Origin: Acidimicrobiia bacterium
Lineage (GTDB): Bacteria; Actinomycetota; Acidimicrobiia; Acidimicrobiales; Bin134
Direction of reading: 5' to 3'
Assembly: GCA_022821445.1 (NCBI GenBank)
Contig: JAJEDQ010000038.1
Location: forward strand, 7,312-71,311
DNA: 64,000 nt
Shown here: piece by piece, positions 1 to 64,000 of the stretch
Position numbering within the stretch: the stretch's first letter is position 1
Layout of the letters: every line of letters starts with the position of its first letter
Program-made: the position numbers and the translations under genes
Notes under the pieces: generated by a model
Database searches by the model: none
Seen by the model: only the letters and a program-made list of their open reading frames with translations
What the model was told of the DNA's origin: nothing

Positions 1-1064
1 AGCCGCTTGACCTCCAACTCCTCGTTCCACAGCGACAACGTGACGGCCATCCCCGACTCTCCGGCCCGGGCGGTACGCCCCGAGCGGTGCAGGTAGGTCT
101 TGTGGTCGGGCGGCGGGTCGTAGTGGATCACCACGTCCACATCGTCGATATGCAGCCCCCGGGCGGCCACGTCGGTGGCCACCAGCGCCTGGATCTCGCC
201 GGACATGAACCGGGCCAGCGAGTGCTCCCGGGCCTTCTGGCGGAGATCGCCGTGGATGGGCTCGGCCCGCACGTTCTCGGCCTTGAGCTTGCGGCTGAGG
301 CGATCGCACCCATGACGGGTGGCGGAGAACACCAGCGTGCGCTTGGAGGCCCGGATGATGGCTGCGGCCACCTTGACCTTGTCCATCTCGTGGACGGCCA
401 CAAACCGATGCTGCATCTCGTCCACCGTCACCTGCCGGGACTGGACCTCGTGGCGAACCGGGTCGCTTTGGTAGCGGCGGACCAGCGCATCTACCGCCCC
501 GTCCAAAGTGGCGGAGAACAGCATGGTCTGGTGGCGGGCCTCCACATGGCGCAGAATCCACTCCACCTGGGGCAAGAACCCCATGTCGGCCATGCGGTCG
601 GCCTCGTCCACCACCACGATCTCCAACTTGGCCACCGACACTGCTTTGCGGTCGATCAGGTCGATGAGCCGTCCGGGGGTGGCCACGATGATGTCCAGGC
701 CGGAGTTGATCTTCTTGATCTGGGCCTCGATGGGGGCCCCGCCGTAGACCGGGGCCAGATCGAGGTTGCGGCTCCGGGCCAGCGGACGCAGCTCCTTGGC
801 CACCTGCACGGCCAACTCCCGGGTGGGAACCAGGATCAGGCCGCGCACCCAGTGGGAGTCGGCCCGGGACAGGTTCTCCACCAGGGGAAGGCCAAAGGCC
901 AGGGTCTTGCCCGAGCCGGTTTTGGCCTTGCCGCACACGTCCAAGCCGGCGAGCGCGTCGGGGATGGTGAGAGCTTGAATGGGAAACGGGGTCTCAATGC
1001 CCCGTTCTTTGAGCGAGGCCACCAGGTCTGAGGCCACGCCCAAAACGCGGAATTCTTCTGTCAT
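1..1064 (-). CDS. DEAD-box ATP-dependent RNA helicase (C-terminus runs off the left edge of the window)
   Basis: Hand translation of the minus strand from ATG (rc of cat 1062-1064) gives MTEEFRVLGVASDLV... Motifs seen: AKTGSGKT (motif I), PTRELA, VVDEADRM (DEAD), SAT, HRSGRTARAG (motif VI). It is absent from the ORF track because no stop lies inside the window. The 87..1031 + ORF is its antisense shadow. Confidence 0.9.
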   Translation of the reverse strand, partial: MTEEFRVLGVASDLVASLKERGIETPFPIQALTIPDALAGLDVCGKAKTGSGKTLAFGLPLVENLSRADSHWVRGLILVPTRELAVQVAKELRPLARSRNLDLAPVYGGAPIEAQIKKINSGLDIIVATPGRLIDLIDRKAVSVAKLEIVVVDEADRMADMGFLPQVEWILRHVEARHQTMLFSATLDGAVDALVRRYQSDPVRHEVQSRQVTVDEMQHRFVAVHEMDKVKVAAAIIRASKRTLVFSATRHGCDRLSRKLKAENVRAEPIHGDLRQKAREHSLARFMSGEIQALVATDVAARGLHIDDVDVVIHYDPPPDHKTYLHRSGRTARAGESGMAVTLSLWNEELEVKR

Positions 1065-1127
1065 CTTTGAGTGGGGCGGCGGAAGTAAGCGGAATGATCG
1101 CCAGCCCGCTCCGTAAGGATACCGGCT

Positions 1128-2003
1128 TCAGGTCTCCAACGGGATGTTTTCCGGCTCTTCGGGGACCGCTTCGCCGGCCTCGGGCTCTTCGGGGACCGGC
1201 TCATCAGACTCGGCGTCGTCACCGTCGCCTCGACCCCAGAGCAGAAAGGCCACCGAGCCGATGATCAGGGCCAGCATCACCCAGATGTTCACCCGCACTC
1301 CGGCCAGCTCGCTGGCGAAGTCCACCCTGATGAACTCGATCCACAACCGCCCCAGCGAATAGCCCAGCACGTACAGCCCGAACAGGCGGCCCGGCTTGAG
1401 CTTGAAGCGCTTGCCCACCCACAGCAAGACCCCAACCAAGGCCAGGTTCCAGACGCATTCGTACAAAAAGGTGGGGTGGAAGGTGTCGTCGTCGAGGTAT
1501 TGCAGCCGGCGGTGTTCGGGATCGATCTCCAATGCCCACGGCAGGTCGGTGGGCCGCCCGTACAGCTCCTGGTTGAACCAGTTGCCCCATCGCCCGATGG
1601 CTTGGCCCAATGGCAGGGCGGGGGCCGCCGAGTCGGCGATGTCGGACAGGGGGATTCCCTTCTGCCGGGCATACACCCACATCACCGCCGCGGCTGCGGC
1701 CACCCCGCCGGGAATGCCCAAGCCCCCTTCCCAGATCTGCCACGCCTCGCCCCAGTTCCCCTGGTAGGCCTTCCAATCGGTGACCACGTGGTAGATCCTC
1801 GACCCGATCAGACCGGCGATCACCGCCCACACCGTGGTCGAGCTGGCCAGCTCCGGGGAATGGCCCCGCTGGGTGAGCCGCCGGTGGAACAGCCACCATG
1901 CGGCCAGAACGCAGAGGGCGATCATCAGGCCGTAGGCCCGCAGTTCCAAAGAGCCGATATCCAGACTGCTTGAGCCCGGACTGGGAATCGCTGCTGGCGT
2001 CAC
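1128..2003 (-). CDS. lgt: Prolipoprotein diacylglyceryl transferase with an acidic Pro/Glu-rich C-terminal tail
   Basis: The 291-aa ORF is multi-pass hydrophobic and has the Lgt signature GRWGNWFNQELYGRPT plus GLGIPGG. The tail EPVPEEPEAGEAVPEEPE is encoded by a 15-bp motif CTCTTCGGGGACCG repeated at a 30-bp period (about 1153-1197). Confidence 0.9.
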   Translation of the reverse strand: MTPAAIPSPGSSSLDIGSLELRAYGLMIALCVLAAWWLFHRRLTQRGHSPELASSTTVWAVIAGLIGSRIYHVVTDWKAYQGNWGEAWQIWEGGLGIPGGVAAAAAVMWVYARQKGIPLSDIADSAAPALPLGQAIGRWGNWFNQELYGRPTDLPWALEIDPEHRRLQYLDDDTFHPTFLYECVWNLALVGVLLWVGKRFKLKPGRLFGLYVLGYSLGRLWIEFIRVDFASELAGVRVNIWVMLALIIGSVAFLLWGRGDGDDAESDEPVPEEPEAGEAVPEEPENIPLET

Positions 2004-2074
2004 CTATCCACTCTGCCACGCGGCGATCCCGTTCACTTATCCCAGACCTCGGGCGATCTGATTAGATTCTCCCC

Positions 2075-2530
2075 ATGATCGACAGCGCGCGACAGATAGA
2101 AAATCTGATGTACACCTACGCCGAGCGGATCGATGCCGGCAACCTGGAGGGGGTGGCCGACCTGTTCGCCGACGGGCGCATCCGCGCTGCCCCCGACACG
2201 CCGTTCGAGCAGACGGTTGTCGGACGCGACGCAGTGCTGGTCATGTACCAGAATTCAACCCGCATCTACCCATGCGGCACCCCTCGCACCAAGCATGTGA
2301 CCACCAACGCCATCATCGAGACCGATGACGACGCCGGTGCAGGGTCTGCTCGCTCCTATTACACCGTCTTCCAGCAGCTCGACGATTTCCCGCTCCAACC
2401 CATCATCACCGGCCGCTACCACGACACCTTCCACCGCATCGATGGGGAGTGGTGCTTTGACACCCGAATCATGCTGGTAGACCAGATGGGCGACCTGAGC
2501 CGCCACCTGCTGTTCGAGTTAGACCAGTAG
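2075..2530 (+). CDS. SnoaL-like / NTF2-fold protein (ring-hydroxylating dioxygenase beta-subunit-like)
   Basis: The 151-aa ORF has an N-terminus IENLMYTYAERIDAGNLEGVADLFADG typical of SnoaL_4/NTF2-like proteins. Assignment is at family level only. Confidence 0.6.
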   Translation: MIDSARQIENLMYTYAERIDAGNLEGVADLFADGRIRAAPDTPFEQTVVGRDAVLVMYQNSTRIYPCGTPRTKHVTTNAIIETDDDAGAGSARSYYTVFQQLDDFPLQPIITGRYHDTFHRIDGEWCFDTRIMLVDQMGDLSRHLLFELDQ

Positions 2531-2533
2531 CCC

Positions 2534-3328
2534 TTGACCTCCGCGACCAACCTCACGCCCGCCAACCTGTTCGGCCTCGACGGCAAGATCGCCCTGGTTA
2601 CCGGGGGCGGACGGGGCATCGGGGCCATGATTGCCGAAGGCCTCCTGGGCGCGGGCGCCCGGGTGGTCATCTCCTCCCGTCGACAAGACCAGCTCGATGA
2701 GGCGGTTGAGGAGATGTCGGGCATCGGCCCCGTGGAGGCCATCGCCGCCGATCTGTCCACCCAGCAGGGGTGCGAGGGGTTGGTCGATGCGGTGGGCGAG
2801 CGCACCGACCATCTGGACATCCTCATCAACAACGCCGGGGCCACCTGGGGGGCGCCGATGCGGGAGTTCCCCGACTCGGCTTGGGACAAGGTGATGAACC
2901 TCAACGTGAAGGGGGTATTCCAACTCACCGTGGCCCTGCTGCCCCTTCTGGAGGCTGCGGCCACTCCTGAAGACCCCGCCCGGGTGATAAATCTGGGCTC
3001 GATTCAGGGGCTCCAGGCCCCCGACATCGAGAACTACTCCTACTCGGCCAGCAAGGCCGCGGTCCACCACATGACCCGGGTGCTGGCCAAGAAGCTGGGG
3101 CCCAGCCACATCACAGTCAACGCCATCGCCCCAGGGGCGTTCTACACCAAGATGATGGCCCATACCCTGGACAATTTCGGCGATGAGATCGCTGCGGCCA
3201 CCGCCTTGGGACGGCTGGGGCAGCCTGAGGACATGGCCGGAGCGGCGATATTCCTCTCGGGGCGGGGCGGGTCGTATCTCACCGGCGCGGTCATCCCGGT
3301 GGACGGCGGCTACGCCACCACCCTGTAG
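2534..3328 (+). CDS. Short-chain dehydrogenase/reductase (SDR) family oxidoreductase
   Basis: 264 aa with a Rossmann motif VTGGGRGIGAMIA, NNAG, and catalytic YSASKAAVHHM (YxxxK). It starts 4 nt after the previous stop. Confidence 0.85.
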   Translation: MTSATNLTPANLFGLDGKIALVTGGGRGIGAMIAEGLLGAGARVVISSRRQDQLDEAVEEMSGIGPVEAIAADLSTQQGCEGLVDAVGERTDHLDILINNAGATWGAPMREFPDSAWDKVMNLNVKGVFQLTVALLPLLEAAATPEDPARVINLGSIQGLQAPDIENYSYSASKAAVHHMTRVLAKKLGPSHITVNAIAPGAFYTKMMAHTLDNFGDEIAAATALGRLGQPEDMAGAAIFLSGRGGSYLTGAVIPVDGGYATTL

Positions 3329-3343
3329 GCAGGGTGGTGGCCC

Positions 3344-4228
3344 ATGTCCCCCGTGTTCATCGAGGTCCGGGCCAACGAGTACACCGGCCGAGAGGCCAAC
3401 CCCTACGTCCCCTGGTCGATTGACGAGCTGATCGCCGATGCTGTGGCGTGCGCCGAGGCCGGGGCGTCGGTCTACCACTTCCACGGCCGGGATGCGGCCA
3501 CCGGGGCGCCGGTGTGGGACGCCGACACGCTGGGGTCGGTGATCGCCGGAGTGCGCGACGCCTGCGATCTGATCCTGATGCCCACGCTCGGCGCCTCCAC
3601 CGTTCCCGATCCCCATGCCCGGCTGGCCCCCGTGCTGGAACTGGCCGCCGATCCGGCCACCCGGCCCGAACTGGCCCCCATCGACCTGGGCAGCTTCAAC
3701 ATCGACCCCTACGACCCGGCCACCGGCGCATTCGGCAACCCCGACATCGTGTACGCGACCCCGCTGCGGGCGCTGCGGGAGATGGTGGCCGACGTGGCGG
3801 AGGCCGGGATGAAGCCGATGGGCGCGCTGTGGACGGTGGGATCGGCCCGGCTGCTGTCGGCCTTCTTGGACACCGGGGACATGGCCGCACCGGCCTACGG
3901 GGAGGTGACCCTGTCGGACTCGTGGCTGTCGGGGCATCCGGCCACAGTGGACGGGCTGGACGCCATGACCCGGTTCTTGCCCCACGACGGCCGGGTGGTG
4001 TGGGGTTGCCTGGCCTACGGTGCCGACCTGCGGCCCTTGGCGGCGGAGGTGATCGGCCGAGGCGGGCACCTCATCGCCGGACTGGGCGACTACCCCTACT
4101 TGGAGTTGGGCACCCCTTCGAACGCCGACATCGTGGCCGCGCTGGCCGGCTGCATCGCTGACGCGGGAGCCGAGTTGGCCACCGCGCCACAGACTCGGGC
4201 GCTTCTGGGCCTGGAACCAGCTTCCTAG
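3344..4228 (+). CDS. Beta-keto acid cleavage enzyme family protein (BKACE / DUF849, 3-keto-5-aminohexanoate cleavage-like)
   Basis: 294 aa. The N-terminal pattern ...PYVPWSIDELIADAVACAEAGASVYHFHGRD... is characteristic of DUF849 TIM-barrel enzymes. Confidence 0.7.
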   Translation: MSPVFIEVRANEYTGREANPYVPWSIDELIADAVACAEAGASVYHFHGRDAATGAPVWDADTLGSVIAGVRDACDLILMPTLGASTVPDPHARLAPVLELAADPATRPELAPIDLGSFNIDPYDPATGAFGNPDIVYATPLRALREMVADVAEAGMKPMGALWTVGSARLLSAFLDTGDMAAPAYGEVTLSDSWLSGHPATVDGLDAMTRFLPHDGRVVWGCLAYGADLRPLAAEVIGRGGHLIAGLGDYPYLELGTPSNADIVAALAGCIADAGAELATAPQTRALLGLEPAS

Positions 4229-4240
4229 GCCGGGATCCAG

Positions 4241-5854
4241 TCAGGCCGCGTCCAGCACCCGGACCAGCAGCACGCCTTCGGGGGCATCGAGGCCAATGGC
4301 CGACTCGACTACCGCACCGGCGGCCTGCTGGGAGGAGAACGCGAGTCGCCACTGCCCCGGCGGCAGTCGGAAATCGGTGGGGACATCGCCCACGTTGAGA
4401 GCGCACACGGTGTCGCCCCGCCGGAAGCCGATCACCGGCGCCGACCGGTCGGTCAGCCACTCCAGCTCGCCAGCGTGGAGGTCGCCTAGCCCACGGCGCA
4501 GAGCGAGAAGCTCCTGGTACTTGTAGAGCACCGAGCCGGGATCGTCGCGCTGGGCTGAGACGGTGTCGGCATCGTCTCTGTCGACGGGAAGCCACGGCTC
4601 GGGCCCATCGGTGAACCCGCCCGTCGGCCCCGGCGACCACGGCATCGGAGTGCGGCATCCGTCCCGGCCGTCGGCGGGGTTCTGATTCCGGACGGCCACT
4701 GGGTCTTGGCGCTGGTCGAGAGGCACGTCCGCCTCTTCGAGGCCCAGCTCATCGCCCTGGTAGAGGAATGGCAGGCCGGGCAGGGCGAACAGCAGCACGC
4801 AGTATGCCAGCGACCGCGACCGGCCCAGCTCGCCGCCGCCCAACCGGGTGGGCGCCCGGGGGTCGTCGTGGCTGCTGATGGCCCAGGACAAGTCTCGGGG
4901 AGCAGCGTCGAGCGCATCGCGGAACGTGGACCACATAGCCGATGGGTCCCAGGGCGTGTGCATGGGGGCGAAGTAGAAGGCCCGGTGCAGCCCGTCTTGG
5001 TTGGCCACATACCGGCTCACTTGATTGGGATTGTTGTCCCTCAGGTAGACCTCCCCCAGAAGCAGGGCGTCATAGCGCTCCGCGATGGCCCTCCAGCGGC
5101 GGTAGATGGCGGTGTTGCCCGCCTGGTCGAGGTCGTAGCGATGGTCGTAGCAGCCGAACGCCTGGCGAGGGCTCATGTCCGGGGTGACCGGGAACCGCTG
5201 CGGGTTGTCGGGCATGAGCATGTTCTTGACCAGGCCATGGGCCACGTCCACCCGAAAGCCGTCCGCGTCGCGGTCCAGCCAGAACGTGAGCACATCGTCG
5301 AACTCCCGCACCAGGTTGGGGTTGGCCCAGTTCAAGTCGGGCTGCTCGGGCAAGAACAGATGCAGGTAGTACTGCTCGGAGGCCTCGTCGAAAGTCCAGG
5401 CCGGCCCCCCGAAGTGCGATATCCAGTTGTTGGGGGGCCCGCCGCCCAGCGCGGGGTCCCGCCAGTGGTAGTAGCCCCGCTTGGGGTCATCAGGACTGGA
5501 CTTCGAAGCCTGGAACCAGGGGTGCTGGTCGGAGGAGTGGTTGGGAACCAGGTCGATGAGCACCCGCAGTCCCAGCCGATGGGCCTCGGCGATGCAGGCG
5601 TCGAAGTCGTCCAGCGTGCCGAACAGGGGGTCGACGCCGGTGTAGTCGGCCACGTCGTAGCCGAAATCGCACATGGGCGACGGGTAGAAGGGGGTGATCC
5701 ACACGATGCCCACCCCCAGCCAGGCCAGATAGTCCAGCTTCTCGGTGAGGCCGGGAAAGTCCCCCACCCCGTCGCCGTTGCCATCGGCGAACGAGCGGAT
5801 GTACACCTCGTAGCCCACTTCACGGTCCCACCAGCGCAGGTTGTTCTGAGCCAT
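4241..5854 (-). CDS. GH13 alpha-glucosidase / oligo-1,6-glucosidase family protein
   Basis: 537 aa with WWDREVGYEVYIRSFADGNGDGVGDFPGLTEKLDYLAWLGV..., DLVPNHSS, GFRVDVAH and the EVY... conserved regions of the alpha-amylase family. Confidence 0.85.
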   Translation of the reverse strand: MAQNNLRWWDREVGYEVYIRSFADGNGDGVGDFPGLTEKLDYLAWLGVGIVWITPFYPSPMCDFGYDVADYTGVDPLFGTLDDFDACIAEAHRLGLRVLIDLVPNHSSDQHPWFQASKSSPDDPKRGYYHWRDPALGGGPPNNWISHFGGPAWTFDEASEQYYLHLFLPEQPDLNWANPNLVREFDDVLTFWLDRDADGFRVDVAHGLVKNMLMPDNPQRFPVTPDMSPRQAFGCYDHRYDLDQAGNTAIYRRWRAIAERYDALLLGEVYLRDNNPNQVSRYVANQDGLHRAFYFAPMHTPWDPSAMWSTFRDALDAAPRDLSWAISSHDDPRAPTRLGGGELGRSRSLAYCVLLFALPGLPFLYQGDELGLEEADVPLDQRQDPVAVRNQNPADGRDGCRTPMPWSPGPTGGFTDGPEPWLPVDRDDADTVSAQRDDPGSVLYKYQELLALRRGLGDLHAGELEWLTDRSAPVIGFRRGDTVCALNVGDVPTDFRLPPGQWRLAFSSQQAAGAVVESAIGLDAPEGVLLVRVLDAA

Positions 5855-5887
5855 GACCGGAGGCGCCTCTCTAACCGCAGCTCTTGC

Positions 5888-6982
5888 TCAGTTGAAGGCG
5901 ATTACGCTGCGCACCACGTCGCCGGCCTTCATGGCTTCGAAGCCGTCGTTCACGTCGTCGAGTCCAATGGTGGCCGACACCATCTCGTCGAGCATGAGGC
6001 GGCCATCGAGATAGAGATCGACGAGGCGGGGCATGTCCACCCGGAACACGTTCGACCCCATGAGCGACCCCTGTAGCCGCTTGTCGGACATGAACAGCTC
6101 CTGGCCCTCGATCTCCACCTTGGTTCCCGGCGGGATCATGCCCATAACGGTGGCCGTTCCGCCCCGGCGGATCATGCCGAACGCCTGCTGGGCGGTGAGC
6201 GCCAAGCCGATGGCCTCAAAGGAGTAGTCCACCCCGCCGCCGGTCAACTCCAATACCTGCTCTACCGGGTCGCCGTCGGCAGGGTTGACCGCGTGGGTGG
6301 CTCCCAGGCGCAGGGCGGTGTCCAGCTTCCGGGGCTCGATGTCCACCGCGATGATCTTGGTGGCGCCGGAGATGCGGGCGGCTTGGATCGACGACATGCC
6401 AACTCCGCCGCAGCCGATCACCGCCACCGAGGCGCCGGGCTCCACCCCGGCGGTGCGGAACACCGCGCCGGTGCCGGTAGTGACCCCGCAGCCGATGAGC
6501 GCGGCCCGGTCCAGCGGCATGTCGGCGCGAACCTTCACCACCGCGTTCTCGTGGACCAGCATCTGCTCGGCGAACGACGAGAGGTTGGCGAATTGGAACA
6601 CCTCCCGGCCATCACGGCTTAGCCGGGCGGGCTCGTCCTCGGAGCGGACACAGTCAACCCGGCTCTGGACGCACAGGTAGGGCTGGCCGCTCAGGCATGA
6701 GCCGCAGCGCCCGCAGAACACCGACAGGCAGCAGATGACGTGGTCGCCGGGCTTCACCTCGCGCACATCGGGGCCCACCGCTTCCACCACTCCGGCGGCC
6801 TCATGGCCGAGCACGATGGGGCGGGGAACCACCCAGCCCTCGGTCTCCATGAAGTGCAAGTCGCTGTGGCACAGCCCCGACGCCGCGGTCTGAATCAGCA
6901 CCTCGCTGCCGATCGGGGCGACCACGCCCACCTCGTCGACCACCAAGTCTTCCCGACCGTCCAAAAACAGCGCCGCTCTCAT
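5888..6982 (-). CDS. Zinc-dependent alcohol dehydrogenase (class III / formaldehyde-DH-like)
   Basis: Zn-ADH motifs GLCHSDLH and GHEAAGVV, a structural-Zn Cys cluster CGRCGSCLSG, and Rossmann GCGGVG. I place the start at ATG 6982 (MRAALFLDG...), preceded by GGAGGGG 5 nt upstream. The track ORF extends to 7015. Confidence 0.85.
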   Translation of the reverse strand: MRAALFLDGREDLVVDEVGVVAPIGSEVLIQTAASGLCHSDLHFMETEGWVVPRPIVLGHEAAGVVEAVGPDVREVKPGDHVICCLSVFCGRCGSCLSGQPYLCVQSRVDCVRSEDEPARLSRDGREVFQFANLSSFAEQMLVHENAVVKVRADMPLDRAALIGCGVTTGTGAVFRTAGVEPGASVAVIGCGGVGMSSIQAARISGATKIIAVDIEPRKLDTALRLGATHAVNPADGDPVEQVLELTGGGVDYSFEAIGLALTAQQAFGMIRRGGTATVMGMIPPGTKVEIEGQELFMSDKRLQGSLMGSNVFRVDMPRLVDLYLDGRLMLDEMVSATIGLDDVNDGFEAMKAGDVVRSVIAFN

Positions 6983-7078
6983 AGCTTCCCCTCCTGCACT
7001 TGTGACTGTCTGCAAACCCTAGAAGCCATCAGCATCTTCCGCTTCATCAGCCCTTAACCCATCGGATTTAGGAGCTCA

Positions 7079-7097
7079 ATCAATGTTAATAATTGAT
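7079..7097. promoter_or_regulatory. Perfect inverted repeat ATCAAT-N7-ATTGAT in the AT-rich region upstream of the three-gene cassette (candidate operator)
   Basis: ATCAAT at 7079-7084 and ATTGAT at 7092-7097, with spacer GTTAATA. It lies just upstream of a -35-like TTGACC, and the first cassette gene encodes an RHH-like N-terminus. Function is inferred. Confidence 0.35.
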
Positions 7098-7111
7098 ATA
7101 TCCCCTATTAT

Positions 7112-7140
7112 TTGACCCTGTACTCAATATATAGTACATA
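7112..7140 (+). promoter_or_regulatory. Candidate sigma70-type promoter: TTGACC (7112-7117), 17-nt spacer, TACATA (7135-7140)
   Basis: Hexamers and the 17-nt spacing were read directly from the sequence. The predicted TSS at about 7147-7148 coincides with the in-frame GTG at 7148, which would give a leaderless mRNA. This is the only strongly AT-rich stretch in the window. Confidence 0.3.
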
Positions 7141-8158
7141 TAACACGGTGACTACAGAGAGAATACTACGAATACCACTACCTATATCACTTATTCGCGA
7201 AATGGACGAACTGATCGCCGCAGGAGAGGGGGGCCTAGACAGCAGGGCTGATCTAGCCAGAGAGGCCATCGAAGCAATGGTCATGGAACTCCGATACGGG
7301 CTGGCCGAACCTGAAGCTCAGCAGCATCAAGACCCGATTCTCACAGACCCACGTCGAGGAGACATTGTTGATGTTTCTTTTACTTCGCTGGAGGCGCCGC
7401 TGGAGCTCAGCTACTTTGTCGAACCCCTACCTCCGTATGAGAAACCACCTCGTGGATTCCACAATCGCGACTACCCCTCTCTATGGGCTGCCGCTCAGCT
7501 TTGCCGCCTGCTCAATAGCGAATCGATGGCGTTCGATGCAATGGGCGACGCTCTGGTTGAGAAGGCATGGGCATTCGCCGAACAGCTTGTTCTCCTGGAC
7601 AATCTCATCCCTGGAAAACCGTCGGCACTGTTCCCCACCAACCCTCGAAAGAGGCAGTCGGCGGAAAGCAAATTCATGATGTTCGCTGTTGGAACGCTTA
7701 CTTCTGGCACGAGTGGCGAACCTCGGCCGAAAGGCGTGCTCTTCGCTTGGAAGGTGCTCAGCATGGAGATGACCCCTAGTGGCCCCAAAATCGGTTTGAC
7801 CCATATCGGACGAGACCTGCTCGACTCGATGGCAGGCCTAACGGTCGCCCAACAACATCCTCCCGAATACACGCGTCGTTTTCTCGCCCATTTGGCCCAG
7901 CACTCTCCCGGTGATTGGGAAGGCTTCAAACTCATGATGCATTCGGTCAGCCCAAGAATCGGCCGAGAGGAACTGATTGATGCATTCAACCTCCGCTGGT
8001 CCGAGTGGAATCGAACCGTCGCTTCCACCAATGCTGCCGGTTACATAGCGAGAGGACGTGAATGGGGACTCGTCGAAATGGGTCAGGTCGATAGGCGCTA
8101 CGTCCTCACCGAACTAGGCCAACAAGTGCTTTCAGAACAAGAGGCTTCTTATGACTGA
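7112..8158 (+). CDS. Hypothetical protein, cassette gene A: N-terminal ribbon-helix-helix-like segment and C-terminal winged-helix-like segment
   Basis: Long ORF in the lower-GC island. The N-terminus ERILRIPLPISLIREMDELIAAGEGGLDSRADLAREAIEAMV fits a strand-helix-helix (CopG/Arc-like) pattern. The C-terminus GYIARGREWGLVEMGQVDRRYVLTELGQQVL resembles a wHTH wing. The start is ambiguous: TTG 7112 (track), GTG 7148 (favoured if the promoter call is right) or ATG 7202. The stop overlaps the next start. Confidence 0.8.
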   Translation: MTLYSIYSTYNTVTTERILRIPLPISLIREMDELIAAGEGGLDSRADLAREAIEAMVMELRYGLAEPEAQQHQDPILTDPRRGDIVDVSFTSLEAPLELSYFVEPLPPYEKPPRGFHNRDYPSLWAAAQLCRLLNSESMAFDAMGDALVEKAWAFAEQLVLLDNLIPGKPSALFPTNPRKRQSAESKFMMFAVGTLTSGTSGEPRPKGVLFAWKVLSMEMTPSGPKIGLTHIGRDLLDSMAGLTVAQQHPPEYTRRFLAHLAQHSPGDWEGFKLMMHSVSPRIGREELIDAFNLRWSEWNRTVASTNAAGYIARGREWGLVEMGQVDRRYVLTELGQQVLSEQEASYD

Positions 8159-10778
8159 TCGCACCGCACGGGCAGCTGCCGACAACAACGTACAAGATGT
8201 AATTAGCGCCATTGACAACTACACCTGTGGGCCGATCCGAGCCTTGGCTCAGGACCCGCCACAGAACTCGTTAGACGCCCGGAGGGATGGGCAGGCAGTC
8301 CATGTCGCATACCAAGTGTTGCTTCGCCGTGCTGAGAACGGAGACCAGCTGAGGATCATGACCATTACCGACCGGGGCACCACCGGGTTGAACGGCCCCA
8401 TCCTCACTGCCGACGACTTAGCAGCGCGGGAGCATGACCAAGGGCAGCTCGTTATCCAACCTGGTGAGAACTGGGCCGCCTGGGAGGCGATGCGATACAC
8501 CAAATCCGGGGAAGACAGCCTCGGCAGCCGCGGTCAAGGCAAGTATGCCTACCTTTACCACTCGTTACACCACCCACCAGGGGCATCGCCTGAACTGCCC
8601 AAGCACGCCGGGCGAGTGGTCATCCTCTATGACACGCTGCTGCCCAACGGCGAATACCGACTCGGCATTCGGTACCACAACCCTTCCTCCAAGGTCATCG
8701 AGCCTCCGTTCCTCAACGATGACGCCCTTCAGATCATCACTACCTCCTACAAGGACACCCATTTCTTCATCCCCCTCCAGCTAGAACCACTATCTGAACC
8801 GGGCACCAGGGTCATCATCCCCTTCCTCTCCAACGAGACCGCTGAAGCAGTCGAGAATGGCGAACTGGCCCATTGGCTGCAAGCAGAGTGGTGGCGCCCC
8901 ATCCAGAAGGGGGAGTTGGAAATCACAGTCACCGGCGAAGACGATTTGACTCGCTCTATCGGAGTTCCGGACTTCTGGCAAGACCAATCTTGGACCACCG
9001 ATGACTCGCGCTACCACGCCCGAGAGCAGGTCGAATTGCCGAGTTCCAGCCCGGACGACCCTAGCATCATTAAGCGCATGGTTTTGTTCCACGACAGTGG
9101 CCTGGTCAGCGATGACCTCGATGGGCCAGCCCAATCTCACGGTGTACAGCTGCTTCGTGGTGGCCAGTGGATTGTCACGCTGGAGATGAGCGAGTTCTCG
9201 GACTGGATCCCGAAAGAACACCGCGGGGGGTTCCGGGGCTTCGTGGAGTTTGACCGCCTTCTTGACCGCGAGCTACGCGACATCGAGAATCCAGCCCACG
9301 ACGGCTACAACCGTAGGAGATGGCTGTACCAAGAGATCGCCCAGACAATCCGCGATTTGGTGAAAGAGTTCGCCTCAGAGCGTGGATGGTACGACTCTGA
9401 GGACACTGCCCCCGATCCAGAATTCGATGCTCTAGTACAAGAATTCTCCCGACTCTTTGTAGCGCCTGAGTCCGGGAAGCACACCCCCGCACAAGCAAAA
9501 TGGCGCTGCAAAGTCGAAGCTGACTACCCCGACCCCGAGGTGGCCCGCGCCAACTGGGAGGATTCCATCCGTGTTGACGCCACTTGTTATCGCTGCCCGT
9601 CCGCCGATGGCGAGCCCATATCTTTCGAGGCAGAGCTCATCCGACCAGATGGTTCAGCTGCGAGCATATTCAAGAATCGTCGCCAGAACATGCGGGGTCG
9701 TTCAGAAGAGGAATCTGCTGCCGGAGTCAACTTCGGGGAGCTAAGAATCCTCCATCCTGGACACCCGGAGTCTCCATTCACAGAACCAGGGCGGTATTCA
9801 ATCAGAGTCAGCTGCAACAACCGAGGAGAGCTCGTCGCAACGGGCAAGTGCTCGTTTTACGTGGCATGCGATCCGCCTCTAGCCCCAGATACCCCTGTGA
9901 CCATGCAGTTACGAGCCTTTAACCCCGAAGACGGAGGCAACATCGTCCCTCAGGGTGGAGAACTGCAGTGGGAGGCAACCATCAGGAACCGGGGACAGAA
10001 TCCAGTCGAGGGAATTCTGGCCATCGTCTTGGACGAGCACCTCCTTGCTGAAGAGACAGCCGAACTGGACTTGATAGCGGTCGGGGATCAGCCGCAGATT
10101 TTGGTGTTCGAAGGTACGTCTTGGGTTGACCAACATGCCCCAAGCGAGGGAACCCTCCCATTCAACTGGGACAGCCCCCCACATGCTGATGATTTGGGAA
10201 CTGGTTCGCCCGGCGAGAAGGTTCTGCCTTTGGCCGACGGAAAATACACATTGCAAGCCTCGCTAGAACAAGAAGGCGAGACATTGGCAATGGCACAGGC
10301 ATCTATATGGGTGGGCACACCACCTGAAGAGGAAGAGGCTGGGGATCTCCCCTTTGTCGTCACGCAAGTAGACGATGTGCTAGCCCCTCGTTGGCGGTTG
10401 GAGCCCCCGAGAAGACTCGATGACCCGCACAAGCTACTTTGGTCTGCTGCCAATCCGACTTATCGGGCGGTCAGCTCCATACGTCGTCTTCCAAGAGGGT
10501 CGTCACGACCACCACAGGAAGAGTACCTCGGAGAGATCATTGCCGAGGCCCTCGTCGATTGGGCGGTGCAGGAACTGAGGCGCTCTGGGGATGAGGGCCG
10601 GATTCGGCTGGTGTCGGCTAGAATTCAAGCATTGGACCCCCAACTGGGGGAACAATTTGAGATCCGGATTGAGCGCTTGATGGCGAAGGAAGCTGAGAAC
10701 GACCCTGTAGGGTACGGACAGGCCCAAAGAGACATGGCTGCTTTGATGGTGGAGGCTGCTCGTCTCGCAAGGGGATAG
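8151..10778 (+). CDS. Hypothetical 875-aa protein, cassette gene B: N-terminal GHKL (Bergerat-fold) ATPase-like domain, two putative beta-sandwich segments and a helical C-terminus
   Basis: The ATG overlaps the gene A stop (ATGACTGA, 8151-8158). Motifs occur in canonical order: DPPQNSLDA (N39, D42), ITDRGTTGLNG (D74, G76, G79), LGSRGQGKYAY (G125-x-x-G128-x-G130). The rest has no motif I can name. Confidence 0.85.
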   Translation: MTDRTARAAADNNVQDVISAIDNYTCGPIRALAQDPPQNSLDARRDGQAVHVAYQVLLRRAENGDQLRIMTITDRGTTGLNGPILTADDLAAREHDQGQLVIQPGENWAAWEAMRYTKSGEDSLGSRGQGKYAYLYHSLHHPPGASPELPKHAGRVVILYDTLLPNGEYRLGIRYHNPSSKVIEPPFLNDDALQIITTSYKDTHFFIPLQLEPLSEPGTRVIIPFLSNETAEAVENGELAHWLQAEWWRPIQKGELEITVTGEDDLTRSIGVPDFWQDQSWTTDDSRYHAREQVELPSSSPDDPSIIKRMVLFHDSGLVSDDLDGPAQSHGVQLLRGGQWIVTLEMSEFSDWIPKEHRGGFRGFVEFDRLLDRELRDIENPAHDGYNRRRWLYQEIAQTIRDLVKEFASERGWYDSEDTAPDPEFDALVQEFSRLFVAPESGKHTPAQAKWRCKVEADYPDPEVARANWEDSIRVDATCYRCPSADGEPISFEAELIRPDGSAASIFKNRRQNMRGRSEEESAAGVNFGELRILHPGHPESPFTEPGRYSIRVSCNNRGELVATGKCSFYVACDPPLAPDTPVTMQLRAFNPEDGGNIVPQGGELQWEATIRNRGQNPVEGILAIVLDEHLLAEETAELDLIAVGDQPQILVFEGTSWVDQHAPSEGTLPFNWDSPPHADDLGTGSPGEKVLPLADGKYTLQASLEQEGETLAMAQASIWVGTPPEEEEAGDLPFVVTQVDDVLAPRWRLEPPRRLDDPHKLLWSAANPTYRAVSSIRRLPRGSSRPPQEEYLGEIIAEALVDWAVQELRRSGDEGRIRLVSARIQALDPQLGEQFEIRIERLMAKEAENDPVGYGQAQRDMAALMVEAARLARG

Positions 10779-10788
10779 TGAGGGCAAT

Positions 10789-11571
10789 ATGCCCGGGATA
10801 ATGCGGTACCTGTCGTCAGAAGACGATGTCCTAGCGCAGGTATTTACACGCGGACGACATTCTGGCCTACCCCATCACTTCGTAGAAGCTGACCGTCTCG
10901 ACTTCAGGGTCGATTCCGTTCTGGACGAAGCCGCCAAGCAAAGCACATCGACTTCTCATCCCAGCATTCCATCGGCGTTCACTAAGGCATGGGTCATAGG
11001 TAAGACGTTCCGTGATTCTGGACTCTTAGAGGACAAAGCCCTCATAGGCGAGAATCCCGATTTCATCTGGGAGATCCTAGCCAACAAAGCGGCTATGGCC
11101 ACTCGCAACGATGGAAGCTCAGAAACCCGCTGGGCCGACCTTCGACCGCCTCTCGAGCCCGTGGTCGGATCACCAGTCCAGCCGCGCAAGCCCCGGAGAT
11201 CTGATCACTGGGCCCGATGTGCCTGGCTAGCGGAGCAGAGCCACGCCGATGCCGCCGAGACGTTCGGAGGGATGATCTCAAATGTGTGGAATATGTATGA
11301 CCGCACCCCACTACGATCCCTCGTGCTTCGACAAGCCCTCCACGAATGGCTGCGGCAGCTCCCAAGCGATACAGCTGAACAGATCACAGAGGTCAAGCCG
11401 TTTCTAGAACTCCTCAAGCAACTCAGTCGACGATGGCCCGCAAGGGGTCTACGCTCCGCAATCCAGCCTGCTCACTTCAAGGCCGAAGACCTAGTTGCAG
11501 AAATGGACCAGTGTCTCAACCTTCCAATGATCTTGGCCGAGAGTTCCAGAACTCCATCAGGAGTGAACTAG
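10789..11571 (+). CDS. Hypothetical 260-aa protein, cassette gene C (no recognisable domain)
   Basis: The ATG lies 10 nt after the gene B stop, preceded by GAGGG. It has the lowest GC of the cassette on sampled lines. No TM segment or catalytic motif was recognised by eye. Confidence 0.75.
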   Translation: MPGIMRYLSSEDDVLAQVFTRGRHSGLPHHFVEADRLDFRVDSVLDEAAKQSTSTSHPSIPSAFTKAWVIGKTFRDSGLLEDKALIGENPDFIWEILANKAAMATRNDGSSETRWADLRPPLEPVVGSPVQPRKPRRSDHWARCAWLAEQSHADAAETFGGMISNVWNMYDRTPLRSLVLRQALHEWLRQLPSDTAEQITEVKPFLELLKQLSRRWPARGLRSAIQPAHFKAEDLVAEMDQCLNLPMILAESSRTPSGVN

Positions 11572-11582
11572 CGAGAAGTCTT

Positions 11583-11597
11583 GAACAGGAACTGTTC
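11583..11597. terminator. Short hairpin GAACAG-GAA-CTGTTC between convergent cassette gene C and nrdJ
   Basis: A 6-bp stem with a 3-nt loop sits in the 28-nt convergent spacer. There is no U-run, so this is a weak terminator candidate. Confidence 0.2.
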
Positions 11598-11599
11598 GC

Positions 11600-14338
11600 T
11601 CAGGAGCAGCCGGAGGTGGAGCCGCAGTCGGGGCAGGCGTGGCAGCTTCCGGCTCGCACCATGAGGACGCCGCAGTCGGAGCAGAAGGGGGCGTGGGTGT
11701 CCAGGGAGAACTGGCGGGTGAAAGGAGACGGGGGGTCGGGTTCAACGACGTCGCCGGGAATGGTGACCGGCACCTGCTCCTCCACCCCGGGCAGGGTGGG
11801 CTGGAGGCGCTCGTCGGTGGTGTAGATCCCCAGTTCGAGCCGCTCCTCGGGGTCGAGGTACTCCACCGCCAGCCGGCGGAACAGATAGTCGATGAGGCTG
11901 GTGGCGATGCGGATGTCAGGGTCGTCGGTCATCCCGTTGGGCTCGAAGCGCATGCCGGTGAAGGCGTCCACATAGGCCCGCAGGGGCACCCCGTATTGCA
12001 AGCCATGGCTCACCGCCATGGCGAACGAGTCCATGACGCCGGACAGCGTGGAGCCCTGCTTGGACACCCGGAGGAAGATCTCGCCGGGGCTCCCGTCTTC
12101 GTACTCCCCCACGGTGGCGAATCCCTTGCAGTCGGACACCCGGAATTCGAAGGTTCGGCTGGTGCGGGACCGGGGCAGCCGACGGCGCTCAGGCTGCGGT
12201 GACGCCGGTGTCGCCGCTGAGTCCCGAGCCAGATCGGGTTGGGCGGCCGAGGCATCGGCAATCGACAGGGGTTGACCCAGCTTGCAGTTGTCCCGATAGA
12301 CGGCCAGCGCCTTGACCCCCATCTGCCAGGCATCCACAAAGAGCTGCTCGATCTCTGCGGCGGTGGTTTCCTCGGGAACGTTGACGGTCTTGCTGATTCC
12401 CCCCGAAAGCCAGGGCTGCACCGCGGCCATCATCTTCACGTGACCGCTGGGAGAGATCACGTTGTCGCCCATGGAGCAGGCAAACACCGGCAGATGGGCT
12501 TGGTCGAGATGGGGGGCGCCCACCACCGAGCCCCGTTCGTGTACATGGGCCTCGATGTCGGCAACATGGGCGGGGCTGTAACCCAGACGATGCAGCGCCC
12601 GATCCACCGTCTGGTTGACGATTGGCATGGTGCCGCCGCCCACCAGCTTCTTGGTTTTGACCAGGCCCAAATCGGGCTCGATGCCGGTGGTGTCGCAGTC
12701 CATCATGAACGAGATGGTGCCGGTGGGGGCCAGCACCGTGGCCTGCGAGTTGCGAACCCCTACGGTGTCCCCCCACTCCACCGCGGCGTCCCACGCGGCC
12801 CGGGCGGCATCGAGCGCGTCTTGGGGCACCGGCTCGGCTTCCAGGCGGCTCAGCGCGTCTCGGTGCATCCGCAGCACTCGCCGGGTGGGCTCCTGGTTCT
12901 CGGCGAACCCCTCGAACGGTCCCAGACGGGCGGCCATTCGCCCTGAGGTCTCGTAGGCTACCCCGGTCATCAGCGCGGTGACCGACGCGGCCAAACCCCG
13001 GCCCTCGTCGGAGTCGTAGGCCAAACCCAAGGCCATGAGCATGGCCCCCAGGTTGGCGTAGCCCAAGCCCAATTGGCGGAACCGCCGGGTGGTGGCCCCG
13101 ATCTGCTCAGTGGGATAGTGCGAAGGGCCGACCAGTATCTCCTGGGCGACGGTCATCACCCGGACTGCGGCGCTGAAACCCTCCACATCGAATGCGCCGT
13201 GGTCGTCGACGAACGACAGCAGGTTCAAGCTGGACAGGTTGCAGGCTGAATTGTCGAGGTGGAGGTACTCCGAGCAGGGGTTGCTGGCGGTGATGCGGCC
13301 GGTTTCGGCCGCGGTGTTCCACCGGTTGATGGTGGTCTCGAACTGCACCCCGGGGTCGGCGCACTCCCAGGCGGCCTCGGCTATCTGGGAGAGAAGCGAC
13401 CGGGCTGACACCGTCTCCAGCACTTCGCCGGTGGTGCGGGCGGTGAGATGCCACTCGCCGTCTTCGGTCACCGCGGCCATGAACTCGTCGCTGAGCCGCA
13501 CCGAGTTGTTGGCGTTCTGGTACTGGATGGAGTGGACGTCGGCGCCGTCGAGGTCCATGTCGAAGCCGGCATCCCGTAGCGCCCGGGCCTTGCGCTCCTC
13601 GATGGCCTTGCACCAGATGAACTCGGACACATCGGGATGGTCGGCGTCGAGCACCACCATCTTGGCCGCCCGCCGGGTTTTGCCCCCCGACTTGATGGTG
13701 CCGGCCGAGGCGTCCGCGCCTCGCATGAAGCTCACCGGGCCGCTGGGGGCGCCCCCGCCGCTCATCTTCTCCTGGCGCGAGCGGATGAGGCTCAGGTTCA
13801 CGCCCGCTCCCGATCCCCCCTTGAAGATCCGCCCCTCCTCCCCGTACCAGTCGAGGATCGACTCCATGGTGTCGTCCACCGCCAGGATGAAGCAGGCCGA
13901 CGACTGGGGCACCGCACCGGGAACCCCGAGGTTGAACCACACCGGCGAGTTGAACGCGGCGCGCTGGCGGACCAGCAGCCAGCGAAGCTCACCGGCAAAC
14001 GCCTCGGCCTCCTCCGGCTCGGCCAGATGCCCCGACTCGGTTCCCCACGCCACCAGCGTGTTGACCACCCGGTCGATCACCTGGCGCAGCGATGTTTCCC
14101 GCTCCGAAGTGCCCAAACCGCCCCGGAAGTACTTCTGGGCCACGATATTGCCGGCGTTGACCGACCAGTTCGCCGGAAACTCCACATCGGTCTGCTCGAA
14201 GGCCGCTTCGCCGCCTGCGCTGGTGATTCGGGCGTCGCGGCGCTGCCAATCCACCTCGTCGTAGGGGTGGACATCGGCGCGGCTGAAATGGCGGCTCAGG
14301 CCGATCCTGGTGCGGTCAGATGCCAGAGCCATCAGCAC
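11600..14338 (-). CDS. nrdJ: Adenosylcobalamin-dependent ribonucleoside-diphosphate reductase (class II RNR)
   Basis: 912 aa with class II motifs SSACFILAVDDTMESI and NPCSEY, plus a C-terminal Cys-rich Zn-ribbon CSDCGVLMVRAGSCHACPDCGSTSGCS. GAGGAG lies 5 nt upstream of the ATG at 14338. Confidence 0.95.
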   Translation of the reverse strand: MLMALASDRTRIGLSRHFSRADVHPYDEVDWQRRDARITSAGGEAAFEQTDVEFPANWSVNAGNIVAQKYFRGGLGTSERETSLRQVIDRVVNTLVAWGTESGHLAEPEEAEAFAGELRWLLVRQRAAFNSPVWFNLGVPGAVPQSSACFILAVDDTMESILDWYGEEGRIFKGGSGAGVNLSLIRSRQEKMSGGGAPSGPVSFMRGADASAGTIKSGGKTRRAAKMVVLDADHPDVSEFIWCKAIEERKARALRDAGFDMDLDGADVHSIQYQNANNSVRLSDEFMAAVTEDGEWHLTARTTGEVLETVSARSLLSQIAEAAWECADPGVQFETTINRWNTAAETGRITASNPCSEYLHLDNSACNLSSLNLLSFVDDHGAFDVEGFSAAVRVMTVAQEILVGPSHYPTEQIGATTRRFRQLGLGYANLGAMLMALGLAYDSDEGRGLAASVTALMTGVAYETSGRMAARLGPFEGFAENQEPTRRVLRMHRDALSRLEAEPVPQDALDAARAAWDAAVEWGDTVGVRNSQATVLAPTGTISFMMDCDTTGIEPDLGLVKTKKLVGGGTMPIVNQTVDRALHRLGYSPAHVADIEAHVHERGSVVGAPHLDQAHLPVFACSMGDNVISPSGHVKMMAAVQPWLSGGISKTVNVPEETTAAEIEQLFVDAWQMGVKALAVYRDNCKLGQPLSIADASAAQPDLARDSAATPASPQPERRRLPRSRTSRTFEFRVSDCKGFATVGEYEDGSPGEIFLRVSKQGSTLSGVMDSFAMAVSHGLQYGVPLRAYVDAFTGMRFEPNGMTDDPDIRIATSLIDYLFRRLAVEYLDPEERLELGIYTTDERLQPTLPGVEEQVPVTIPGDVVEPDPPSPFTRQFSLDTHAPFCSDCGVLMVRAGSCHACPDCGSTSGCS

Positions 14339-14646
14339 TCCTCAACGGATGCAGCTCTTATGGCGCATTCCGCATCTATTTTATCCTTGCTCGAATGAGG
14401 CTGCGGCGTGAGCGGCCAGGTCAAAGGGGCCTCGTCACGAGGCATGCCTGCACCGGACACGCCAGCCCGCCCAAACAACGGGCTGAACCCCTCAAGGAGT
14501 CGCCTGAACCCCACTATGGTCGTCGGCGTCAGCCACCATTCCGGCCACTCACACCGCAGCAGTACGTCACGGTAGAGCATGAAGCCTGTGGACGGTAAGG
14601 AGGACAAGGGGGATTCCCTGTGGATTTCAGGTGAATAACTGGAAAC
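14339..14646 (-). promoter_or_regulatory. Long (~300 nt) untranslated leader/promoter region of nrdJ, divergent from the ribD-like gene
   Basis: No ORF with coding character. It contains a 7-bp-stem hairpin CAGCCCG-N9-CGGGCTG (14463-14485) and a direct repeat CTGAACCCC at 14483-14491 and 14504-14512 (21-bp period). I recognised no riboswitch or NrdR-box consensus. Confidence 0.4.
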
Positions 14647-15417
14647 ATGCCCAACTGGTCCGCCTGCTACCGTCGGCGGCAGGTGCATCAGCTGTTTCCT
14701 CGGTTCGCCTCCGACATTGACCCGGTTTCGGTCTACGCGTCCGACAGCCGCATCCCCCACTCCAACCGGCCTTGGCTGATGCTGAACATGGTCACCTCTG
14801 CCGATGGCGCCACGTCGGCCGACGGAGTGTCGGAGGGGTTGTCGAGCCCCGAGGACCGGCGGGTGTTCTCGGCCCTCCGGGCGGTGGCCGACGTGATTCT
14901 GGTGGCGGCCGAGACCGTGCGACGCGAGGGCTACGGACCGCCCAAGACCAGCCCGGAGGTCGCCGCCAGCCGAAGGGACCGGAACCAGTCGCCGCGGCCT
15001 CGATTGGCCGTGGTGAGCGGTTCGCTGGATCTGGACTTCACCGCGCCGCTGTTCGCCGACCATCCACCGCCGATGCTGTTCACCGTGGCCGATCCGCCTG
15101 CCCACCGTTTGGCCCAAGCCGAGGCGGCCGCGGAAGTCCACCGCGTGGGCGACCACCAAGTGGACTTGGCGGAGGTGCTGCGATTGGTAGGCCAAACAGG
15201 CGCCGATGTAGTGCTGGCTGAGGGCGGTCCCAGCCTCAACGGGCAGCTTCTGGACGCCGGGCTCTTGGACGAGCTGTGCTGGACGATCTCGCCGATACTG
15301 GCCGGCGGTGACACATCCCGGATGACGCGAGGCGCCCCGCCCCGGCTCGACCGTCTGCGGCTGGATCGGGTATCGGCTCAAGACCACACTCTCTTTCTCC
15401 GCTATCTCACCCACTGA
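14647..15417 (+). CDS. RibD C-terminal domain / pyrimidine reductase (dihydrofolate-reductase-like) family protein
   Basis: 256 aa with RPWLMLNMVTSADGATSADG...DRRVFSALRAVADVILVAAETVRREGY typical of RibD_C. An alternative GTG start lies at 14683. Confidence 0.75.
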   Translation: MPNWSACYRRRQVHQLFPRFASDIDPVSVYASDSRIPHSNRPWLMLNMVTSADGATSADGVSEGLSSPEDRRVFSALRAVADVILVAAETVRREGYGPPKTSPEVAASRRDRNQSPRPRLAVVSGSLDLDFTAPLFADHPPPMLFTVADPPAHRLAQAEAAAEVHRVGDHQVDLAEVLRLVGQTGADVVLAEGGPSLNGQLLDAGLLDELCWTISPILAGGDTSRMTRGAPPRLDRLRLDRVSAQDHTLFLRYLTH

Positions 15418-15448
15418 CCCGGACTCTGTGCCGACGCGCCCGAGCCGA

Positions 15449-15751
15449 TTATCGGCCGTCGAAGCTGACCGGCAAAGCGGTGTCGCCCATGACCACATAG
15501 GCCGGTTCTGACTGGGACAAGCCCGCGGCCGGCGCCTCCGGGGACAACGACCAGTGGAGCTTGCCGGCCAGGAAAGAACTGGCCCACAGCACGAGAAACA
15601 AGGCGGACACGGCCAGCGCCCTTCGGAACCAGTACACCTTGGCCGGCAATCGCCGGGTTACCGGAGGCTCGGGTTGGTGGTCAGACACCAATACCAAGAC
15701 GGGCTCCAAAGCGGGCTGGGCCATAGGTTGATCAAACATGGGTAAAGCCAT
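15449..15751 (-). CDS. Hypothetical small membrane protein (one predicted TM helix)
   Basis: The 100-aa ORF fills an otherwise empty 410-bp gap. It has a hydrophobic stretch ALAVSALFLVLWASSFLAG and codon usage consistent with the host. No homology call is possible. Confidence 0.45.
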   Translation of the reverse strand: MALPMFDQPMAQPALEPVLVLVSDHQPEPPVTRRLPAKVYWFRRALAVSALFLVLWASSFLAGKLHWSLSPEAPAAGLSQSEPAYVVMGDTALPVSFDGR

Positions 15752-15832
15752 GCGACCATTGTCCAGACCGCGGTGACAGTTAGTCGGAAAACAGTTGTCT
15801 ATCTGCGGTTTTGCAAATTTCAGCCGCGTATT

Positions 15833-16912
15833 TCAAGTGGTGGTGAGCAACGATTCGAGAACGCTTCGGTAGGTCTCCACCGCGGCCCTGTCCACCCGCT
15901 CCTCGGCAGTGTGGGCCAAGGTCGATTCTCCGGGCCCGAAGTTGGCCGCAGGAATGCCCCGCTCAGCGAAGAAGGCCACGTCGGTCCATCCCAGCTTTGA
16001 CTTGATCTCCAGATCGTTGTCGGCGATCAGCCGTTGCAGCACCGGGTGGCCCAACCCCGGTGGGGCGGCCGGTGCGTGCTCGGTCACCTCGAAGCCATCT
16101 TCATCGCCCAATACGGGCGCCAACATCTCTCGCAGAATGTCCTCGGCTTCGGCGGGGCTGCGATCGGGAGCGTAGCGATAGCCCAGCGTCACCTGGGCCC
16201 GGTCGGGCACAACGTTTCCGGCCACGCCGCCCTCCACCGCCACCGCCTGAAGCGACTCCCGGAATTGGCAGCCGTCGATCACCGGCGTGCGGGGTTCGTA
16301 TGCCTCGGCCAGTTGGAGCACTGATCCAAGCCGATGGATGGCGTTGACCCCCATCCAGGGTCGGGCGGTGTGGGCTCGGGCGCCGGCCAGCGTCACCACC
16401 GCCCGCATCGATCCCTGACATCCGGCCTCCACCGCTCCCCCGGTGGGCTCGCCCAGAAGAGCCACGTCGGTGGCCAGCAGTTCGGGGCGGACATCGAACA
16501 GCTCCCGCAGTCCGCTGTCGGCCACTCTCACTTCCTCGCGGGCGTAGAACAGCCACGTCACATCCACCTCAGGCTCGGCCACCGCAGCGGCCAACTCCAG
16601 CATCACCGCCAGCGCCGACTTCATGTCCGCGGCTCCGAGGCCCCACACCACATCGCCCTCGATGCGGGCCACCGCGTTGTCGTTGGGGGGCACGGTGTCG
16701 CTGTGGCCGCCGATCAGAACCCGCTGGGGTCGGCCCAAATCGGTCCGGGCCACCACATTGTCGCCCACGCGATCCACGGTGAGGCCGGGCACCGCCCGCA
16801 GCTCCTGCTCGATGAGACCGGCGATGGCGCCTTCGTTGTAGGACACCGAGGCGACATCGATCAGCTCGGCTGTTCTGGCCAGCAGATCAGCGCTCATGGC
16901 CTGTCCTGTCAA
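15833..16912 (-). CDS. dapE: Succinyl-diaminopimelate desuccinylase (M20 peptidase)
   Basis: 359 aa with an M20 pattern (GGHSDTVP, GLGAADMKS). It sits beside dapD and dapC. Confidence 0.85.
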   Translation of the reverse strand: MTGQAMSADLLARTAELIDVASVSYNEGAIAGLIEQELRAVPGLTVDRVGDNVVARTDLGRPQRVLIGGHSDTVPPNDNAVARIEGDVVWGLGAADMKSALAVMLELAAAVAEPEVDVTWLFYAREEVRVADSGLRELFDVRPELLATDVALLGEPTGGAVEAGCQGSMRAVVTLAGARAHTARPWMGVNAIHRLGSVLQLAEAYEPRTPVIDGCQFRESLQAVAVEGGVAGNVVPDRAQVTLGYRYAPDRSPAEAEDILREMLAPVLGDEDGFEVTEHAPAAPPGLGHPVLQRLIADNDLEIKSKLGWTDVAFFAERGIPAANFGPGESTLAHTAEERVDRAAVETYRSVLESLLTTT

Positions 16913-16975
16913 CGATTTGCGCCGAGATGGACGCCGCGGACCCGATGAGTAGGACTGCCTGTGGATAACCCATGC

Positions 16976-17800
16976 CTAAGTGGCCGCGCCGTGCTCGCGC
17001 AATACGTCGTTCAGCTGGGCCTTGTCGTGGCGCTCGCCGGGCTCAAGATGCTTGATCACCAGAACACAGGGCATGCCGAAGGTGCCTCCGCCGAACTCCC
17101 GAGGCCGGGTGGCCGAGACGGCCACCGACCAAGCGGGAACCGAGCCGCGGCCCAACTCATCGCCGGTGGCTGCATCGATCACCGGGATCGAGCCAGTGAG
17201 CACGCATCCCGCCCCCAGCACCACCCCGTCGCCCAGCTGGGCGCCCTCGGCCACGATGCAGCGGCTGCCCACCAGGCAGTCGTCGCCCACGACGACCGGG
17301 GCGGCCTGAGGAGGCTCCAACACCCCGCCGATGCCCACCCCGCCCGAGAGATGGACGTTGGCGCCGATCTGGGCGCAGGAGCCGACGGTGGCCCACGTGT
17401 CGACCATCGTGTTGGCCCCGACCCGGGCGCCGATGTTCACGTAGCTGGGCATCATGATCACGCCCCGGTCCAAGAACGAGCCCCAGCGGGCCGACGCCCC
17501 CGGCACAACCCGCACGCCGGCAGCCTGGTAGTCGGTCTTGAGGGGGATCTTGTCGGCGTATTCGAACGGCCCCAGCTCCATGGTCTCCATTTCGGCCATG
17601 GAGAACAGCAGCAGGATGGCCTGTTTGAGCCATTGATTCACGACCACCTCGCCCTGGCCGTTCACCTCGGCCACCCGGGCCGCGCCAGTGTCCAGCAGAT
17701 GAATGGCCTCTTCCACCGCAGCCCGGGCCTCGGGGTCGCCGTCGGCAATCGGCGCCCGGTCGGCCCACAGCGCCTCGATACGGGCTCGCAGATCGGTCAT
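16976..17800 (-). CDS. dapD: 2,3,4,5-tetrahydropyridine-2,6-dicarboxylate N-succinyltransferase
   Basis: Hexapeptide-repeat left-handed beta-helix region (IGANVHLSGGVGIGGVLEP..., VVGDDCLVGSRC...). The ATG at 17800 (MTDLRARIEALW) is preferred. The track ORF starts at GTG 17833, which would overlap dapC. Confidence 0.85.
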   Translation of the reverse strand: MTDLRARIEALWADRAPIADGDPEARAAVEEAIHLLDTGAARVAEVNGQGEVVVNQWLKQAILLLFSMAEMETMELGPFEYADKIPLKTDYQAAGVRVVPGASARWGSFLDRGVIMMPSYVNIGARVGANTMVDTWATVGSCAQIGANVHLSGGVGIGGVLEPPQAAPVVVGDDCLVGSRCIVAEGAQLGDGVVLGAGCVLTGSIPVIDAATGDELGRGSVPAWSVAVSATRPREFGGGTFGMPCVLVIKHLEPGERHDKAQLNDVLREHGAAT

Positions 17801-17808
17801 CTCAGTGC

Positions 17809-18966
17809 TCACCTCCTCACGGTATCCCCGCACCGGGCGGCCACTCGCTGTTCAAGCAGGTCGATTTGGACATCGGGGGCCACCGCGGCCACTCGAGCGT
17901 AGGCAGCCCCCTGGGGCCCGTAGAACTCGCCGGGACTGATCAGCGCGCCCATCTCCTCGGCCACCCGGCGAGACAGCAACCAGCCGTCGCCGTCGGGCGA
18001 CTCCGCCCACAAGTACAGACCGCCGCCGGGCAGGCTCAAACCGGGGGCGTAGGGCACCAGGAGCTCGCGGAGTCGGGCCAGACGGTGGCGGTAGACTTCC
18101 CGCTGGGCGTCTACATGGCGGTCGTCGTCGAATGCCGCCACTGCGGCGGCTTGCACCGGGCCGGGGACCATCATCCCCGCGTGCTTGCGAACCTCCGACA
18201 GGTAGCCCACCAGATCGGGATCGCCGGCGTAGAAGCCGGCCCGCATTCCGGCCAGGTTCGACCGCTTGGACAGCGAGTGCACCGCCACCACCCCGTCGGG
18301 TCCCGTGCTGAGGACGCTGGCCTCGGCGGTTCGGGCGGCCTCGTCCCAGATGAATTCGATGTAGCACTCGTCGCTGAGCACCGGTACGCCGTGATGGCGG
18401 CCCCACTCCACCGCGGCGGCCAGATCGTCGATGGCGCCGGTGGGGTTGCCCGGCGAGTTCACCCACAAACACAGCGAGCGGGCGATGTCGTCGGGGGCCA
18501 CCGTGTCGAGATCGATACGCCACTGGTGGTCGAGCGGCACAGGAACCGCCCGGCAGCCGGCCAGCGCAGCCCCCATGGCGTAGGTGGGATAGGAGACCGC
18601 CGGATACAGAACGGTGTCGCGACTGGGATCGCGCAACCGCAGGTAGTGGGGCACCGAGGCCACCAGCTCCTTGGTGCCCACGCAGGCCGCCACCGCAGCA
18701 CCGGCGGCGTCGATGCCGAACCGTCGGGCCAGCCAGCGAAGCGCCGCCTCCCGATAGGCAGTGGATCCTATGGATGCCGGGTAGCCCCGCTCGCTGTCGG
18801 AGGCCGAGAGCGCAGCCACCACTTCAGCCGGGGGCGGATCGGAGGGTGCCCCCACCGACAAGTTCACGCAGCAGCCGTCGAAGCCGTCGGCCACCGCTCG
18901 CAACTCATCGAGGCGGTCGTAGGGGTACGGCGGGGGAACGAAACCGTCCACTACCCCACCACCCAC
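17809..18966 (-). CDS. dapC: Succinyldiaminopimelate aminotransferase (class I/II aminotransferase)
   Basis: 385 aa with N-terminus PPPYPYDRLDEL, the PLP-lysine region HSLSKRSNLAGMRAGF, and a dap cluster context. Confidence 0.8.
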   Translation of the reverse strand: MGGGVVDGFVPPPYPYDRLDELRAVADGFDGCCVNLSVGAPSDPPPAEVVAALSASDSERGYPASIGSTAYREAALRWLARRFGIDAAGAAVAACVGTKELVASVPHYLRLRDPSRDTVLYPAVSYPTYAMGAALAGCRAVPVPLDHQWRIDLDTVAPDDIARSLCLWVNSPGNPTGAIDDLAAAVEWGRHHGVPVLSDECYIEFIWDEAARTAEASVLSTGPDGVVAVHSLSKRSNLAGMRAGFYAGDPDLVGYLSEVRKHAGMMVPGPVQAAAVAAFDDDRHVDAQREVYRHRLARLRELLVPYAPGLSLPGGGLYLWAESPDGDGWLLSRRVAEEMGALISPGEFYGPQGAAYARVAAVAPDVQIDLLEQRVAARCGDTVRR

Positions 18967-20267
18967 TCCGAGAGCCGGGCCGCCGACGCCTCATCGAGGC
19001 GGGCCTGGATCCGGTAGCCGTCGTCTTCGTTCTCAGTGGTCAGCACATGGCCGGCCCGCTGAACCGCCGCCAGCACCTCGCCTCTGGCGTAGGGCACCAC
19101 CAGCTCCACGATGAGCCCGCTGGAGCGCAGCTCATCGGCCATGGCAGCCATCAGCTTGTCGGTCCCCTCGCCGGTGGCAGCCGAGACCACGATGGCGTCC
19201 TTGTCGGCGCCCAGCGGATTGTCCCGTCCGGCCAGCAGGTCGCACTTGTTGTACACCAGCAGCTCGGGAACCGCACCCGCGCCGATCTCCCGCAGCACTT
19301 GGCGCACCGCGGCAATGTGGCTGTCGGAGTCGGGGCCGGAGGCGTCCACCACGTGCAGCAGCAGATCGGCCTCAGCAACCACATTGAGCGTCGAGCGGAA
19401 CGCCTCCACCAGTTGGTGGGGCAGTTTTTGGATGAATCCGACGGTGTCGGTGAGCAGCACCCGCTCCCCGCCCGGTAGCTCGAGTCGGCGGGTGGCGGCG
19501 TCGAGGGTGGCGAAAAGCCGGTTTTGCACCAGCACTTCGGAGTCGGTGAGCAAGTTGAGCAGCCGGGACTTGCCTGCGTTGGTGTAGCCCACGATGGCCA
19601 CCGTGCTCTGGGCCGAGCGGCGACGGCTCCGGCTCTGCACGCTGCGGTTCTTGGCGATGTCGCGGAGTTGGGCCTCCAGCTTGTGGATGCGCCGCTGGAT
19701 GCGCCGTCGGTCCACCTCCAGCTGGGTCTCGCCCGGTCCCCTGGTGCCGATCCCACCGGCCTGCTGGCTGAATGCCCGGCCCCGGCGCAGGCGGGGCAGT
19801 CGGTAGCGGAGCTGAGCCAGCTCCACTTGGGCCTTTCCCTCTTGGCTGCTGGCGTTCTGGGCGAAAATGTCGAGGATCACCGCGGTGCGGTCGATGGCGG
19901 TACGGCCGAGGATCTTCTCCAGGTTGAACTGCTGGGCCGGGCTCAGCTCGTCATCGAACACCACGGTGTCGGCGTCCGCCTCTTCGCACACTTCGAGGAT
20001 CTCGTCAACCTTGCCTTTGCCGATGTAGGTAGACGGATCGGGGGCGCGGCGGCGCTGGACCAGGCGACCCATCTCGTCGGCCCCGGCGGTGTCGATGAGC
20101 TGGGCCAATTCGTCGAGTGCTGCATCGGTGCGGGCTGGGTCGGCACCGTCGAGAGTGACGCCCACCAGCACGATCTTCTCTCGGAAGGTCCGCTCGATGA
20201 ACGCTCCCGACTCCCCACCGTGGGTGCCGAATCCACCCCGGTGGGTCTCGCTGTCAGCCATATTCAA
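18951..20267 (-). CDS. hflX: GTPase HflX
   Basis: 438 aa with the HflX N-domain and G-domain motifs GYTNAGKS, DTVGF and NKCD. Confidence 0.9.
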   Translation of the reverse strand: MNMADSETHRGGFGTHGGESGAFIERTFREKIVLVGVTLDGADPARTDAALDELAQLIDTAGADEMGRLVQRRRAPDPSTYIGKGKVDEILEVCEEADADTVVFDDELSPAQQFNLEKILGRTAIDRTAVILDIFAQNASSQEGKAQVELAQLRYRLPRLRRGRAFSQQAGGIGTRGPGETQLEVDRRRIQRRIHKLEAQLRDIAKNRSVQSRSRRRSAQSTVAIVGYTNAGKSRLLNLLTDSEVLVQNRLFATLDAATRRLELPGGERVLLTDTVGFIQKLPHQLVEAFRSTLNVVAEADLLLHVVDASGPDSDSHIAAVRQVLREIGAGAVPELLVYNKCDLLAGRDNPLGADKDAIVVSAATGEGTDKLMAAMADELRSSGLIVELVVPYARGEVLAAVQRAGHVLTTENEDDGYRIQARLDEASAARLSEWVVG

Positions 20268-21099
20268 CCGCCGCGATGAAAGCCGCGGGCCCGATCAGGA
20301 CGGCGGTTTCGCCCAGCTCCACAATCACGTCGCCACCGGGCATAGACACCTGGACAACCGTACCGGCCAAACCCCAGCGGTGAGCCGCATGGGCGGCAGC
20401 GCATGCTCCGGTCCCGCAGGCCTCGGTCACCCCGACCCCTCGTTCCCACACTCGCATCTCGATTCCTCCGGCGGTGGCACCGATGAACTCCACATTGATC
20501 CCCCCCGCCAGGCGGGACAGCTCAGACCCGTTCCTGGCCACGTCGATCTGGTGCAAGTCGTGGACCGCCGCCACCAGATGGGGGTTGCCCACGTCTGCGG
20601 AGGAGAAGTGATCGGCGAAGCCGTGGTTGCGGAGGTATTGGACGACCTCGCCCTCTTCCAGATCGGGGCCGGGGCCGATCGGCCCCATGTCGACTCGGAC
20701 CTGGACCATGGTGGGATCTTCGGTGGATTCAACGCTCACGGCTCGAATCCCGGCATCGGTGCCTATGGACAGATCACAGTTGGAGCCGCGGGCGTCTCGC
20801 CTGACAACCGCCTGGGCCAAACAGCGGATGCCGTTGCCGCTCATCTCGGCCCGGGTCCCATCGGCGTTGAACAGCACCATGGTTGCATCGGTGCCTGCAC
20901 CGGCATCGCCGGGCAGGCCGAAGATGAGCCCGTCGGCCCCCACGCCGCGGGTGCGGTGGCATGCGGCCTCGGCCGTCGCGGGGGCATCGTCGGGCAGCGC
21001 GTCGGCCAACGCGATCAGAAAGTCATTTCCCAAGCCGTGGTGCTTGGCCAGCTGCATCGTTCCAGTCTGACAAGTTCTGGGCACTGCACCGCGCACCAT
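20254..21099 (-). CDS. dapF: Diaminopimelate epimerase
   Basis: 281 aa with KHHGLGNDFLI, the catalytic Cys regions SGNGIRCL and ACGTGACAAA, and GNPHLV. Confidence 0.9.
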   Translation of the reverse strand: MVRGAVPRTCQTGTMQLAKHHGLGNDFLIALADALPDDAPATAEAACHRTRGVGADGLIFGLPGDAGAGTDATMVLFNADGTRAEMSGNGIRCLAQAVVRRDARGSNCDLSIGTDAGIRAVSVESTEDPTMVQVRVDMGPIGPGPDLEEGEVVQYLRNHGFADHFSSADVGNPHLVAAVHDLHQIDVARNGSELSRLAGGINVEFIGATAGGIEMRVWERGVGVTEACGTGACAAAHAAHRWGLAGTVVQVSMPGGDVIVELGETAVLIGPAAFIAAVEYG

Positions 21100-21106
21100 T
21101 TCGACC

Positions 21107-22090
21107 TCAGCTCGGGGATCCGTGCTCGGTCAGAACCGAGAGCGCCTCGTCGGCCAGCGCCTCGGCGTCTTCGTCGGCGTTTAGCCAAGTGATGCGCGGG
21201 TCGCGTCGAAACCAGCGCTCTTGGCGGCGGGCGAATTTCCGGGTGCGGGCGACGGCGAGGGCCACCGCCTCGTCCAGCGACATCTCGCCGTTGACATGCC
21301 CTAGGAGCTCCTTGTAGCCCAGGGCCTGCGACGCGGTGCGCGACAGCGGCGGCCGTCGGTTCGCCAGCGCCTCCACCTCGGCCAAGAACCCGGCCTCCAT
21401 CTGCTGGTGGTAGCGCTGCTCGATGCGGCGGTCGATCTCAGCCCTCGATAGCGACAGACCGATCTGGGCGATGTCACAGGGCGGATACTGGCCCAGGCCC
21501 GGCCCATAGGAGGAGAACGGGCGGCCGCTTCCCAGCGTCACCTCAAGTGCCCGCATGATCCTCCGGCGGTTGGTGGGCTCCATGCGAGAGCAGGCCAAAG
21601 GGTCGAGTTCGGCTAAGCGGCGGTGCAGGGCTTCGGTGTCGGGCTCGCTCTCCAGAGAGGCCGCCGTCTCGGGATAGCGGCCGGGAATCTCCAGTTCGTC
21701 GATCACCGCCCGGTGGTAGAGCCCGGTGCCCCCCACCAGCACCGCTGTCCGGCATCGGTCGGCGATGTCGGCCCGGGCCTCGCGGGCTGCGGCTTGGAAC
21801 CTGGTCAGGGAGTAGTCCTCGGACGGGTCGGCCACATTGATGAGGTGGTGGGGCACCTCGGCTTGCACCGCGGCGGAAGGCTTGTCGGTGCCGATGTCCA
21901 TTTCCCGATACACCTGCATGGAGTCCACCGAGATGATCTCGGCATCTCGAAGATGGCGGGCGATGGCCACTCCCACGGCCGACTTGCCGGTTGCGGTGAC
22001 TCCGACGACAGCCAGCGCGCCCGGCGCGCCACCAGCACCGGAAGGCGGGAAACTGCTCAGAGCGCGGCCACCGGGATTCGGGTGCGCCAC
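21107..22090 (-). CDS. miaA: tRNA dimethylallyltransferase
   Basis: 327 aa with P-loop GVTATGKS and the MiaA pattern DSMQVYREMDIGTDKP. The start may be downstream of 22090, because it overlaps the miaB end by 34 nt. Confidence 0.85.
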   Translation of the reverse strand: MAHPNPGGRALSSFPPSGAGGAPGALAVVGVTATGKSAVGVAIARHLRDAEIISVDSMQVYREMDIGTDKPSAAVQAEVPHHLINVADPSEDYSLTRFQAAAREARADIADRCRTAVLVGGTGLYHRAVIDELEIPGRYPETAASLESEPDTEALHRRLAELDPLACSRMEPTNRRRIMRALEVTLGSGRPFSSYGPGLGQYPPCDIAQIGLSLSRAEIDRRIEQRYHQQMEAGFLAEVEALANRRPPLSRTASQALGYKELLGHVNGEMSLDEAVALAVARTRKFARRQERWFRRDPRITWLNADEDAEALADEALSVLTEHGSPS

Positions 22091-23469
22091 CGGGGCAAAG
22101 CGGTCACCCCGGCCAGCTCTCCCCGCAGGTGGTGCGCTCCGGCCTCAGTCACGTTCACGGTGGCGAAGGTGCCCGGCTTCAGCTTCTGGGGTGAGGGGAA
22201 GTGGACTATGCGGTTCTGGCGGGTCCGGCCAGTGAGAACACTGGCGTCTTTCTTCGACGGCCCCTCCACCACTACCTCTTCGCGTCGGCCGATGCGGGCC
22301 TGGTTGCCCCGGCGGCTGGAGCGGTCCACCACCGCCCGGAGCCGCTCGAAGCGATCCCGCACCTCTTCGGGGTCGCAGAACTGGTCGGCCATCTCGGCGG
22401 CCTCGGTGCCCGGGCGGGGAGAGAACACAAAGGTGAACGCCGAGTCGTATTCCGCCTCGGCAGCCACCCGCAGGGTCTCCTCGAAGTCGTCCTCGGTCTC
22501 GCCGGGAAAACCCACGATGATGTCAGTGGACACGGCCAAATCGTCCACCGCCTCCCGGGCGGCCCGCAGCCGCTCCAGATAGCGCTCGGCGGTGTAGCCC
22601 CGGTGCATGGCCGCCAGCACGCGGTTGCTGCCCGATTGCAGGGGCAGGTGCAGGTGCTCGCACACCGAGGGAACCTCGGCCATGGCCTCGATGGTCTCGG
22701 GCCGCAGATCCTTGGGGTGGGGGCTGGTGAATCGGATCCGCTCGATGCCCTCAACCGCGCCCACCGAGCGGAGCAAATCGGCGAACAGCGGGCGAAGCGA
22801 CACCCGCTCTCCGGCCTGGCGGCGGTCCCGCTGGAGATCGCGGCCGTAGGAATTCACGTTCTGGCCCAACAGCGTGATCTCGGTGACCCCGCCGGCCGCC
22901 AGATCGGCAGCTTCGGCCACCAAGAGCTCCAGCGGGCGGCTTGTCTCCGCCCCTCGCACCGCAGGCACGATGCAAAAGGCGCACGAGTTGTCGCAGCCCA
23001 CCTGGATGGTCATCCACGCCGCGTAGGGGGCGTCGCGGCGCACCGGCAAGGCGGAGGGGAAGCTGTCGCGGTCGTCGTCGGCGGCCTCTTCGAGGATCTC
23101 CACAACAGGCCCGTTGGCGGCGGCGCCGATCAGATCGGCGGCCCGATGCACGTTGTGGGTGCCGAACACCACGTCGACATGGTCGGCCCGCTCCCGGATC
23201 AGATCACGGTCTTTCTGGGCCAAACAGCCCGCCACCGCGATCTGAATGTCGGGGCGGGCCTGCTTGAGCCGCTTGAGGTGGCCGAGCTGGCCGTAGAGCT
23301 TGTTGTCGGCGTTCTCGCGGATGCAGCAGGTGTTGAGCACGATGACGTCGGCCGACTCCATGGCGTCGGCCGATGTCATCCCGTCGGCTTCCAGCAGCCC
23401 AGAGATGCGCTCGGTGTCGTGCTCGTTCATCTGGCACCCGTAGGTGCGGATGAAATAGCTGCGGCTCAC
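22057..23469 (-). CDS. miaB: tRNA-2-methylthio-N6-dimethylallyladenosine synthase (radical SAM methylthiotransferase)
   Basis: 470 aa. The N-terminus SYFIRTYGCQMNEHD, radical-SAM CxxxCxxC (GCDNSCAFCIVP) and a C-terminal TRAM domain are present. The start codon is GTG. Confidence 0.9.
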   Translation of the reverse strand: MSRSYFIRTYGCQMNEHDTERISGLLEADGMTSADAMESADVIVLNTCCIRENADNKLYGQLGHLKRLKQARPDIQIAVAGCLAQKDRDLIRERADHVDVVFGTHNVHRAADLIGAAANGPVVEILEEAADDDRDSFPSALPVRRDAPYAAWMTIQVGCDNSCAFCIVPAVRGAETSRPLELLVAEAADLAAGGVTEITLLGQNVNSYGRDLQRDRRQAGERVSLRPLFADLLRSVGAVEGIERIRFTSPHPKDLRPETIEAMAEVPSVCEHLHLPLQSGSNRVLAAMHRGYTAERYLERLRAAREAVDDLAVSTDIIVGFPGETEDDFEETLRVAAEAEYDSAFTFVFSPRPGTEAAEMADQFCDPEEVRDRFERLRAVVDRSSRRGNQARIGRREEVVVEGPSKKDASVLTGRTRQNRIVHFPSPQKLKPGTFATVNVTEAGAHHLRGELAGVTALPRWRTRIPVAAL

Positions 23470-23545
23470 CCCGTCAGGCTACCTGTCGGCTGCCGGCAGT
23501 CTCCTAGCCGGTTTTGCCAGCATCCCTGCCGGATTCGCCTGTGCC

Positions 23546-24586
23546 CTAGCCGGTTTGGGCCGCGGCGTCCTCGGTGGCCTCGGCAACCTCGGCGTCTTCC
23601 TCGGCTGGAGGGTTCACCGCCTTCCACACTCGCTCGGTGATCTCCACCATGATCTCGGGGTGCTCGCCCAGAAACGCCTTGGCCTTGTCCCGGCCCTGGC
23701 CGAGGTGTTCGCCCTCGTAGGTGAACCAGGCCCCGGACTTGTCGATGATGTCCAAGTCCACGCCCACATCGAGCAGCGAGCCTTCCCGGCTGATGCCCTT
23801 GGAATACATGATGTCGAACTCGGCCTGCCGGAACGGCGGGGCCACCTTGTTCTTGACCACCTTCACCCGGGTGCGGTTGCCCACCACATCGACCCCCTGC
23901 TTGAGGGACTCGATGCGGCGGATGTCGAGGCGGACCGACGAGTAGAACTTCAGCGCCCGGCCACCCGGCGTGGTCTCGGGAGAGCCGAACATCACGCCGA
24001 TCTTCTCCCGAAGCTGGTTGATGAAGATGCATACCGTCTTGGACTTGTTCAAGTTGGCGGTGAGCTTGCGCAGCGCCTGCGACATGAGGCGGGCTTGCAG
24101 GCCCACGTGGGTGTCGCCCATGTCCCCCTCGATCTCGGCCCGGGGGGTGAGGGCGGCCACCGAGTCGATGACGATCACGTCGAGCGCACTCGAGCGGATC
24201 AGCATGTCGGCGATCTCCAGGGCCTGCTCGCCAGTGTCGGGCTGCGAGATCAACAGCTCGTCCACGTCCACTCCAATGGCCTTGGCGTAGATCGGGTCGA
24301 GGGCATGCTCGGCGTCGACGAACGCGCAGATCCCCCCGTTCCGCTGGGCCTCGGCCACGGCATGCAGCGCCAAAGTGGTCTTGCCCGAGGACTCCGGGCC
24401 GTAGATCTCCACCACCCGGCCCCGGGGGAGCCCCCCGACGCCCAGCGCCAGATCAAGGGCCAGCGCCCCGGTGGGGATGGTCTCGATGGCCATTGTGCCC
24501 TTCTCGCCCATCTTCATAACGGCGCCTTGGCCGAATTGCTTCTCGATTTGGCCGAGGGCCATCTCTAGTGCCTTGTCTCGCTCCAC
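23546..24586 (-). CDS. recA: Recombinase RecA
   Basis: 346 aa with [12 protein letters not shown] (Walker A), FVDAEHALD and a canonical RecA core throughout. Confidence 0.97.
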
Positions 24587-24646
24587 ATCTCCTCCTTCAG
24601 GTCGTGGTATCGCGTCTGCGAGTTAATCGGGGGAATGTCGAGGCAC

Positions 24647-24669
24647 ACTCTAAAGACGACCAGTGACAG
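24647..24669 (-). promoter_or_regulatory. RecA-NDp (LexA-independent, PafBC-type) DNA-damage promoter motif upstream of recA
   Basis: The minus strand reads cTGTCActg-gtcgtctt-TAGAGT, against the consensus tTGTCRgtg-N8-TAnnnT. It lies about 60 nt upstream of the recA ATG. No GAAC-N4-GTTC LexA box is visible in 24587-24775. Confidence 0.5.
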
Positions 24670-24775
24670 TTTGTCCCCAGTTACTGACATGAGCGTAGTT
24701 ACAGGGGCTGAATTTGACAAGCATCCCGCCCACCCCACCTGCCTGGTTCTCCTTCGAATCCGATACGGTGAGCAC

Positions 24776-25186
24776 ATGTCAGAGCGAACGTTCACCGACG
24801 AGGAGCTGCGCCAGCGGCTGACCGCCGAGCAGTACCACATCACCCAGCAAGCCGGCACCGAGCGGGCCTTCACCGGCGAGTACTGGGACTGCAAAGACGA
24901 GGGCATGTACCGCTGCCGGGTGTGCGACGTGGTGCTGTTCTCCTCGGACACCAAGTACGACTCGGGCACCGGCTGGCCGTCGTTCTACGAGGAGGCCGGC
25001 GAGGGCAAGGTAGACCGCCACACCGACCAGAGCCACGGCCTGGTTCGCACCGAGGCGGTGTGCGCAGAATGCGGCGCCCACCTGGGCCACATCTTTCCCG
25101 ACGGCCCCCACCCCACCGGGGAGCGCTACTGCATGAACTCTGCTTCGCTTAGGCTCGACCGCGATCTCACTCAGGAGGAGAACTGA
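24776..25186 (+). CDS. msrB: Peptide-methionine (R)-S-oxide reductase
   Basis: [37 protein letters not shown]..., Zn-binding CxxC pairs (CRVCD, CAECG), and the catalytic region RYCMNS. The ATG at 24776 is preferred over the track start at 24635. Confidence 0.9.
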
Positions 25187-25187
25187 A

Positions 25188-25964
25188 ATGGGAAGACTGG
25201 ACGGCAAAGTGGCCCTCATTTCCGGGGGTGCCCGGGGCCAGGGCGAGGCCGAGGTGCGGCTGTTCGCGGCCGAGGGCGCCAAGGTGGTGTTCGGCGACGT
25301 GCTCCACGATGAGGGCGAGGCGGTAGCCGCCGATGTGGGCCCCAATGTCCACTACATCCCCTTGGACGTGACCGACGAGGGGGCATGGCAGAAGGCGGTG
25401 GATGAAACCATCAACCGCTACGGGCCGCCCAACGTGCTGGTGAACAACGCCGGGATCCTCCTGTTCGGGCTGTCCATGGCGGATACCTCTCTGGATGACT
25501 ACATGCGGGTGATCAACGTGAACCAGGTGGGGGTGTTCCTGGGCATGAAGTACACCGCTCCCGCCATGATCGAGGCCGGCGGCGGGTCGATCGTGAACAT
25601 CAGCTCCACCAACGGCATAGCCGGCTACGGCGGCACGGTGGCCTACACCGCCTCCAAATTCGCGGTGCGGGGCATGACCAAGAACGCGGCCCTAGAACTG
25701 GGCCAACACGGCATCCGGGTCAATTCCATCCACCCCGGCGGCGTGGACACCGCCATGACCGCTCCCGACACCCTGGGAGACGCCATCTCCGATGAGGACC
25801 GCGAGGCGACCTACGCCATGCTCCCCCTGGGCCGGGTGGGCCAGCCCGAAGAGATCGCCCGCCTCGCCGTCTACCTCGCCTCCGACGAGTCTTCCTACAG
25901 CACCGGCGCCGAGTTCATCGCCGACGGCGGAATGCTCGCCGGCGTCGTCAACCCCGAGATCTAG
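25188..25964 (+). CDS. SDR family oxidoreductase (3-alpha/20-beta-hydroxysteroid dehydrogenase-like)
   Basis: 258 aa with ISGGARGQG, NNAG and YTASKFAVRGMTK. It starts 2 nt after the msrB stop. Confidence 0.85.
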   Translation: MGRLDGKVALISGGARGQGEAEVRLFAAEGAKVVFGDVLHDEGEAVAADVGPNVHYIPLDVTDEGAWQKAVDETINRYGPPNVLVNNAGILLFGLSMADTSLDDYMRVINVNQVGVFLGMKYTAPAMIEAGGGSIVNISSTNGIAGYGGTVAYTASKFAVRGMTKNAALELGQHGIRVNSIHPGGVDTAMTAPDTLGDAISDEDREATYAMLPLGRVGQPEEIARLAVYLASDESSYSTGAEFIADGGMLAGVVNPEI

Positions 25965-26000
25965 GCCAACCGACCCGCTTCTCCCACTCCAAGAGGGCGT

Positions 26001-27239
26001 CTACTGCCCGGCGACAACTCGCATGCGGAGGTTGTTGAGGATGGAGACGGTGGTGAATTGACGGGTGCGCTCGCGGTCGAAGGGGAACTTGACCTTGGCC
26101 GCCTCCACCTGGCCGTTTACCAGCGTGGCCATCCATACGGTGCCGGGGTCCTCCCCGTAGAGCGGATCGGGGCCGGCTACCCCGGTGACGGCGATGGCGC
26201 AGTCGGCGTCCAACAGCTTGGCAGCGCCGTGGGCCATGGCGGTTACGGCCTCCTCGCTCACCACTGGGCCCTCGGGCACGTCCAGCAAGTCGAACTTGAC
26301 GTCGCTGGCGTAGGAAACCAGGCCGCCGCGGAACACGTCGCCGGCACCGGGCACGGCGGTGAGCCGGGCGCCGATCAATCCGCCGGTGAGCGACTCGGCC
26401 AGCGCCAGGGTCCAGCCCCGGCTCCTCAGGGCGTCGAGCACGGCCGACTCCATGGTCTCGTCGTCGATGCCGAACACGATGTCGCCGATGATGCCCCGCA
26501 CGATCTGCTCCTCGTTGGCCAAGATCTCGTCCACCTCGGCCTCACTGGGAGCTTTGGCGGTGAGCCTCACCTTGAGGCCCTCCATGCCGGAGGCCAAAAA
26601 GGCGATGGTACACTCGCCGGTCTCGTCCAGGCGCTCGATCTCTTCATGCAGCTTCTCGGCCAGGCCCGACTCGGAGTCACCCCAGGTGCGCAGCGTGCGG
26701 CTTTTGATCACCGCGGTGATCCCCGCCCGCTGCTTGAGATCGGGAAGCACGCACTCCCCCACCATCTGCTGCATCTCCCAGGGCACGCCGGGCACGGCGT
26801 ACACCGCCTTGCCGCCGGTCTCCACCTTGAAGCCGGGTGCGGTGCCCGGCATCACCGACAGCACCTCGGCCCCAACGGGCACGTCGGCCTGGCGCAGGTT
26901 GTTGTCGGGCATGGCCCGGCCCCGGCCTCCGAACACCCGAGAGATGCGCTCGACGATGTCGTCTCGCCGCACCAGCTCCACCCCGAGGGCGGCGGCGATC
27001 ACGTCACGGGTGATGTCGTCCTGGGTGGGACCGAGACCGCCGCACATGATCACCGAGTCGCTTCGCTCCAGAGCCTGGCCCAGCACCGCCTGCATGCGCC
27101 CGAAGTTGTCGCCCACCTTCACCTGGTGGTGCGAGTCGATGCCCGCCAGTGCCAGCTGCTCTCCGATCCACGACGAGTTGGTGTCGACGATCTGGCCGAG
27201 CAAGAGCTCGGTTCCAACTGCGATTACTTCACAATTCAC
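26001..27239 (-). CDS. cinA: CinA family protein (competence/damage-inducible protein A; NMN amidohydrolase domain)
   Basis: 412 aa with N-terminus CEVIAVGTELLLGQIVDTNS and the C-terminal PncC-like domain. The start is GTG at 27239 with no obvious SD. Confidence 0.85.
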   Translation of the reverse strand: MNCEVIAVGTELLLGQIVDTNSSWIGEQLALAGIDSHHQVKVGDNFGRMQAVLGQALERSDSVIMCGGLGPTQDDITRDVIAAALGVELVRRDDIVERISRVFGGRGRAMPDNNLRQADVPVGAEVLSVMPGTAPGFKVETGGKAVYAVPGVPWEMQQMVGECVLPDLKQRAGITAVIKSRTLRTWGDSESGLAEKLHEEIERLDETGECTIAFLASGMEGLKVRLTAKAPSEAEVDEILANEEQIVRGIIGDIVFGIDDETMESAVLDALRSRGWTLALAESLTGGLIGARLTAVPGAGDVFRGGLVSYASDVKFDLLDVPEGPVVSEEAVTAMAHGAAKLLDADCAIAVTGVAGPDPLYGEDPGTVWMATLVNGQVEAAKVKFPFDRERTRQFTTVSILNNLRMRVVAGQ

Positions 27240-27260
27240 GCAGGGAGGCTATACCGCCGG

Positions 27261-27434
27261 CTACTCGCCCGAGGCGGCAATGGCCCCGGCTACTCGCCCG
27301 AGGCGGCAACGGCCCCGGCTATCGGCCCGCGGCGGCAACGGCCCCGGCTACTGGCCCGAGGCGGCAACGGCCCCGGCTACTCGCCCGAGGCGGCAATGGC
27401 CCCGGCTACTCGCCCGAGGCGGCAACGGCCCCGG
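27261..27434. repeat. Tandem array of six 29-bp units (CTACTCGCCCGAGGCGGCAAYGGCCCCGG) between cinA and pgsA
   Basis: Units occupy 27261-89, 27290-318, 27319-47, 27348-76, 27377-405 and 27406-34. Unit 1 equals unit 5 and unit 2 equals unit 6 (a 116-bp higher-order period); units 3 and 4 are variants. A truncated unit lies at 27247-27260. Unit 6 encodes the last 9 codons and the TAG of pgsA. Confidence 0.95.
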
Positions 27435-27987
27435 CCCGGCCGTCGGCCCAGTAGCGCCAGCCGGAGTACAGGGTGATGGCCACGGCCAGCCAGATGGCCA
27501 GCGACACCGACCAGTCGACGTTCTCCAGCGGAGGCAGTGCGGCCACGGTCAGCGCCCCGCCCTGCATCAGAGTCTTCAGCTTGGCCGAATGGCGGGCGGG
27601 CAGCGAGAGGCCGTCTCGGGCCCATCTGGTGCGTACCGCGCTCATCAGGAGCTCCCGCGCCGTGATGATCAACACCGGCACCCAGAACAGCCGGTCCACG
27701 GCCACAAAGCACCAGGCCGCCCCCAGGATCATCACCTTGTCGGCCAGCGGGTCCAAGAAGGCCCCCCAGCGGCTCTCGCTGCCCGAAGACCGGGCCACCC
27801 AGCCGTCGTAGTAGTCGCTGGCGCCCAGCACCCAGCCCATCGCCACCACCGCCCACGACGTCCCTGCGCTGTCGGAGGCAGCCAAGATCAGCACGAAGAG
27901 CACGGGCGAGAGCAGTATCCGGCCCAACGTGATCAGGTTGGCGGTCAACCGCAGATCAGCCCAGGAATAGGCCTCCACCTGGCTCAT
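27406..27987 (-). CDS. pgsA: CDP-diacylglycerol--glycerol-3-phosphate 3-phosphatidyltransferase
   Basis: 193 aa with the CDP-alcohol phosphatidyltransferase motif DYYDGWVAR...GAFLDPLADK and a multi-TM profile. Confidence 0.9.
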   Translation of the reverse strand: MSQVEAYSWADLRLTANLITLGRILLSPVLFVLILAASDSAGTSWAVVAMGWVLGASDYYDGWVARSSGSESRWGAFLDPLADKVMILGAAWCFVAVDRLFWVPVLIITARELLMSAVRTRWARDGLSLPARHSAKLKTLMQGGALTVAALPPLENVDWSVSLAIWLAVAITLYSGWRYWADGRAGAVAASGE

Positions 27988-29240
27988 GGCGATTCCGCCT
28001 CGGCCACCAGGTCGGGACCCAGGGCATCAACCACCCGCACGGTGTGGAACTGCCCGACGTCCAGATGGTCGGGCACCGAAACGACCCCGTCGATCTCCGG
28101 GGCTTCTCGATAGCTGCGGGCAATTCCAGGCGTGTCCACCAGGACTTTGACTTCGCGGCCGATGAGTTGGTCGCGCTTCGTTGCGGTGATCCCGTCTTGG
28201 ACCTCGGCCAGCTCCCGGCGACGCTCGGCGGCCAATTCGGCCGGCACCTGCCCTTCGAGGGCAGTGGCATAGGTGCCGGCCTCGGCGGAGTAGGTGAAGA
28301 AACCGCACCAGTCCAAGCCCATGTCGGCCACAAAGTCGAGCAGGGCGTCGTGGTCGGCCTCGGTCTCACCGGGGTAGCCCACGATGAAGTTGGACCTGAA
28401 CACCGCCTCGGGCCGGCGTTGGCGGATATCGGCGATGCGGGCGGCAAAGCGGTCGCCGTCGCCCCACCGACGCATCCGGGCCAGGAGCGGCCGGGACACG
28501 TGCTGCAACGACAGATCGAAGTAGGGCACCTCGGTGGCGCAGATGGCGTCGATGAGCGAGTCGGTGAGGTCGGACGGATACAGATACAACAGCCGCACCC
28601 AGCGGACCTGGTGGCGAAGCGACTCCACCAGCGGGATGATGCCCCGCTCTCCTTGGCCCTGGTCGCGGCCGTAGGAGGCCAGGTCTTGGGCCACCAGCAC
28701 CGCTTCTTGTACCTCCAGTGCCTCCACCTCGGCCACGATGGCCTCGGCCGACCGAGAGCGCTGCGGACCCCGGAAGCTGGGAATGGCGCAATACCCGCAG
28801 CGCCGGTCGCATCCCTCGGCGATCTTCACGTAGGCCCACGGCGCTTGAGCGGGCGGCCGGGGCAGGTTCAACAGGTCGAATGAGGGCAGCTCGGCCACAG
28901 GCACCGAAGAGGGCTTCGCCCCGATGCTCACCGATACCCCGAACCCGGCTACCCGGTCGACTTCGGGAAGGGCCTCGGCCAGCTCAGCGCCGTAGCGCTC
29001 GGCCATGCACCCAGTAACTACCAGTTCGGCCTCGACCGCCGAGGAGCGCAGCGCCAGCACCGCGTCCACCGACTCCTGGCGGGCCTCCTCGATGAAGGCG
29101 CAGGTGTTCACCACCACCAGATCGGCTTCTTCTGGCGCGGGGGCCGCGGCCATCCCGTCTCGGACCAGCAACCCCGTGATCTTGTCGGAGTCCACCTGAT
29201 TCTTAGGACACCCCAGCGTCTCAATCCAAAACCGGCGCAC
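27984..29240 (-). CDS. rimO: Ribosomal protein S12 methylthiotransferase (radical SAM)
   Basis: RFWIETLGCPKNQVDSDKI, radical-SAM CDRRCGYC and a TRAM C-terminus. I place the start at GTG 29240, 10 nt after the upstream stop. The track extension to 29414 overlaps the CaCA gene and reads its repeat in another frame. Confidence 0.85.
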   Translation of the reverse strand: MRRFWIETLGCPKNQVDSDKITGLLVRDGMAAAPAPEEADLVVVNTCAFIEEARQESVDAVLALRSSAVEAELVVTGCMAERYGAELAEALPEVDRVAGFGVSVSIGAKPSSVPVAELPSFDLLNLPRPPAQAPWAYVKIAEGCDRRCGYCAIPSFRGPQRSRSAEAIVAEVEALEVQEAVLVAQDLASYGRDQGQGERGIIPLVESLRHQVRWVRLLYLYPSDLTDSLIDAICATEVPYFDLSLQHVSRPLLARMRRWGDGDRFAARIADIRQRRPEAVFRSNFIVGYPGETEADHDALLDFVADMGLDWCGFFTYSAEAGTYATALEGQVPAELAAERRRELAEVQDGITATKRDQLIGREVKVLVDTPGIARSYREAPEIDGVVSVPDHLDVGQFHTVRVVDALGPDLVAEAESP

Positions 29241-29250
29241 CGTATCGACA

Positions 29251-30372
29251 CTAGGTGGAAACGGGGCCAGAACCACCAGCGCCGGCCGTCTGCTCCTCCA
29301 ACTCCACCGGGGATGGAACAGCGGGGGCAGATCCGAGCTGGGGGGAACCACCAGCGCCGGCCGTCTGCTCCTCCAACTCCACCGCCGGCGCAGGACCCAA
29401 AGCCTCTTCCTCATGGTCGGAGATCAAAAACGGCAGCGACACCAGGTACACGGCCAAGAGGAAGGCGCCCTCCCACCAGCGCTCCAAGCCGTCTCCCCGG
29501 AACATGAACAGCCAGGCGGCAACGGAGATGCCCATCATGATCCACACCGCCAAACCCGAGAGGTTCCCGTCGACCAAGGGCCCGGGGCCCACCAAGGCCA
29601 CTACCGCGCTCACCAGCAGGCTGTTGAACGTGTTGGAGCCCAAGATGTTGCCCACCAGCAGATCGGCCTCTCCCCGGCGGGCCGCCTGCACCCCGGTGAT
29701 CAGCTCGGGCAGCGAGGTTCCGAACGCCACCAGAGACAACCCCACGAATCCCGAGCCCAGGCCCACCTCTTGGGCTATGTCCACCGCACCGGTCACCGCC
29801 AGCTGGGCGCCGACCACAGTGGCGGCCAGCCCCAGCACAGTGCGGACCAGCTCGGCAGGCTGGCTTATCGGCTTGTCGGTGTGGAGCACATCGGTGGAGC
29901 TTCCGTCATAGGCCGGCCGCCACAAGATGGCGGTCATGGCCACCACGAAGGCCAGCAGCAAGACGAAGCCCTCCCAGCGCTCCAAACCGTTTTGCACCAG
30001 CACCCAGAACAACCCTGCGGCCGCCACCGACACCACGCCCTCCCGCCACAGGGTGCTGTTGGCCACCCGGATGTAGCGGCCCCCCACGGCCACTGCTGCC
30101 ACCAGGGCGGAAAAGCCCAGCACCAGGCTCAAGTTGGCCACGTTGGAGCCGACGATGTTGCCCACCCCCAAATCGACGTTGCCGTCGGCGGCAGCCAGGC
30201 CCGACACCAGCATCTCTGGTGCGCTGGTGCCAAAGCCGATAACCAGCGCCCCGATCACGATGGGCGAGATGCCCCGGGCGAAGGCCAGCCGCGACGCGCC
30301 GATCACCAATTGGTCGGCACCCAAGGCCAGCACGAGGAGACCCCCCGCCAGAAGCACGGCTGCCAAAACCAC
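29251..30372 (-). CDS. Ca2+/Na+ antiporter (CaCA family, YrbG-like) with a repeat-containing acidic C-terminal tail
   Basis: 373 aa, multi-TM, with two alpha-repeat signatures GTSAPE and GTSLPE. The tail is ...VELEEQTAGAGGSPQLGSAPAVPSPVELEEQTAGAGGSGPVST. Confidence 0.85.
   Translation of the reverse strand: MVLAAVLLAGGLLVLALGADQLVIGASRLAFARGISPIVIGALVIGFGTSAPEMLVSGLAAADGNVDLGVGNIVGSNVANLSLVLGFSALVAAVAVGGRYIRVANSTLWREGVVSVAAAGLFWVLVQNGLERWEGFVLLLAFVVAMTAILWRPAYDGSSTDVLHTDKPISQPAELVRTVLGLAATVVGAQLAVTGAVDIAQEVGLGSGFVGLSLVAFGTSLPELITGVQAARRGEADLLVGNILGSNTFNSLLVSAVVALVGPGPLVDGNLSGLAVWIMMGISVAAWLFMFRGDGLERWWEGAFLLAVYLVSLPFLISDHEEEALGPAPAVELEEQTAGAGGSPQLGSAPAVPSPVELEEQTAGAGGSGPVST
29270..29384. repeat. 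40-bp perfect duplication at a 75-bp (25-codon) period in the 3' end of the CaCA gene
   Basis: GAACCACCAGCGCCGGCCGTCTGCTCCTCCAACTCCACCG occurs at 29270-29309 and 29345-29384. It encodes VELEEQTAGAGGS twice. Confidence 0.9.
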
Positions 30373-30402
30373 AGGAGGAGACTACCGGCGCTCAGTCAGC
30401 AT

Positions 30403-32895
30403 TCATGAAGAGAGCTCGTCGGGGGCCATCAGCACCTCGCGGGCCTTCGACCCCTCAGAGGGTCCGACCACGCCCCGCTGCTCCAGCAGGTCCATAAGCC
30501 GGCCGGCCCGGGCGAATCCCACCCGGAGCTTGCGCTGGAGCATCGATGTGGAGCCAAGCTGGCTCTCCACCACCAGCCTCACGGCCTGAACCAAGAGCTC
30601 GTCGTCATCGTCACCAGCCCCGTTCGCGGCGTTCGAAGGCGCTGGGGCCAGCGGATCGTCGTCGCCGTCGCCACCGTCGGTGGTCACCGAATTGGCCAGG
30701 CTGGGAGGCGCCATCGCCGCGGCCTGACGGCGCCATGCGCCCACCACGCTGCGAACCTCCGACTCGGTCACCCACGCCCCTTGGATGCGCTGGGCGGACG
30801 TGGAGGTGGGACTCAGCAACAGCATGTCGCCCCGGCCTACCAGGCGCTCGGCACCCTGTTGGTCGAGGATCACCCGGCTGTCGGTTTGGCTGGAGACGGC
30901 GAAGGCCAGCCGGGCCGGGATGTTGGCTTTGATAACGCCGGTGATCACGTTGATGGACGGCCGCTGGGTGGCGACCACCAGATGGATTCCCACCGCCCGG
31001 GCTTTCTGGGCGATGCGGCAGATGGAGTCCTCCACGTCGCGGGGGGCCACCATCATCAGATCCGACAGCTCGTCCACCACCACCAGGATGAGCGGCATCC
31101 GCTCCTTGGGCTCGGTGTCCCCGATCCCCAACTTGCGGTCGATGTCGAAGACTCCCCGATCGCAGGCCTCGTTGTATCCGTCGATATCGCGGACGCCCAC
31201 CGAAGCCAAGATCTCATAGCGGCGGTCCATCTCCCGGCACGCCCAGGCCAGGGCGTTGGCCGCCTTCTTCGGGTCGGTTACCGGCTGGGTGAGCAGGTGG
31301 GGAACATGCTCATACTGGGCCATCTCCACCATCTTGGGATCGACCAGGATCATGCGCACCTGGTCGGGGGTGGAGCGCATCAGCACCGAGGTGATCATGG
31401 AGTTGATGCACGACGACTTGCCCGCTCCGGTGGCCCCGGCAATGAGGATGTGGGGCATCCGGGACAGGTCCATCATCACCGGCTTGGCGTTGATGTCCCG
31501 GCCGATGGCCACCTCGAGGGGGTGGCTGGCCTTGCGGGCCTCGGCCGACGCCAAGATGCCGCCCAGCGACACCACCTGGCGGTCGCGGTTGGGCACCTCC
31601 ACGCCAATGGCCTGGCGCCCGGGGATCGGGGCCAGGATGCGGACGTCGGGCGAGGCCAGGGCATAGGCGATGTCCTTGCTCAAGCTGGTGACCCGGCTGA
31701 CCTTGACCCCAGGCGCCAGTTCCAGCTCGTAGCGAGTCACGGTGGGGCCGACCACCATCCCGACCAGCTTGGTTTCCACGTCATGGGCGGCCAAGGCCTG
31801 CTCCAGGGCCGCGCCCTTCCGGGTGGCTTCTTCCTGGCTGCCCTTCTGGGGATCAGACCCATTCAGCAACTTGAGTGAGGGGAGCTTCCATTTAGAAGAC
31901 TTGGACCTCGAAGACTTGGACTTCTTGTCGCCGATGATGGTCGGCGCCTCCCACTGCGGCTCGTTGGAAGGCTCGGACGTCGGGGCGGGCTCAGGCTCAC
32001 TCCTCGGCTCGGCTTCGGGCATGGCCAGAGCGGGTTCGGGCTCAGGGGGTGGGGAGGGAATGAGCACGACCTCGGGTTCAGCCGAGGCCGCTTCCGATTC
32101 GCCCGGTTGGCCATCTTCGGCGGATGGTTCGGGATCTTGTGGCCGCGGCGCGGTACCGGTCAGCAGATCGAGGAACTGGGCAAAGGCGGTCTTGAGTTTG
32201 GCGCCGTTCACCTTGCGGGCCCACGCCCGCAACGACACCCGAGTGAGTATCACCGACCCCAAGAGCCCGAATGCGCCCACCACCAGACTCGCCCCCCAGA
32301 CGCCCATAATCGCGGCCAGCGTGCCCCCGAAGGCCAGGCCCAGCGCTCCACCCGCCCCCGTCAGCCCGTCGAGGTCTTCGATGCCCGGCCGGTCGATGGC
32401 GATGTGGAGCAGGCCGGTTACCGAGAGGAGCGTCAACGCGGTGCCAATGCCGAGGCGAACAGCCAGCACCAGATCGGCCCGAGCCGGGTCGGTGTAGGGG
32501 TTCTTGTCGAAATCGCCTGGGGTGCTCTCCTGAAACTCCTCATCGGGACGGGGACCCCGCAACAGCACGACCCCGATGGCCAATAGGGCGATCGGTATGG
32601 CGGCCCGGGCGGTGCCAATCAAGGCGCCGAGAGCGGTCCTGAGCCCCGAGCCGAACGGTCCGGCCACATCGGCCCAGAGGCCGCAGGCTGCCACCAAGCC
32701 AGCGAGGATGGACCCCACGGCGATGATGTCGGCGCGGTGTCGAGCCCAAACCGCGGCCGCAGCCTGCTTCAGCCGACTATCGGGAGAGGCTTCGGCCTTG
32801 GATTTGGACTTTGCGCTGGGCTTTGTAGGGGGCTTTCGAGCGGTTTTCGTAGCCACAACAACAACAAACGTACCATTGACAACACCAGTAACCAA
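30403..32895 (-). CDS. ftsK: DNA translocase FtsK/SpoIIIE
   Basis: 830 aa with N-terminal TM helices, a Pro/Glu-rich linker, a motor domain with GATGAGKS, and a C-terminal gamma (winged-helix) domain LLVQAVRLVVESQLGSTSMLQRKLRVGFARAGRLMDLLE. Confidence 0.95.
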   Translation of the reverse strand: MVTGVVNGTFVVVVATKTARKPPTKPSAKSKSKAEASPDSRLKQAAAAVWARHRADIIAVGSILAGLVAACGLWADVAGPFGSGLRTALGALIGTARAAIPIALLAIGVVLLRGPRPDEEFQESTPGDFDKNPYTDPARADLVLAVRLGIGTALTLLSVTGLLHIAIDRPGIEDLDGLTGAGGALGLAFGGTLAAIMGVWGASLVVGAFGLLGSVILTRVSLRAWARKVNGAKLKTAFAQFLDLLTGTAPRPQDPEPSAEDGQPGESEAASAEPEVVLIPSPPPEPEPALAMPEAEPRSEPEPAPTSEPSNEPQWEAPTIIGDKKSKSSRSKSSKWKLPSLKLLNGSDPQKGSQEEATRKGAALEQALAAHDVETKLVGMVVGPTVTRYELELAPGVKVSRVTSLSKDIAYALASPDVRILAPIPGRQAIGVEVPNRDRQVVSLGGILASAEARKASHPLEVAIGRDINAKPVMMDLSRMPHILIAGATGAGKSSCINSMITSVLMRSTPDQVRMILVDPKMVEMAQYEHVPHLLTQPVTDPKKAANALAWACREMDRRYEILASVGVRDIDGYNEACDRGVFDIDRKLGIGDTEPKERMPLILVVVDELSDLMMVAPRDVEDSICRIAQKARAVGIHLVVATQRPSINVITGVIKANIPARLAFAVSSQTDSRVILDQQGAERLVGRGDMLLLSPTSTSAQRIQGAWVTESEVRSVVGAWRRQAAAMAPPSLANSVTTDGGDGDDDPLAPAPSNAANGAGDDDDELLVQAVRLVVESQLGSTSMLQRKLRVGFARAGRLMDLLEQRGVVGPSEGSKAREVLMAPDELSS

Positions 32896-32923
32896 TGGTT
32901 TGGCCGGATAGCGGCCGGTTTGT

Positions 32924-34588
32924 TCAGAACTCGATGATGACGGGGACGATCATCGGACGGCGTCCGGTGTTGTGGTTGACAAACTGTCCGGCGGCCCGGC
33001 GCACCAGCCGCTTCAGATCGCCATCCTCCCCTGAAGCCAGGCCCTCCTCCACAGCGGCCGCCACCTCATCGGCGCCGAGCGATTCCAGATCTTTAGCCGC
33101 ATCGCCCCCCACCCAGCCCTTGCTCTCAAACCGAGGCCGGGCCAGCAAACGGCCTTCAGCGCGGTTCACCGCCACCACCACGTTGACCACTCCGTGGCTG
33201 CCGAGAATGGACCGCTCGCCGAAGAGGTCCCGGTCGTTCTCGATCAACTGCCCGTTCACAAAGAAGTAGTCCCCCGAAGTGATCTTCCCCCGGTTGGACA
33301 AACCGCTGTCGCTCAACTCGATCTGCTCGCCGTCGCGAGCAAGGACCACTCGGTCCGCGGCCATGCCCATCTTCATCGCCAGATCGGCGTGGGCAACGAG
33401 GTGGCGAACCTCGCCGTGAACCGGCACAAAGAACTCGGGGTCGGCCACCGTGTGCAGGGTGCGGAGCTCATCCTGCTTGCCGTGGCCGCTGGTATGGACG
33501 TCTAGTTGCCCGCTGTGGACCACTTCGGCCCCCCGATCCACCAGGTTGTTGATCATCCGGGCCACCCGGGCCTCGTTGCCAGGGATGGGGGTCGAGCTCA
33601 ACACCACGGTGTCGTCGGGTCCGATATCGATCCAGCGGCTGTCCCCGGTGGCGGCCATGGCCAGGGCCGAGCGGTTCTCCCCCTGCGAGCCGGTAGACAC
33701 CACGCACACCCGCCCGGGGGAATACCGATCAACATCGCCTACATCGATCACCGCATGGTCGGGCATCGTGAGCAAGCCCAGCTCCCGGGCCAGGGCGAAG
33801 TTGCGCTTCATGGACAGCCCCAGCGTGGCCACCTTGCGTCCCGACTCCACCGCGGCATCCACCACCTGCTGAACCCGGTGAACGTGGCTGGAGAAGGCGG
33901 CCACTACCAGGCGTCGGCCGGAATGGGCGGCAAACACCCCTCGAAGCACCTCTCCAACCTCGGTCTCCGACCGGGAGCTGCCGGGAATCTCCGAGTTTGT
34001 GGAATCGCACAGCAGCAGCCGCACTCCGTCGGTTCGGGAGATGGCCCCGATCCGGGCGAGGTCCGTGCGCCGACCGTCCACTGGGTTCAGATCCAGTTTG
34101 AAGTCGCTGGAGTGCAAGACGACCCCTTGGGAAGTGCGGATGGCCGAGATCAACCCGGAGGGAACCTAGTGGGTGACGGGGATGAACTCGCAGTCGAAAC
34201 CCCCGATGCGGACCCGATCATGGTCGCCGATGGGAACGAGGGTTGTGCGATCAACGACACCGCGCTCCTCGAGGCGGTTGCGGATCAATCCCAGGGTGAA
34301 GGGCGAGGCATAGATCGGAAACGACAGCCATTCCAGGGCATGGGACAGCGAGCCGATGTGATCCTCATGGCCGTGGGTGCATATGCAGCCAACGATGCGA
34401 TCGGCGCGATCGCGCAGGTACTCCAAATCAGGGAGCACGAATTCAGCGCCGGGCATGTCCTCGTCGGGGAACAGGATTCCGCAGTCCAACAGGAGAACCT
34501 CGCCCCCGCTCTCGATGGCCGCGCAGTTCCTCCCGATATCGCCCAATCCCCCCAAGAAAGTGATCTGGACCGGGTCAGCCATCGGCAC
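32924..34588 (-). pseudogene. rnj: Ribonuclease J interrupted by a single in-frame TAG (codon 141 of 555)
   Basis: ORFs 34166..34588 (HGHEDHIG metallo-beta-lactamase motif) and 32924..34153 are in the same frame; 1665 nt equals 555 codons. Translation across the junction reads EFIPVTH*VPSGLISAIRT. The TAG is at 34166-34168, at the position of the Ser in the conserved THS(I/V)P motif. Confidence 0.85.
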
Positions 34589-35468
34589 CGAGTCTTGTGC
34601 CGGCCAGCACCTCGGCAGCGTCCTCGGCCAAACCTTCAGGCTCGACGTCGAGAGGCGGGCGGCAGCGGCCGACCGGGATGCCGATAAGGCGCATCATCGC
34701 CTTGGCCGGAATGGGGTTGGGCGCTGTCAACCCCGTCTCATAGTCAAACGACGGCATGAGGCCGGCGTTGATCTTGGCCGCGGCCCCAACGTCGCCCCCC
34801 TCGAAAGCGGCGATCATGTCGGCGTGCTCGATACCGGCCCAGTGGGTGGCCACCCCGATAGCCCCAACCGCCCCCACCGCGAGCAGCGGCAGGGTGAGGC
34901 TGTCGTCGCCGCTGTACACCTCAAAGCCCTCGGGGGCCTGGGCGATGAGCGCGGCGGTCTCGGCAGGGTCGCCGGCCGCGTCCTTGATGCCGACGATGTT
35001 GGCGGCACCATGGGCCAACTCCAGCAGCGTGGCAGTGTCCACCTTGCGTCCGGTGCGAACAGGAATGTCGTAGATGAGCACCGGGAGGTCGGTTGCCGCC
35101 GCCACCGTGGCGAAGTGCTTGGCCAAGCCAGCCTGCGAGGGCCGGTTGTAATACGGGGCCACCGACAAGATGCCATCAGCCCCGGCCTCTTGAGCCCGCT
35201 CAGTGAGCTCCACAGCGGCGAAGGTGTCGTTGCTGCCCGCTCCGGCCACCACCGGCGCATCCACCGCAGAGGCGACCGTGCCAATGAGGTCGATTTGCTC
35301 GTCGTGGGTCAGCGTCGGCGCTTCTCCCGTTGTGCCCGCCACCACCAGCCCGTCGCTCCCGTTGTCAATCAGCCATTGGGCCAGCGATGCGGCGGTTTCC
35401 AGGTCGAGCGAGCCGTCGTCGGCAAACGGCGTGACCATGGCGGTGAGCACCTTTCCAAATCGAGCCAT
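34575..35468 (-). CDS. dapA: 4-hydroxy-tetrahydrodipicolinate synthase
   Basis: 297 aa with GTTGEAPTL, the catalytic-Lys region GIKDAAG, and the typical length. Confidence 0.92.
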   Translation of the reverse strand: MARFGKVLTAMVTPFADDGSLDLETAASLAQWLIDNGSDGLVVAGTTGEAPTLTHDEQIDLIGTVASAVDAPVVAGAGSNDTFAAVELTERAQEAGADGILSVAPYYNRPSQAGLAKHFATVAAATDLPVLIYDIPVRTGRKVDTATLLELAHGAANIVGIKDAAGDPAETAALIAQAPEGFEVYSGDDSLTLPLLAVGAVGAIGVATHWAGIEHADMIAAFEGGDVGAAAKINAGLMPSFDYETGLTAPNPIPAKAMMRLIGIPVGRCRPPLDVEPEGLAEDAAEVLAGTRLGADG

Positions 35469-35477
35469 GGGTTCTCC

Positions 35478-36122
35478 TTACGCGTCAGCGGCGTCGTCGG
35501 CCATCTCGGTTGCCCGATCGATCCCCAGGGTCACCAGGAGATCCTCGTGCAGCTCGAACCACACCTCATGGTATGAATCCATAGAGGGTTTCGTAAACCA
35601 ATTAAGGTCACCGCCCTGCACGCGAGACAGCGCGTTGTCGAGCCGCCCTCCATAGTGTCCGAATCGGTCGAGGGCATCGGCCAAGCGGGCGACGAGCGGC
35701 TGAACCCGCCGGTTGATCTCGGCCAGACGGGCGATTGCCGCGGCGTCGTAGTCGGAATCGGTGTGGTCGTTGAGGGTCTGGTCGCCGCGCACTTGGAAAT
35801 CGGTGCAGACCTCTTTCAACTGGGGATCCAGCACCCGAAACGACTCGTATTGCTCCTGGATGAGGGTCTTGGTGCCAGAATCCTCGATTTCGGCGGCCAC
35901 TAGACGCTCGGCTTCGGCCCTGCCCTCTCCGAGCAGCATCCACCCCTGGGCTCGCTTCCCGTCTCGGTAGCGCACCCACCCCCGCTCGCCCAGCTCGCTC
36001 AAAACTCCGGCGGCCTGTGCCGCCGACAAGCCGGTGGCCAGGGCCACAGATTCAGCGTCGGCCATGCCCTTGGTGCGCAGCGCATAGAGGACGCGCCCCT
36101 CCATCCCAAACGAATACGGCAC
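35478..36122 (-). CDS. Hypothetical protein with an N-terminal winged-helix (MarR/PadR-like) segment
   Basis: 214 aa with ...VLYALRTKGMADAESVALATGLSAAQAAGVLSELGERGWVRYRDG.... The start is uncertain: the track start overlaps the SURF1 gene end by 71 nt, and internal Met codons exist at 36104 and 36065. Confidence 0.6.
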   Translation of the reverse strand: MPYSFGMEGRVLYALRTKGMADAESVALATGLSAAQAAGVLSELGERGWVRYRDGKRAQGWMLLGEGRAEAERLVAAEIEDSGTKTLIQEQYESFRVLDPQLKEVCTDFQVRGDQTLNDHTDSDYDAAAIARLAEINRRVQPLVARLADALDRFGHYGGRLDNALSRVQGGDLNWFTKPSMDSYHEVWFELHEDLLVTLGIDRATEMADDAADA

Positions 36123-36882
36123 CAGATAAGCCTACTTCCGCTTCTCGATCCCGGTCTCCGGGGCGGCCTAGGCGGCGCAGGATGAGGGGGTAGCCAACCG
36201 CCGTGATGGTGGCGAAGACGAACCACTGCACGGCGTAGGCCAGATGCGAGCCCTCTCCGAGATCGGGCGCTGGGACGGGGACGGGCAGGTCGCCCCCTGG
36301 GGGCGACTGTGCTTGCAGTTGCACGTACACCGGGAGCAGGGGGCCATCGATCTGCTGGGACAGGCGGGCCAGATCGGGGCGGGCCATCTCGGTGAGCACT
36401 CCGCTAGAGGGATCGGCCTGCTGGAGCCCGGCGGCGGTGACCGTGGCCCGAACCAGCCCGATCACCCCCACTTGGCCAGCCGGTGGCGCAAACTCTGCGG
36501 GGCTGGTGCCAGAGCCCGCCCCATGGGGAATCCAGCCTCGGTTGACGGCCACCACCTCCCCGGATTGCAGTCGCAGCGGGGTGAGCACCCAGTATCCGGC
36601 AGACCCCTGGTAGCTGCGATTGCGGATGAGCACCTGATCCCCGGGCTGGTAGACGCCGATCACCCGGACCGAGCGGAACTCAAGGTCGTCGCCAGTGTCA
36701 TATCCACCGCCGGCCCCCACCAGATCCTGCAATTCGACTACGGGTAGCTGGCTGCGGCTGGTGATGGTGCTGTTGCGGTCTTTGCGCTCAGACAGCCGGT
36801 GGAGCTGCCAGAATCCAGCGGTGACCATGGCGACCACCGCCAAGAGCACCGCGATGTTCAGCAATAGGCGCCGGACCGACAC
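36052..36882 (-). CDS. SURF1 family protein (cytochrome oxidase assembly)
   Basis: 276 aa with an N-terminal TM helix plus FWQLHRL, central NRGWIP, and C-terminal HLAYAVQWFVFA, all SURF1 hallmarks. Confidence 0.8.
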   Translation of the reverse strand: MSVRRLLLNIAVLLAVVAMVTAGFWQLHRLSERKDRNSTITSRSQLPVVELQDLVGAGGGYDTGDDLEFRSVRVIGVYQPGDQVLIRNRSYQGSAGYWVLTPLRLQSGEVVAVNRGWIPHGAGSGTSPAEFAPPAGQVGVIGLVRATVTAAGLQQADPSSGVLTEMARPDLARLSQQIDGPLLPVYVQLQAQSPPGGDLPVPVPAPDLGEGSHLAYAVQWFVFATITAVGYPLILRRLGRPGDRDREAEVGLSGAVFVWDGGARPLCAAHQGHGRR

Positions 36883-36895
36883 GATTGGGTTCTAG

Positions 36896-37666
36896 CTAGA
36901 TATCCAGCAAAGCGTCGAGGCCGACGATGAGCCCGTAGCGCTCGGGGGCCGCCTTTACCGCAGCGAGCACGCCGGGCATGAACGATGAGCGGTCGGTGGA
37001 GTCTTGGCGGATGGTGAGGGTTTGGCCCTCGGCCCCCAAGATCACCTCATGATGGGCCACCATGCCCCTCATGCGCACGGCGTGGACTCGGATGCCGGTA
37101 GGGCCCTCTGCCCCCCTAACGCCGGACAGCATTTCGTGCTCGGTGGGATCGGGGGCCCAGTCGCCCGAGGCGGCCGCCATCTTCTCCACGGTGAGCCGGG
37201 CGGTGCCCGAAGGAGCGTCGATCTTGGCGTCGTGATGCAGCTCGATCACCTCGGCGGTGTCGAAGTAGGGCGCGGCCAGCTCGGCAAACCGCATCATCAG
37301 AACGGCGCTGATGGCGAAGTTGGGGGCGATGATGCACGCCCTCTCTGCGGTGGTGAAGGCCGCGTGGAAGCGCTCCAAGTCGCCGTCGGTGAACCCGGTG
37401 GTGCCCACCACGGCGTGGATCTGCTGTTCGGCCAGCCAGACCAGATTGTCCCGGGCGGCTTCGGCGACGGTGAAGTCCACCACGACGTCGGCGCCGGCAT
37501 CGGCCACCGCTTGGCGGTCGGCAACCGAAACCACTCCACCCGCAGACGCCCCCACGCGGTTGGGGTCCACTGAGGCCACCAATTCCAGGTCGGGGTCAGC
37601 GGCAACCGCCTCGCAGACGGTGGCCCCCATTCTCCCTCCCGCGCCGAACACCCCTACCCGGATCAT
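36896..37666 (-). CDS. dapB: 4-hydroxy-tetrahydrodipicolinate reductase
   Basis: 256 aa with N-terminal IRVGVFGAGGRMG (NAD(P)-binding) and ELHHDAKIDAPSGTA (the DapB signature). Confidence 0.92.
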   Translation of the reverse strand: MIRVGVFGAGGRMGATVCEAVAADPDLELVASVDPNRVGASAGGVVSVADRQAVADAGADVVVDFTVAEAARDNLVWLAEQQIHAVVGTTGFTDGDLERFHAAFTTAERACIIAPNFAISAVLMMRFAELAAPYFDTAEVIELHHDAKIDAPSGTARLTVEKMAAASGDWAPDPTEHEMLSGVRGAEGPTGIRVHAVRMRGMVAHHEVILGAEGQTLTIRQDSTDRSSFMPGVLAAVKAAPERYGLIVGLDALLDI

Positions 37667-37729
37667 GAACGAGACGATATAGGGCTGAACCGTGAGAATT
37701 CGGCTCAGAAAAAGAAGCGGAAAACTGGG

Positions 37730-40360
37730 TTAGCGCGGCGCCCGGTCTCGGTCGCGGCCGCGACCCCCGCCGCGACGGTGCGAGCCACCGCCCGGCCCGA
37801 GATCGCCGAACTCGTCGCGCAGCTGGGTTTCGAAGTCGTCTTCAAAGGATGCCGCCTGGGAAGGGCCGTCCCAGTCGCTGCGATCGCGGCCACCCCGCTC
37901 GTTGGAGCGACGGCCGTCGCGGCCCCCCCGGTCATCGCGGCGGTCGTCACGGCGACCCCGACGATCATCACGATCCCGGCCCCCCCGGTCATCAGACCGG
38001 CGGCTGCCGCGGTCGCGGCCTCCCCGGTCATCGCGGCGGTCGTCACGGCGACCCCGGGCATCAGACCGGCGATTGTCGCGGTCGCGGCCCCCCCGGTCAT
38101 CGCGGCGGTCGTCACGGCGATCCCGACGATCATCACGATCCCGGCCCCCCCGGTCTTCAGACCGGCGGCTGCCGCGGTCGTCGCTGCTGTCGTCACCGGT
38201 CAGCTTGAGGCTGATCTTGCCGTTGGGGTCGATGTCTTCCACGACAACCTCGAGGTCATCGCCCAGAGCGACTACGTCCTCAACCCGCTCAACCCGGCGA
38301 CCCCGGCCCAACTTGGAGATGTGTACCAAGCCATCACGGCCCGGGAGGATGTTCACAAACGCCCCGAAGGCGGTGATGTTCACCACCTTTCCGTTGTAGA
38401 CCTCGCCCACGTCGGCGGTCGGCGGGTCCAAGATCAAGCGGATTTGGCGCTCGGCCTCGTCGACCTTGTCCCGATCGGGTGAGGAGATGGTGACGATGCC
38501 GGCGTCTTGGGCGTCGTCCACGTTCACCTCAGCCCCGGTCTCGGCCTGGATCGTGTTGATGACCTTGCCCTTGGGCCCGATCACCTCGCCGATCTTGTCC
38601 AGCGGGATCTCGAACTTGATGATCTTGGGTGCGGTGGGCCGAACGTCATCGCGGGGGGCATCGATAGCCCCGGCCATGACCTCCAGAATCTTGAGCCGGG
38701 CGTCTCGAGCCTGGTTGAGCGCTCCGGCCAGCACATCGGCGGGCAGCCCGTCGATCTTGGTATCGAGCTGCAAGGCGGTTACAAAGTCGGCGGTGCCCGC
38801 CACTTTGAAGTCCATGTCGCCGAAGGCGTCTTCGGCGCCCAGAATGTCGGTGAGCGTGGTGTACCGACCCTCGTGGAAGACCAAGCCCATGGCGATGCCC
38901 GCCACCGGGGCCTTTATGGGCACGCCCGCGTCCATGAGCGACAGCGTGGACGAGCACACCGAGCCCATCGACGTTGAGCCGTTGGACGACAGCACCTCCG
39001 ACACCAAGCGCAGGGTGTAGGGGAACTCGTCCATGCTGGGGATCACCGGCACCAGCGCCTTCTCCGCCAGGGCGCCGTGGCCGATCTCCCGGCGCTTGGG
39101 GCCCCGCATGAAGCCGGTCTCCCCAGTGGAGTAGGGCGGGAAATTGTAGTGGTGTATGTAGCGCTTCTTGTCGATGGGATCGATCCCGTCGATCATCTGG
39201 TCCATCCGAGCCGTGCCCAGCGTGGTGATGTTCAGCACCTGGGTCTCGCCCCGCTCGAACAGCCCTGAGCCGTGGGCGGTCTCCACCACCCCGACATCGG
39301 AGCCCAGCGGCCGGAGATCGGCCGCGGCCCGACCATCGATTCGCACCCCGTCGTGCACGATGCGGTTGCGCACGATGCTCTTGGTGAGCGAGCGGACGGC
39401 GGCCGAGATCTGCTTGTCGGCGCCCTCCAACTCGGCGAACCGGTCGGCCAGTGCGGATGCGACCTCCTCTTTGGCCTGCGACTCGGCCTCCTGGCGCTCG
39501 GTCTTGTCGGCAATCGACATCGCCGCGGCCAGCTTGTCGGCCCCGACCTCGGCCACCGCCGCTTCCACCTCGGGGGTGTAGTCCACCTGGAGGTCGTATT
39601 CCATGGGGGGCTTCACCCCGGCAGTGGCAATGAGACGGCGCTGGAGACCCACCGCTTCTTTGATCCACTCCTTGGACCGCTCCAAACCCTCGGCCAGGGC
39701 GGCCTCATCCACCTTGGGGGCGCCGTTGCTGTAGTGCTCCCAGCCCGCCTCGGTGCCGTTGGCCTCCACCATCATGATCGCCACGTCGCCGTCGTCCAGA
39801 ACCCGTCCGGCGACCACCATCTCGAACGTGGAGTCGGCACCCTCGGCGTAGGTGGGATGGGGAATCCACTCCCCATCGGCACTGTGGGCCACCCGCACCG
39901 CGCCGATCGGGCCGGCGAACGGGATGCCCGAGATGCTCAGCGCAGCCGATGCCCCGTTGATGGCGATCACGTCGTAGGGGTTCTCCTGGTCGGCGCCGAG
40001 AACGGTTCCGACGATGTGGATCTCGTTGCGGAACCCGTCGGGAAACGAGGGCCGCAGCGGCCGATCGATGAGTCGGCACGTCAGGATGGCCGATTCGGGG
40101 GCCCGACCCTCCCGCCGGAAGAACGAGCCCGGGATCTTGCCCGCGGCATACATCCGCTCTTCGATGTCGACGGTGAGGGGGAAGAAGTCGATACCCTCGC
40201 GAACACGACGGGCAGCCGTCGCGGTCACCAGGATGGTGGTGTCGCCCATGCGAGCGACTACGGCACCGTCGGCCTGTCCGGCCAGACGACCTGCCTCAAA
40301 AGACAGGGTTTTGTTCTCGGCACCGCTGACTGCGGCCGAGACGGTGATGGCTTCCGCCAT
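37730..40360 (-). CDS. pnp: Polyribonucleotide nucleotidyltransferase (PNPase) with a ~154-aa Arg/Asp-rich repeat C-terminal extension
   Basis: Two RNase PH domains, a KH domain and an S1 domain (GEVYNGKVVNITAFGAFVNILPGRDGLVHIS) are present. The start is ATG 40360, preceded by GGAGAGGAG. The tail after ...KISLKLTG is DDRGGRDRDDRRDRRDDRR... Confidence 0.95.
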   Translation of the reverse strand: MAEAITVSAAVSGAENKTLSFEAGRLAGQADGAVVARMGDTTILVTATAARRVREGIDFFPLTVDIEERMYAAGKIPGSFFRREGRAPESAILTCRLIDRPLRPSFPDGFRNEIHIVGTVLGADQENPYDVIAINGASAALSISGIPFAGPIGAVRVAHSADGEWIPHPTYAEGADSTFEMVVAGRVLDDGDVAIMMVEANGTEAGWEHYSNGAPKVDEAALAEGLERSKEWIKEAVGLQRRLIATAGVKPPMEYDLQVDYTPEVEAAVAEVGADKLAAAMSIADKTERQEAESQAKEEVASALADRFAELEGADKQISAAVRSLTKSIVRNRIVHDGVRIDGRAAADLRPLGSDVGVVETAHGSGLFERGETQVLNITTLGTARMDQMIDGIDPIDKKRYIHHYNFPPYSTGETGFMRGPKRREIGHGALAEKALVPVIPSMDEFPYTLRLVSEVLSSNGSTSMGSVCSSTLSLMDAGVPIKAPVAGIAMGLVFHEGRYTTLTDILGAEDAFGDMDFKVAGTADFVTALQLDTKIDGLPADVLAGALNQARDARLKILEVMAGAIDAPRDDVRPTAPKIIKFEIPLDKIGEVIGPKGKVINTIQAETGAEVNVDDAQDAGIVTISSPDRDKVDEAERQIRLILDPPTADVGEVYNGKVVNITAFGAFVNILPGRDGLVHISKLGRGRRVERVEDVVALGDDLEVVVEDIDPNGKISLKLTGDDSSDDRGSRRSEDRGGRDRDDRRDRRDDRRDDRGGRDRDNRRSDARGRRDDRRDDRGGRDRGSRRSDDRGGRDRDDRRGRRDDRRDDRGGRDGRRSNERGGRDRSDWDGPSQAASFEDDFETQLRDEFGDLGPGGGSHRRGGGRGRDRDRAPR
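37733..38194. repeat. Degenerate tandem coding repeats specifying the RD/RGG-rich tail of PNPase
   Basis: Blocks such as GTCGCGGCCCCCCCGGTCATCGCGGCGGTCGTCACGGCGA recur at about 37917, 38017 and 38080. At protein level, DRGGRDRD(D/N)RR... recurs at least 4 times. The repeat also generates spurious long antisense ORFs (37778..38482 + and others). Confidence 0.85.
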
Positions 40361-40414
40361 TTTTGCTCCTCTCCGGACCACGCATGGTCCGAGCGGGCCG
40401 GACGGAGCCAGTTC

Positions 40415-40510
40415 CCAGTTGGAGAGGCCCAGCCTGACTCGGCCCCTTCAACTGGCAGCTGGCCTCTCTCTAGGCCCGCTTATCTGTTTTCTGTCGGTCG
40501 CCCGGGCGAC
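40415..40510 (-). promoter_or_regulatory. Structured rpsO-pnp intercistronic region (interleaved helices plus a 14-nt palindrome)
   Basis: CCAGTTG (40415-21) pairs with CAACTGG (40449-55). GAGAGGCCCAGC (40422-33) pairs with GCTGGCCTCTC (40458-68) with one bulge. These two helices are interleaved. A palindrome GTCGCCCGGGCGAC lies at 40497-40510, just after the rpsO stop. Confidence 0.4.
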
Positions 40511-40519
40511 ACCCGCTTC

Positions 40520-40789
40520 TCAGCGGCGAAGTCCGAGATCGGCGATGATGCCGCGGTACCGCTCAACATCGTTGTCCTTGACGTAGTCGAGCAGCCGGCG
40601 CCGTCGGCCCACCATCATCAGCAAGCCCCGCCTGCTGTGGTGGTCCTTGACGTGAACCTTCAGGTGTTCGGTGAGGTGGTTGATCCGCTCAGTGAGCAAT
40701 GCGATCTGAACCTCAGGCGAGCCTGTGTCGGTATCGTGCAGGCGACGCTTCTCGATTGTCGCGGTCTTTGACGGTAGCTTCTCGGCCAT
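40520..40789 (-). CDS. rpsO: 30S ribosomal protein S15
   Basis: 89 aa with ...[48 protein letters not shown]..., canonical S15. Confidence 0.97.
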
Positions 40790-40936
40790 CCCTACTCAGT
40801 GTGTCCGTCGGTCGGAAAAAGGGCGATTGCACTGCTCCATGTCATTTGAGGCTGTGCCTATGCCCGGGGGACCCGTTCAAGCTACCACCCCAAAGACCAA
40901 AACACCTACCTGTGCGTTGTGAGGGATACTGGAGCC

Positions 40937-41797
40937 ATGAAGGTGGTGTCCTTCGGAAGCCTCAACTACGACCTGTCTATCTGGATGGACCGGCTTCCGG
41001 ACCCAGACGAGACGTTGAGAGCCCAGCGAATGGAAGCGTTCTCCGGGGGCAAGGGGGCCAATCAGGCAACGGCAGCGGCCCGCCTCGGGGCCGAGGCGCA
41101 CATGGTGGGCTGCGTGGGCGACGACGACCGGGGCCGCTGGCTGGTGTCGGTGCTCAAGAGCAGCGGTGTGGACACCAGTCTCGTCCGCGTCTCCGAGGAA
41201 CCCACCGGCACGGCGGTACCGCTCATCACCCCGGCCGATGTCTCCATCGTCATTGTGGCCGGGGCCAACGCCAGCACCGGGGCCGCCGATGCTGACGCTG
41301 CCGCGGCAGTCATCGCCGCCGCCGATGTGCTGTTGCTGCAAGGCGAAGTGGGGGCGGCTGGGGCTCGGCGGGCCGCCCAGGCCGCCCGGTCGGGGGGAAC
41401 CGCGGTGGTGTTCAACCCCGCTCCAGTAGACCCATTCCTCGTCGAGGCCGTCATGCCGCTTGCCGATGTCTTGGTGATGAACCGAGCAGAGCAGGTCCAG
41501 ATCGACGCGATCGGCCCGGAAACAGGCCAATGCGACACGGTCATCACATTGGGCAGCCGGGGAGCCCAAGTGGGCGAGGTTGTGGTTCCCCCCTACCCCG
41601 CAGACGTGGTGGATCCCACCGGCGCAGGAGATGCCTTCTGCGGCGCCTTGGGCGTTGCCCTGGCTGAAGAGCGCCCCCTTGTCGAAGCCGTCCGCTTCGC
41701 CAATGCCGCCGGCGCCCTCGCCGTGGCCACCCCCGGCGCTCAACCCTCCATGCCCACGAGGGCCGACGTCGAGACACTGCTCGACAGCCACCGCTAG
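40937..41797 (+). CDS. rbsK: Ribokinase / PfkB family carbohydrate kinase
   Basis: MKVVSFGSLNYDL..., GGKGANQA, and C-terminal DPTGAGDAFCGAL (the PfkB signature). The ATG at 40937 is preceded by GGAG. The track start is GTG 40919. Confidence 0.8.
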   Translation: MKVVSFGSLNYDLSIWMDRLPDPDETLRAQRMEAFSGGKGANQATAAARLGAEAHMVGCVGDDDRGRWLVSVLKSSGVDTSLVRVSEEPTGTAVPLITPADVSIVIVAGANASTGAADADAAAAVIAAADVLLLQGEVGAAGARRAAQAARSGGTAVVFNPAPVDPFLVEAVMPLADVLVMNRAEQVQIDAIGPETGQCDTVITLGSRGAQVGEVVVPPYPADVVDPTGAGDAFCGALGVALAEERPLVEAVRFANAAGALAVATPGAQPSMPTRADVETLLDSHR

Positions 41798-42906
41798 CCG
41801 CCGCTGAGGGCGGGCATCACGTGGGTGGCGGTGAGGCGAAGGCTCTCCATAACTTTGTCGTGGGGGATGGCGTAAGGGTTCATCATGCACAACAGCAGGT
41901 CGACGCCGAGGTCGGCGAAGCCCTGGCATAGCTCGATGCACTGGTCGGGGTCACCCGCTATGGCCACGCCCTGTTCCACTAGCTCCTCGATGCTGAACGT
42001 GGTGTCCCAATCGGCTTCCGCGGTCATTCCGGGGAGATACCGCAAGTAGTTCCAGTCGCCGAGATCGGCGCCCTCTTCCTGGAGCATCTCGGCCACGCTG
42101 CCCACCAGCTTGAATGCCACCGTGGGATACCACCAGAACGATTCTCGGGCGTTCTCGTAGGCCTCGGCCGTGGTGGGTGCGCAGTGAAACATGGCGAAGG
42201 TGGCCACCCGGTCGTTCACATAGCCGCCCACCGGATTCTGGCAGGCCTCCACCGCCTCGCGGTACAGGTCAACCCGCAGGGCCAACTCCTCCAGCGATAC
42301 CCCCGCGCTGAATGAGAGCAAGCCCATTCCCATCTCCCCCACCAGTTGATGGGTCTCGCGGCTGCCGGTGGCGGCCCACAGGGGAGGATGGGGCTTCTGC
42401 ACCGGCTTGGGCAATACCCGACGGCGGGGCATCGACCAATGCTGACCCTGGAACTCATGCTCGTCGTTCAGCCAGCAGCCGGCGATGTGCTCGACCGCCT
42501 CAGCCCACATGGCCCTGGTCTCCCGGGGGTCGATCCCGAATCCCTCGAGCTCGGCTCGGGTAGTGGAGCGGCCGGTGCCGAACTCCACCCGCCCCCCGCT
42601 GATCACATCCAGCGTGGCGGCCGACTCGGCGCTGCGAACCGGGTGGTTGTAAGGCTTGGGCGTCAAGCGCACGCCATAGCCCAACCGAATCCGCTCGGTG
42701 AGCGCGGCCACCGCCCCGTAGAGCACCTCGGGATTGGAGCTGTGGGACATCTCCTCCAGAAAGTGGTGCTCGACCGTCCAAAAGCTGTGATACCCGAGTT
42801 GGTCGGCCAGCACTGCCTGCTGGATGAGCTCCTTGTACCGAAGCTGCTCGCTTTCGTGGTGCCACGGCCGAGGTACGGGAATCTCCGAGAAAAGAGCTAA
42901 CTCCAT
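41794..42906 (-). CDS. LLM-class (luciferase-like) flavin-dependent oxidoreductase
   Basis: 370 aa with the N-terminal pattern ...LADQLGYHSFWTVEHHF... and GRVEFGTGRS, typical of luciferase-like monooxygenases. Confidence 0.75.
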   Translation of the reverse strand: MELALFSEIPVPRPWHHESEQLRYKELIQQAVLADQLGYHSFWTVEHHFLEEMSHSSNPEVLYGAVAALTERIRLGYGVRLTPKPYNHPVRSAESAATLDVISGGRVEFGTGRSTTRAELEGFGIDPRETRAMWAEAVEHIAGCWLNDEHEFQGQHWSMPRRRVLPKPVQKPHPPLWAATGSRETHQLVGEMGMGLLSFSAGVSLEELALRVDLYREAVEACQNPVGGYVNDRVATFAMFHCAPTTAEAYENARESFWWYPTVAFKLVGSVAEMLQEEGADLGDWNYLRYLPGMTAEADWDTTFSIEELVEQGVAIAGDPDQCIELCQGFADLGVDLLLCMMNPYAIPHDKVMESLRLTATHVMPALSGG

Positions 42907-42914
42907 ACCAGTCA

Positions 42915-43006
42915 GTGGGAAGGCTCGGCCATCAAGATCTCCCGGGAGAGGAGAATGAGCTTCATGGCTTTTGGTGGGAAGGTTCCGCCATCAAGATCTC
43001 CCGGGA
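42915..43006. repeat. 33-bp duplication of the ribF 3' end (31/33 identical) at a 59-bp offset
   Basis: GTGGGAAGGCTCGGCCATCAAGATCTCCCGGGA at 42915-42947 versus GTGGGAAGGTTCCGCCATCAAGATCTCCCGGGA at 42974-43006. Both encode SREILMAEPSH on the minus strand. The downstream copy is immediately followed by TGA (42912-14), 5 nt before the LLM gene ATG. Confidence 0.9.
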
Positions 43007-43990
43007 CAAGGCGACGTCGATGCGGAGCTGTTTCACCAGGGGTTCGATGCCGTCGAAACGGTGCTCGCTTCTCAGCAACTCCACAAACTCGACTCTGGCC
43101 TCCTCGCCGTAGAGGTCTCCCTCGAAATCCAGGAGATGCGCCTCCAACAGCGATTGCTGGGCGTGCTCGTAGAACGTGGGCCGCCGGCCGATGTTGATGG
43201 CTGCCATGTACCGGGACCCGTCGGGACGGGTATACCAGCCGGCGTAAACCGCGTCGGCGGGCCAGGCCATAGCTATGGACACCGGGATGTTGGCGGTGGG
43301 AAATCCGATGGTCATCCCCCGCCGATCCCCCAGCACCACCTTGCCCCTGATCTCGTGGTACCGCCCCAGCATGGCCGCCGCCGTGCGAACATCCCCGCCG
43401 GCCAGCGCCCGGCGCACGGCAGTTGAGGACACCGGCTCGGGCCATTTGTCATCATGATGAAGGAGCTTCACCGCGTGAACCTCGAAGCCCATCTCCATGC
43501 CGAATTTCCGCAACGTGTCGATGTTTCCCAGACGCGCCCGGCCGAAGTGGAAATCTTCGCCCACCACCACGCTTCGAACCTGAAGCCTCTTCACAAACAC
43601 CTCGCGCACAAAGTCTTCCGGCATCGTGTGGGCTCGGTCGGGAGAGAACTCAATCAGGTACACGTATTCGATGCCGGCCGCATCAAGCAGCTCCAGCTTC
43701 TGATCGAGGGAGTTCAGGAGCTTGGGGGCGTTCTCCGGCCGCAACACCAGCGCTGGATGGCGGTCGAATGTAACCACTGCGGGGGCCACACCCAATCGAT
43801 CAGCTTCGCCAAGAAGCTGATCGATCACCGCCTGGTGTCCAACATGGACGCCGTCGTACACGCCGATACTGGCCGCGGTCTCCTGAATGCCTTCGAAGCG
43901 GCCGAAGTCCTCGATGACCTGCACCGCTCTGCACGGTAGCGGGCGAAGCCTCAGAGTGGACAATCCCGGTCGTGGCGATGGAGCGCTCAC
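42962..43990 (-). CDS. ribF: Bifunctional riboflavin kinase / FAD synthetase
   Basis: IGVYDGVHVGHQAVI (FAD synthetase nucleotidyltransferase motif), plus GFPTANI and a C-terminal kinase domain. The true start is probably downstream of 43990 (for example within ...AVQVIEDFG...). Confidence 0.88.
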   Translation of the reverse strand: MSAPSPRPGLSTLRLRPLPCRAVQVIEDFGRFEGIQETAASIGVYDGVHVGHQAVIDQLLGEADRLGVAPAVVTFDRHPALVLRPENAPKLLNSLDQKLELLDAAGIEYVYLIEFSPDRAHTMPEDFVREVFVKRLQVRSVVVGEDFHFGRARLGNIDTLRKFGMEMGFEVHAVKLLHHDDKWPEPVSSTAVRRALAGGDVRTAAAMLGRYHEIRGKVVLGDRRGMTIGFPTANIPVSIAMAWPADAVYAGWYTRPDGSRYMAAINIGRRPTFYEHAQQSLLEAHLLDFEGDLYGEEARVEFVELLRSEHRFDGIEPLVKQLRIDVALSREILMAEPSHQKP

Positions 43991-43996
43991 CGGCCC

Positions 43997-44869
43997 TCAC
44001 CGGGGGATTACCACTGCTGGTTTGACCAAGCCAGGGAGATGGGCCTCGTACACGGCCAGGAGGTGGCCCTGTGGTCCGAGCACAGCCCACGGACCTTCTC
44101 CCTCCGCCGACAGATCATCGGCTGCCAACACCTGTCCGCTCCCCACTCTCTGGCCCAAAGCCTCGTCGATCGACACCGCGGGGTAGTCCCGCAAGACCTC
44201 CGCCATAGTCAAGAGCACCGGCGCGTCCACCGGCCGGGCTTCTTCGACTGCGAACGAGCCGATGGCCATTCGCCGCAACGCCCGAAGGTGTCCGCCGCCG
44301 CCCAAGGCGGTGCCGACGTCGGCGGCCAACGAGCGGATATACGTTCCCGAGGAGCAGGTGACCTCCATCCGGTAAACCCCGGCGTCAGCATCCAACGGGG
44401 CTACTGCCAGTTCATGGACGGTCACCGGCCGGGCTTCCCGCTCGACTTCGACTCCTTCGCGGGCCAACTCGTGCAGCCGACGGCCCCCGACTCTCACCGC
44501 GGAGACCATCGGTGGAATCTGCAATATGTCGCCGACGAAGCCTGATGCGGCTTGGGCCACCTGCTCCGGGGTCACACCAGACATGTCGTGGACCGCGGTG
44601 ACCTCACCGGCGGCATCCAGCGTGGTGGTCTCGGCACCAAGCACCAATTCGCCCACATACTGTTTGGGCAGCGGGGTGAGAAACCGCAACAGCCTGGTGG
44701 CACGGCCTACTCCCAACAGCAGCACCCCGGTGGCATCGGGGTCCAGGGTGCCCGCGTGCCCCACTTTGCGGGTGCCGAAAAAACCCCGGGCCTTGGCCAC
44801 CACGTCGTGGGACGTCCACCCAGCCTCTTTGTCGATTACCGCCAATCCGTCGACGGCACTCCCGCTCAT
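43997..44869 (-). CDS. truB: tRNA pseudouridine(55) synthase
   Basis: MSGSAVDGLAVIDKEAGWTSHDVV..., GHAGTLDPDATGVLL (catalytic Asp). The ATG at 44869 lies inside the 41-bp repeat. Confidence 0.92.
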   Translation of the reverse strand: MSGSAVDGLAVIDKEAGWTSHDVVAKARGFFGTRKVGHAGTLDPDATGVLLLGVGRATRLLRFLTPLPKQYVGELVLGAETTTLDAAGEVTAVHDMSGVTPEQVAQAASGFVGDILQIPPMVSAVRVGGRRLHELAREGVEVEREARPVTVHELAVAPLDADAGVYRMEVTCSSGTYIRSLAADVGTALGGGGHLRALRRMAIGSFAVEEARPVDAPVLLTMAEVLRDYPAVSIDEALGQRVGSGQVLAADDLSAEGEGPWAVLGPQGHLLAVYEAHLPGLVKPAVVIPR

Positions 44870-44934
44870 TGGTCGATGACCGCCAGTCCGTCGACGGCAC
44901 TCCCGCTCATTGGTCGATGACCGCCAGTCCGTCG
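44831..44934. repeat. 41-bp tandem repeat (2.5 copies) spanning the rbfA stop and truB start
   Basis: Copies at 44831-44871, 44872-44912 and a partial copy at 44913-44934; copies A and B differ at 2 of 41 positions. On the minus strand the array forms a chain: rbfA TGA overlaps GTG (GTGA), then a 12-codon ORF VSASDGLAVIDQ, then ATGA, then a 14-codon ORF MSGSAVDGLAVIDQ, then ATGA, then truB. Confidence 0.95.
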
Positions 44935-44941
44935 GAAGCGC

Positions 44942-45316
44942 TCACCTTTCGTCCTCATCAGCCAGGTCGCGGAGAATTCGATCGACTCGCTCGCCGGCCG
45001 AGATCGACGGATCAAGGGCGAACACCAGGTCGGGAACTCTCCGCATCGCTGCTGAGCGGGCCACCGCCTGTTTGAGTTGGAGCCGGTGCTCCTCCAGGGC
45101 CTCGAGGGCGGCAGAAGCAGCCTCTTCGTCCAGAGCGCTGATGAACACGGTTGCCCGGCTCAACTCGACGCTGGTTTCCACACCGGTGATGCTGGCCAGC
45201 TCCAAGCGGTCGTCGTCCACGCGGGCCAGTTCAGAAGCCACGATCTCTCGCAGCAGCTCGCCGAGCCGAGCTGACCGTGAGTAGCGGGAGGGGCGCGATG
45301 GCCGACTGCGAGCCAC
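44942..45316 (-). CDS. rbfA: Ribosome-binding factor A
   Basis: ...RLGELLREIVASELARVDDDRLELASITGVETSVELSRATVFISAL... is typical of RbfA. GTG 45316, 2 nt after the DUF503 stop, is preferred. The track ORF extends to 45382 and would overlap DUF503. Confidence 0.85.
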   Translation of the reverse strand: MARSRPSRPSRYSRSARLGELLREIVASELARVDDDRLELASITGVETSVELSRATVFISALDEEAASAALEALEEHRLQLKQAVARSAAMRRVPDLVFALDPSISAGERVDRILRDLADEDER

Positions 45317-45318
45317 GG

Positions 45319-45612
45319 CTATTCGTCTGTGTTCAGCCAGTGGGAGGAGGAGCTCACTACTTCGATATCGGGAATCGACCACATATAGCGATCCAACTCA
45401 TCGGCGAGCGTTCGGCATTGGCTGGGTTGCCCCGATACCACCGCCACGCCCACCTCTGCCCGCTGCCAGAGGTCGGTGTGGCCGGTTTCTGCCACCGAGA
45501 CGCCGAATTTACGGGTTACGCCCGACAGGACAGGGCGCAGCACCGAACGCCGCTCTTTCAGCGAACGAGAGCCCGGTATGTGCAAGTCGTAGACCACGGC
45601 AAGCACATGCAT
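45319..45612 (-). CDS. DUF503 (YlxP-like) protein
   Basis: 97 aa with MHVLAVVYDLHIPGSRSLKERRSVLRPVLSGV.... It occupies the conserved position between infB and rbfA. Confidence 0.8.
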   Translation of the reverse strand: MHVLAVVYDLHIPGSRSLKERRSVLRPVLSGVTRKFGVSVAETGHTDLWQRAEVGVAVVSGQPSQCRTLADELDRYMWSIPDIEVVSSSSHWLNTDE

Positions 45613-45614
45613 CG

Positions 45615-48359
45615 TCAGACTCGGGCGACTTCTCGCTCCTCGAACGTCTCGATGACGTCACCCTGCTTGAGGTCTTGGAAGTCGGACAGGCCGATACCGC
45701 ACTCGTATCCCGACTGCACCTCGCGCACATCTTCCTTGAAGCGCTTGAGAGAGGACACTGTGCCCCGCCAGATGACCGCACCGTCTCGCAGGAACCGGAC
45801 TTTGGAGCCTCGAGTGATGGCCCCGTTGAGCACGTAGCAGCCGGCCACGGCGCCCACCCGGGGAATCCGGAACACTTCCCGTACTTCGGCATCGCCGGTG
45901 ACGACCTCTTCGAACTCCGGCGCCAGCATTCCCACCATGGCGTTCTCCACATCCTCGATCAGGTTGTAGATGATCTCGTAGGTGCGGATCTCCACCTTCT
46001 CGAGTTCGGCCAGCTCTCTCGCCTTGCGATCGGGTCTCACGTTGAAGCCGATGATGGTGGCGTTGGACGCGGCCGCCAGTTGGATGTCGTTGGCGGTTAC
46101 TCCACCCACACCCCGATGGACAAAAGCCAGCTTCACCTCGTCGCGGCCTAGGCGTTGGAGACTGTCCACCACTGCTTCCAGCGATCCGTTCACATCGGCT
46201 TTGACGATGAGGTTCAGCGTCGCAGTCTCCCCAGCCTGGATCTGGCTGAAGATGTCTTCTAGGCGCGCTCCGCCCGAAGTGGCTGCGGCATCCCGGCCCA
46301 AGCTGGCAATGCGCTGAGAGTGCTCGCGTGTCTGGGCGACCTTGGCCGCCACCTTCTCGCTGGGGGCCACCACGAAGGAGTCGCCGGCGTTGGCCACGTC
46401 GGAGAGTCCGAGCACCTGCACCGGCTTCGATGGCAGCGCCTCTTGAATCTGGTTGCCGCGGTCGTCGAGCAGGGCCCGGGCCCGTCCCCAGGAAGCTCCG
46501 GCAACTACTGGGTCCCCTCGCCTCAAAGTTCCGTTCTGAACCAACAGAGTGGCCACCGGGCCACGCCCGATATCCAAGTTGGACTCCAGCACCACGCCGC
46601 GAGCCCGACCGTCTGAGTTGGCCCGCAGATCCTCCACCTCGGCCACCACGGCCAGTTGTTCGAGCAAGTCGTCGATCCCCAGGTTCTGAAGGGCGGAGAC
46701 CTCAACCACGATGGTTTCGCCTCCCCACTGCTCGGGCACCAATTCATGCTCGGAAAGCTGCTGCATGGTCCGATTGGGGTCGGCATTGTTGCGGTCGATC
46801 TTGTTCACGGCAACCACAATGGGCACATCGGCGGCCCGAGCGTGGTTGATGGCCTCCAGGGTCTGGGGCATCACGCCATCGTCGGCCGCCACCACCAGCA
46901 CCACGATGTCGGTGGCATCGGCGCCCCGGGCCCGCATTGCCGTGAATGCCGCGTGGCCGGGAGTGTCAATGAAAGTCAGCGTTCGCCCGTCTTTTTCCAC
47001 CTGATAGGCACCGATGTGCTGGGTGATGCCACCGGCCTCGCCCTCGGCCACGTTGGCGCTGCGAATCTGGTCAAGCAGCTTGGTCTTACCGTGGTCCACA
47101 TGGCCCATAACGGTGATAACCGGAGGCCGGACCGGGTTGCCATCTTCGGGCTCTTCCTCTTCGAAGTCGGCTTCGAGCAGCTTGAGCAGTTCGTTCTCCT
47201 GCTCTTCACCGGGATCCACCAGCCGGACTTCGGCACCGATCTCCGCAGCAAACAGCTCGATCATGTCGTCGGTCAGAGACTGGGTGGCGGTGACCATCTC
47301 ACCCTGCTGCATCAGGAAGCGCACCACATCGGCGGCCGTCTGGTTCAGCTTCGGACCCACCTCCAACGGCGTCGAGGCTCGCTCGATCACCACCACCCCA
47401 GTGGGCGCAGCCGCGTCCGTTGGGGTGTAGTCGGGGATGTTCATGGGCTGAAGGTCTTCGGCCACCCGCCTACGCCGCCGACTCTTGCGCCGCCTCTGTT
47501 GAGGACGCTGGGGGCCGCCTCGACCTCGGCCGCCTGGAGCTCCCGTTCCACTGGGGGGCGCACCGAGCGCGCCAGCGGGACCGCGGGAGGCAAGAGACGC
47601 AGGAGACCGTCCTGGTGAACCAGCCCCTGGCCCCTGGGTGCCAACTGAGGGTCGCATTGGGCCTCGAGGACCTCTTCGGGGGCTGGGTGCCGGGCCCCGC
47701 CCACCCCGGCCGGGGGGTGGGGGAATCGGCTTGCCCGAAGAAGACGTCGGCGGCCGGCCGGGGGGCGGCGGAATCGGCTTGCCCGAACGCGAGAGCGGGG
47801 GGCTGGTCCGAGCAGATGCGGCTGGCTGAGCAGCCGGCGGTTGGGCCGCCGGTCTCGGCACCGATCGCGGCGGTGCCGGTGGAGCATCGGGAGGAGGCGC
47901 AATCGACGGCTCTGCTGGACGGGAGCGGGGAGGCACTCCCCCACTCGAGGTAACCACCCGCGTCGGCTTGGGCGGCTCGGGCTCGACAGGCTCCGGCTCT
48001 GCTTCGGCCGCGACCGGCTCAGGCTCGACAGATTCCGGTTCCGGCTCTGGCTCCGGTGCGGGCTCTGGCTCGGGCTCTGGCTCTGGTGCGGGCTCAGGTT
48101 CCGGTTCCGGCTCGGGCTCCGGCTCTGGTTCGGGCTCAGGGGGCCGAACCAGGCCATCACGATGCGCTCGCCGGCGGACGCGGTCCGCTTGGGCATCCAC
48201 GATGCTTGAGGAGTGGCTGTTGACGCCGATCCCCAGCGTGACGCAGAGGTCAAGCGTTTCCTTGTTCGTGAGGCCGAGCTCGCGGGCAAGCTCGTAGACC
48301 CGAATTTTTGCTGGCAAAAAGCTCTTTCTTGGTCCGTCCGCAGTGCGCGGCCGACCCAT
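45615..48359 (-). CDS. infB: Translation initiation factor IF-2
   Basis: 914 aa with an N-terminal [11 protein letters not shown] domain, a Pro/Glu/Ala-rich linker, a G-domain ([17 protein letters not shown]) and the C-terminal domains. Confidence 0.97.
47964..48143. repeat. Hexanucleotide-type coding repeat specifying a (PE)n / [10 protein letters not shown] linker in IF-2
   Basis: About 60 aa [60 protein letters not shown], encoded by GGCTC(T/G/A)GG(C/T)TC-type iterations. Confidence 0.85.
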
Positions 48360-48426
48360 TTGGGTCGGGAATCTATTGTCTCACGCCTGCCCTTCAGATT
48401 TCGAAGTCAATCCAAAGCGCTGGCTA

Positions 48427-49617
48427 CTACCCCGGGGGAGGACCGCCCTCCGCAGCGTCCCCAACCTCCTCAACGGGAACGTTCTCACTTCCTGTGGCAG
48501 ACCCTTCCTCAGAAGGGGTTTCCTCGGCGCCCTCTGCGGCCCATTCCTCAGCTGACAGCGCTGGTCCTCCCTCTGCCGGCCGCCATACCTGCTCGCCGGT
48601 TGTCTCGTCCACCACCCATTCTCCCTCAGCCCAATCCATGTCCTCATAGGCAGCTTCTTGGGCAAGCTGAGTCTCGCTTTTGATGTCGATCCGCCATCCG
48701 GTCAACCGAGCAGAGAGCCGGGCATTCTGGCCTTCTTTGCCGATGGCCAACGAGAGCTGATAGTCGGGCACCACCACCTCGGCCACCCCGGACTCCTCGT
48801 CGACGGTGACCTCCTTGATCTTGGCCGGTGACAGCGCCTTGGCCACGAAGTCGGCCGGATCATCGGCGAAGGGAACGATGTCGATCTTCTCCCCCCGCAA
48901 CTCGTTGACCACCATGCGAACCCGGGCCCCCCGGGCCCCCACACAGGCCCCTACCGGATCTACGTTGGTGTCGTTGGACGACACCGCGATCTTGGTGCGA
49001 TGACCCGGCTCCCGAGCACACGCCCTGATCTCCACCACCCCATCGGCGATCTCGGGCACTTCCAGCTCAAACAGCCGCTTGATAAGCCCTGGATGGGTGC
49101 GGCTGACCACGATTTGCGGGCCCTTGGCCGTCTTCCGGACTTCCACGATGTAGGCCTTGAGGCGGCTGTTGGCGTCGGGGCGCTCAAAGGGCACCTGCTC
49201 AGCCTGGGGCAAGAGGGCCTCCACTCGGCCCAAGTCCAACAAGGTGTAGCGGGCATCATTCTGCTGAATGATGCAGGTGACGATGTCTCCTTCCAGACCG
49301 GCGTATTCCTCGTACTTGAGCTCCCTCTCCACCTCGCGAATCCGCTGCATCATGACCTGCTTGGCCGTCTGTGCAGCGATACGGCCGAAACCATCGGGAG
49401 TCACGTCAAATGGCTCCCCAATGGGCTCGCCGTCCTCATCCAGCTTTTGCGCGAATACCTGGATGTCGGCCGTCTCGGGATTGATGGTTACCCAGGCATA
49501 TTCCTCGCTGTCGGGCATCCGCTTGTAGGCCGATTCAAGGGCATCGGCCAGGGCCGCCAACAGGGCCTCTACCGAAATCCCCTTGTCTGCGGCCAGGGCT
49601 TGGAGGGCTTCAAGCAT
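48427..49617 (-). CDS. nusA: Transcription termination/antitermination factor NusA (with an acidic ~55-aa C-terminal tail)
   Basis: MLEALQALAADKGISVEALLAALADALESAYKR..., with S1 and two KH domains. The ATG at 49617, 8 nt after the rimP stop, is preferred over the track start at 49743. Confidence 0.93.
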   Translation of the reverse strand: MLEALQALAADKGISVEALLAALADALESAYKRMPDSEEYAWVTINPETADIQVFAQKLDEDGEPIGEPFDVTPDGFGRIAAQTAKQVMMQRIREVERELKYEEYAGLEGDIVTCIIQQNDARYTLLDLGRVEALLPQAEQVPFERPDANSRLKAYIVEVRKTAKGPQIVVSRTHPGLIKRLFELEVPEIADGVVEIRACAREPGHRTKIAVSSNDTNVDPVGACVGARGARVRMVVNELRGEKIDIVPFADDPADFVAKALSPAKIKEVTVDEESGVAEVVVPDYQLSLAIGKEGQNARLSARLTGWRIDIKSETQLAQEAAYEDMDWAEGEWVVDETTGEQVWRPAEGGPALSAEEWAAEGAEETPSEEGSATGSENVPVEEVGDAAEGGPPPG

Positions 49618-49625
49618 GTCAGGAT

Positions 49626-50177
49626 TCACTTCTGGTCCTTTCCATGTACCGGCTGCACAGAGGGCTGCCCGCATGTCTCCACGGGCATCGGCATCCATCG
49701 GCTGCTCTTCTCCTTGATCTGCTTCTTTGGCATTGGACCCCATTCGAAGACGGTCCTGGCCTTGGCGATGTCGTTGAATGACACGCGTTGAGGAACTCCG
49801 TCCTTTTCAATGGTAATTCCGTCATCGTCGTATTCCATCAGCGAACCCTGAATCCGACGATTCCCTTCGACATGGGGGCCGAGCTTCACGCTTATGGTCT
49901 CGCCTACTGCCCGGGCATAGTGCTCGGGACAGCGCAGCGGACGCTCCAAACCGGGGCTGGTGAGTTCCAGGGTGTACCGACCGGGAACAATATCGCTGTC
50001 ATCCAACAGGCGAGAGGCGACCTTGGAGGCGTCGGCCACCTCGTCCAAGCTCACCCCTCCGGGCTTGTCCACGATGATGCGCAGCACCCCGCCTCCATAG
50101 GTGAGGTCGTAGATCTCCAAATCCCGCCCATGGAAGAGGGGCGCGAGCAGGTCGCGCACGCTGTCGGCTACTGGCAT
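49626..50177 (-). CDS. rimP: Ribosome maturation factor RimP
   Basis: 183 aa with ...LEIYDLTYGGGVLRIIVDKPGGVSLDEVADASKVASRLLD...YTLELTSPGLERPL. It lies upstream of nusA. Confidence 0.88.
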   Translation of the reverse strand: MPVADSVRDLLAPLFHGRDLEIYDLTYGGGVLRIIVDKPGGVSLDEVADASKVASRLLDDSDIVPGRYTLELTSPGLERPLRCPEHYARAVGETISVKLGPHVEGNRRIQGSLMEYDDDGITIEKDGVPQRVSFNDIAKARTVFEWGPMPKKQIKEKSSRWMPMPVETCGQPSVQPVHGKDQK

Positions 50178-50204
50178 CTCGCCCCTTTCCTAACTGGTGC
50201 GGTC

Positions 50205-50239
50205 CCCAAAGTCAGAAGGCGTGGGCCCCAGCCCACGCC
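50205..50239 (-). terminator. Candidate intrinsic terminator downstream of proS
   Basis: A perfect 9-bp stem GGCGTGGGC / GCCCACGCC with a 4-nt loop lies at 50218-50239. On the minus strand it is followed by TTCTGACTTTGG (moderately U-rich). It sits in the 153-nt proS-rimP spacer. Confidence 0.45.
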
Positions 50240-50330
50240 TCACCCGACTGAAGAGATCGACGATTCACCGGCAATCCTACCCGGTGAAACCGCCCATGTC
50301 GCTGCTTAGCGACGTGTCGTTGGGCCTTTT

Positions 50331-51743
50331 TCAGTAGCTGCGGCCGCAGACAGCCACAAGATCGGTCTCGTCGCCGCTTTGAGGAAGGGATCCGTCAGGG
50401 AGTTGCAAGCACCTCACGGTAACCGCGTCTTCGGCCAAGGCCGCTTCGCCCTCGGGGCCGAGTTCAGCCCACGGAATCCGGGCGAATCCCGTTGCCGCCG
50501 CCTCCTGAACCTCGGCCACGGTGGCCGCCTCGACTATCCGAGAGTCCCGCCACGCCATGGCGTCGTTGAAAATCTGCTGCTGGATGTCGTCAAGCAGCCA
50601 CTCCACTTGCTTGGGCGCCGCGGAGAGATCGACTGCCTGCTTGTCGCCGGCAATCCGAGACACCAGCGTTGCCTGACCGTTTTCCAGATCCCGGGGTCCG
50701 ATCTCCACCCGTACAGGCACCCCTTTCAGCTCCCAGTCGGTGGCTCTTCGGCCAAACCCCGTGCCCGTCCGGTCGTCAACCTTCGCCCGTATCCCGGCAG
50801 CAGCCAAAGATCCAGCCAATTGGTGGCAAGCGTCCACAACTCCGTCGGCGTCGCGGACGGCAACGACAACGGCTTGAACGGGCGCCAACCGGGGAGGGAC
50901 TACGAGCCCTTGGTCGTCACCGTGGGCCATGATCAGCCCGCCAACCATCCGAGACGACACCCCCCAGGAGGTCTGCCACACGTGGGCCTGACTCCCTTCG
51001 GCATCCAGATAGGTGATGTCGAACATGGTGGCGAAGCTCTGGCCCAGTTCATGGGATGTTCCCATCTGAAGGGCCTTGCCGTCTCGCATCATCCCCTCGA
51101 GGCACATGGAGTTTATGGCCCCGGGGAACCGTTCCGCCTCGGTCTTGTACCCGATGAGCACCGGGATGGCCAGCACCGACTCCATGAAGTCCCGATACAC
51201 CTCGTGGAGGATCATGGCTGCGTAGTCACGGGCTTCCTGGCGGGTGGTGTGGGCGGTATGGCCTTCCTGCCACAGGAACTCCGTGGTGCGCAGGAATATC
51301 CGGGGGCGCATCTCCCAGCGGACCACATTGGCCCACTGGTTGATCAGCAGGGGCAGGTCGCGATGGCTCTGTATCCATTTGGAGAAGTAGGCGTTGATGA
51401 TGGTCTCGCTGGTGGGTCGCACCACCACCGGCTCGGCCAGCTCTCGGCCTCCGCCCTGGGTAACCACTGCCAATTCAGGGCTGAAGCCCTCCACGTGGTC
51501 GGACTCCCGGTTCAGGTAGCTCTCGGGGATGAACAGCGGGAAGTAGGCGTTGTCGGCCCCGGCGCTCTTGATGCGCTGATCCACCTCGGCCTGCATCCGC
51601 TCCCACAGGGCATAGCCATAGGGTCGGATCACCATGGTTCCCCGCACGGGCCCGTTGTCGGCCAGTTCCGCCTTGTTGAGAATGTCCTGGTACCAGCGGG
51701 GGAAGTCTTCCTGCTGGGATGTGAGCACCCCTTTTTTGGCCAT
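50331..51743 (-). CDS. proS: Prolyl-tRNA synthetase, short archaeal/eukaryote-like type
   Basis: About 470 aa with ...FPRWYQDILNKAELADNGPVRGTMVIRPYGYALWE... and no bacterial-type INS editing insertion. The ATG at 51743 is preceded by GGAGAG. An alternative GTG at 51749 overlaps the ispG stop (GTGA). Confidence 0.9.
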   Translation of the reverse strand: MAKKGVLTSQQEDFPRWYQDILNKAELADNGPVRGTMVIRPYGYALWERMQAEVDQRIKSAGADNAYFPLFIPESYLNRESDHVEGFSPELAVVTQGGGRELAEPVVVRPTSETIINAYFSKWIQSHRDLPLLINQWANVVRWEMRPRIFLRTTEFLWQEGHTAHTTRQEARDYAAMILHEVYRDFMESVLAIPVLIGYKTEAERFPGAINSMCLEGMMRDGKALQMGTSHELGQSFATMFDITYLDAEGSQAHVWQTSWGVSSRMVGGLIMAHGDDQGLVVPPRLAPVQAVVVAVRDADGVVDACHQLAGSLAAAGIRAKVDDRTGTGFGRRATDWELKGVPVRVEIGPRDLENGQATLVSRIAGDKQAVDLSAAPKQVEWLLDDIQQQIFNDAMAWRDSRIVEAATVAEVQEAAATGFARIPWAELGPEGEAALAEDAVTVRCLQLPDGSLPQSGDETDLVAVCGRSY

Positions 51744-51745
51744 CC

Positions 51746-52969
51746 TCACGCTCTCCTGCGGATCAGATCGATCTTTTCGCCGGCCTGATTGGCGTCATCG
51801 CCCTGCTCGGCCAGCAGGCGACTCCGGTCACGCTCCGCTTCGCGGGCCGCGGCCACCGTGTCGGCCCTTTCCAGCGCGGCCTCAGGCCCGTGATCGTGGA
51901 TCAACTCGGCCCACTCCACGAGCGCCGACACCATTTCCTCCTCGGCCACCACGGCCACGTTGCGGCCCTTGACGAACAGGTGGCCCCGCTTGTTGCCCGC
52001 CGCGATTCCGATATCAGCGTCACGGGCCTCGCCGGGACCATTGACGACGCACCCCATGACCGCCACCTGAAGGGGAATCTCCCGGTCGCCGAACGCCTCC
52101 ATGGCCTGCTCCGCCACGGCATACACGTCGATCTCCGCCCGACCGCAGCTCGGACAGGCGATGAGGTCCACGTTCTTGCGCTCCCGCAGTCCCATGGACT
52201 CAAGTAGCTGGCGACCGGCCTCCGCCTCTTGCACCGGGTCGGCGGTGAGGCTGTAGCGTATAGTGTCGCCGATTCCCTCGGCCAAGAGGGTGCCAATGCC
52301 GACGGTTGACTTTATCAGCCCCACCGGGGGCGGCCCGGCTTCGGTCACCCCTAGGTGGAGCGGGTGGTCGGTGACCTCGGCCAGCTGTCGGTAGGACTCG
52401 ATCATCAGGGGCACGCTGGAGGCCTTGACCGAGATCTTGACGTCTTCGAAGTCCACATCGGCGAAGTAGTCGAGTTCCATCTGGGCTGACTCCACCATGG
52501 CCTCCGGGGTCACCCGGTCGCCGTACTTGCGGTAGAGATCAGGGTGCAGCGACCCCCCGTTCACTCCGATGCGGATGGGAACCCCGCGGTCCCGGCACTC
52601 TGAGGCCACCGTTCGAATGTGCTCGGGTTTGCGGATGTTGCCGGGGTTCAGCCTCAGGCACTGGACGCCGGCGTCCAGGGCGGCCAGCGCCATGCGGTAC
52701 TGGTGGTGAATGTCGGCCACGATGGGCACCGGAGACCGGGGCACAATCTGGGCCAGTCCCTCGGCGGCCTCGACCTCATTGCAAGTGCAGCGCACGATGT
52801 CGGCCCCCGCCGCAGCCAGGGCGTATATCTGCTGAAGGGTGCCTTCCACATCGGCGGTGCGGGTGGTGGTCATGGACTGGACAGTGATGGGCGCGCCACC
52901 GCCGACGGCCACATCCCCCACATGGATCCCACGGGTGGGGCGTCGCTCGAAAGCAGCCTCGACTTCCAT
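51746..52969 (-). CDS. ispG: 4-hydroxy-3-methylbut-2-en-1-yl diphosphate synthase
   Basis: 407 aa with APITVQSMTTT and [4Fe-4S] ligand regions CPSCGR and GCVVNGPGE. Confidence 0.93.
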   Translation of the reverse strand: MEVEAAFERRPTRGIHVGDVAVGGGAPITVQSMTTTRTADVEGTLQQIYALAAAGADIVRCTCNEVEAAEGLAQIVPRSPVPIVADIHHQYRMALAALDAGVQCLRLNPGNIRKPEHIRTVASECRDRGVPIRIGVNGGSLHPDLYRKYGDRVTPEAMVESAQMELDYFADVDFEDVKISVKASSVPLMIESYRQLAEVTDHPLHLGVTEAGPPPVGLIKSTVGIGTLLAEGIGDTIRYSLTADPVQEAEAGRQLLESMGLRERKNVDLIACPSCGRAEIDVYAVAEQAMEAFGDREIPLQVAVMGCVVNGPGEARDADIGIAAGNKRGHLFVKGRNVAVVAEEEMVSALVEWAELIHDHGPEAALERADTVAAAREAERDRSRLLAEQGDDANQAGEKIDLIRRRA

Positions 52970-53029
52970 GCCCTCAGCTTGACACGCCCGGCCCGCGGTA
53001 TCCGCAATTGCCCGTGATCATCCCGCTCC

Positions 53030-54352
53030 TCAACTCGGAAGCCGCACCGGATCAGAGGCATCGAGATAGAGCGCCCCGAGGCCGACGAAGAGCAGGACCA
53101 CCACCACCGCGTAGGCGACAGGGATCATCTTGGACACGTCGGCGGTATAGCGGCGGCCTCGGCGAGAGCGAAGGCGCTCATAGGTGGCGATCACCACATG
53201 GCCGCCATCGAAGGGAAGGAGCGGAATCATGTTGAAGACCCCGATAAAGATGTTCACCAGGGCGAAAAGCAGCAGCAGGCTGCCGTAATTCTCGGTGATG
53301 TCGGCAATGAAGTCGGCAAATATCCTGAGCACTCCGAGGATGGAGATCACTCGTTCCTCATCATCCACTGCGGTACTGGAGAACGTCCCTCCGCCCACCG
53401 AGGAGACTTCTTGGCTTGCAGGCTCCTCGGTAACCCTTTGGAAGAAACCGCTGAGTCCACCGGGTGAGAAGAGCTTCCCGATTGCCACCGCGGACTCTTT
53501 GGCAAGAAAGCCGAACTCCTCCAGGGACTCGGGAACGGCCTCGACAAACCCGACCTCTACCGATTGGCTTTCCCGGGCGTTCAGAGAACGGACCCCCAGG
53601 TAGCCCCGATCTGCATCGAAAGGATGAGTGCCGAGTGTCAGCGAGCGGGTGAGGAGATCGCCGTCTCGAAGAATGCCCAGGCTGACCGGCGTCCCCGGTT
53701 CGGGCAGAACCACCACCAAGTCGTCCATAGTGGCCACCGAATCCCCATTCACGGACACGATCCGATCGCCGGGCTGCAATCCGGCTTCCACAGCAGGTGA
53801 ATCGTCGGCTACTTGGGTCACGGACCAATCCGAAGATGGAACGCTCTCCGTCCTCCCGCCAATCACCAGAAAGGTGAAGAGCAGCACCAGGGCCAGCAGA
53901 AAATGCATGGTAGAGCCCGCCACAGCCACAGACATTCGCCGCCAATAGGGCTTGCTTCGGTATGTTCGGGACTCGTCAGCAGGAGGAACTTCCTCGAGGT
54001 TGTTCATCCCGATAATCCGGACATACGCCCCAAACGGAATCGCCTTGAGGCCGAAGACTGTCTCCCCCCGACGGAACGACCAGAGCCGGGGCCCGAATCC
54101 CAGGAAGAACTCGGTGACCTTCATGCCCGCCCACCGCGCCGTCAGGTAGTGCCCCATTTCGTGAAGGAACAGCATGAGGAGAATGAGCAGCAGCGCCACC
54201 AGCATTGGGACACCCCAAATCGCCGATACAACCGCGAGCAATCCCGCAACCAGCACCAACCCCTGCCAACTCTCGCGAGACGCCTTCAAGGTGGCGAGTG
54301 GAGATGGTCCAGACTGGCCGCCCCGCCACGAACCAGGTAGATGAAAGCCCAT
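53030..54352 (-). CDS. Site-2 (RIP) zinc metalloprotease, M50 family with a PDZ domain
   Basis: 440 aa with HEMGHYLTARWAG (HExxH), a PDZ-like region (GLQPGDRIVSVNG) and NMIPLLPFDGGH. Confidence 0.88.
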   Translation of the reverse strand: MGFHLPGSWRGGQSGPSPLATLKASRESWQGLVLVAGLLAVVSAIWGVPMLVALLLILLMLFLHEMGHYLTARWAGMKVTEFFLGFGPRLWSFRRGETVFGLKAIPFGAYVRIIGMNNLEEVPPADESRTYRSKPYWRRMSVAVAGSTMHFLLALVLLFTFLVIGGRTESVPSSDWSVTQVADDSPAVEAGLQPGDRIVSVNGDSVATMDDLVVVLPEPGTPVSLGILRDGDLLTRSLTLGTHPFDADRGYLGVRSLNARESQSVEVGFVEAVPESLEEFGFLAKESAVAIGKLFSPGGLSGFFQRVTEEPASQEVSSVGGGTFSSTAVDDEERVISILGVLRIFADFIADITENYGSLLLLFALVNIFIGVFNMIPLLPFDGGHVVIATYERLRSRRGRRYTADVSKMIPVAYAVVVVLLFVGLGALYLDASDPVRLPS

Positions 54353-54355
54353 CGC

Positions 54356-55549
54356 CTAGCTGCGGTCGAACCGGCGGGCGACAACGTGCTTGGCCGCGGC
54401 TCGGGCTTTGCCGTCGATCTCCATGACCGCCTCCAGGGAGTCGGCCTCAGTGCCGTCGTGGTCGCCTAAGACCGTCTCCAAAACCTCGGGAATTGCCGTC
54501 CATCGTATCCGCTTATCGAGAAAAGCCTGCACGGCCACCTCGTTGGCCGCATTCAGCAACGCGGGTGCGGTCTCGCCCATGCGCCCGGCAGCGTAAGCCA
54601 GACTCAGGCAGGGAAATGCCTCGGTATCAGGGGGCTCGAAGTCCAGCCGGCGCAGCTCGGCCCAATCGATGCGGCCAAACGGGGTGGCGATGCGGTCGGG
54701 GTAGGCGATGGCATAGCCGATGCACAACCGCATATCGGGCAGCGAGAGCTGGGCGATGGTGGCGCCATCGCTGTACTCCACCATCGAGTGGACCACCGAC
54801 TGAGGATGGACGACGACCTCGATGCGGTCGTAGCCCAATCCAAACAGCTCGTTGGCCTCGATCACCTCCAAGCCCTTGTTCATCAGCGTGGAGGAGTCCA
54901 CCGTGATCTTGGGCCCCATGCTCCATGTGGGATGGGCCAATGCGTGCTCCACCGTCACATCGGCCAACTCATCTCGACTGCGACCCCTGAAAGGTCCGCC
55001 GCTGGCGGTGAGCACGATGCGGTGCACGCGTTTCATTCCCGTTTCAGAGGCCATTCCCGTGTCAGATGTGAACACATCGTTGGCCCGTAAACACTGGTGG
55101 ACAGCGCAGTGCTCGCTGTCCACCGGAAGCAGTTCGGCGCCGGGAGTCTGACGAGCTCTCTGGACAACTGGGCCGGCGGCAATCAGCGACTCCTTGTTGG
55201 CCAGAGCCAAGCGCCGGCCCGCCTCCAGGGCGGCCAGGGTCACCGGCAGGCCGGCGAATCCGACAACCCCGTTCACCACCACATCTCCCATCACGGCTGC
55301 TTCGGCCAGGGCAGAAGCACCGCTCGCCACGGAAATCCCCGGCAGCGCCTCTTGAACCTCGGGGAGCCGTTCAAAGTCGCCCACCACCACTAATCGGGGC
55401 TGAAACTCCTGGGCTTGGGCCACCAACTGGTCGACGGAGCGGCCGGCACCCAATGCCACTACGTCCCAGGCGCCGGGCTCAGCCCGCACCACATCCAGCG
55501 TCTGGACTCCGATCGAGCCGGTGGAACCAAGCAGAGACAGAGAGGTCAT
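54356..55549 (-). CDS. dxr: 1-deoxy-D-xylulose 5-phosphate reductoisomerase
   Basis: 397 aa with LGSTGSIGVQTLDV, LANKESL and PVDSEH. Confidence 0.95.
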   Translation of the reverse strand: MTSLSLLGSTGSIGVQTLDVVRAEPGAWDVVALGAGRSVDQLVAQAQEFQPRLVVVGDFERLPEVQEALPGISVASGASALAEAAVMGDVVVNGVVGFAGLPVTLAALEAGRRLALANKESLIAAGPVVQRARQTPGAELLPVDSEHCAVHQCLRANDVFTSDTGMASETGMKRVHRIVLTASGGPFRGRSRDELADVTVEHALAHPTWSMGPKITVDSSTLMNKGLEVIEANELFGLGYDRIEVVVHPQSVVHSMVEYSDGATIAQLSLPDMRLCIGYAIAYPDRIATPFGRIDWAELRRLDFEPPDTEAFPCLSLAYAAGRMGETAPALLNAANEVAVQAFLDKRIRWTAIPEVLETVLGDHDGTEADSLEAVMEIDGKARAAAKHVVARRFDRS

Positions 55550-55579
55550 GAGCGAATCGCGTCGGTGTCGCCCGGTGGC

Positions 55580-56860
55580 TCAGATTACATCCAGCATCAG
55601 GGCGGTGAAGTAGGTGGCCGGCAGCACAAAGAGGAGAGCGTCGATCCGGTCCAACATCCCTCCGTGGCCGGGCAGCAGCGAGCCCATGTCCTTGATGCCG
55701 ACATCTCGCTTGATGGCCGACTCCGTGAGATCGGCCAGCGGCGCCACCACGGCGACCACGATTCCCAGGACCACTCCGTCGGAACGCGATCCAGACCCAT
55801 CTCCGAAAGGACCGATCTCCAGGATGGAGATGAACACCAATGCAGCCGCGATGGTGAGGATGGTGCCGCCGATCAGACCCTCCACCGTCTTGCTGGGACT
55901 GGCCTTCGACAGCGGGGTGCGGCCTGCGGCCCGCCCAACGGCGTATGCGCCCACATCGTGGGCCACGGTCAAAATCACTGCGCTCAGCACCAGTTCGGCG
56001 CCGTCGGGCATGTCCAGCAGAAGTCCGCCGAAGGCCCCGGTCACCCCGATGTAGGTGATCCCCAGCAGGGTTACCCCTAGGTTGGCCAGGATCCGGTTGC
56101 CGCCCACTCCGCCCAGGTACCACAGCCCCGATCCGAACAGGGCGAATACCAATACCAGCACGATGCCGTCGGCACCTCGCCAGTAGGCAGCCAGCGGCAT
56201 GGCCGCCACTGCGGCAAACCCCACCAACGCCGGAGGTTGATAGCCCGCATGGCGCATGGTGGTGAACCACTCTGCGGCGGCAATCAGGAGCGCGATGACA
56301 AGCACCGCGAGCGTGACCTCCTCGCCCAGGGCAACAGCGCCCAAGACGATTCCGCCCAGCACCAGACCAACCACGAGAGCGGTCATGGTGTTGCCGTTTC
56401 GAGAAGTCGTCCGGCCATCGGCCATTGCCGGAGATGGCGGCATCAACGGAGAGTCCCGGGTCTCGACCATCCCCGAGGCAATCGGAGACTCGGAAACGTC
56501 CAACGACAAGACCTCGTCCACCCGGTCCACCGAGGGGAACTCCACGGCCTCAGTGGGCACTGGGTCCTCGAAAACGCTCGCCTCTTCCAGAGCGTGGCTG
56601 ACGTCTTCTGGGTCGGACAGGTCGGCAAAGGAGTCCTCCGCCGCATCGTCGCGCCAGCGGGGAGCAGCATCGGTGAGACTGTCCCAATCCTCCTCCGGCT
56701 CTGATTCCGCATCGGCGGGCTCATCCCAGCGAGGCAGATCAGCGTCATCTTCTTCCTCGTCGAAGAGAGATGTCAGATCATCCAAGAAGCCGGCCTGCTC
56801 GTCGTCGGGAGGTCCTCCAGACGGGTCGTTGGGTTTTTGGAAAGGATTGTCTTCGGCCAC
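55580..56860 (-). CDS. cdsA: Phosphatidate cytidylyltransferase with a ~150-aa acidic N-terminal extension
   Basis: The C-terminal ~280 aa are multi-TM with the signature SAIKRDVGIKDMGSLLPGHGGMLDRID. The N-terminus is rich in D and E (DDLTSLFDEEEDDADLPRWDEPADAESEPEEDWD...). Confidence 0.88.
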   Translation of the reverse strand: MAEDNPFQKPNDPSGGPPDDEQAGFLDDLTSLFDEEEDDADLPRWDEPADAESEPEEDWDSLTDAAPRWRDDAAEDSFADLSDPEDVSHALEEASVFEDPVPTEAVEFPSVDRVDEVLSLDVSESPIASGMVETRDSPLMPPSPAMADGRTTSRNGNTMTALVVGLVLGGIVLGAVALGEEVTLAVLVIALLIAAAEWFTTMRHAGYQPPALVGFAAVAAMPLAAYWRGADGIVLVLVFALFGSGLWYLGGVGGNRILANLGVTLLGITYIGVTGAFGGLLLDMPDGAELVLSAVILTVAHDVGAYAVGRAAGRTPLSKASPSKTVEGLIGGTILTIAAALVFISILEIGPFGDGSGSRSDGVVLGIVVAVVAPLADLTESAIKRDVGIKDMGSLLPGHGGMLDRIDALLFVLPATYFTALMLDVI

Positions 56861-56884
56861 TGCCCCTCCAGTTATTCAGACAGT

Positions 56885-57478
56885 TTAGATTTCGAGCAGC
56901 TCTTGTTCTTTGACGCTCAAGGCATCATTGATGAGCTGCTCATGGTCGTGGGTTAGCTGGTCAAGGTCTTTCCCCGCTCTGACAGCAATGTCCTCGGAAA
57001 CATCGCCGGCTTTGCTGAGTTGATCAACCTCATGGCGCCCGCTGCGGCGGGTGTTGCGAATCGCCACCCGCCCCTCTTCTGCCATCTGTTTGACCAGTCG
57101 TACCAGCTCGCGGCGGCGCTCCTCGGTTAGCGGTGGGAATGTCAGTCGCACCACATTGCCGTCATTGCTGGGGTTGAGCCCAAGATCAGCTTGGATGATG
57201 GCCCGCTCAATTGCGGCAATCGAGCCTTTGTCGAATGGGGAGATCACCAGAAGCTGCGCCTCGGGAACACTGAAGCTGGCAAGCTGCTGGAGCGGCACTT
57301 CAGTGCCGTAGTAGTCCACGAGAAACCTCTCAAACAGCGCCGGAGATGCCCGCCCGGTCCGGACGGAGGCGAACTGCTGTCGGGTGTGGTGCACCGCAGA
57401 GTCCATTCGCCCCCCGGCCTCCTCCAGAACCAAGTCGGTCAGCTCATTGCCGGTGGTCATCCCGCTCGCATCCTTCAA
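56885..57478 (-). CDS. frr: Ribosome recycling factor
   Basis: ...RMDSAVHHTRQQFASVRTGRASPALFERFLVDYYG.... The track start is TTG 57478; the ATG at 57460 (MTTGNEL...) is equally plausible. Confidence 0.92.
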   Translation of the reverse strand: MKDASGMTTGNELTDLVLEEAGGRMDSAVHHTRQQFASVRTGRASPALFERFLVDYYGTEVPLQQLASFSVPEAQLLVISPFDKGSIAAIERAIIQADLGLNPSNDGNVVRLTFPPLTEERRRELVRLVKQMAEEGRVAIRNTRRSGRHEVDQLSKAGDVSEDIAVRAGKDLDQLTHDHEQLINDALSVKEQELLEI

Positions 57479-57547
57479 CGACCACGGCCGCTCGGCAGGA
57501 AGACATCAGAACCGGTAGTCATGACTTCGAGGTTGTCGGATAACCCC

Positions 57548-58288
57548 TCACGACACCAGAGTACCGATCGGCTGGCCGTCGAGTATGGCGCGTACGTTTC
57601 CCGGCTTCATGAGGTCGAAGACGACGATGGGCAATTTGTTGTCCATGCACAACGAGACGGCGGTGCTGTCCATGGCCCTCAGACCCTGGGACAGCACATC
57701 CAAGTACTGCACCTCATCGAGCTTTTCGGCATCTGGGTCGATCCGGGGATCGGCGGTATAGACCCCATCGGTGCCACTGTGAGTTCCCTTCAACAACACA
57801 CCGGCCTCAATCTCTACCGCCCGAAGAGCAGCCGCGGTGTCGGTTGTGAAGAATGGGTTGCCTGTCCCGGCCGCAAAGATCACTACCCGCCCCTTCTCCA
57901 GGTGGCGAATGGCCCTGCGGCGGATATACGGCTCGGCCACTTGGGCCATACCGATGGCGGTCTGCACCCGAGTGGGCTGATTGAGTCGCTCAAGCGTGTC
58001 CTGGAGGGCAAGGGCATTGATAACCGTGGCCAACATCCCCATGTAGTCGGCTTGAGCCCGGTCCATGCCCGCGCCCGCCCCGGTCATACCCCGCCAGATG
58101 TTTCCCCCTCCGACCACGACCGCCACGTCCACATCGAATCCAGCCCTGACTTTGACGATTTCGTCGGCGATTTGCGCGGCGATCTCGCCATCAATGCCAT
58201 ATCCGGCCTCTCCGGCAAATGCTTCTCCAGAGAGTTTCAGGACAATCCGGTCCCACCGGCCTGATCGCTTTACGCCGTCGGCGGTCAT
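57548..58288 (-). CDS. pyrH: UMP kinase
   Basis: 246 aa with [21 protein letters not shown] and [17 protein letters not shown]. Confidence 0.95.
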
Positions 58289-58297
58289 TGTGCAGCA

Positions 58298-59089
58298 CTA
58301 ACTGCCGATGGATGCCAACTCGAAACGGACAATCTCACCGTCACCCAAACGAGATTGTACGGTCTCCTTCTCTCCGAACATGCCCTGTTCCAGTAGGACG
58401 CGCTCGGCAAACCATGCCCGCAAGCGGCCGCTGACGATCTTCTCCCAAGCTTGCTCGGGCTTGCCCTCAGCTTTGGTCATCTCAGTGAGGGCGATCCGCT
58501 CCCGCTCAACTTCGTCGGGGTCGACGTCGTCGCGATGCAGCACCGAGGGCTTGGCAAAGGCGATGTGAAGAGCCACTTCGTGGGCCTGGTCTTGGCTCAT
58601 GGCGCGGGCCTCTACCACCACGGCACTGGTCCCTCTGCCATCCTGAGTGTGGAGGTAGGTGTCCAGGATGTTGCCATCGGCAGCTTCGACCTTGACAACC
58701 TTGCCCAACTGGACGTTCTCCTTCTTGGCCAGACTGAGATCCTCGAGTGCGGCTTGGCGAGTCTCCACCGATTCTTCGCCTGAGGCCAGTACCAACTGAG
58801 CCAGCTCATCAGCCAGGGCGGTGAAGTCATCGGCCTTGGCCGAGAAGTCGGTCTCACAGCGAAGTTCGACAATGGCAGCGGCATTGCCGTCCACCGCCAA
58901 GGCCACCGCGCCCTGATCGCTGGCCCGCTCGGCCCGAGCAGCCGCCTTGGCGATGCCCTTCTCGCGCAGCCATTGGGTGGCGGCCTCCATGTCTCCGTCG
59001 CTTTCGGCGAGGGCGCGCTTGCAATCCATCATTCCGGCGCCAGTGGCCTGGCGCAGCGCCTTGACGTCTTGGGCGGTAAACGAACTCAC
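58298..59089 (-). CDS. tsf: Translation elongation factor Ts
   Basis: 263 aa with [37 protein letters not shown] (UBA-like N-domain). The GTG start overlaps the rpsB stop (GTGA). Confidence 0.95.
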
Positions 59090-60030
59090 GCTTGCTCCTG
59101 GAGATCGGTTTGCTCGGCTTCGACAGTTGGCTCCGCGGCCTCGGGGACTGCCCCTTGGACCTCAGCCTCCGCCGCCACAGGGACAGCCTGCTGGACCTCA
59201 GCCTCCGCCGCCACAGCGACAGCCTGCTGGACCTCAGCCTCCGCCGCCACAGGGACAGCCTCGGCGGTTGGCTTGTCTTCGACTGCGGCCTCGGGCTGAG
59301 GAGCATCAGTATCAGGCTGGATTTTGGCAACGTTGTTTCCCTGGGCGATGAAGCGACCCTCAAGAACGGCGTCGCTGATAATCCGACACATCAGCTCGCC
59401 GGAGCGGATGGCGTCGTCATTGCCGGGAATGACGTACTGGATCACATCGGGATCGCAATTGGTGTCCACCACTGCGATCACCGGGAGCTTCAACTTGTTC
59501 GCCTCGGCCACGGCGATGTGCTCTTTTTTGGTATCCAGAACGAACACCGCATCAGGGGGCCGGGTCAGATCTCGGATGCCGTTGAGGTTCCGCTCCAATT
59601 TCGCCAGTTCCCGGGAAATCAGAAGGGCCTCCTTCTTGGGCATAACGTCAAGTTCGCCCGATCTGCGCATGCGCTGGAACTCCTTCATCTTGCCCATGCG
59701 CTTGGAGATGGTCTCGAAATTGGTCAGGAGACCACCTAGCCACCGCTCGTTCACATAAGGCATTCCCACACGCTCTGCGTAACTCTGCACGCTGTCTTGG
59801 GCCTGCTTCTTGGTGCCCACAAACAGCACTTGACCCCCTCCAGCCACGAGGTCGCGTACATAAGTGTAGGCAGCCTCAATGCGGGCAAGCGTCTGTGTCA
59901 GGTCGATGATGTAGATGCCGTTGCGCTCACCGAAAATGAAGCGCTGCATCTTGGGATTCCAACGGCGAGTCTGGTGTCCGAAGTGGACTCCGGCATCCAG
60001 CAGTTGGCGCATCGTCACGACTGGCGCCAT
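59086..60030 (-). CDS. rpsB: 30S ribosomal protein S2 with an Ala/Glu/Val-rich repeat C-terminal tail
   Basis: [22 protein letters not shown]... is a canonical S2 core of about 255 aa. The tail is ...[46 protein letters not shown].... Confidence 0.96.
59157..59264. repeat. Three in-frame 36-bp tandem repeats in the rpsB 3' region
   Basis: GGACCTCAGCCTCCGCCGCCACAG(G/C)GACAGCCTGCT begins at 59157, 59193 and 59229. Each encodes a 12-aa unit AEAEVQQAV(A/P)VA. Confidence 0.9.
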
Positions 60031-60166
60031 GGCTTTTCTCCTCTCCCAGCGGTTCAGCGAAACCCGGGGTCAGCACCAATTGGCGACCGTGGGATGCCCC
60101 GGGCGGTAATTTCTTCGGCCGGGAACTGCTTCCAGGCCGGGGCACACGATAGCCGAGCCACAAGAC

Positions 60167-60766
60167 TTATCCATAAGCAGGAAGCCGACTTCGACCGCGG
60201 GGCTCAAGGTGCGGCACCAGCCGCACCCTTCCGGCGCTCAACACCAACGCGGGGTCTAGATAGCGGTCTCCGTGTCGGATGCTGAAAAAGAACCGCTCAG
60301 AGGTGGTGCCCAGCTGCTGGCCGAGCGCCACCCGGTCGCCCTCTTCGACGGCAATCCAACCCAGGTACCCGTAGGATGTGCGTAGCCCGTCGCGGTGGAG
60401 CACGGTCACAAACCGGTTGTGAACCACCGATCCGGCGAACACCACCTCCCCCTCCGCCGACGCCCGAACCGGCGATCCGGGCTCGGGGTCGTATTCCAAG
60501 CCCCTGTTGCCCGGTGCCCCCACATGCGCAGGGGCCCGGAACGGATCGATCACTTCTGCATCCACCGGAGACCGATACGCCAAGGGGTGCTCCACCGCAT
60601 CCTGGCTCTGGACACCAGATTCCTGAGCAGCGTGCGGCGGGCTCTGGACAACAGATTCCTGAGCAGCGTGCGGCGGGCTCTGGACAACTGGTGGGCCGGG
60701 TTGCAGAGTCAGCCAGGCCGAAACCGCGGCAGCCGCCAACCCGCCGATGCGCATTCCCAGCACCAT
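60167..60766 (-). CDS. M23 family (LytM-domain) peptidase, secreted or membrane-anchored
   Basis: 199 aa with an N-terminal hydrophobic segment and a core GNRGLEYDPEPGSPVRASAEGEVVFAGSV...VTVLHRDGLRTSYGYL. It contains the repeat VVQSPPHAAQES. Confidence 0.8.
   Translation of the reverse strand: MVLGMRIGGLAAAAVSAWLTLQPGPPVVQSPPHAAQESVVQSPPHAAQESGVQSQDAVEHPLAYRSPVDAEVIDPFRAPAHVGAPGNRGLEYDPEPGSPVRASAEGEVVFAGSVVHNRFVTVLHRDGLRTSYGYLGWIAVEEGDRVALGQQLGTTSERFFFSIRHGDRYLDPALVLSAGRVRLVPHLEPRGRSRLPAYG
60607..60690. repeat. In-frame 36-bp tandem repeat (2 copies plus a partial copy) in the M23 peptidase gene
   Basis: CTGGACA(C/A)CAGATTCCTGAGCAGCGTGCGGCGGGCT at 60607 and 60643, with a partial copy from 60679. 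It encodes (S/E)VVQSPPHAAQES twice. Confidence 0.9.
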
Positions 60767-60830
60767 GACATCCCCTCGATCTTCTGAAGTCGGGGGGAGG
60801 CGAGCTCAGGCTATCGGCAAACCGCGGCAG

Positions 60831-61742
60831 TCAGGCTCTCGGGTGGTTGTCCTCCACTACTCTGCGGAGCCGTTCCCGGCTGACATGGGTGTAGATCTGA
60901 GTAGATCCCAGATCCGAGTGACCCAATAGCTCCTGCACTTGCCGGAGGTCGGCCCCCCCGTCAAGGAGGTGGGTGGCGAAGGTGTGGCGCAGAGCATGGG
61001 GGTTGGTCTGCGTGCTGGCTGCCCGATTGACCAGCCGGCGCACCCCTTGGGTGTTCAGCGGCCGCCCAGACAGGTTCACGAACACGGCATCACCGGCTGT
61101 GGAGGGATCAGCCATTTCCCCCCGGCCATTGGCCAGCCACTCCTCCAGAGCGAGGGCCGCAGGCTCGCTCAGCGGCACGATCCGCTGCTTCGATCCCTTG
61201 CCGTTCACGGTGAGGCGCTGACGATCCAAATCGACGTCGCCGACTCGGATTGCGCACACCTCGCTGACCCGGAGGCCGCTGCCATAGAGCAGCTCCAAGA
61301 CCGCGACGTCGCGTTGGCGCCGAGCTCTGCTGTCGTCGGCCAATGCTGCTCGTGGCTTGTCCAACAAGGCGCCCAATTCCTCAGAGCGAAGCACCCGCGG
61401 CAGATATCGCTCTTGAGTTGGCGTCATCGCACCGATCGTGGGGTCGGCGGCCACCCGGCCAGTGCGTTCCGCCCAGCGGAAATAGCGGCGTAGGGCACTG
61501 GCTTTTCGGGCCACTGTTTTCCGGGCGTAGCCCTCCGTGCTCAGGTAGGCCAGATACCTGCGGATCATGCGGAGGTCGACACTTTCAGGACCTGTTTCCC
61601 CCCCAGCAGCCGTGCTGGAGCTGACTTCAGTGTTTGCCAGCCAATTGGAGAACGCGGCGACTTCACGGCGGTACATCGCCGCGGTGTCTTCGTTGACCGA
61701 AGCGGTCGACGCGGCAAAGGCGTCCAGATCCCACCCCATCAA
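60831..61742 (-). CDS. xerC: Tyrosine recombinase XerC (chromosome dimer resolution)
   Basis: 303 aa with catalytic residues in ...LYGSGLRVSE..., HALRHTFATHLL, GHSDLGSTQIYTHV. It sits in the conserved xerC-dprA-comM neighbourhood. Confidence 0.85.
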   Translation of the reverse strand: MMGWDLDAFAASTASVNEDTAAMYRREVAAFSNWLANTEVSSSTAAGGETGPESVDLRMIRRYLAYLSTEGYARKTVARKASALRRYFRWAERTGRVAADPTIGAMTPTQERYLPRVLRSEELGALLDKPRAALADDSRARRQRDVAVLELLYGSGLRVSEVCAIRVGDVDLDRQRLTVNGKGSKQRIVPLSEPAALALEEWLANGRGEMADPSTAGDAVFVNLSGRPLNTQGVRRLVNRAASTQTNPHALRHTFATHLLDGGADLRQVQELLGHSDLGSTQIYTHVSRERLRRVVEDNHPRA

Positions 61743-61770
61743 CTCTCAAGACTACGGGTTCTTTGCCATC

Positions 61771-63000
61771 TCACCGAGGAATGCCCACCCGCTCAATCCA
61801 ACGTCCTGAGACTGCTATCCAGCCTGCCGCCCGCAACTCCTCCACCGCTCCGGCCACTTGCACCATGGGCAAAGCGGTCCGGCTCTTGATCTGCTCGGCA
61901 TCCGCGGGCTGCCAGCCCAGTGCATCCAGCACCTGCCGGCCGATGGGACCGGGTTCGGGGCGGGAGTCCAAGCGGGATGTCTCCGCCCCGGACAGACCCA
62001 AGGCCAGCAGAACGTCGTCGGCGTCGCGGCAAGGGGCGCAGCCGTCGGCCAACAGCTCTAGACATCCGCCTGATGCGGAACTGCGAACCGGTCCGGGAAC
62101 GGCCAAGACAGCCCGATCCCGGGCTGCGGCTTCGGCCACCGTGTGCATGGCTCCTCCAGAGGCATGGGACTCCACCACCACAACCACATCGGCGAGAGCG
62201 GCGATGATGCGATTGCGAGCCGGAAACCGCCATCGTTCGGGCGGTGCTCCCACTGGCGCCTCCCCCAACAGCACACCATGCTCGGCCACCGCCCGCCACA
62301 GGGCACGATTGCGCTCGGGATATACCCTGTCGAGGCCGTTTCCCACCACCGCGATGGGCGGAGCAGCTTTGGCCTCCAGAACGCCGGCATGGGCGGCGGC
62401 ATCGATGCCCAAGGCCAAACCGGAGACGACGCCCACACCGGCTGAGGCCAAGTCTCGGCCCAATTCAAACGCCACATCGCTGCCATAGCGGGTACATCGG
62501 CGAGTGCCGACGATGGCCACGCGGGGACCGTCAACCACCTGGGGATCGCCAGTGTGGAACACGACCGCGGGCGGGTCTATGTCACAAGACAAAGCAGACG
62601 GATATCCGGGAGTGCCCAAGGCAGCCACTCCCACGCCGTGCTTTCGGTGTTGTTCCCACAACTGGGCCACATCGAGACCAGCGGCGGTGCGGTGCCACTG
62701 CTCGTACAGTTCCCGTTTGCCGGCCACCCGCAACAGCTCAGGAGGTGGCGGTCCCAGCAGTCGGGCCCACACCTCGGCCGGGCTTCCCGCAGACAGCAGC
62801 GCCCGCAGTCGGGCCGGTCCCACTGCGGGCAGAGAGGCCAAGGCCACAAGCCATGCCTCTACCGGCAACTCTCCGGCGCCCTCGGCAATGTCCTCCGCGG
62901 CGAAGTCCTCTGCGGCCAGGTGCCCACTGGTGGGCATCGGCGAGTCTCCAGGGGTCACCGACCCAATGCTCGACAAGGCTCGGTCACCGGGCATTGGCAA
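61771..63000 (-). CDS. dprA: DNA-processing protein DprA (Smf)
   Basis: 409 aa with a Rossmann-like DprA core VSGLALGIDAAAHAG...VVESHASGGAMHT and a C-terminal wHTH-like DML1 region. Confidence 0.85.
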   Translation of the reverse strand: MPMPGDRALSSIGSVTPGDSPMPTSGHLAAEDFAAEDIAEGAGELPVEAWLVALASLPAVGPARLRALLSAGSPAEVWARLLGPPPPELLRVAGKRELYEQWHRTAAGLDVAQLWEQHRKHGVGVAALGTPGYPSALSCDIDPPAVVFHTGDPQVVDGPRVAIVGTRRCTRYGSDVAFELGRDLASAGVGVVSGLALGIDAAAHAGVLEAKAAPPIAVVGNGLDRVYPERNRALWRAVAEHGVLLGEAPVGAPPERWRFPARNRIIAALADVVVVVESHASGGAMHTVAEAAARDRAVLAVPGPVRSSASGGCLELLADGCAPCRDADDVLLALGLSGAETSRLDSRPEPGPIGRQVLDALGWQPADAEQIKSRTALPMVQVAGAVEELRAAGWIAVSGRWIERVGIPR

Positions 63001-64000
63001 GACTCCAGGGATCGTGGGCCACGGTGACAGGTTCGGTGCGCATGAACAACGCCTGCGCCACGATTCCTCCAGTGAGCGGGGGTTCCTGTCCAGCCAAGTC
63101 GGCCATAGTCAGGGCGACCCGTCGGACCCGCTGGAACCCTCGAGCGGTGAGACGGCCATCTGCGATGGCTTGGCTGAACAGGCTTTTGGCCTCTGGGTCG
63201 AGCGGAGCGAACTCTTCCAAGACATCATCGGGTAACTCGCTGTTGGACGCCACTCCGCGGTCGCGCGCAACCACTCGGACCCGGTCCACCCTGGCCCTCA
63301 CCTCGGCCGAAGATTCCCCTGGCGGCGCGTCGAACAGGTCGCCGACCTCCGGCCGGCCGACATGGATTCTCAGGTCGAAGCGGTCCAGCAACGGCCCGCT
63401 CAACCGCCGGGCATAGCGCAATCGGGCCAGGGGCGTACACCGGCACATGCCGGGCTGTCCCAGTTCCCCGCAGGGGCACGGGTTCATCGCCCCCACCAGT
63501 AGGAATCGAGCGGGAAACGACGCCACCGCCGCGGCGCGGTTGACTCGGATGACCCCTTCTTCGAGGGGCTGGCGCAGCGCATCCAGAGCCTGGGGGCCGA
63601 ACTCTCCCATTTCGTCCAAGAACAGCACGCCGCCATGAGCGCAGCTGATGGCACCGGGACGGAGCATCCTGCTCCCGCCCCCTACCAAGGCGATCATCGA
63701 AGCAGAGTGATGGGGCGCTTGCCAGGGAGCTCGCCGTATCAGTCCCGAGGAGGGCAGGTTCAATCCGACGGCCGAGTGCACCATGGTGGCTTCGATGGCA
63801 GTGGCCTCGTCTAACGGCGGCAGAAGTCCGGGAAGCCGCCGGGCCAACATCGTCTTGCCTGCGCCCGGAGGACCGATCATCAACAGGTGATGTCCGCCTG
63901 CCGCGGCCACTTCCAAGCCCAAGCGCGCCATGTGCTGACCTCTCACGTCAGCCAGGTCTGCGATTTCATCCAGCGGATTCGCCGACCCGGGCTCGGGTGG
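62984..64000 (-). CDS. comM: Mg-chelatase-like AAA+ protein YifB/ComM (N-terminus lies beyond the right edge of the window)
   Basis: LLMIGPPGAGKTMLARRLPGLLPPL (Walker A) and VLFLDEMGEF (Walker B). The reading frame stays open upstream to position 64000 (...DEIADLADVRGQHMARLGLEVAAAGGH...). Confidence 0.88.
   Translation of the reverse strand, partial: PPEPGSANPLDEIADLADVRGQHMARLGLEVAAAGGHHLLMIGPPGAGKTMLARRLPGLLPPLDEATAIEATMVHSAVGLNLPSSGLIRRAPWQAPHHSASMIALVGGGSRMLRPGAISCAHGGVLFLDEMGEFGPQALDALRQPLEEGVIRVNRAAAVASFPARFLLVGAMNPCPCGELGQPGMCRCTPLARLRYARRLSGPLLDRFDLRIHVGRPEVGDLFDAPPGESSAEVRARVDRVRVVARDRGVASNSELPDDVLEEFAPLDPEAKSLFSQAIADGRLTARGFQRVRRVALTMADLAGQEPPLTGGIVAQALFMRTEPVTVAHDPWSLANAR

Follow-up and report, generated by a model that had tools for sequence, protein, structure and literature searches.

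One in-frame amber codon in an otherwise ordinary RNase J gene of a sponge-associated Acidimicrobiia assembly

A 64,000-nucleotide stretch of contig JAJEDQ010000038.1 (assembly GCA_022821445.1), hereafter the window, carries an RNase J gene that is broken by one in-frame TAG, placed directly after a histidine of the catalytic site. We asked whether this codon is a mutation carried by the sampled cells, a mistake in the consensus, the mark of a gene on its way out, or a stop that the cell tolerates. The gene belongs to a Candidatus Poriferisocius-like (Acidimicrobiia), sponge-associated metagenome-assembled genome (MAG). A literature search left the sample accession unmatched and returned the name 'Poriferisocius' only from one coral-microbiome study, present as a preprint and as a journal article.

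A standard RNase J frame with one interrupted codon

The complete rnj reading frame lies on the minus strand at 32924..34582 and holds 552 sense-codon positions and a terminal TGA, with one interruption, as judged from translation and from matches to Pfam, TIGR00649 and the PDB. Translation of 34588..32924 contains a single internal stop, after which the frame is open to the TGA at 32924, and the open reading frame listing gives two co-linear pieces in a shared frame (34166..34588 and 32924..34153), just as the original prediction described them. The normal RNase J size that it assigned to the joined frame also stands, as the frame is full length in homologues, but its count of 555 codons does not. 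All relatives begin MADPVQ... (MADPVQITFLGG...), which corresponds to the ATG at 34582 and not to the GTG at 34588; because every relative starts at the equivalent of this ATG, the real start is almost certainly there, giving 552 aa plus a stop. This is the length of nearly every homologue, with no change in rnj length relative to orthologues.

The joined translation matches Lactamase_B (PF00753/PF12706), RNase_J_b_CASP (PF22505, E = 1.4e-44), RMMBL (PF07521) and RNase_J_C (PF17770) in Pfam, which is the metallo-beta-lactamase, beta-CASP, RMMBL and C-terminal domain architecture of an RNase J. It passes the curated family cutoff of TIGR00649 (443.5 bits against 400) along the whole model (positions 1-546 of 546). 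Against NF047419, the model for RNase J1 (RnjA), it scores 500 where the cutoff is 820, and the protein is therefore not of the Bacillus J1 type. Alignments to solved structures run from end to end, with E = 1.6e-131 over residues 5-551 for Streptomyces coelicolor RNase J (PDB 5a0t), E = 7.6e-118 for Bacillus subtilis J1 (3zq4) and E = 4.3e-112 for the Mycobacterium tuberculosis enzyme (7wnt). Together, the Pfam, TIGR00649 and PDB matches bear out the RNase J identity first proposed for this locus. The four-domain architecture and the catalytic motifs are common to the window gene and to the RNase J of S. coelicolor (5a0t/5a0v) and M. tuberculosis (7wnt/7wnu): HGHEDH, His138, Asp160, DSTN, HTSGH and PVHGE all align with the solved structures. 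HGHEDH, the HxHxDH element (metallo-beta-lactamase motif II) that had been noted from the translation, is intact at residues 70-75 (34358..34375, minus strand) in both the translation and the structure alignment, and the 413 codons downstream of the interruption (32924..34165, minus strand) supply, by Pfam and structure alignment, the motif IV Asp160 (34103..34105), the beta-CASP domain, the RMMBL and the C-terminal domain.

The interruption itself is an amber TAG at codon 139 (34166..34168, minus strand), altered at 34167, where the coding strand has A and the plus strand T. Re-reading of the minus strand confirmed both the codon and its frame: ...GTC ACC CAC TAG GTT CCC TCC GGG TTG ATC..., that is, ...CEFIPVTH*VPSGLISAIRT.... 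The CAC before the stop (34169..34171, minus strand) encodes His138, the motif III histidine, which lies opposite residue 148 of the M. tuberculosis chain (7wnt_A His148). In that enzyme, Zn-1 is bound by His81, His83 and His148, and Zn-2 by Asp85, His86 and His397 (PMC10119312), making His138 the equivalent of a Zn-1 ligand. In three solved RNase J structures, the stop is aligned opposite the Ser of H-S-[IVT]-P; the S. coelicolor and M. tuberculosis enzymes have Ser after the Zn-1 His, whereas the window has TAG at codon 139. An uninterrupted frame with Ser after the motif III His is thus not what the window holds, since 34168..34166 reads TAG.

This serine is invariant among the sequences compared. 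It follows the motif III His in all 119 protein homologues that cover the region and in all 79 metagenome loci (36-85% identity), 198 of 198 homologues in total, and the local motif among the protein homologues is THS[VI]P, followed by S/G/R/Q and then G. The lineage of the window gene, intact relatives included, has H-S-V-P-S/G-G, in contrast to H-S-I/T-P-D in S. coelicolor and M. tuberculosis RNase J; because intact relatives carry the same motif, P-S-G in place of P-D is a clade trait and not damage. Structure alignments, the ligand list and the homologue counts therefore agree with the original placement of the stop directly 3' of a metal-ligand His, and the orthologue alignment confirms that the residue replaced is the conserved Ser. 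At the codon level, the site reads TCG in relatives L003-L007 (of which L006 and L007 carry one identical rnj gene) and in the genome_contigs matches L008-L011, and TCT in L002. With TCG in the closest relatives, the lesion amounts to one C-to-A transversion, at 34167 (G-to-T on the plus strand), the very change that had been proposed; it would have turned the invariant Ser139 codon TCG into TAG. By its sequence this locus is rnj; the frame in the window, however, does not encode a complete RNase J.

Near-identical public assemblies and the age of the lesion

A near-identical public counterpart of the locus is found in a 23 kb contig of a sponge metagenome (L005; ENA ERZ23491296, KELL22-1_SAMN22237342_METAG-scaffold_1801, sample SAMN22237342, protein P0123). 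This contig is colinear with window 39234..26924 over 12,311 of 12,311 nt, with the same gene order, 8 mismatches and no gaps (99.935% identity). Across rnj, 1,658 of 1,659 nt are identical, and the sole difference is at 34167, where L005 reads TCG (Ser). Of the remaining seven, two lie in the repeat-encoded tail of pnp (D775A and one synonymous change), four form a cluster in a TrmB-like gene (S81D, P82S and one synonymous change) and one is ftsK M772V. L016, a further contig of that ENA assembly, differs from window 46216..39180 by four transitions, all within 43 nt of ribF, bringing to 12 the sites at which the window departs from the SAMN22237342 assembly, over about 19.3 kb. Eight of the 12 fall in two tight clusters, 35868-35882 (4 nt in 15 bp) and 43232-43274 (4 transitions, 43 bp), situated in the TrmB-like gene (35478..36122) and in ribF, respectively, which look like alternative haplotypes of a mixed population and not like errors. 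Since these eight sites are haplotype-like, real microdiversity separates the assemblies and explains most of their differences; the assemblies differ mainly by such variant clusters, and the TAG is an isolated singleton among them. In addition, L019, a Logan contig from run SRR16351691, matches window 39180..41925 at 100% identity and ends short of rnj, and neighbour-gene look-ups with DapA and S15 gave the same ENA sample and the same Logan contig. Given its near-identity to L005, L016 and L019, the window comes from one species-level population with these public assemblies of sponge metagenomes.

The TAG allele was seen in none of them. A search with the exact flanks and N at the variable site returned four matches in genome_contigs, all with C, and none in metagenome_contigs. 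The NCBI-deposited contig of 71,792 nt has the same TAG, with the gene called as a 138-aa and a 409-aa protein; as both fragments are on record at NCBI, the TAG is already part of the deposited MAG and did not arise during preparation of the window. No second pair of 138 and 409 aa occurs in four clusters of close homologues. Exact look-ups with the two window fragments and with its haplotype-specific TrmB-like protein matched no indexed contig. One 409-aa homologue (P0092), equal in length to the C-terminal fragment of the window, was considered as a recurrent split and rejected: in its source (L001; ENA ERZ23492359 scaffold_4478), dapA is joined straight into the interior of rnj within 250..600, with an N-gap at ~569..578, and the site reads CAC TCG GTT. 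The N-gap and misjoin have thus created a spurious 409-aa RNase J in the protein database.

Downstream of the stop, 1.24 kb of rnj show 0 differences from the intact L005 allele, in keeping with the original remark that the 3' 1.2 kb is undecayed. Measured against the other relatives, which are 89-95% identical in nucleotide sequence, dN/dS is 0.03-0.16 for the part before the stop and 0.11-0.16 for the part after it, a range that matches values between intact genes, and neither the alignment of relatives nor dN/dS revealed a second lesion or relaxed selection in the window gene. The multiple lesions and the dN/dS approaching 1 of a decaying pseudogene are thus not seen. Three further close clusters, with complete Candidatus Poriferisocius chromosomes among their members, retain a 552-aa rnj almost throughout; a few entries are shorter, with lengths that do not make up a 138 + 409 aa pair. 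By these comparisons, the lesion is a singleton, evolutionarily unfixed, in an otherwise ordinary full-length rnj.

The public assemblies of this strain or of a close one are interrupted within pnp, with L005 starting at 39234 and L016 and L019 ending at 39180, and scaffold L002 has a 100-N gap (6368..6467) in the pnp tail repeat (window 38095..38178), because of which its gene calls show no PNPase. The window contig spans both break points (about 39180..39234 and 38095..38178). Its pnp (37730..40381, minus strand) encodes a PNPase of 883 aa, in which the S1 domain ends at residue 725 and is followed by an Arg/Asp-rich tail of ~150 aa (DRGGRDRDDRRDRRDDRR..., window 37730..38230, minus strand), which a 69-nt tandem repeat encodes (37983..38125; 2.1 copies, 91% match). 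The tail varies in length, as the PNPases of relatives have 823, 856 and 868 aa, and two of the eight differences between the window and L005 fall within it.

Origin of the stop codon

TAG is an ordinary stop in this genome. Among ORFs of at least 100 aa in the window, TGA ends 31, TAG 19 and TAA 4 (about 19/54 TAG), in a crude tiling that took long ORFs of high third-position GC (GC3) irrespective of homology. Genome-wide reassignment of TAG was considered for a run of same-frame, TAG-ended ORFs at 2075..4228 on the plus strand (2075-2530, 2534-3328 and 3344-4228, spaced by 3 and 15 nt) and rejected, as these are three separate genes, SnoaL_4, SDR and BKACE, arranged head to tail in one frame, each Pfam-complete and each ending in TAG. 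That three Pfam-complete genes end in this codon shows that TAG terminates in the window organism. A search for tRNA genes with ARAGORN in the 64-kb window found none. Elsewhere in the window, three consecutive ORFs of 348, 875 and 260 aa (7112..11571, plus strand) have no Pfam match, and third-position GC is 0.64 for the 875-aa ORF against 0.8-0.9 in neighbouring genes; this stretch may be an acquired island.

Could the TAG be tolerated, through read-through or recoding (by a suppressor tRNA or with pyrrolysine), or through reinitiation at the TTG at 34153, with the two pieces reassembling into an active split enzyme? The split lies near the junction of the two halves of the metallo-beta-lactamase fold, the TTG (34151..34153, minus strand), which is the only nearby in-frame start and would open a hypothetical 409-aa product, is placed 12 nt after the stop, and the downstream 1.24 kb is undecayed. 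A young lesion fully explains this undecayed 3' part, however, by its identity to the intact allele, and no GGAGG-type Shine-Dalgarno sequence precedes the TTG (CGTCACCCACTAGGTTCCCTCCGGG|TTG). TAG is neither avoided as a terminator, given the 19 of 54 tiled ORFs and the three Pfam-complete genes, nor recurrent at the site in relatives, none of which has a stop or a split there; Ser occupies the position in every homologue, the one other 409-aa fragment (P0092) is an N-gap artefact with TCG, and the window lacks a tRNA gene. With TAG a normal terminator, Ser invariant and TCG in a near-identical strain, recoding or read-through has no support, and we regard a tolerated TAG as very improbable. 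If a two-piece RNase J were real, it would be a naturally split beta-CASP nuclease caught as it originates. Slimmer still are the chances of an established pseudogene, in which RNase J is being lost from a symbiont lineage by reductive evolution. Gene loss is common among symbionts of the sponge-associated type to which the organism belongs, and RNase J is dispensable in some actinobacteria (PMC9312406), but the gene has one lesion only and otherwise 0 differences from the intact allele in 1,659 nt, its dN/dS against other relatives is as among intact genes, and a 552-aa rnj is retained by almost all members of the close clusters, complete Ca. Poriferisocius genomes among them. An old pseudogene is excluded by the identity to the intact allele and the purifying dN/dS. 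The intact codon in L005 therefore leaves a one-off recent mutation or a consensus error, and not a new biological feature. Thus, among the four alternatives raised by the original prediction, read-through finds no support, while recent mutation or population polymorphism and consensus error both survive.

Between these two, we somewhat favour a real, very young nonsense allele that was present in the sampled population and written into the consensus by the assembler, at slightly better than even odds. The TAG is one of ~12 differences from the L005 assembly over 19.3 kb, most of which are clearly haplotypic. Short-read assemblies carry consensus substitution errors at rates far below the ~3-6 x 10^-4 per nt by which these assemblies differ, and it is because microdiversity here is far commoner than usual short-read consensus error rates that the real-allele reading is preferred. 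Nor is the assembly generally error-ridden, as gene lengths and domain coverage are normal: in the syntenic stretch from truB (~44.9 kb) to miaB (~22 kb), the ORFs are as long as their orthologues in L002 and L004-L006, barring a few differences in called starts (for example, DapA 297 aa, DapB 256 aa, RecA 346 aa, CinA 412 aa and PgsA 193 aa), and all Pfam-matched genes tested span their profiles fully, leaving rnj as the only visibly broken gene. The other reading, by which the organism has TCG and an intact RNase J, and the A arose from low coverage, oxidative G-to-T damage or the path chosen by the assembler, is quite possible, at somewhat less than even odds. It accounts for a change that is a singleton apart from the haplotype-like clusters, that occurs in no other assembly reached and that sits in an rnj otherwise 100% identical to one with TCG in a public sponge-metagenome assembly. 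G-to-T is moreover a classic oxidative-damage (8-oxoG) artefact of library preparation, which the C-to-A/G-to-T type of the change fits. The change also strikes an invariant residue, and purifying selection would be expected to weed out a nonsense codon at such a residue in a gene kept at exactly 552 aa in dozens of relatives. About 2.3% of random substitutions in rnj create a stop, so a stop from one unselected error among a handful is not improbable. Set against a consensus error are the rarity of such errors relative to the differences between assemblies and the undamaged state of the other window genes.

Possible RNase J loss in the carrier lineage

If the TAG is real, ribosomes would halt after His138 and release a 138-aa piece (34169..34582, minus strand) that holds HxHxDH and the motif III His and corresponds to the first half of the metallo-beta-lactamase domain, with a partial Lactamase_B match in Pfam. 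A 409-aa product started at TTG 34153 would be without motifs II and III. The products would presumably be inactive and the carrier lineage RNase J-null or nearly so.

The rnj gene is closely packed with its neighbours. The stop of the upstream dapA (DHDPS; 34575..35468, minus strand) overlaps the rnj start ATG by 8 nt, in an order conserved in relatives, and ftsK (30403..32895, minus strand), assigned by Pfam and synteny, follows 28 nt after the rnj stop. With a real TAG, the ~1.24 kb of untranslated mRNA before ftsK might cause polarity. Further upstream, between SURF1 and dapA, the TrmB-like gene (35478..36122, minus strand) is conserved at 208-214 aa and unannotated in the loci of all relatives; Pfam yields for it only a TrmB-type helix-turn-helix match that fails the cutoff (E = 6.7e-4).

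By analogy with mycobacteria, the carriers could survive the loss, since actinobacteria equipped with RNase E as well can dispense with RNase J. In mycobacteria, which have both enzymes, RNase J is non-essential, and isoniazid-resistant M. tuberculosis isolates carry four independent nonsense and two frameshift rnj alleles (PMC9312406), so that the original view of RNase J loss as notable was overstated. The window TAG and the loss alleles of M. tuberculosis rnj (Rv2752c) have in common that they include nonsense lesions in an actinobacterial rnj; however, the M. tuberculosis alleles were verified in cultured isolates and linked to drug tolerance (PMC9312406), whereas the window allele is known from a MAG consensus only.

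We conclude that a standard rnj carries either an ordinary single-base nonsense lesion or a miscalled base, which amounts to neither a new system nor a new variant; it matters little past annotation, and neither outcome raises a new mechanistic question. If the base is an error, the deposited MAG is wrongly without an intact rnj, and its 138-aa and 409-aa calls would mislead surveys of pathways and gene loss. If the base is real, it would record a natural RNase J-null variant of an uncultured sponge symbiont and give actinobacteria a second example, after the clinical M. tuberculosis alleles, of cells doing without rnj in nature. Such a case would also point to harmful alleles rising, in populations confined to a host, to frequencies at which an assembler picks them up.

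What the first reader, a model, noticed from the sequence alone, without database searches (positions are those of the whole stretch)
44831..44945. 41-bp tandem repeat at the rbfA/truB junction builds a relay of start/stop-overlapping mini-ORFs (MIRU-like)
Seen: there are 2.5 tandem copies of a 41-bp unit (44831-44871, 44872-44912, 44913-44934). Because 41 is not a multiple of 3, each copy shifts the frame, yet each junction recreates an overlapping stop/start. The rbfA TGA overlaps GTG (GTGA at 44942-44945) and opens VSASDGLAVIDQ*. That stop overlaps ATG (ATGA, ATG at 44910) and opens MSGSAVDGLAVIDQ*. That stop in turn overlaps the truB ATG (44869), which begins MSGSAVDGLAVIDKEAGWTSHD. The GTG-initiated copy looks like the ancestral truB start (VSASDGLAVID-KEAGW...) fused directly to the rbfA stop. 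Established knowledge: mycobacterial MIRUs are 40-100 bp intercistronic tandem repeats whose small ORFs overlap the stop and start codons of flanking genes, preserving translational coupling. Inference: this is a MIRU-like VNTR that may tune truB translation and is probably copy-number variable between strains.
Basis: partly seen in the sequence, partly recalled or inferred. Interest (0 to 1): 0.55.

Follow-up and report, generated by a model that had tools for sequence, protein, structure and literature searches.

The report
Duplicated truB start at rbfA junction
A 41-base piece containing the start of the truB gene has been copied in tandem just after the rbfA gene in a sponge-symbiont bacterium, leaving two tiny decoy genes chained stop-to-start in front of the real truB; related genomes carry 0, 1 or 2 decoys, so it is a real but modest variable repeat made from local sequence, not a mobile element.

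Summary
Window 44831-44934 holds 2.5 copies of a 41-nt unit, two of them identical. On the minus strand the rbfA stop overlaps a GTG (GTGA) that opens a 12-codon mini-ORF. Its stop overlaps an ATG (ATGA) that opens a 14-codon mini-ORF, and that stop overlaps the truB ATG.

The relay is arithmetic, not repeated coincidence: any unit that contains NTGA and has a length of 2 mod 3 regenerates the overlap at every copy.

The organism is a Candidatus Poriferisocius relative (sponge-associated Acidimicrobiia). Relatives confirm that the plain GTGA-fused start is ancestral. The same unit occurs with one decoy in about ten related genomes, and with two decoys in the window and, independently, in a sister lineage. 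Bootstrapped trees place the repeat in three separate clades next to repeat-free sisters, which means repeated loss or gain.

Different duplications of 38/45, 40 (x4) and about 68 nt occupy the same junction in other lineages. None of 126 outgroup loci has one.

The unit is built from truB's own 5' codons and occurs nowhere else in the DNA held. It therefore resembles MIRUs in architecture but is not a member of that family. Any effect on TruB expression is untested. Interest is moderate to low.

The parts
44942..45382 (-). rbfA, given as the longest ORF. Gene callers on near-identical contigs choose a shorter start. Its stop TGA is at 44944-44942.
   Evidence: Pfam RBFA E=3.5e-20; ORF list; gene calls on L081.
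44942..44945 (-). GTGA overlap between the rbfA stop and the ancestral truB start codon (GTG). It now opens mini-ORF 1.
   Evidence: Sequence. Simple-state relatives L007-L010, L014-L016 and L025 have the same NTGA directly opening truB.
44907..44945 (-). Mini-ORF 1 (decoy truB 5' end): GTG, 12 codons, VSASDGLAVIDQ, with a TGA that overlaps the next ATG.
   Evidence: Homologous mini-ORFs occur in L001-L006, L038, L084, L086 and L088.
44866..44910 (-). Mini-ORF 2 (second decoy): ATG, 14 codons, MSGSAVDGLAVIDQ, with a TGA that overlaps the truB ATG.
   Evidence: It is absent from the closest genome-level relatives L001-L005 and L038, which have one unit fewer.
43997..44869 (-). truB (tRNA pseudouridine-55 synthase), 290 aa, starting at the ATG in the last repeat copy.
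   Evidence: Pfam TruB_N E=4.8e-49; homologs 95-96% identical with the same MSGSAVDG N-terminus.
44893..44933 (-). Exact 41-nt repeat copy 1: 21-nt core GACGGACTGGCGGTCATCGAC (44933-44913) plus 20-nt CAATGAGCGGGAGTGCCGTC (44912-44893).
   Evidence: 0 mismatches.
44852..44892 (-). Exact 41-nt repeat copy 2, identical to copy 1.
   Evidence: 0 mismatches.
44831..44851 (-). Third, partial copy, which is the real truB codons 7-13 (DGLAVID): GACGGATTGGCGGTAATCGAC. It matches the decoy cores at 19/21 positions.
44934..44945 (-). Head of the ancestral start, GTGAGCGCTTCC (VSAS). By my own manual alignment it matches the ATG head ATGAGCGGGAGTGCCGTC at about 8 of 12 positions with a 6-nt indel.
   Evidence: Sequence; manual alignment, so only suggestive.
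44847..44856 (.). 10-nt palindrome CCGTCGACGG, present once per ATG-type unit (second copy at 44888-44897). It may be relevant to slippage and has no demonstrated role.
   Evidence: the repeat finder I8.

Best explanation
The array is a variable-number tandem repeat generated locally. It arose by tandem duplication of the rbfA-stop/truB-start junction itself.

The ancestral state is a 4-nt GTGA overlap. An old duplication created a second truB 5' end with an ATG start. That left the original GTG start as a 12-codon decoy, which runs out of frame into the TGA embedded in the new ATGA. In the window's lineage the resulting 41-nt unit was duplicated once more very recently, since the two copies are identical, and this added a second decoy.

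The unit carries its own NTGA and has a length of 2 mod 3. Any copy number therefore leaves rbfA intact, truB intact, and an unbroken chain of -4 overlaps between them. That is why such slippage products survive at this position and why copy number can drift up and down.

Inferred, not shown: ribosomes reach the real truB ATG mainly by serial termination-reinitiation (translational coupling) through the decoys, possibly with some loss of TruB output per added unit. The mini-peptides themselves probably have no function. The variation is most likely neutral or nearly so.
For: Structure and exact copies.

Ancestral GTGA state in relatives.

The same 41-nt unit with one decoy occurs in L001-L006, L038, L084 and L086. 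Two decoys occur in the window and L081. L088 also has two, but its units carry that lineage's own variants (AAATGAGTGGG against the window's CAATGAGCGGG), so that expansion was independent.

Bootstrapped NJ tree on rbfA + truB + part of ribF: type-A monophyly 0/200. The clade (L006, L084 with repeat + L012, L023 without) has 100% support, and all four share the TAGTGA/CAGGCC head. This fits a collapse of exactly one unit.

Other duplications sit at the same junction: 45 nt (L013/20/21), 38 nt (L017-19), 40 nt x4 (L022) and about 68 nt (L011). L017 (SPAdes scaffold) and L018 (chromosome-level assembly) show the same array sequence in the stretch printed.

None of 126 outgroup Acidimicrobiia loci has an upstream decoy scoring 17/21 or better, against 18-20/21 at offsets of 41 or 45 nt within the clade.

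Local origin: the decoy core matches the real truB codons at 19/21. The 20-mer specific to the unit is found only at this junction in 88 loci and nowhere else in the window.

Other junction-straddling duplications in the clade follow the same logic: 59 nt at ribF/next gene in L002, 35 nt at DUF503/rbfA in L026, and the 29 nt x6 array at pgsA/cinA in the window. The window's 3n arrays lie inside long ORFs.

NTGA (-4) is the most common coupling geometry in prokaryotes, and short ORFs can deliver ribosomes to a downstream gene (review PMC12548453).

No Rfam family, no significant RNA fold, and no promoter or terminator in the region.
Against: No expression data exist, so coupling through the decoys is inferred from geometry only.

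Shine-Dalgarno potential upstream of the three starts (-5.6, -6.2 and -6.2 kcal/mol) is indistinguishable from the window's background (-4.6 +/- 3.0). I therefore cannot show that the repeat-borne ATGs depend on coupling.

The type-A unit has persisted, with its frame and its -4 overlaps intact, across lineages whose TruB is only 82-96% identical. The junction has also been duplicated at least four separate times in one clade. Both facts could point to positive selection rather than neutrality.

The first step (GTG head to ATG head plus 6 nt) cannot be reconstructed exactly.

The L081/L169 sample is nearly identical, and partly 100% identical, to the window. It may not be an independent read set.

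The excess of non-3n arrays in this clade disappears statistically once this junction is left out: 5 in 245 kb against 5 in 558 kb.
Confidence: 0.7

Rival explanations
1. Adaptive translational rheostat. Selection favours decoy mini-ORFs because each reinitiation step lowers or sets the TruB:RbfA ratio. Copy-number change would then be a heritable tuning mechanism.
For: More than half of the species-level Poriferisocius genomes sampled carry a duplication at this one junction (17 of 27 genome-collection loci; 18 of 28 counting the window). These trace to at least four origins plus two secondary expansions, against 0 of 126 outgroup loci. Type A keeps its frame and its -4 overlaps across lineages with 82-96% TruB identity. 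In all five types the real truB start lies within 3 nt of an upstream mini-ORF stop.
Against: An unbroken chain follows automatically from duplicating a unit that contains the junction. Unit lengths are 41, 38, 68 (2 mod 3), 45 (0) and 40 (1), which is no significant frame bias. The repeat has been lost or collapsed next to repeat-bearing sisters. The decoy peptide is relaxed (I to F, K to Q, D to G). Similar duplications without a neat relay occur at other junctions. No expression data exist.
Confidence: 0.17
2. Insertion of a MIRU-type interspersed or mobile repeat element at the truB start codon.
For: Several features match the published description of MIRUs: unit size, position between two cistrons of an operon, the same orientation as the genes, mini-ORFs with -4 overlaps, and copy-number variation.
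Against: The 21-nt core of the unit is truB's own coding sequence at 19/21 positions. No other copy lies in the 64-kb window with up to 3 mismatches. The 20-mer specific to the unit is found only at this junction in 88 loci. Other lineages have duplications with different boundaries that include the rbfA 3' end, and these can only be local. The host is not a mycobacterium.
Confidence: 0.03
3. Assembly or sequencing artefact that inflated the copy number.
For: Tandem repeats are a classic source of assembly error. The only other assembly with the identical 2.5-copy array (L081) comes from a sample that is 100% identical to the window elsewhere (L169), so it may share reads.
Against: The array is 104 nt, shorter than a typical read. 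L081 differs from the window by 4 SNPs over 3720 nt, so it is a separate assembly. An unrelated run (L088, Logan SRR22586459) shows a 2.5-copy state in the sister lineage with diverged copies, which cannot be a collapse or expansion artefact. The 1.5-copy state is the same in chromosome-level and short-read assemblies.
Confidence: 0.04
4. The mini-ORFs encode functional micropeptides, or the repeat is a structured regulatory RNA.
For: The mini-ORFs are open and conserved in length in many genomes.
Against: The peptides are copies of the TruB N-terminus and show relaxed substitutions. The RNA fold z-score is -0.95, with 31 of 200 shuffles folding at least as well. No Rfam match has an E-value of 1 or better.
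Confidence: 0.02

Closest known systems
Mycobacterial interspersed repetitive units (MIRUs; Supply et al. 1997, as summarised in review PMC12548453)
   Same: Tandem units of about 40-100 bp lie between two cistrons of an operon, in the orientation of the genes. Each unit carries a small ORF whose stop overlaps the downstream start with -4 spacing, so insertion or expansion does not break translational coupling. Copy number differs between related genomes.
   Different: MIRUs are a dispersed, apparently mobile family with a shared consensus at many loci in mycobacteria. Here the unit is a copy of the local truB 5' codons (and, in sister lineages, of the rbfA 3' end). It was found at one locus only, in an Acidimicrobiia sponge symbiont. 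Different lineages made different units at the same junction.
Ordinary bacterial VNTRs / slipped-strand tandem duplications
   Same: Short tandem duplication with gain and loss of whole units between close relatives. The newest copies are identical and the older ones have diverged.
   Different: The period is not a multiple of three, yet the array touches two essential-type genes. It is tolerated because the unit contains the stop/start overlap itself. The same junction was hit repeatedly in one clade.
Translational coupling by termination-reinitiation at NTGA overlaps, and leader-ORF 'bicistronic design' (review PMC12548453; Huber et al. 2019, 2023, cited there)
   Same: Three consecutive -4 overlaps (GTGA, ATGA, ATGA). 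A short upstream ORF ends on the start codon of the gene it feeds.
   Different: Here two short ORFs are chained in series between two normal genes. Coupling has not been measured in this organism.

Membership tests
MIRU | Tandem direct repeats of roughly 40-100 bp between cistrons of an operon, co-oriented with the genes | tested here: met
   41-nt unit, 2.5 copies, between rbfA and truB on the minus strand, within the infB-DUF503-rbfA-truB-ribF cluster.
MIRU | Small ORF in the repeat whose ends overlap the stop and start codons of the flanking genes (-4 spacing) | tested here: met
   GTGA at 44945-44942, ATGA at 44910-44907 and ATGA at 44869-44866.
MIRU | Interspersed: many loci per genome share one consensus (a mobile-like family) | tested here: not met
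   No further copy of the 41-mer or of its 20-nt specific part in the 64-kb window with up to 3 mismatches. The degenerate 20-mer occurs only at this junction in 88 loci. Limitation: no whole genome could be scanned.
MIRU | The unit is sequence foreign to the flanking genes (an insertion), not a copy of them | tested here: not met
   The decoy core is 19/21 identical to the real truB codons. The first copy is the ancestral truB start seen unduplicated in relatives.
MIRU | Occurs in mycobacteria and resembles the MIRU consensus sequence | tested here: not met
   The host is a Candidatus Poriferisocius-like Acidimicrobiia. Similarity to the MIRU consensus itself was not tested, because no MIRU sequence was available in the tools.
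VNTR (variable-number tandem repeat) | Whole-unit copy-number differences between related genomes | tested here: met
   0 units: L007-L010, L012, L014-L016, L023. 1 unit: L001-L006, L038, L084, L086. 2 units: window, L081, L088. Gains and losses are supported by bootstrap.
VNTR (variable-number tandem repeat) | Copy-number polymorphism within a population or strain | not testable with these tools
   Reads are needed. The only near-identical assembly (L081) has the same copy number.
Termination-reinitiation coupled gene pair | Stop and start overlap or lie within a few nucleotides (NTGA) | tested here: met
   Three successive -4 overlaps. The geometry matches the most common coupling motif.
Termination-reinitiation coupled gene pair | Downstream translation depends on upstream translation | not testable with these tools
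   No expression data. Shine-Dalgarno scoring was inconclusive.

The most novel reading that the evidence does not exclude
In Poriferisocius sponge symbionts the rbfA-truB junction would be a selected, evolvable translational rheostat. Lineages repeatedly build self-templated, MIRU-analogous decoy chains of different unit sizes from the junction's own sequence, expand them and collapse them. The number of serial reinitiation steps would set how much TruB is made per RbfA. More broadly, these genomes might generate MIRU-like intercistronic VNTRs de novo at many gene junctions without any mobile element.
Probability: 0.15. Interest if true: 0.6.

Novelty: new variant of a known kind. Interest (0 to 1): 0.38.

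Why it matters
The finding shows how an architecture described for the mobile MIRU elements can arise with no element at all. That architecture is an intercistronic tandem repeat whose mini-ORFs keep translational coupling intact. Here it arises simply by duplicating a stop/start overlap with a unit length of 2 mod 3.

The locus gives a natural series of 0, 1 or 2 decoys, plus 38-, 40-, 45- and 68-nt variants. Such a series could be used to measure the efficiency of serial termination-reinitiation.

The locus could also serve as a strain-typing marker for an uncultured sponge-symbiont genus.

There is a practical warning for annotation. Gene callers can pick the wrong truB start, or miss the decoys, at such junctions.

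Tried and rejected
(1) Structured RNA: the RNA fold of 44815-44975 (minus strand) gives z = -0.95, and Rfam has no match at E <= 1. Rejected.

(2) Own promoter or terminator in the repeat: none found.

(3) Shine-Dalgarno comparison of the three starts: all near background, so uninformative.

(4) Metagenome scan for the unit-specific 27-mer (degenerate): 0 hits. The follow-up protein-based metagenome scan returned only relatives at 70% identity or less. These were useless for strain variation, so I used them as outgroup controls.

(5) First NJ tree with unequal sequence lengths was distorted and discarded. It was replaced.

(6) My automatic rbfA-stop finder mislabelled several loci (WIN, L010, L015, L020, L022). 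Those junctions were read by eye.

(7) Genome-wide propensity for junction duplications in this clade: suggestive examples exist, but the density excess is not significant once this junction is excluded. I do not claim it.

(8) Exact reconstruction of the first duplication step (GTG head to ATG head, 35 to 41 nt): only a speculative multi-step path is available, so I do not claim it.

(9) Microhomology at duplication boundaries: read by eye from the sequences, CTGGCTGAC and CTGGCCGTC lie 38 nt apart in the inferred pre-duplication sequence of the 38-nt type. The other types are unclear. No tool tested this, so it remains a hypothesis.

(10) Literature searches for an earlier description in Poriferisocius or of junction-straddling duplications: nothing relevant.
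Full report
OBSERVATION. All genes in the neighbourhood lie on the minus strand: infB (45615-48359), a DUF503 gene (45319-45612), rbfA (44942-45382), truB (43997-44869) and ribF (42962-43990). Pfam confirms the last four. Tandem Repeats Finder reports an array at 44831-44934 with period 41, 2.5 copies and 96% matches. Two 41-mers, at 44893-44933 and 44852-44892, are identical, and none is expected in shuffles.

Read on the minus strand, the rbfA stop TGA (44944-44942) overlaps a GTG (44945-44943) that opens VSASDGLAVIDQ*. Its TGA (44909-44907) overlaps an ATG (44910) that opens MSGSAVDGLAVIDQ*. That TGA (44868-44866) overlaps the truB ATG (44869), which opens MSGSAVDGLAVIDKEAGWTSHD.

One qualification matters. 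The two ATGA overlaps are one duplicated sequence, not two coincidences. If a unit contains NTGA and its length is 2 mod 3 (41 = 13x3+2), then reading from the NTG of one copy always lands in frame on the TGA of the next. The relay is therefore an arithmetic consequence of what was duplicated.

ANATOMY. On the minus strand the array reads as follows:
- the head, GTGAGCGCTTCC
- a 21-nt core, GACGGACTGGCGGTCATCGAC
- a 20-nt spacer, CAATGAGCGGGAGTGCCGTC
- the core again
- the spacer again
- the real truB codons, GACGGATTGGCGGTAATCGAC, followed by AAAGAG...

The core is the DGLAVID coding segment of truB, and the decoy cores match the real one at 19/21 positions. The spacer supplies CAA-TGA and ATG-AGC-GGG-AGT-GCC-GTC. 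Each ATG-type unit also contains the palindrome CCGTCGACGG.

WHO AND WHERE. TruB and its flanks match metagenome-assembled genomes labelled Candidatus Poriferisocius / Acidimicrobiia from sponges. The nearest species-level representatives have 96% TruB identity.

COMPARATIVE EVIDENCE. I extracted the junction from 27 Poriferisocius-clade genome loci and from several metagenome contigs.

(a) Simple state. The rbfA TGA overlaps the truB GTG or ATG with no repeat, and TruB starts V-S-x-x-DGLAVIDK. This is seen in L007-L010, L014-L016 and L025. L012 and L023 have the TAGTG variant. The early-branching L024 and L026 have GTGA with longer heads.

(b) Type A, the window's unit. One decoy is present in L001-L005 and L038 (96% TruB identity), L006 (84%), L084/85 (82%) and L086/87 (83%). 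Two decoys are present in the window, in L081 and in L088.

(c) L088 comes from a different sequencing run and belongs to the sister lineage. Its units carry that lineage's own variants (AAATGAGTGGG, GGCGG), and its copies have diverged from each other. Its second unit therefore arose independently of the window's.

(d) Other duplications at the same junction:
- 45 nt in L013/L020/L021. The unit includes the rbfA 3' end. The decoy VTIADGLAVIDRG* ends 3 nt before the GTG.
- 38 nt in L017/L018/L019. The decoy VTTADGLADEAEE* has a GTGA overlap.
- 40 nt x4 at 99% identity in L022.
- An old duplication of about 68 nt in L011, also ending in a GTGA overlap.

L017 (a SPAdes scaffold) and L018 (a chromosome-level assembly) show the same array sequence in the stretch printed. 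The one-decoy type-A state is likewise the same in chromosome-level and MEGAHIT assemblies.

PHYLOGENY. I built an NJ tree on about 2.2 kb (rbfA, truB and part of ribF) with 200 bootstraps.
- Type-A monophyly has 0% support.
- The window group has 100% support.
- The clade of L006 + L084 (type A) with L012 + L023 (simple) has 100% support.
- The 45- and 38-nt types form one clade with 100% support, so they may share one origin.

L012 and L023 share the TAGTGA/CAGGCC head with L006 and L084. That is what a collapse of exactly one 41-nt unit, by recombination between cores, would leave behind. Hence there are at least four origins (A, B/C, D, E), two secondary expansions, and at least two losses or else short recombinational transfers. 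This behaviour is that of a VNTR.

CONTROLS. In 126 outgroup Acidimicrobiia loci, the best upstream match to the 21 nt encoding the TruB N-terminal segment never exceeds 16/21. Inside the clade the decoys score 18-20/21 at fixed offsets of 41 or 45 nt.

The degenerate 20-mer specific to the ATG head occurs only at this junction in 88 loci. It has no second site in the window with up to 3 mismatches. A scan of the metagenome collection found no hit.

IS THE 2.5-COPY STATE REAL? L081 carries the same array and differs from the window by 4 SNPs in 3720 nt. Another scaffold of the same sample (L169) is 100% identical to the window over 2382 nt, so that sample may be the window's own source or very close to it. 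I therefore do not count L081 as a fully independent read set. L088 gives independent proof that two-decoy alleles exist. The array is also only 104 nt long, shorter than a typical read.

IS IT A GENERAL HABIT OF THESE GENOMES? There are suggestive parallels.
- The window's only other non-3n array with a period of 29 nt or more (29 nt x 6.2, 27257-27435) consists of copies of the pgsA 3' end with its TAG stop. It sits between pgsA and cinA.
- L002 has a 59-nt duplication across the junction of ribF and the next gene, with a decoy MAWISFSSPGKS*.
- L026 has a 35-nt duplication across DUF503/rbfA, with a decoy MTTHRLNPPE*.
- L015, L022 and L010 have duplications of gene 3' ends that include the stop.
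- The window's arrays with periods that are multiples of three (30, 36, 36 and 69 nt) lie inside long ORFs.

This fits a simple filter. A non-3n duplication survives only if it straddles a gene boundary, where one intact copy of each gene end remains.

The quantitative excess of non-3n arrays (4.1 against 0.9 per 100 kb) is driven by the rbfA-truB junction itself. Without it the counts are 5 in 245 kb against 5 in 558 kb. I do not claim a genome-wide trend. What the data show is a hotspot at this junction.

MECHANISM. Shown: local origin, the structure, copy-number change, and the preservation of both flanking genes at any copy number.

Inferred: ribosomes finishing rbfA reinitiate at the overlapping GTG, translate 12 codons, terminate on the ATGA, reinitiate, and repeat until they reach truB. 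NTGA (-4) is the most common and an efficient coupling geometry. Short ORFs whose only role is to deliver ribosomes are documented, and MIRUs are cited as a natural example (review PMC12548453).

I could not show that the ATG starts depend on coupling. Anti-Shine-Dalgarno duplex energies upstream of the three starts (-5.6, -6.2 and -6.2 kcal/mol) are all close to the window's background of -4.6 +/- 3.0. There is no significant RNA structure (z = -0.95), no Rfam family, and no promoter- or terminator-like site. The decoy peptides show relaxed substitutions (I to F, K to Q, D to G) relative to the nearly invariant real TruB segment, which argues against a peptide function.

Why this particular junction is hit so often is unresolved. 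For the 38-nt type, reading the sequences by eye, CTGGCTGAC and CTGGCCGTC lie exactly 38 nt apart in the inferred pre-duplication sequence. That suggests microhomology-mediated slippage. It is my own inference, not a tool result, and the other types give no clear signal.

COMPARISON WITH KNOWN SYSTEMS. The architecture matches the published description of MIRUs in four respects: an intercistronic position, co-orientation with the genes, mini-ORFs with -4 overlaps, and variable copy number.

Membership fails on the defining points that could be tested. The unit is not interspersed, as far as 64 kb plus 88 loci can show. It is not foreign sequence but a copy of truB's own start. The host is not a mycobacterium. 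Similarity to the MIRU consensus was not tested.

The array is best filed as a locally generated VNTR at a translationally coupled gene junction, a self-templated analogue of a MIRU. I found no earlier description of it in the searchable literature.

VERDICT.

The most likely reading (about 0.7) is a near-neutral slippage product that is tolerated because the unit carries its own stop/start overlap. An adaptive role in setting TruB output remains possible (about 0.15-0.2). That reading is made more interesting by the recurrent, independent duplications at this one junction within a single clade.

Novelty: a new variant of a known kind. Interest: moderate to low (0.38).

Noticed in passing
window 27257-27435 (minus-strand genes pgsA 27406-27987 and cinA 26001-27239): A second non-3n junction array: 29 nt x 6.2 copies, 92% matches. 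Each unit is a copy of the pgsA 3' end (AVAASGE) with its TAG stop, and the array fills the gap up to the cinA GTG. It forms no neat start/stop relay. It is identical in scaffold L169 from ENA sample ERZ23491296.
   Followed up: partly
L002 4860-4983; L026 2480-2548; L015 5970-6060; L022 4916-5048 and 3902-3973; L010 3854-3888: Other tandem duplications in Poriferisocius relatives that straddle gene boundaries: 59 nt across ribF/luciferase-like monooxygenase (decoy MAWISFSSPGKS*), 35 nt across DUF503/rbfA (decoy MTTHRLNPPE*), 46 nt and 69 nt copies of gene 3' ends including the stop, and a 15-nt repeat of the truB stop region.
   Followed up: partly
L022 2848-3005 (OZ220474.1): The rbfA-truB junction here carries four 99%-identical copies of a different 40-nt unit (rbfA 3' end + TGA + GTG + first truB codons). 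This is the largest array seen at this junction, and it allows two alternative mini-ORF paths.
   Followed up: partly
window 37983-38125 (within pnp, 37730-40381, minus strand): An in-frame 69-nt x 2.1 repeat (91% matches) in the Arg/Asp-rich C-terminal tail of polynucleotide phosphorylase. Smaller 12-, 33- and 39-nt periodicities overlap it.
   Followed up: no
window 47964-48137 (infB N-terminal region): Hexanucleotide and 18-nt repeats (TCCGGC x17) that encode the long (EP)n tract near the IF-2 N-terminus.
   Followed up: no
window 59131-59261 and 60604-60688; window 1153-1213: In-frame 36-nt (x3.6 and x2.4, 90-97% matches) and 30-nt (x2) tandem repeats inside long minus-strand ORFs (59086-60030, 60167-60766, 1128-2003). 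The genes were not identified.
   Followed up: no
window 45319-45382: The longest rbfA ORF (GTG at 45382) overlaps the DUF503 gene by 64 nt. Gene callers on near-identical contigs start rbfA further downstream (99-124 aa), so the true rbfA start is uncertain.
   Followed up: no
L099 921-1108 (Ga0206678_10008320, outgroup marine Acidimicrobiia): A 94-nt x 2.0 tandem duplication at 98% identity lies just upstream of truB, apparently within or near rbfA. Its period is not a multiple of 3, so it would disrupt the frame if it lies inside the gene. It could also be an assembly artefact.
   Followed up: no
L052 4917-5095 (outgroup, CAWBYL010000005.1): A 62-nt x 2.9 array at 97% identity whose unit contains an internal inverted repeat (GAAACGATGCG...CGCATCGTTTC). 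It may be a REP-like hairpin repeat.
   Followed up: no
L082/L083 around position 701: A simple GTGA junction, but TruB carries a 5-residue longer, Glu/Gly-rich head (VSEGEGRAADG) that resembles the purine-rich rbfA 3' end. It may be an in-frame 15-nt duplication of the junction. Similar 293-aa forms are common among the homologs (P0002-P0005, P0033, P0054, P0060).
   Followed up: no
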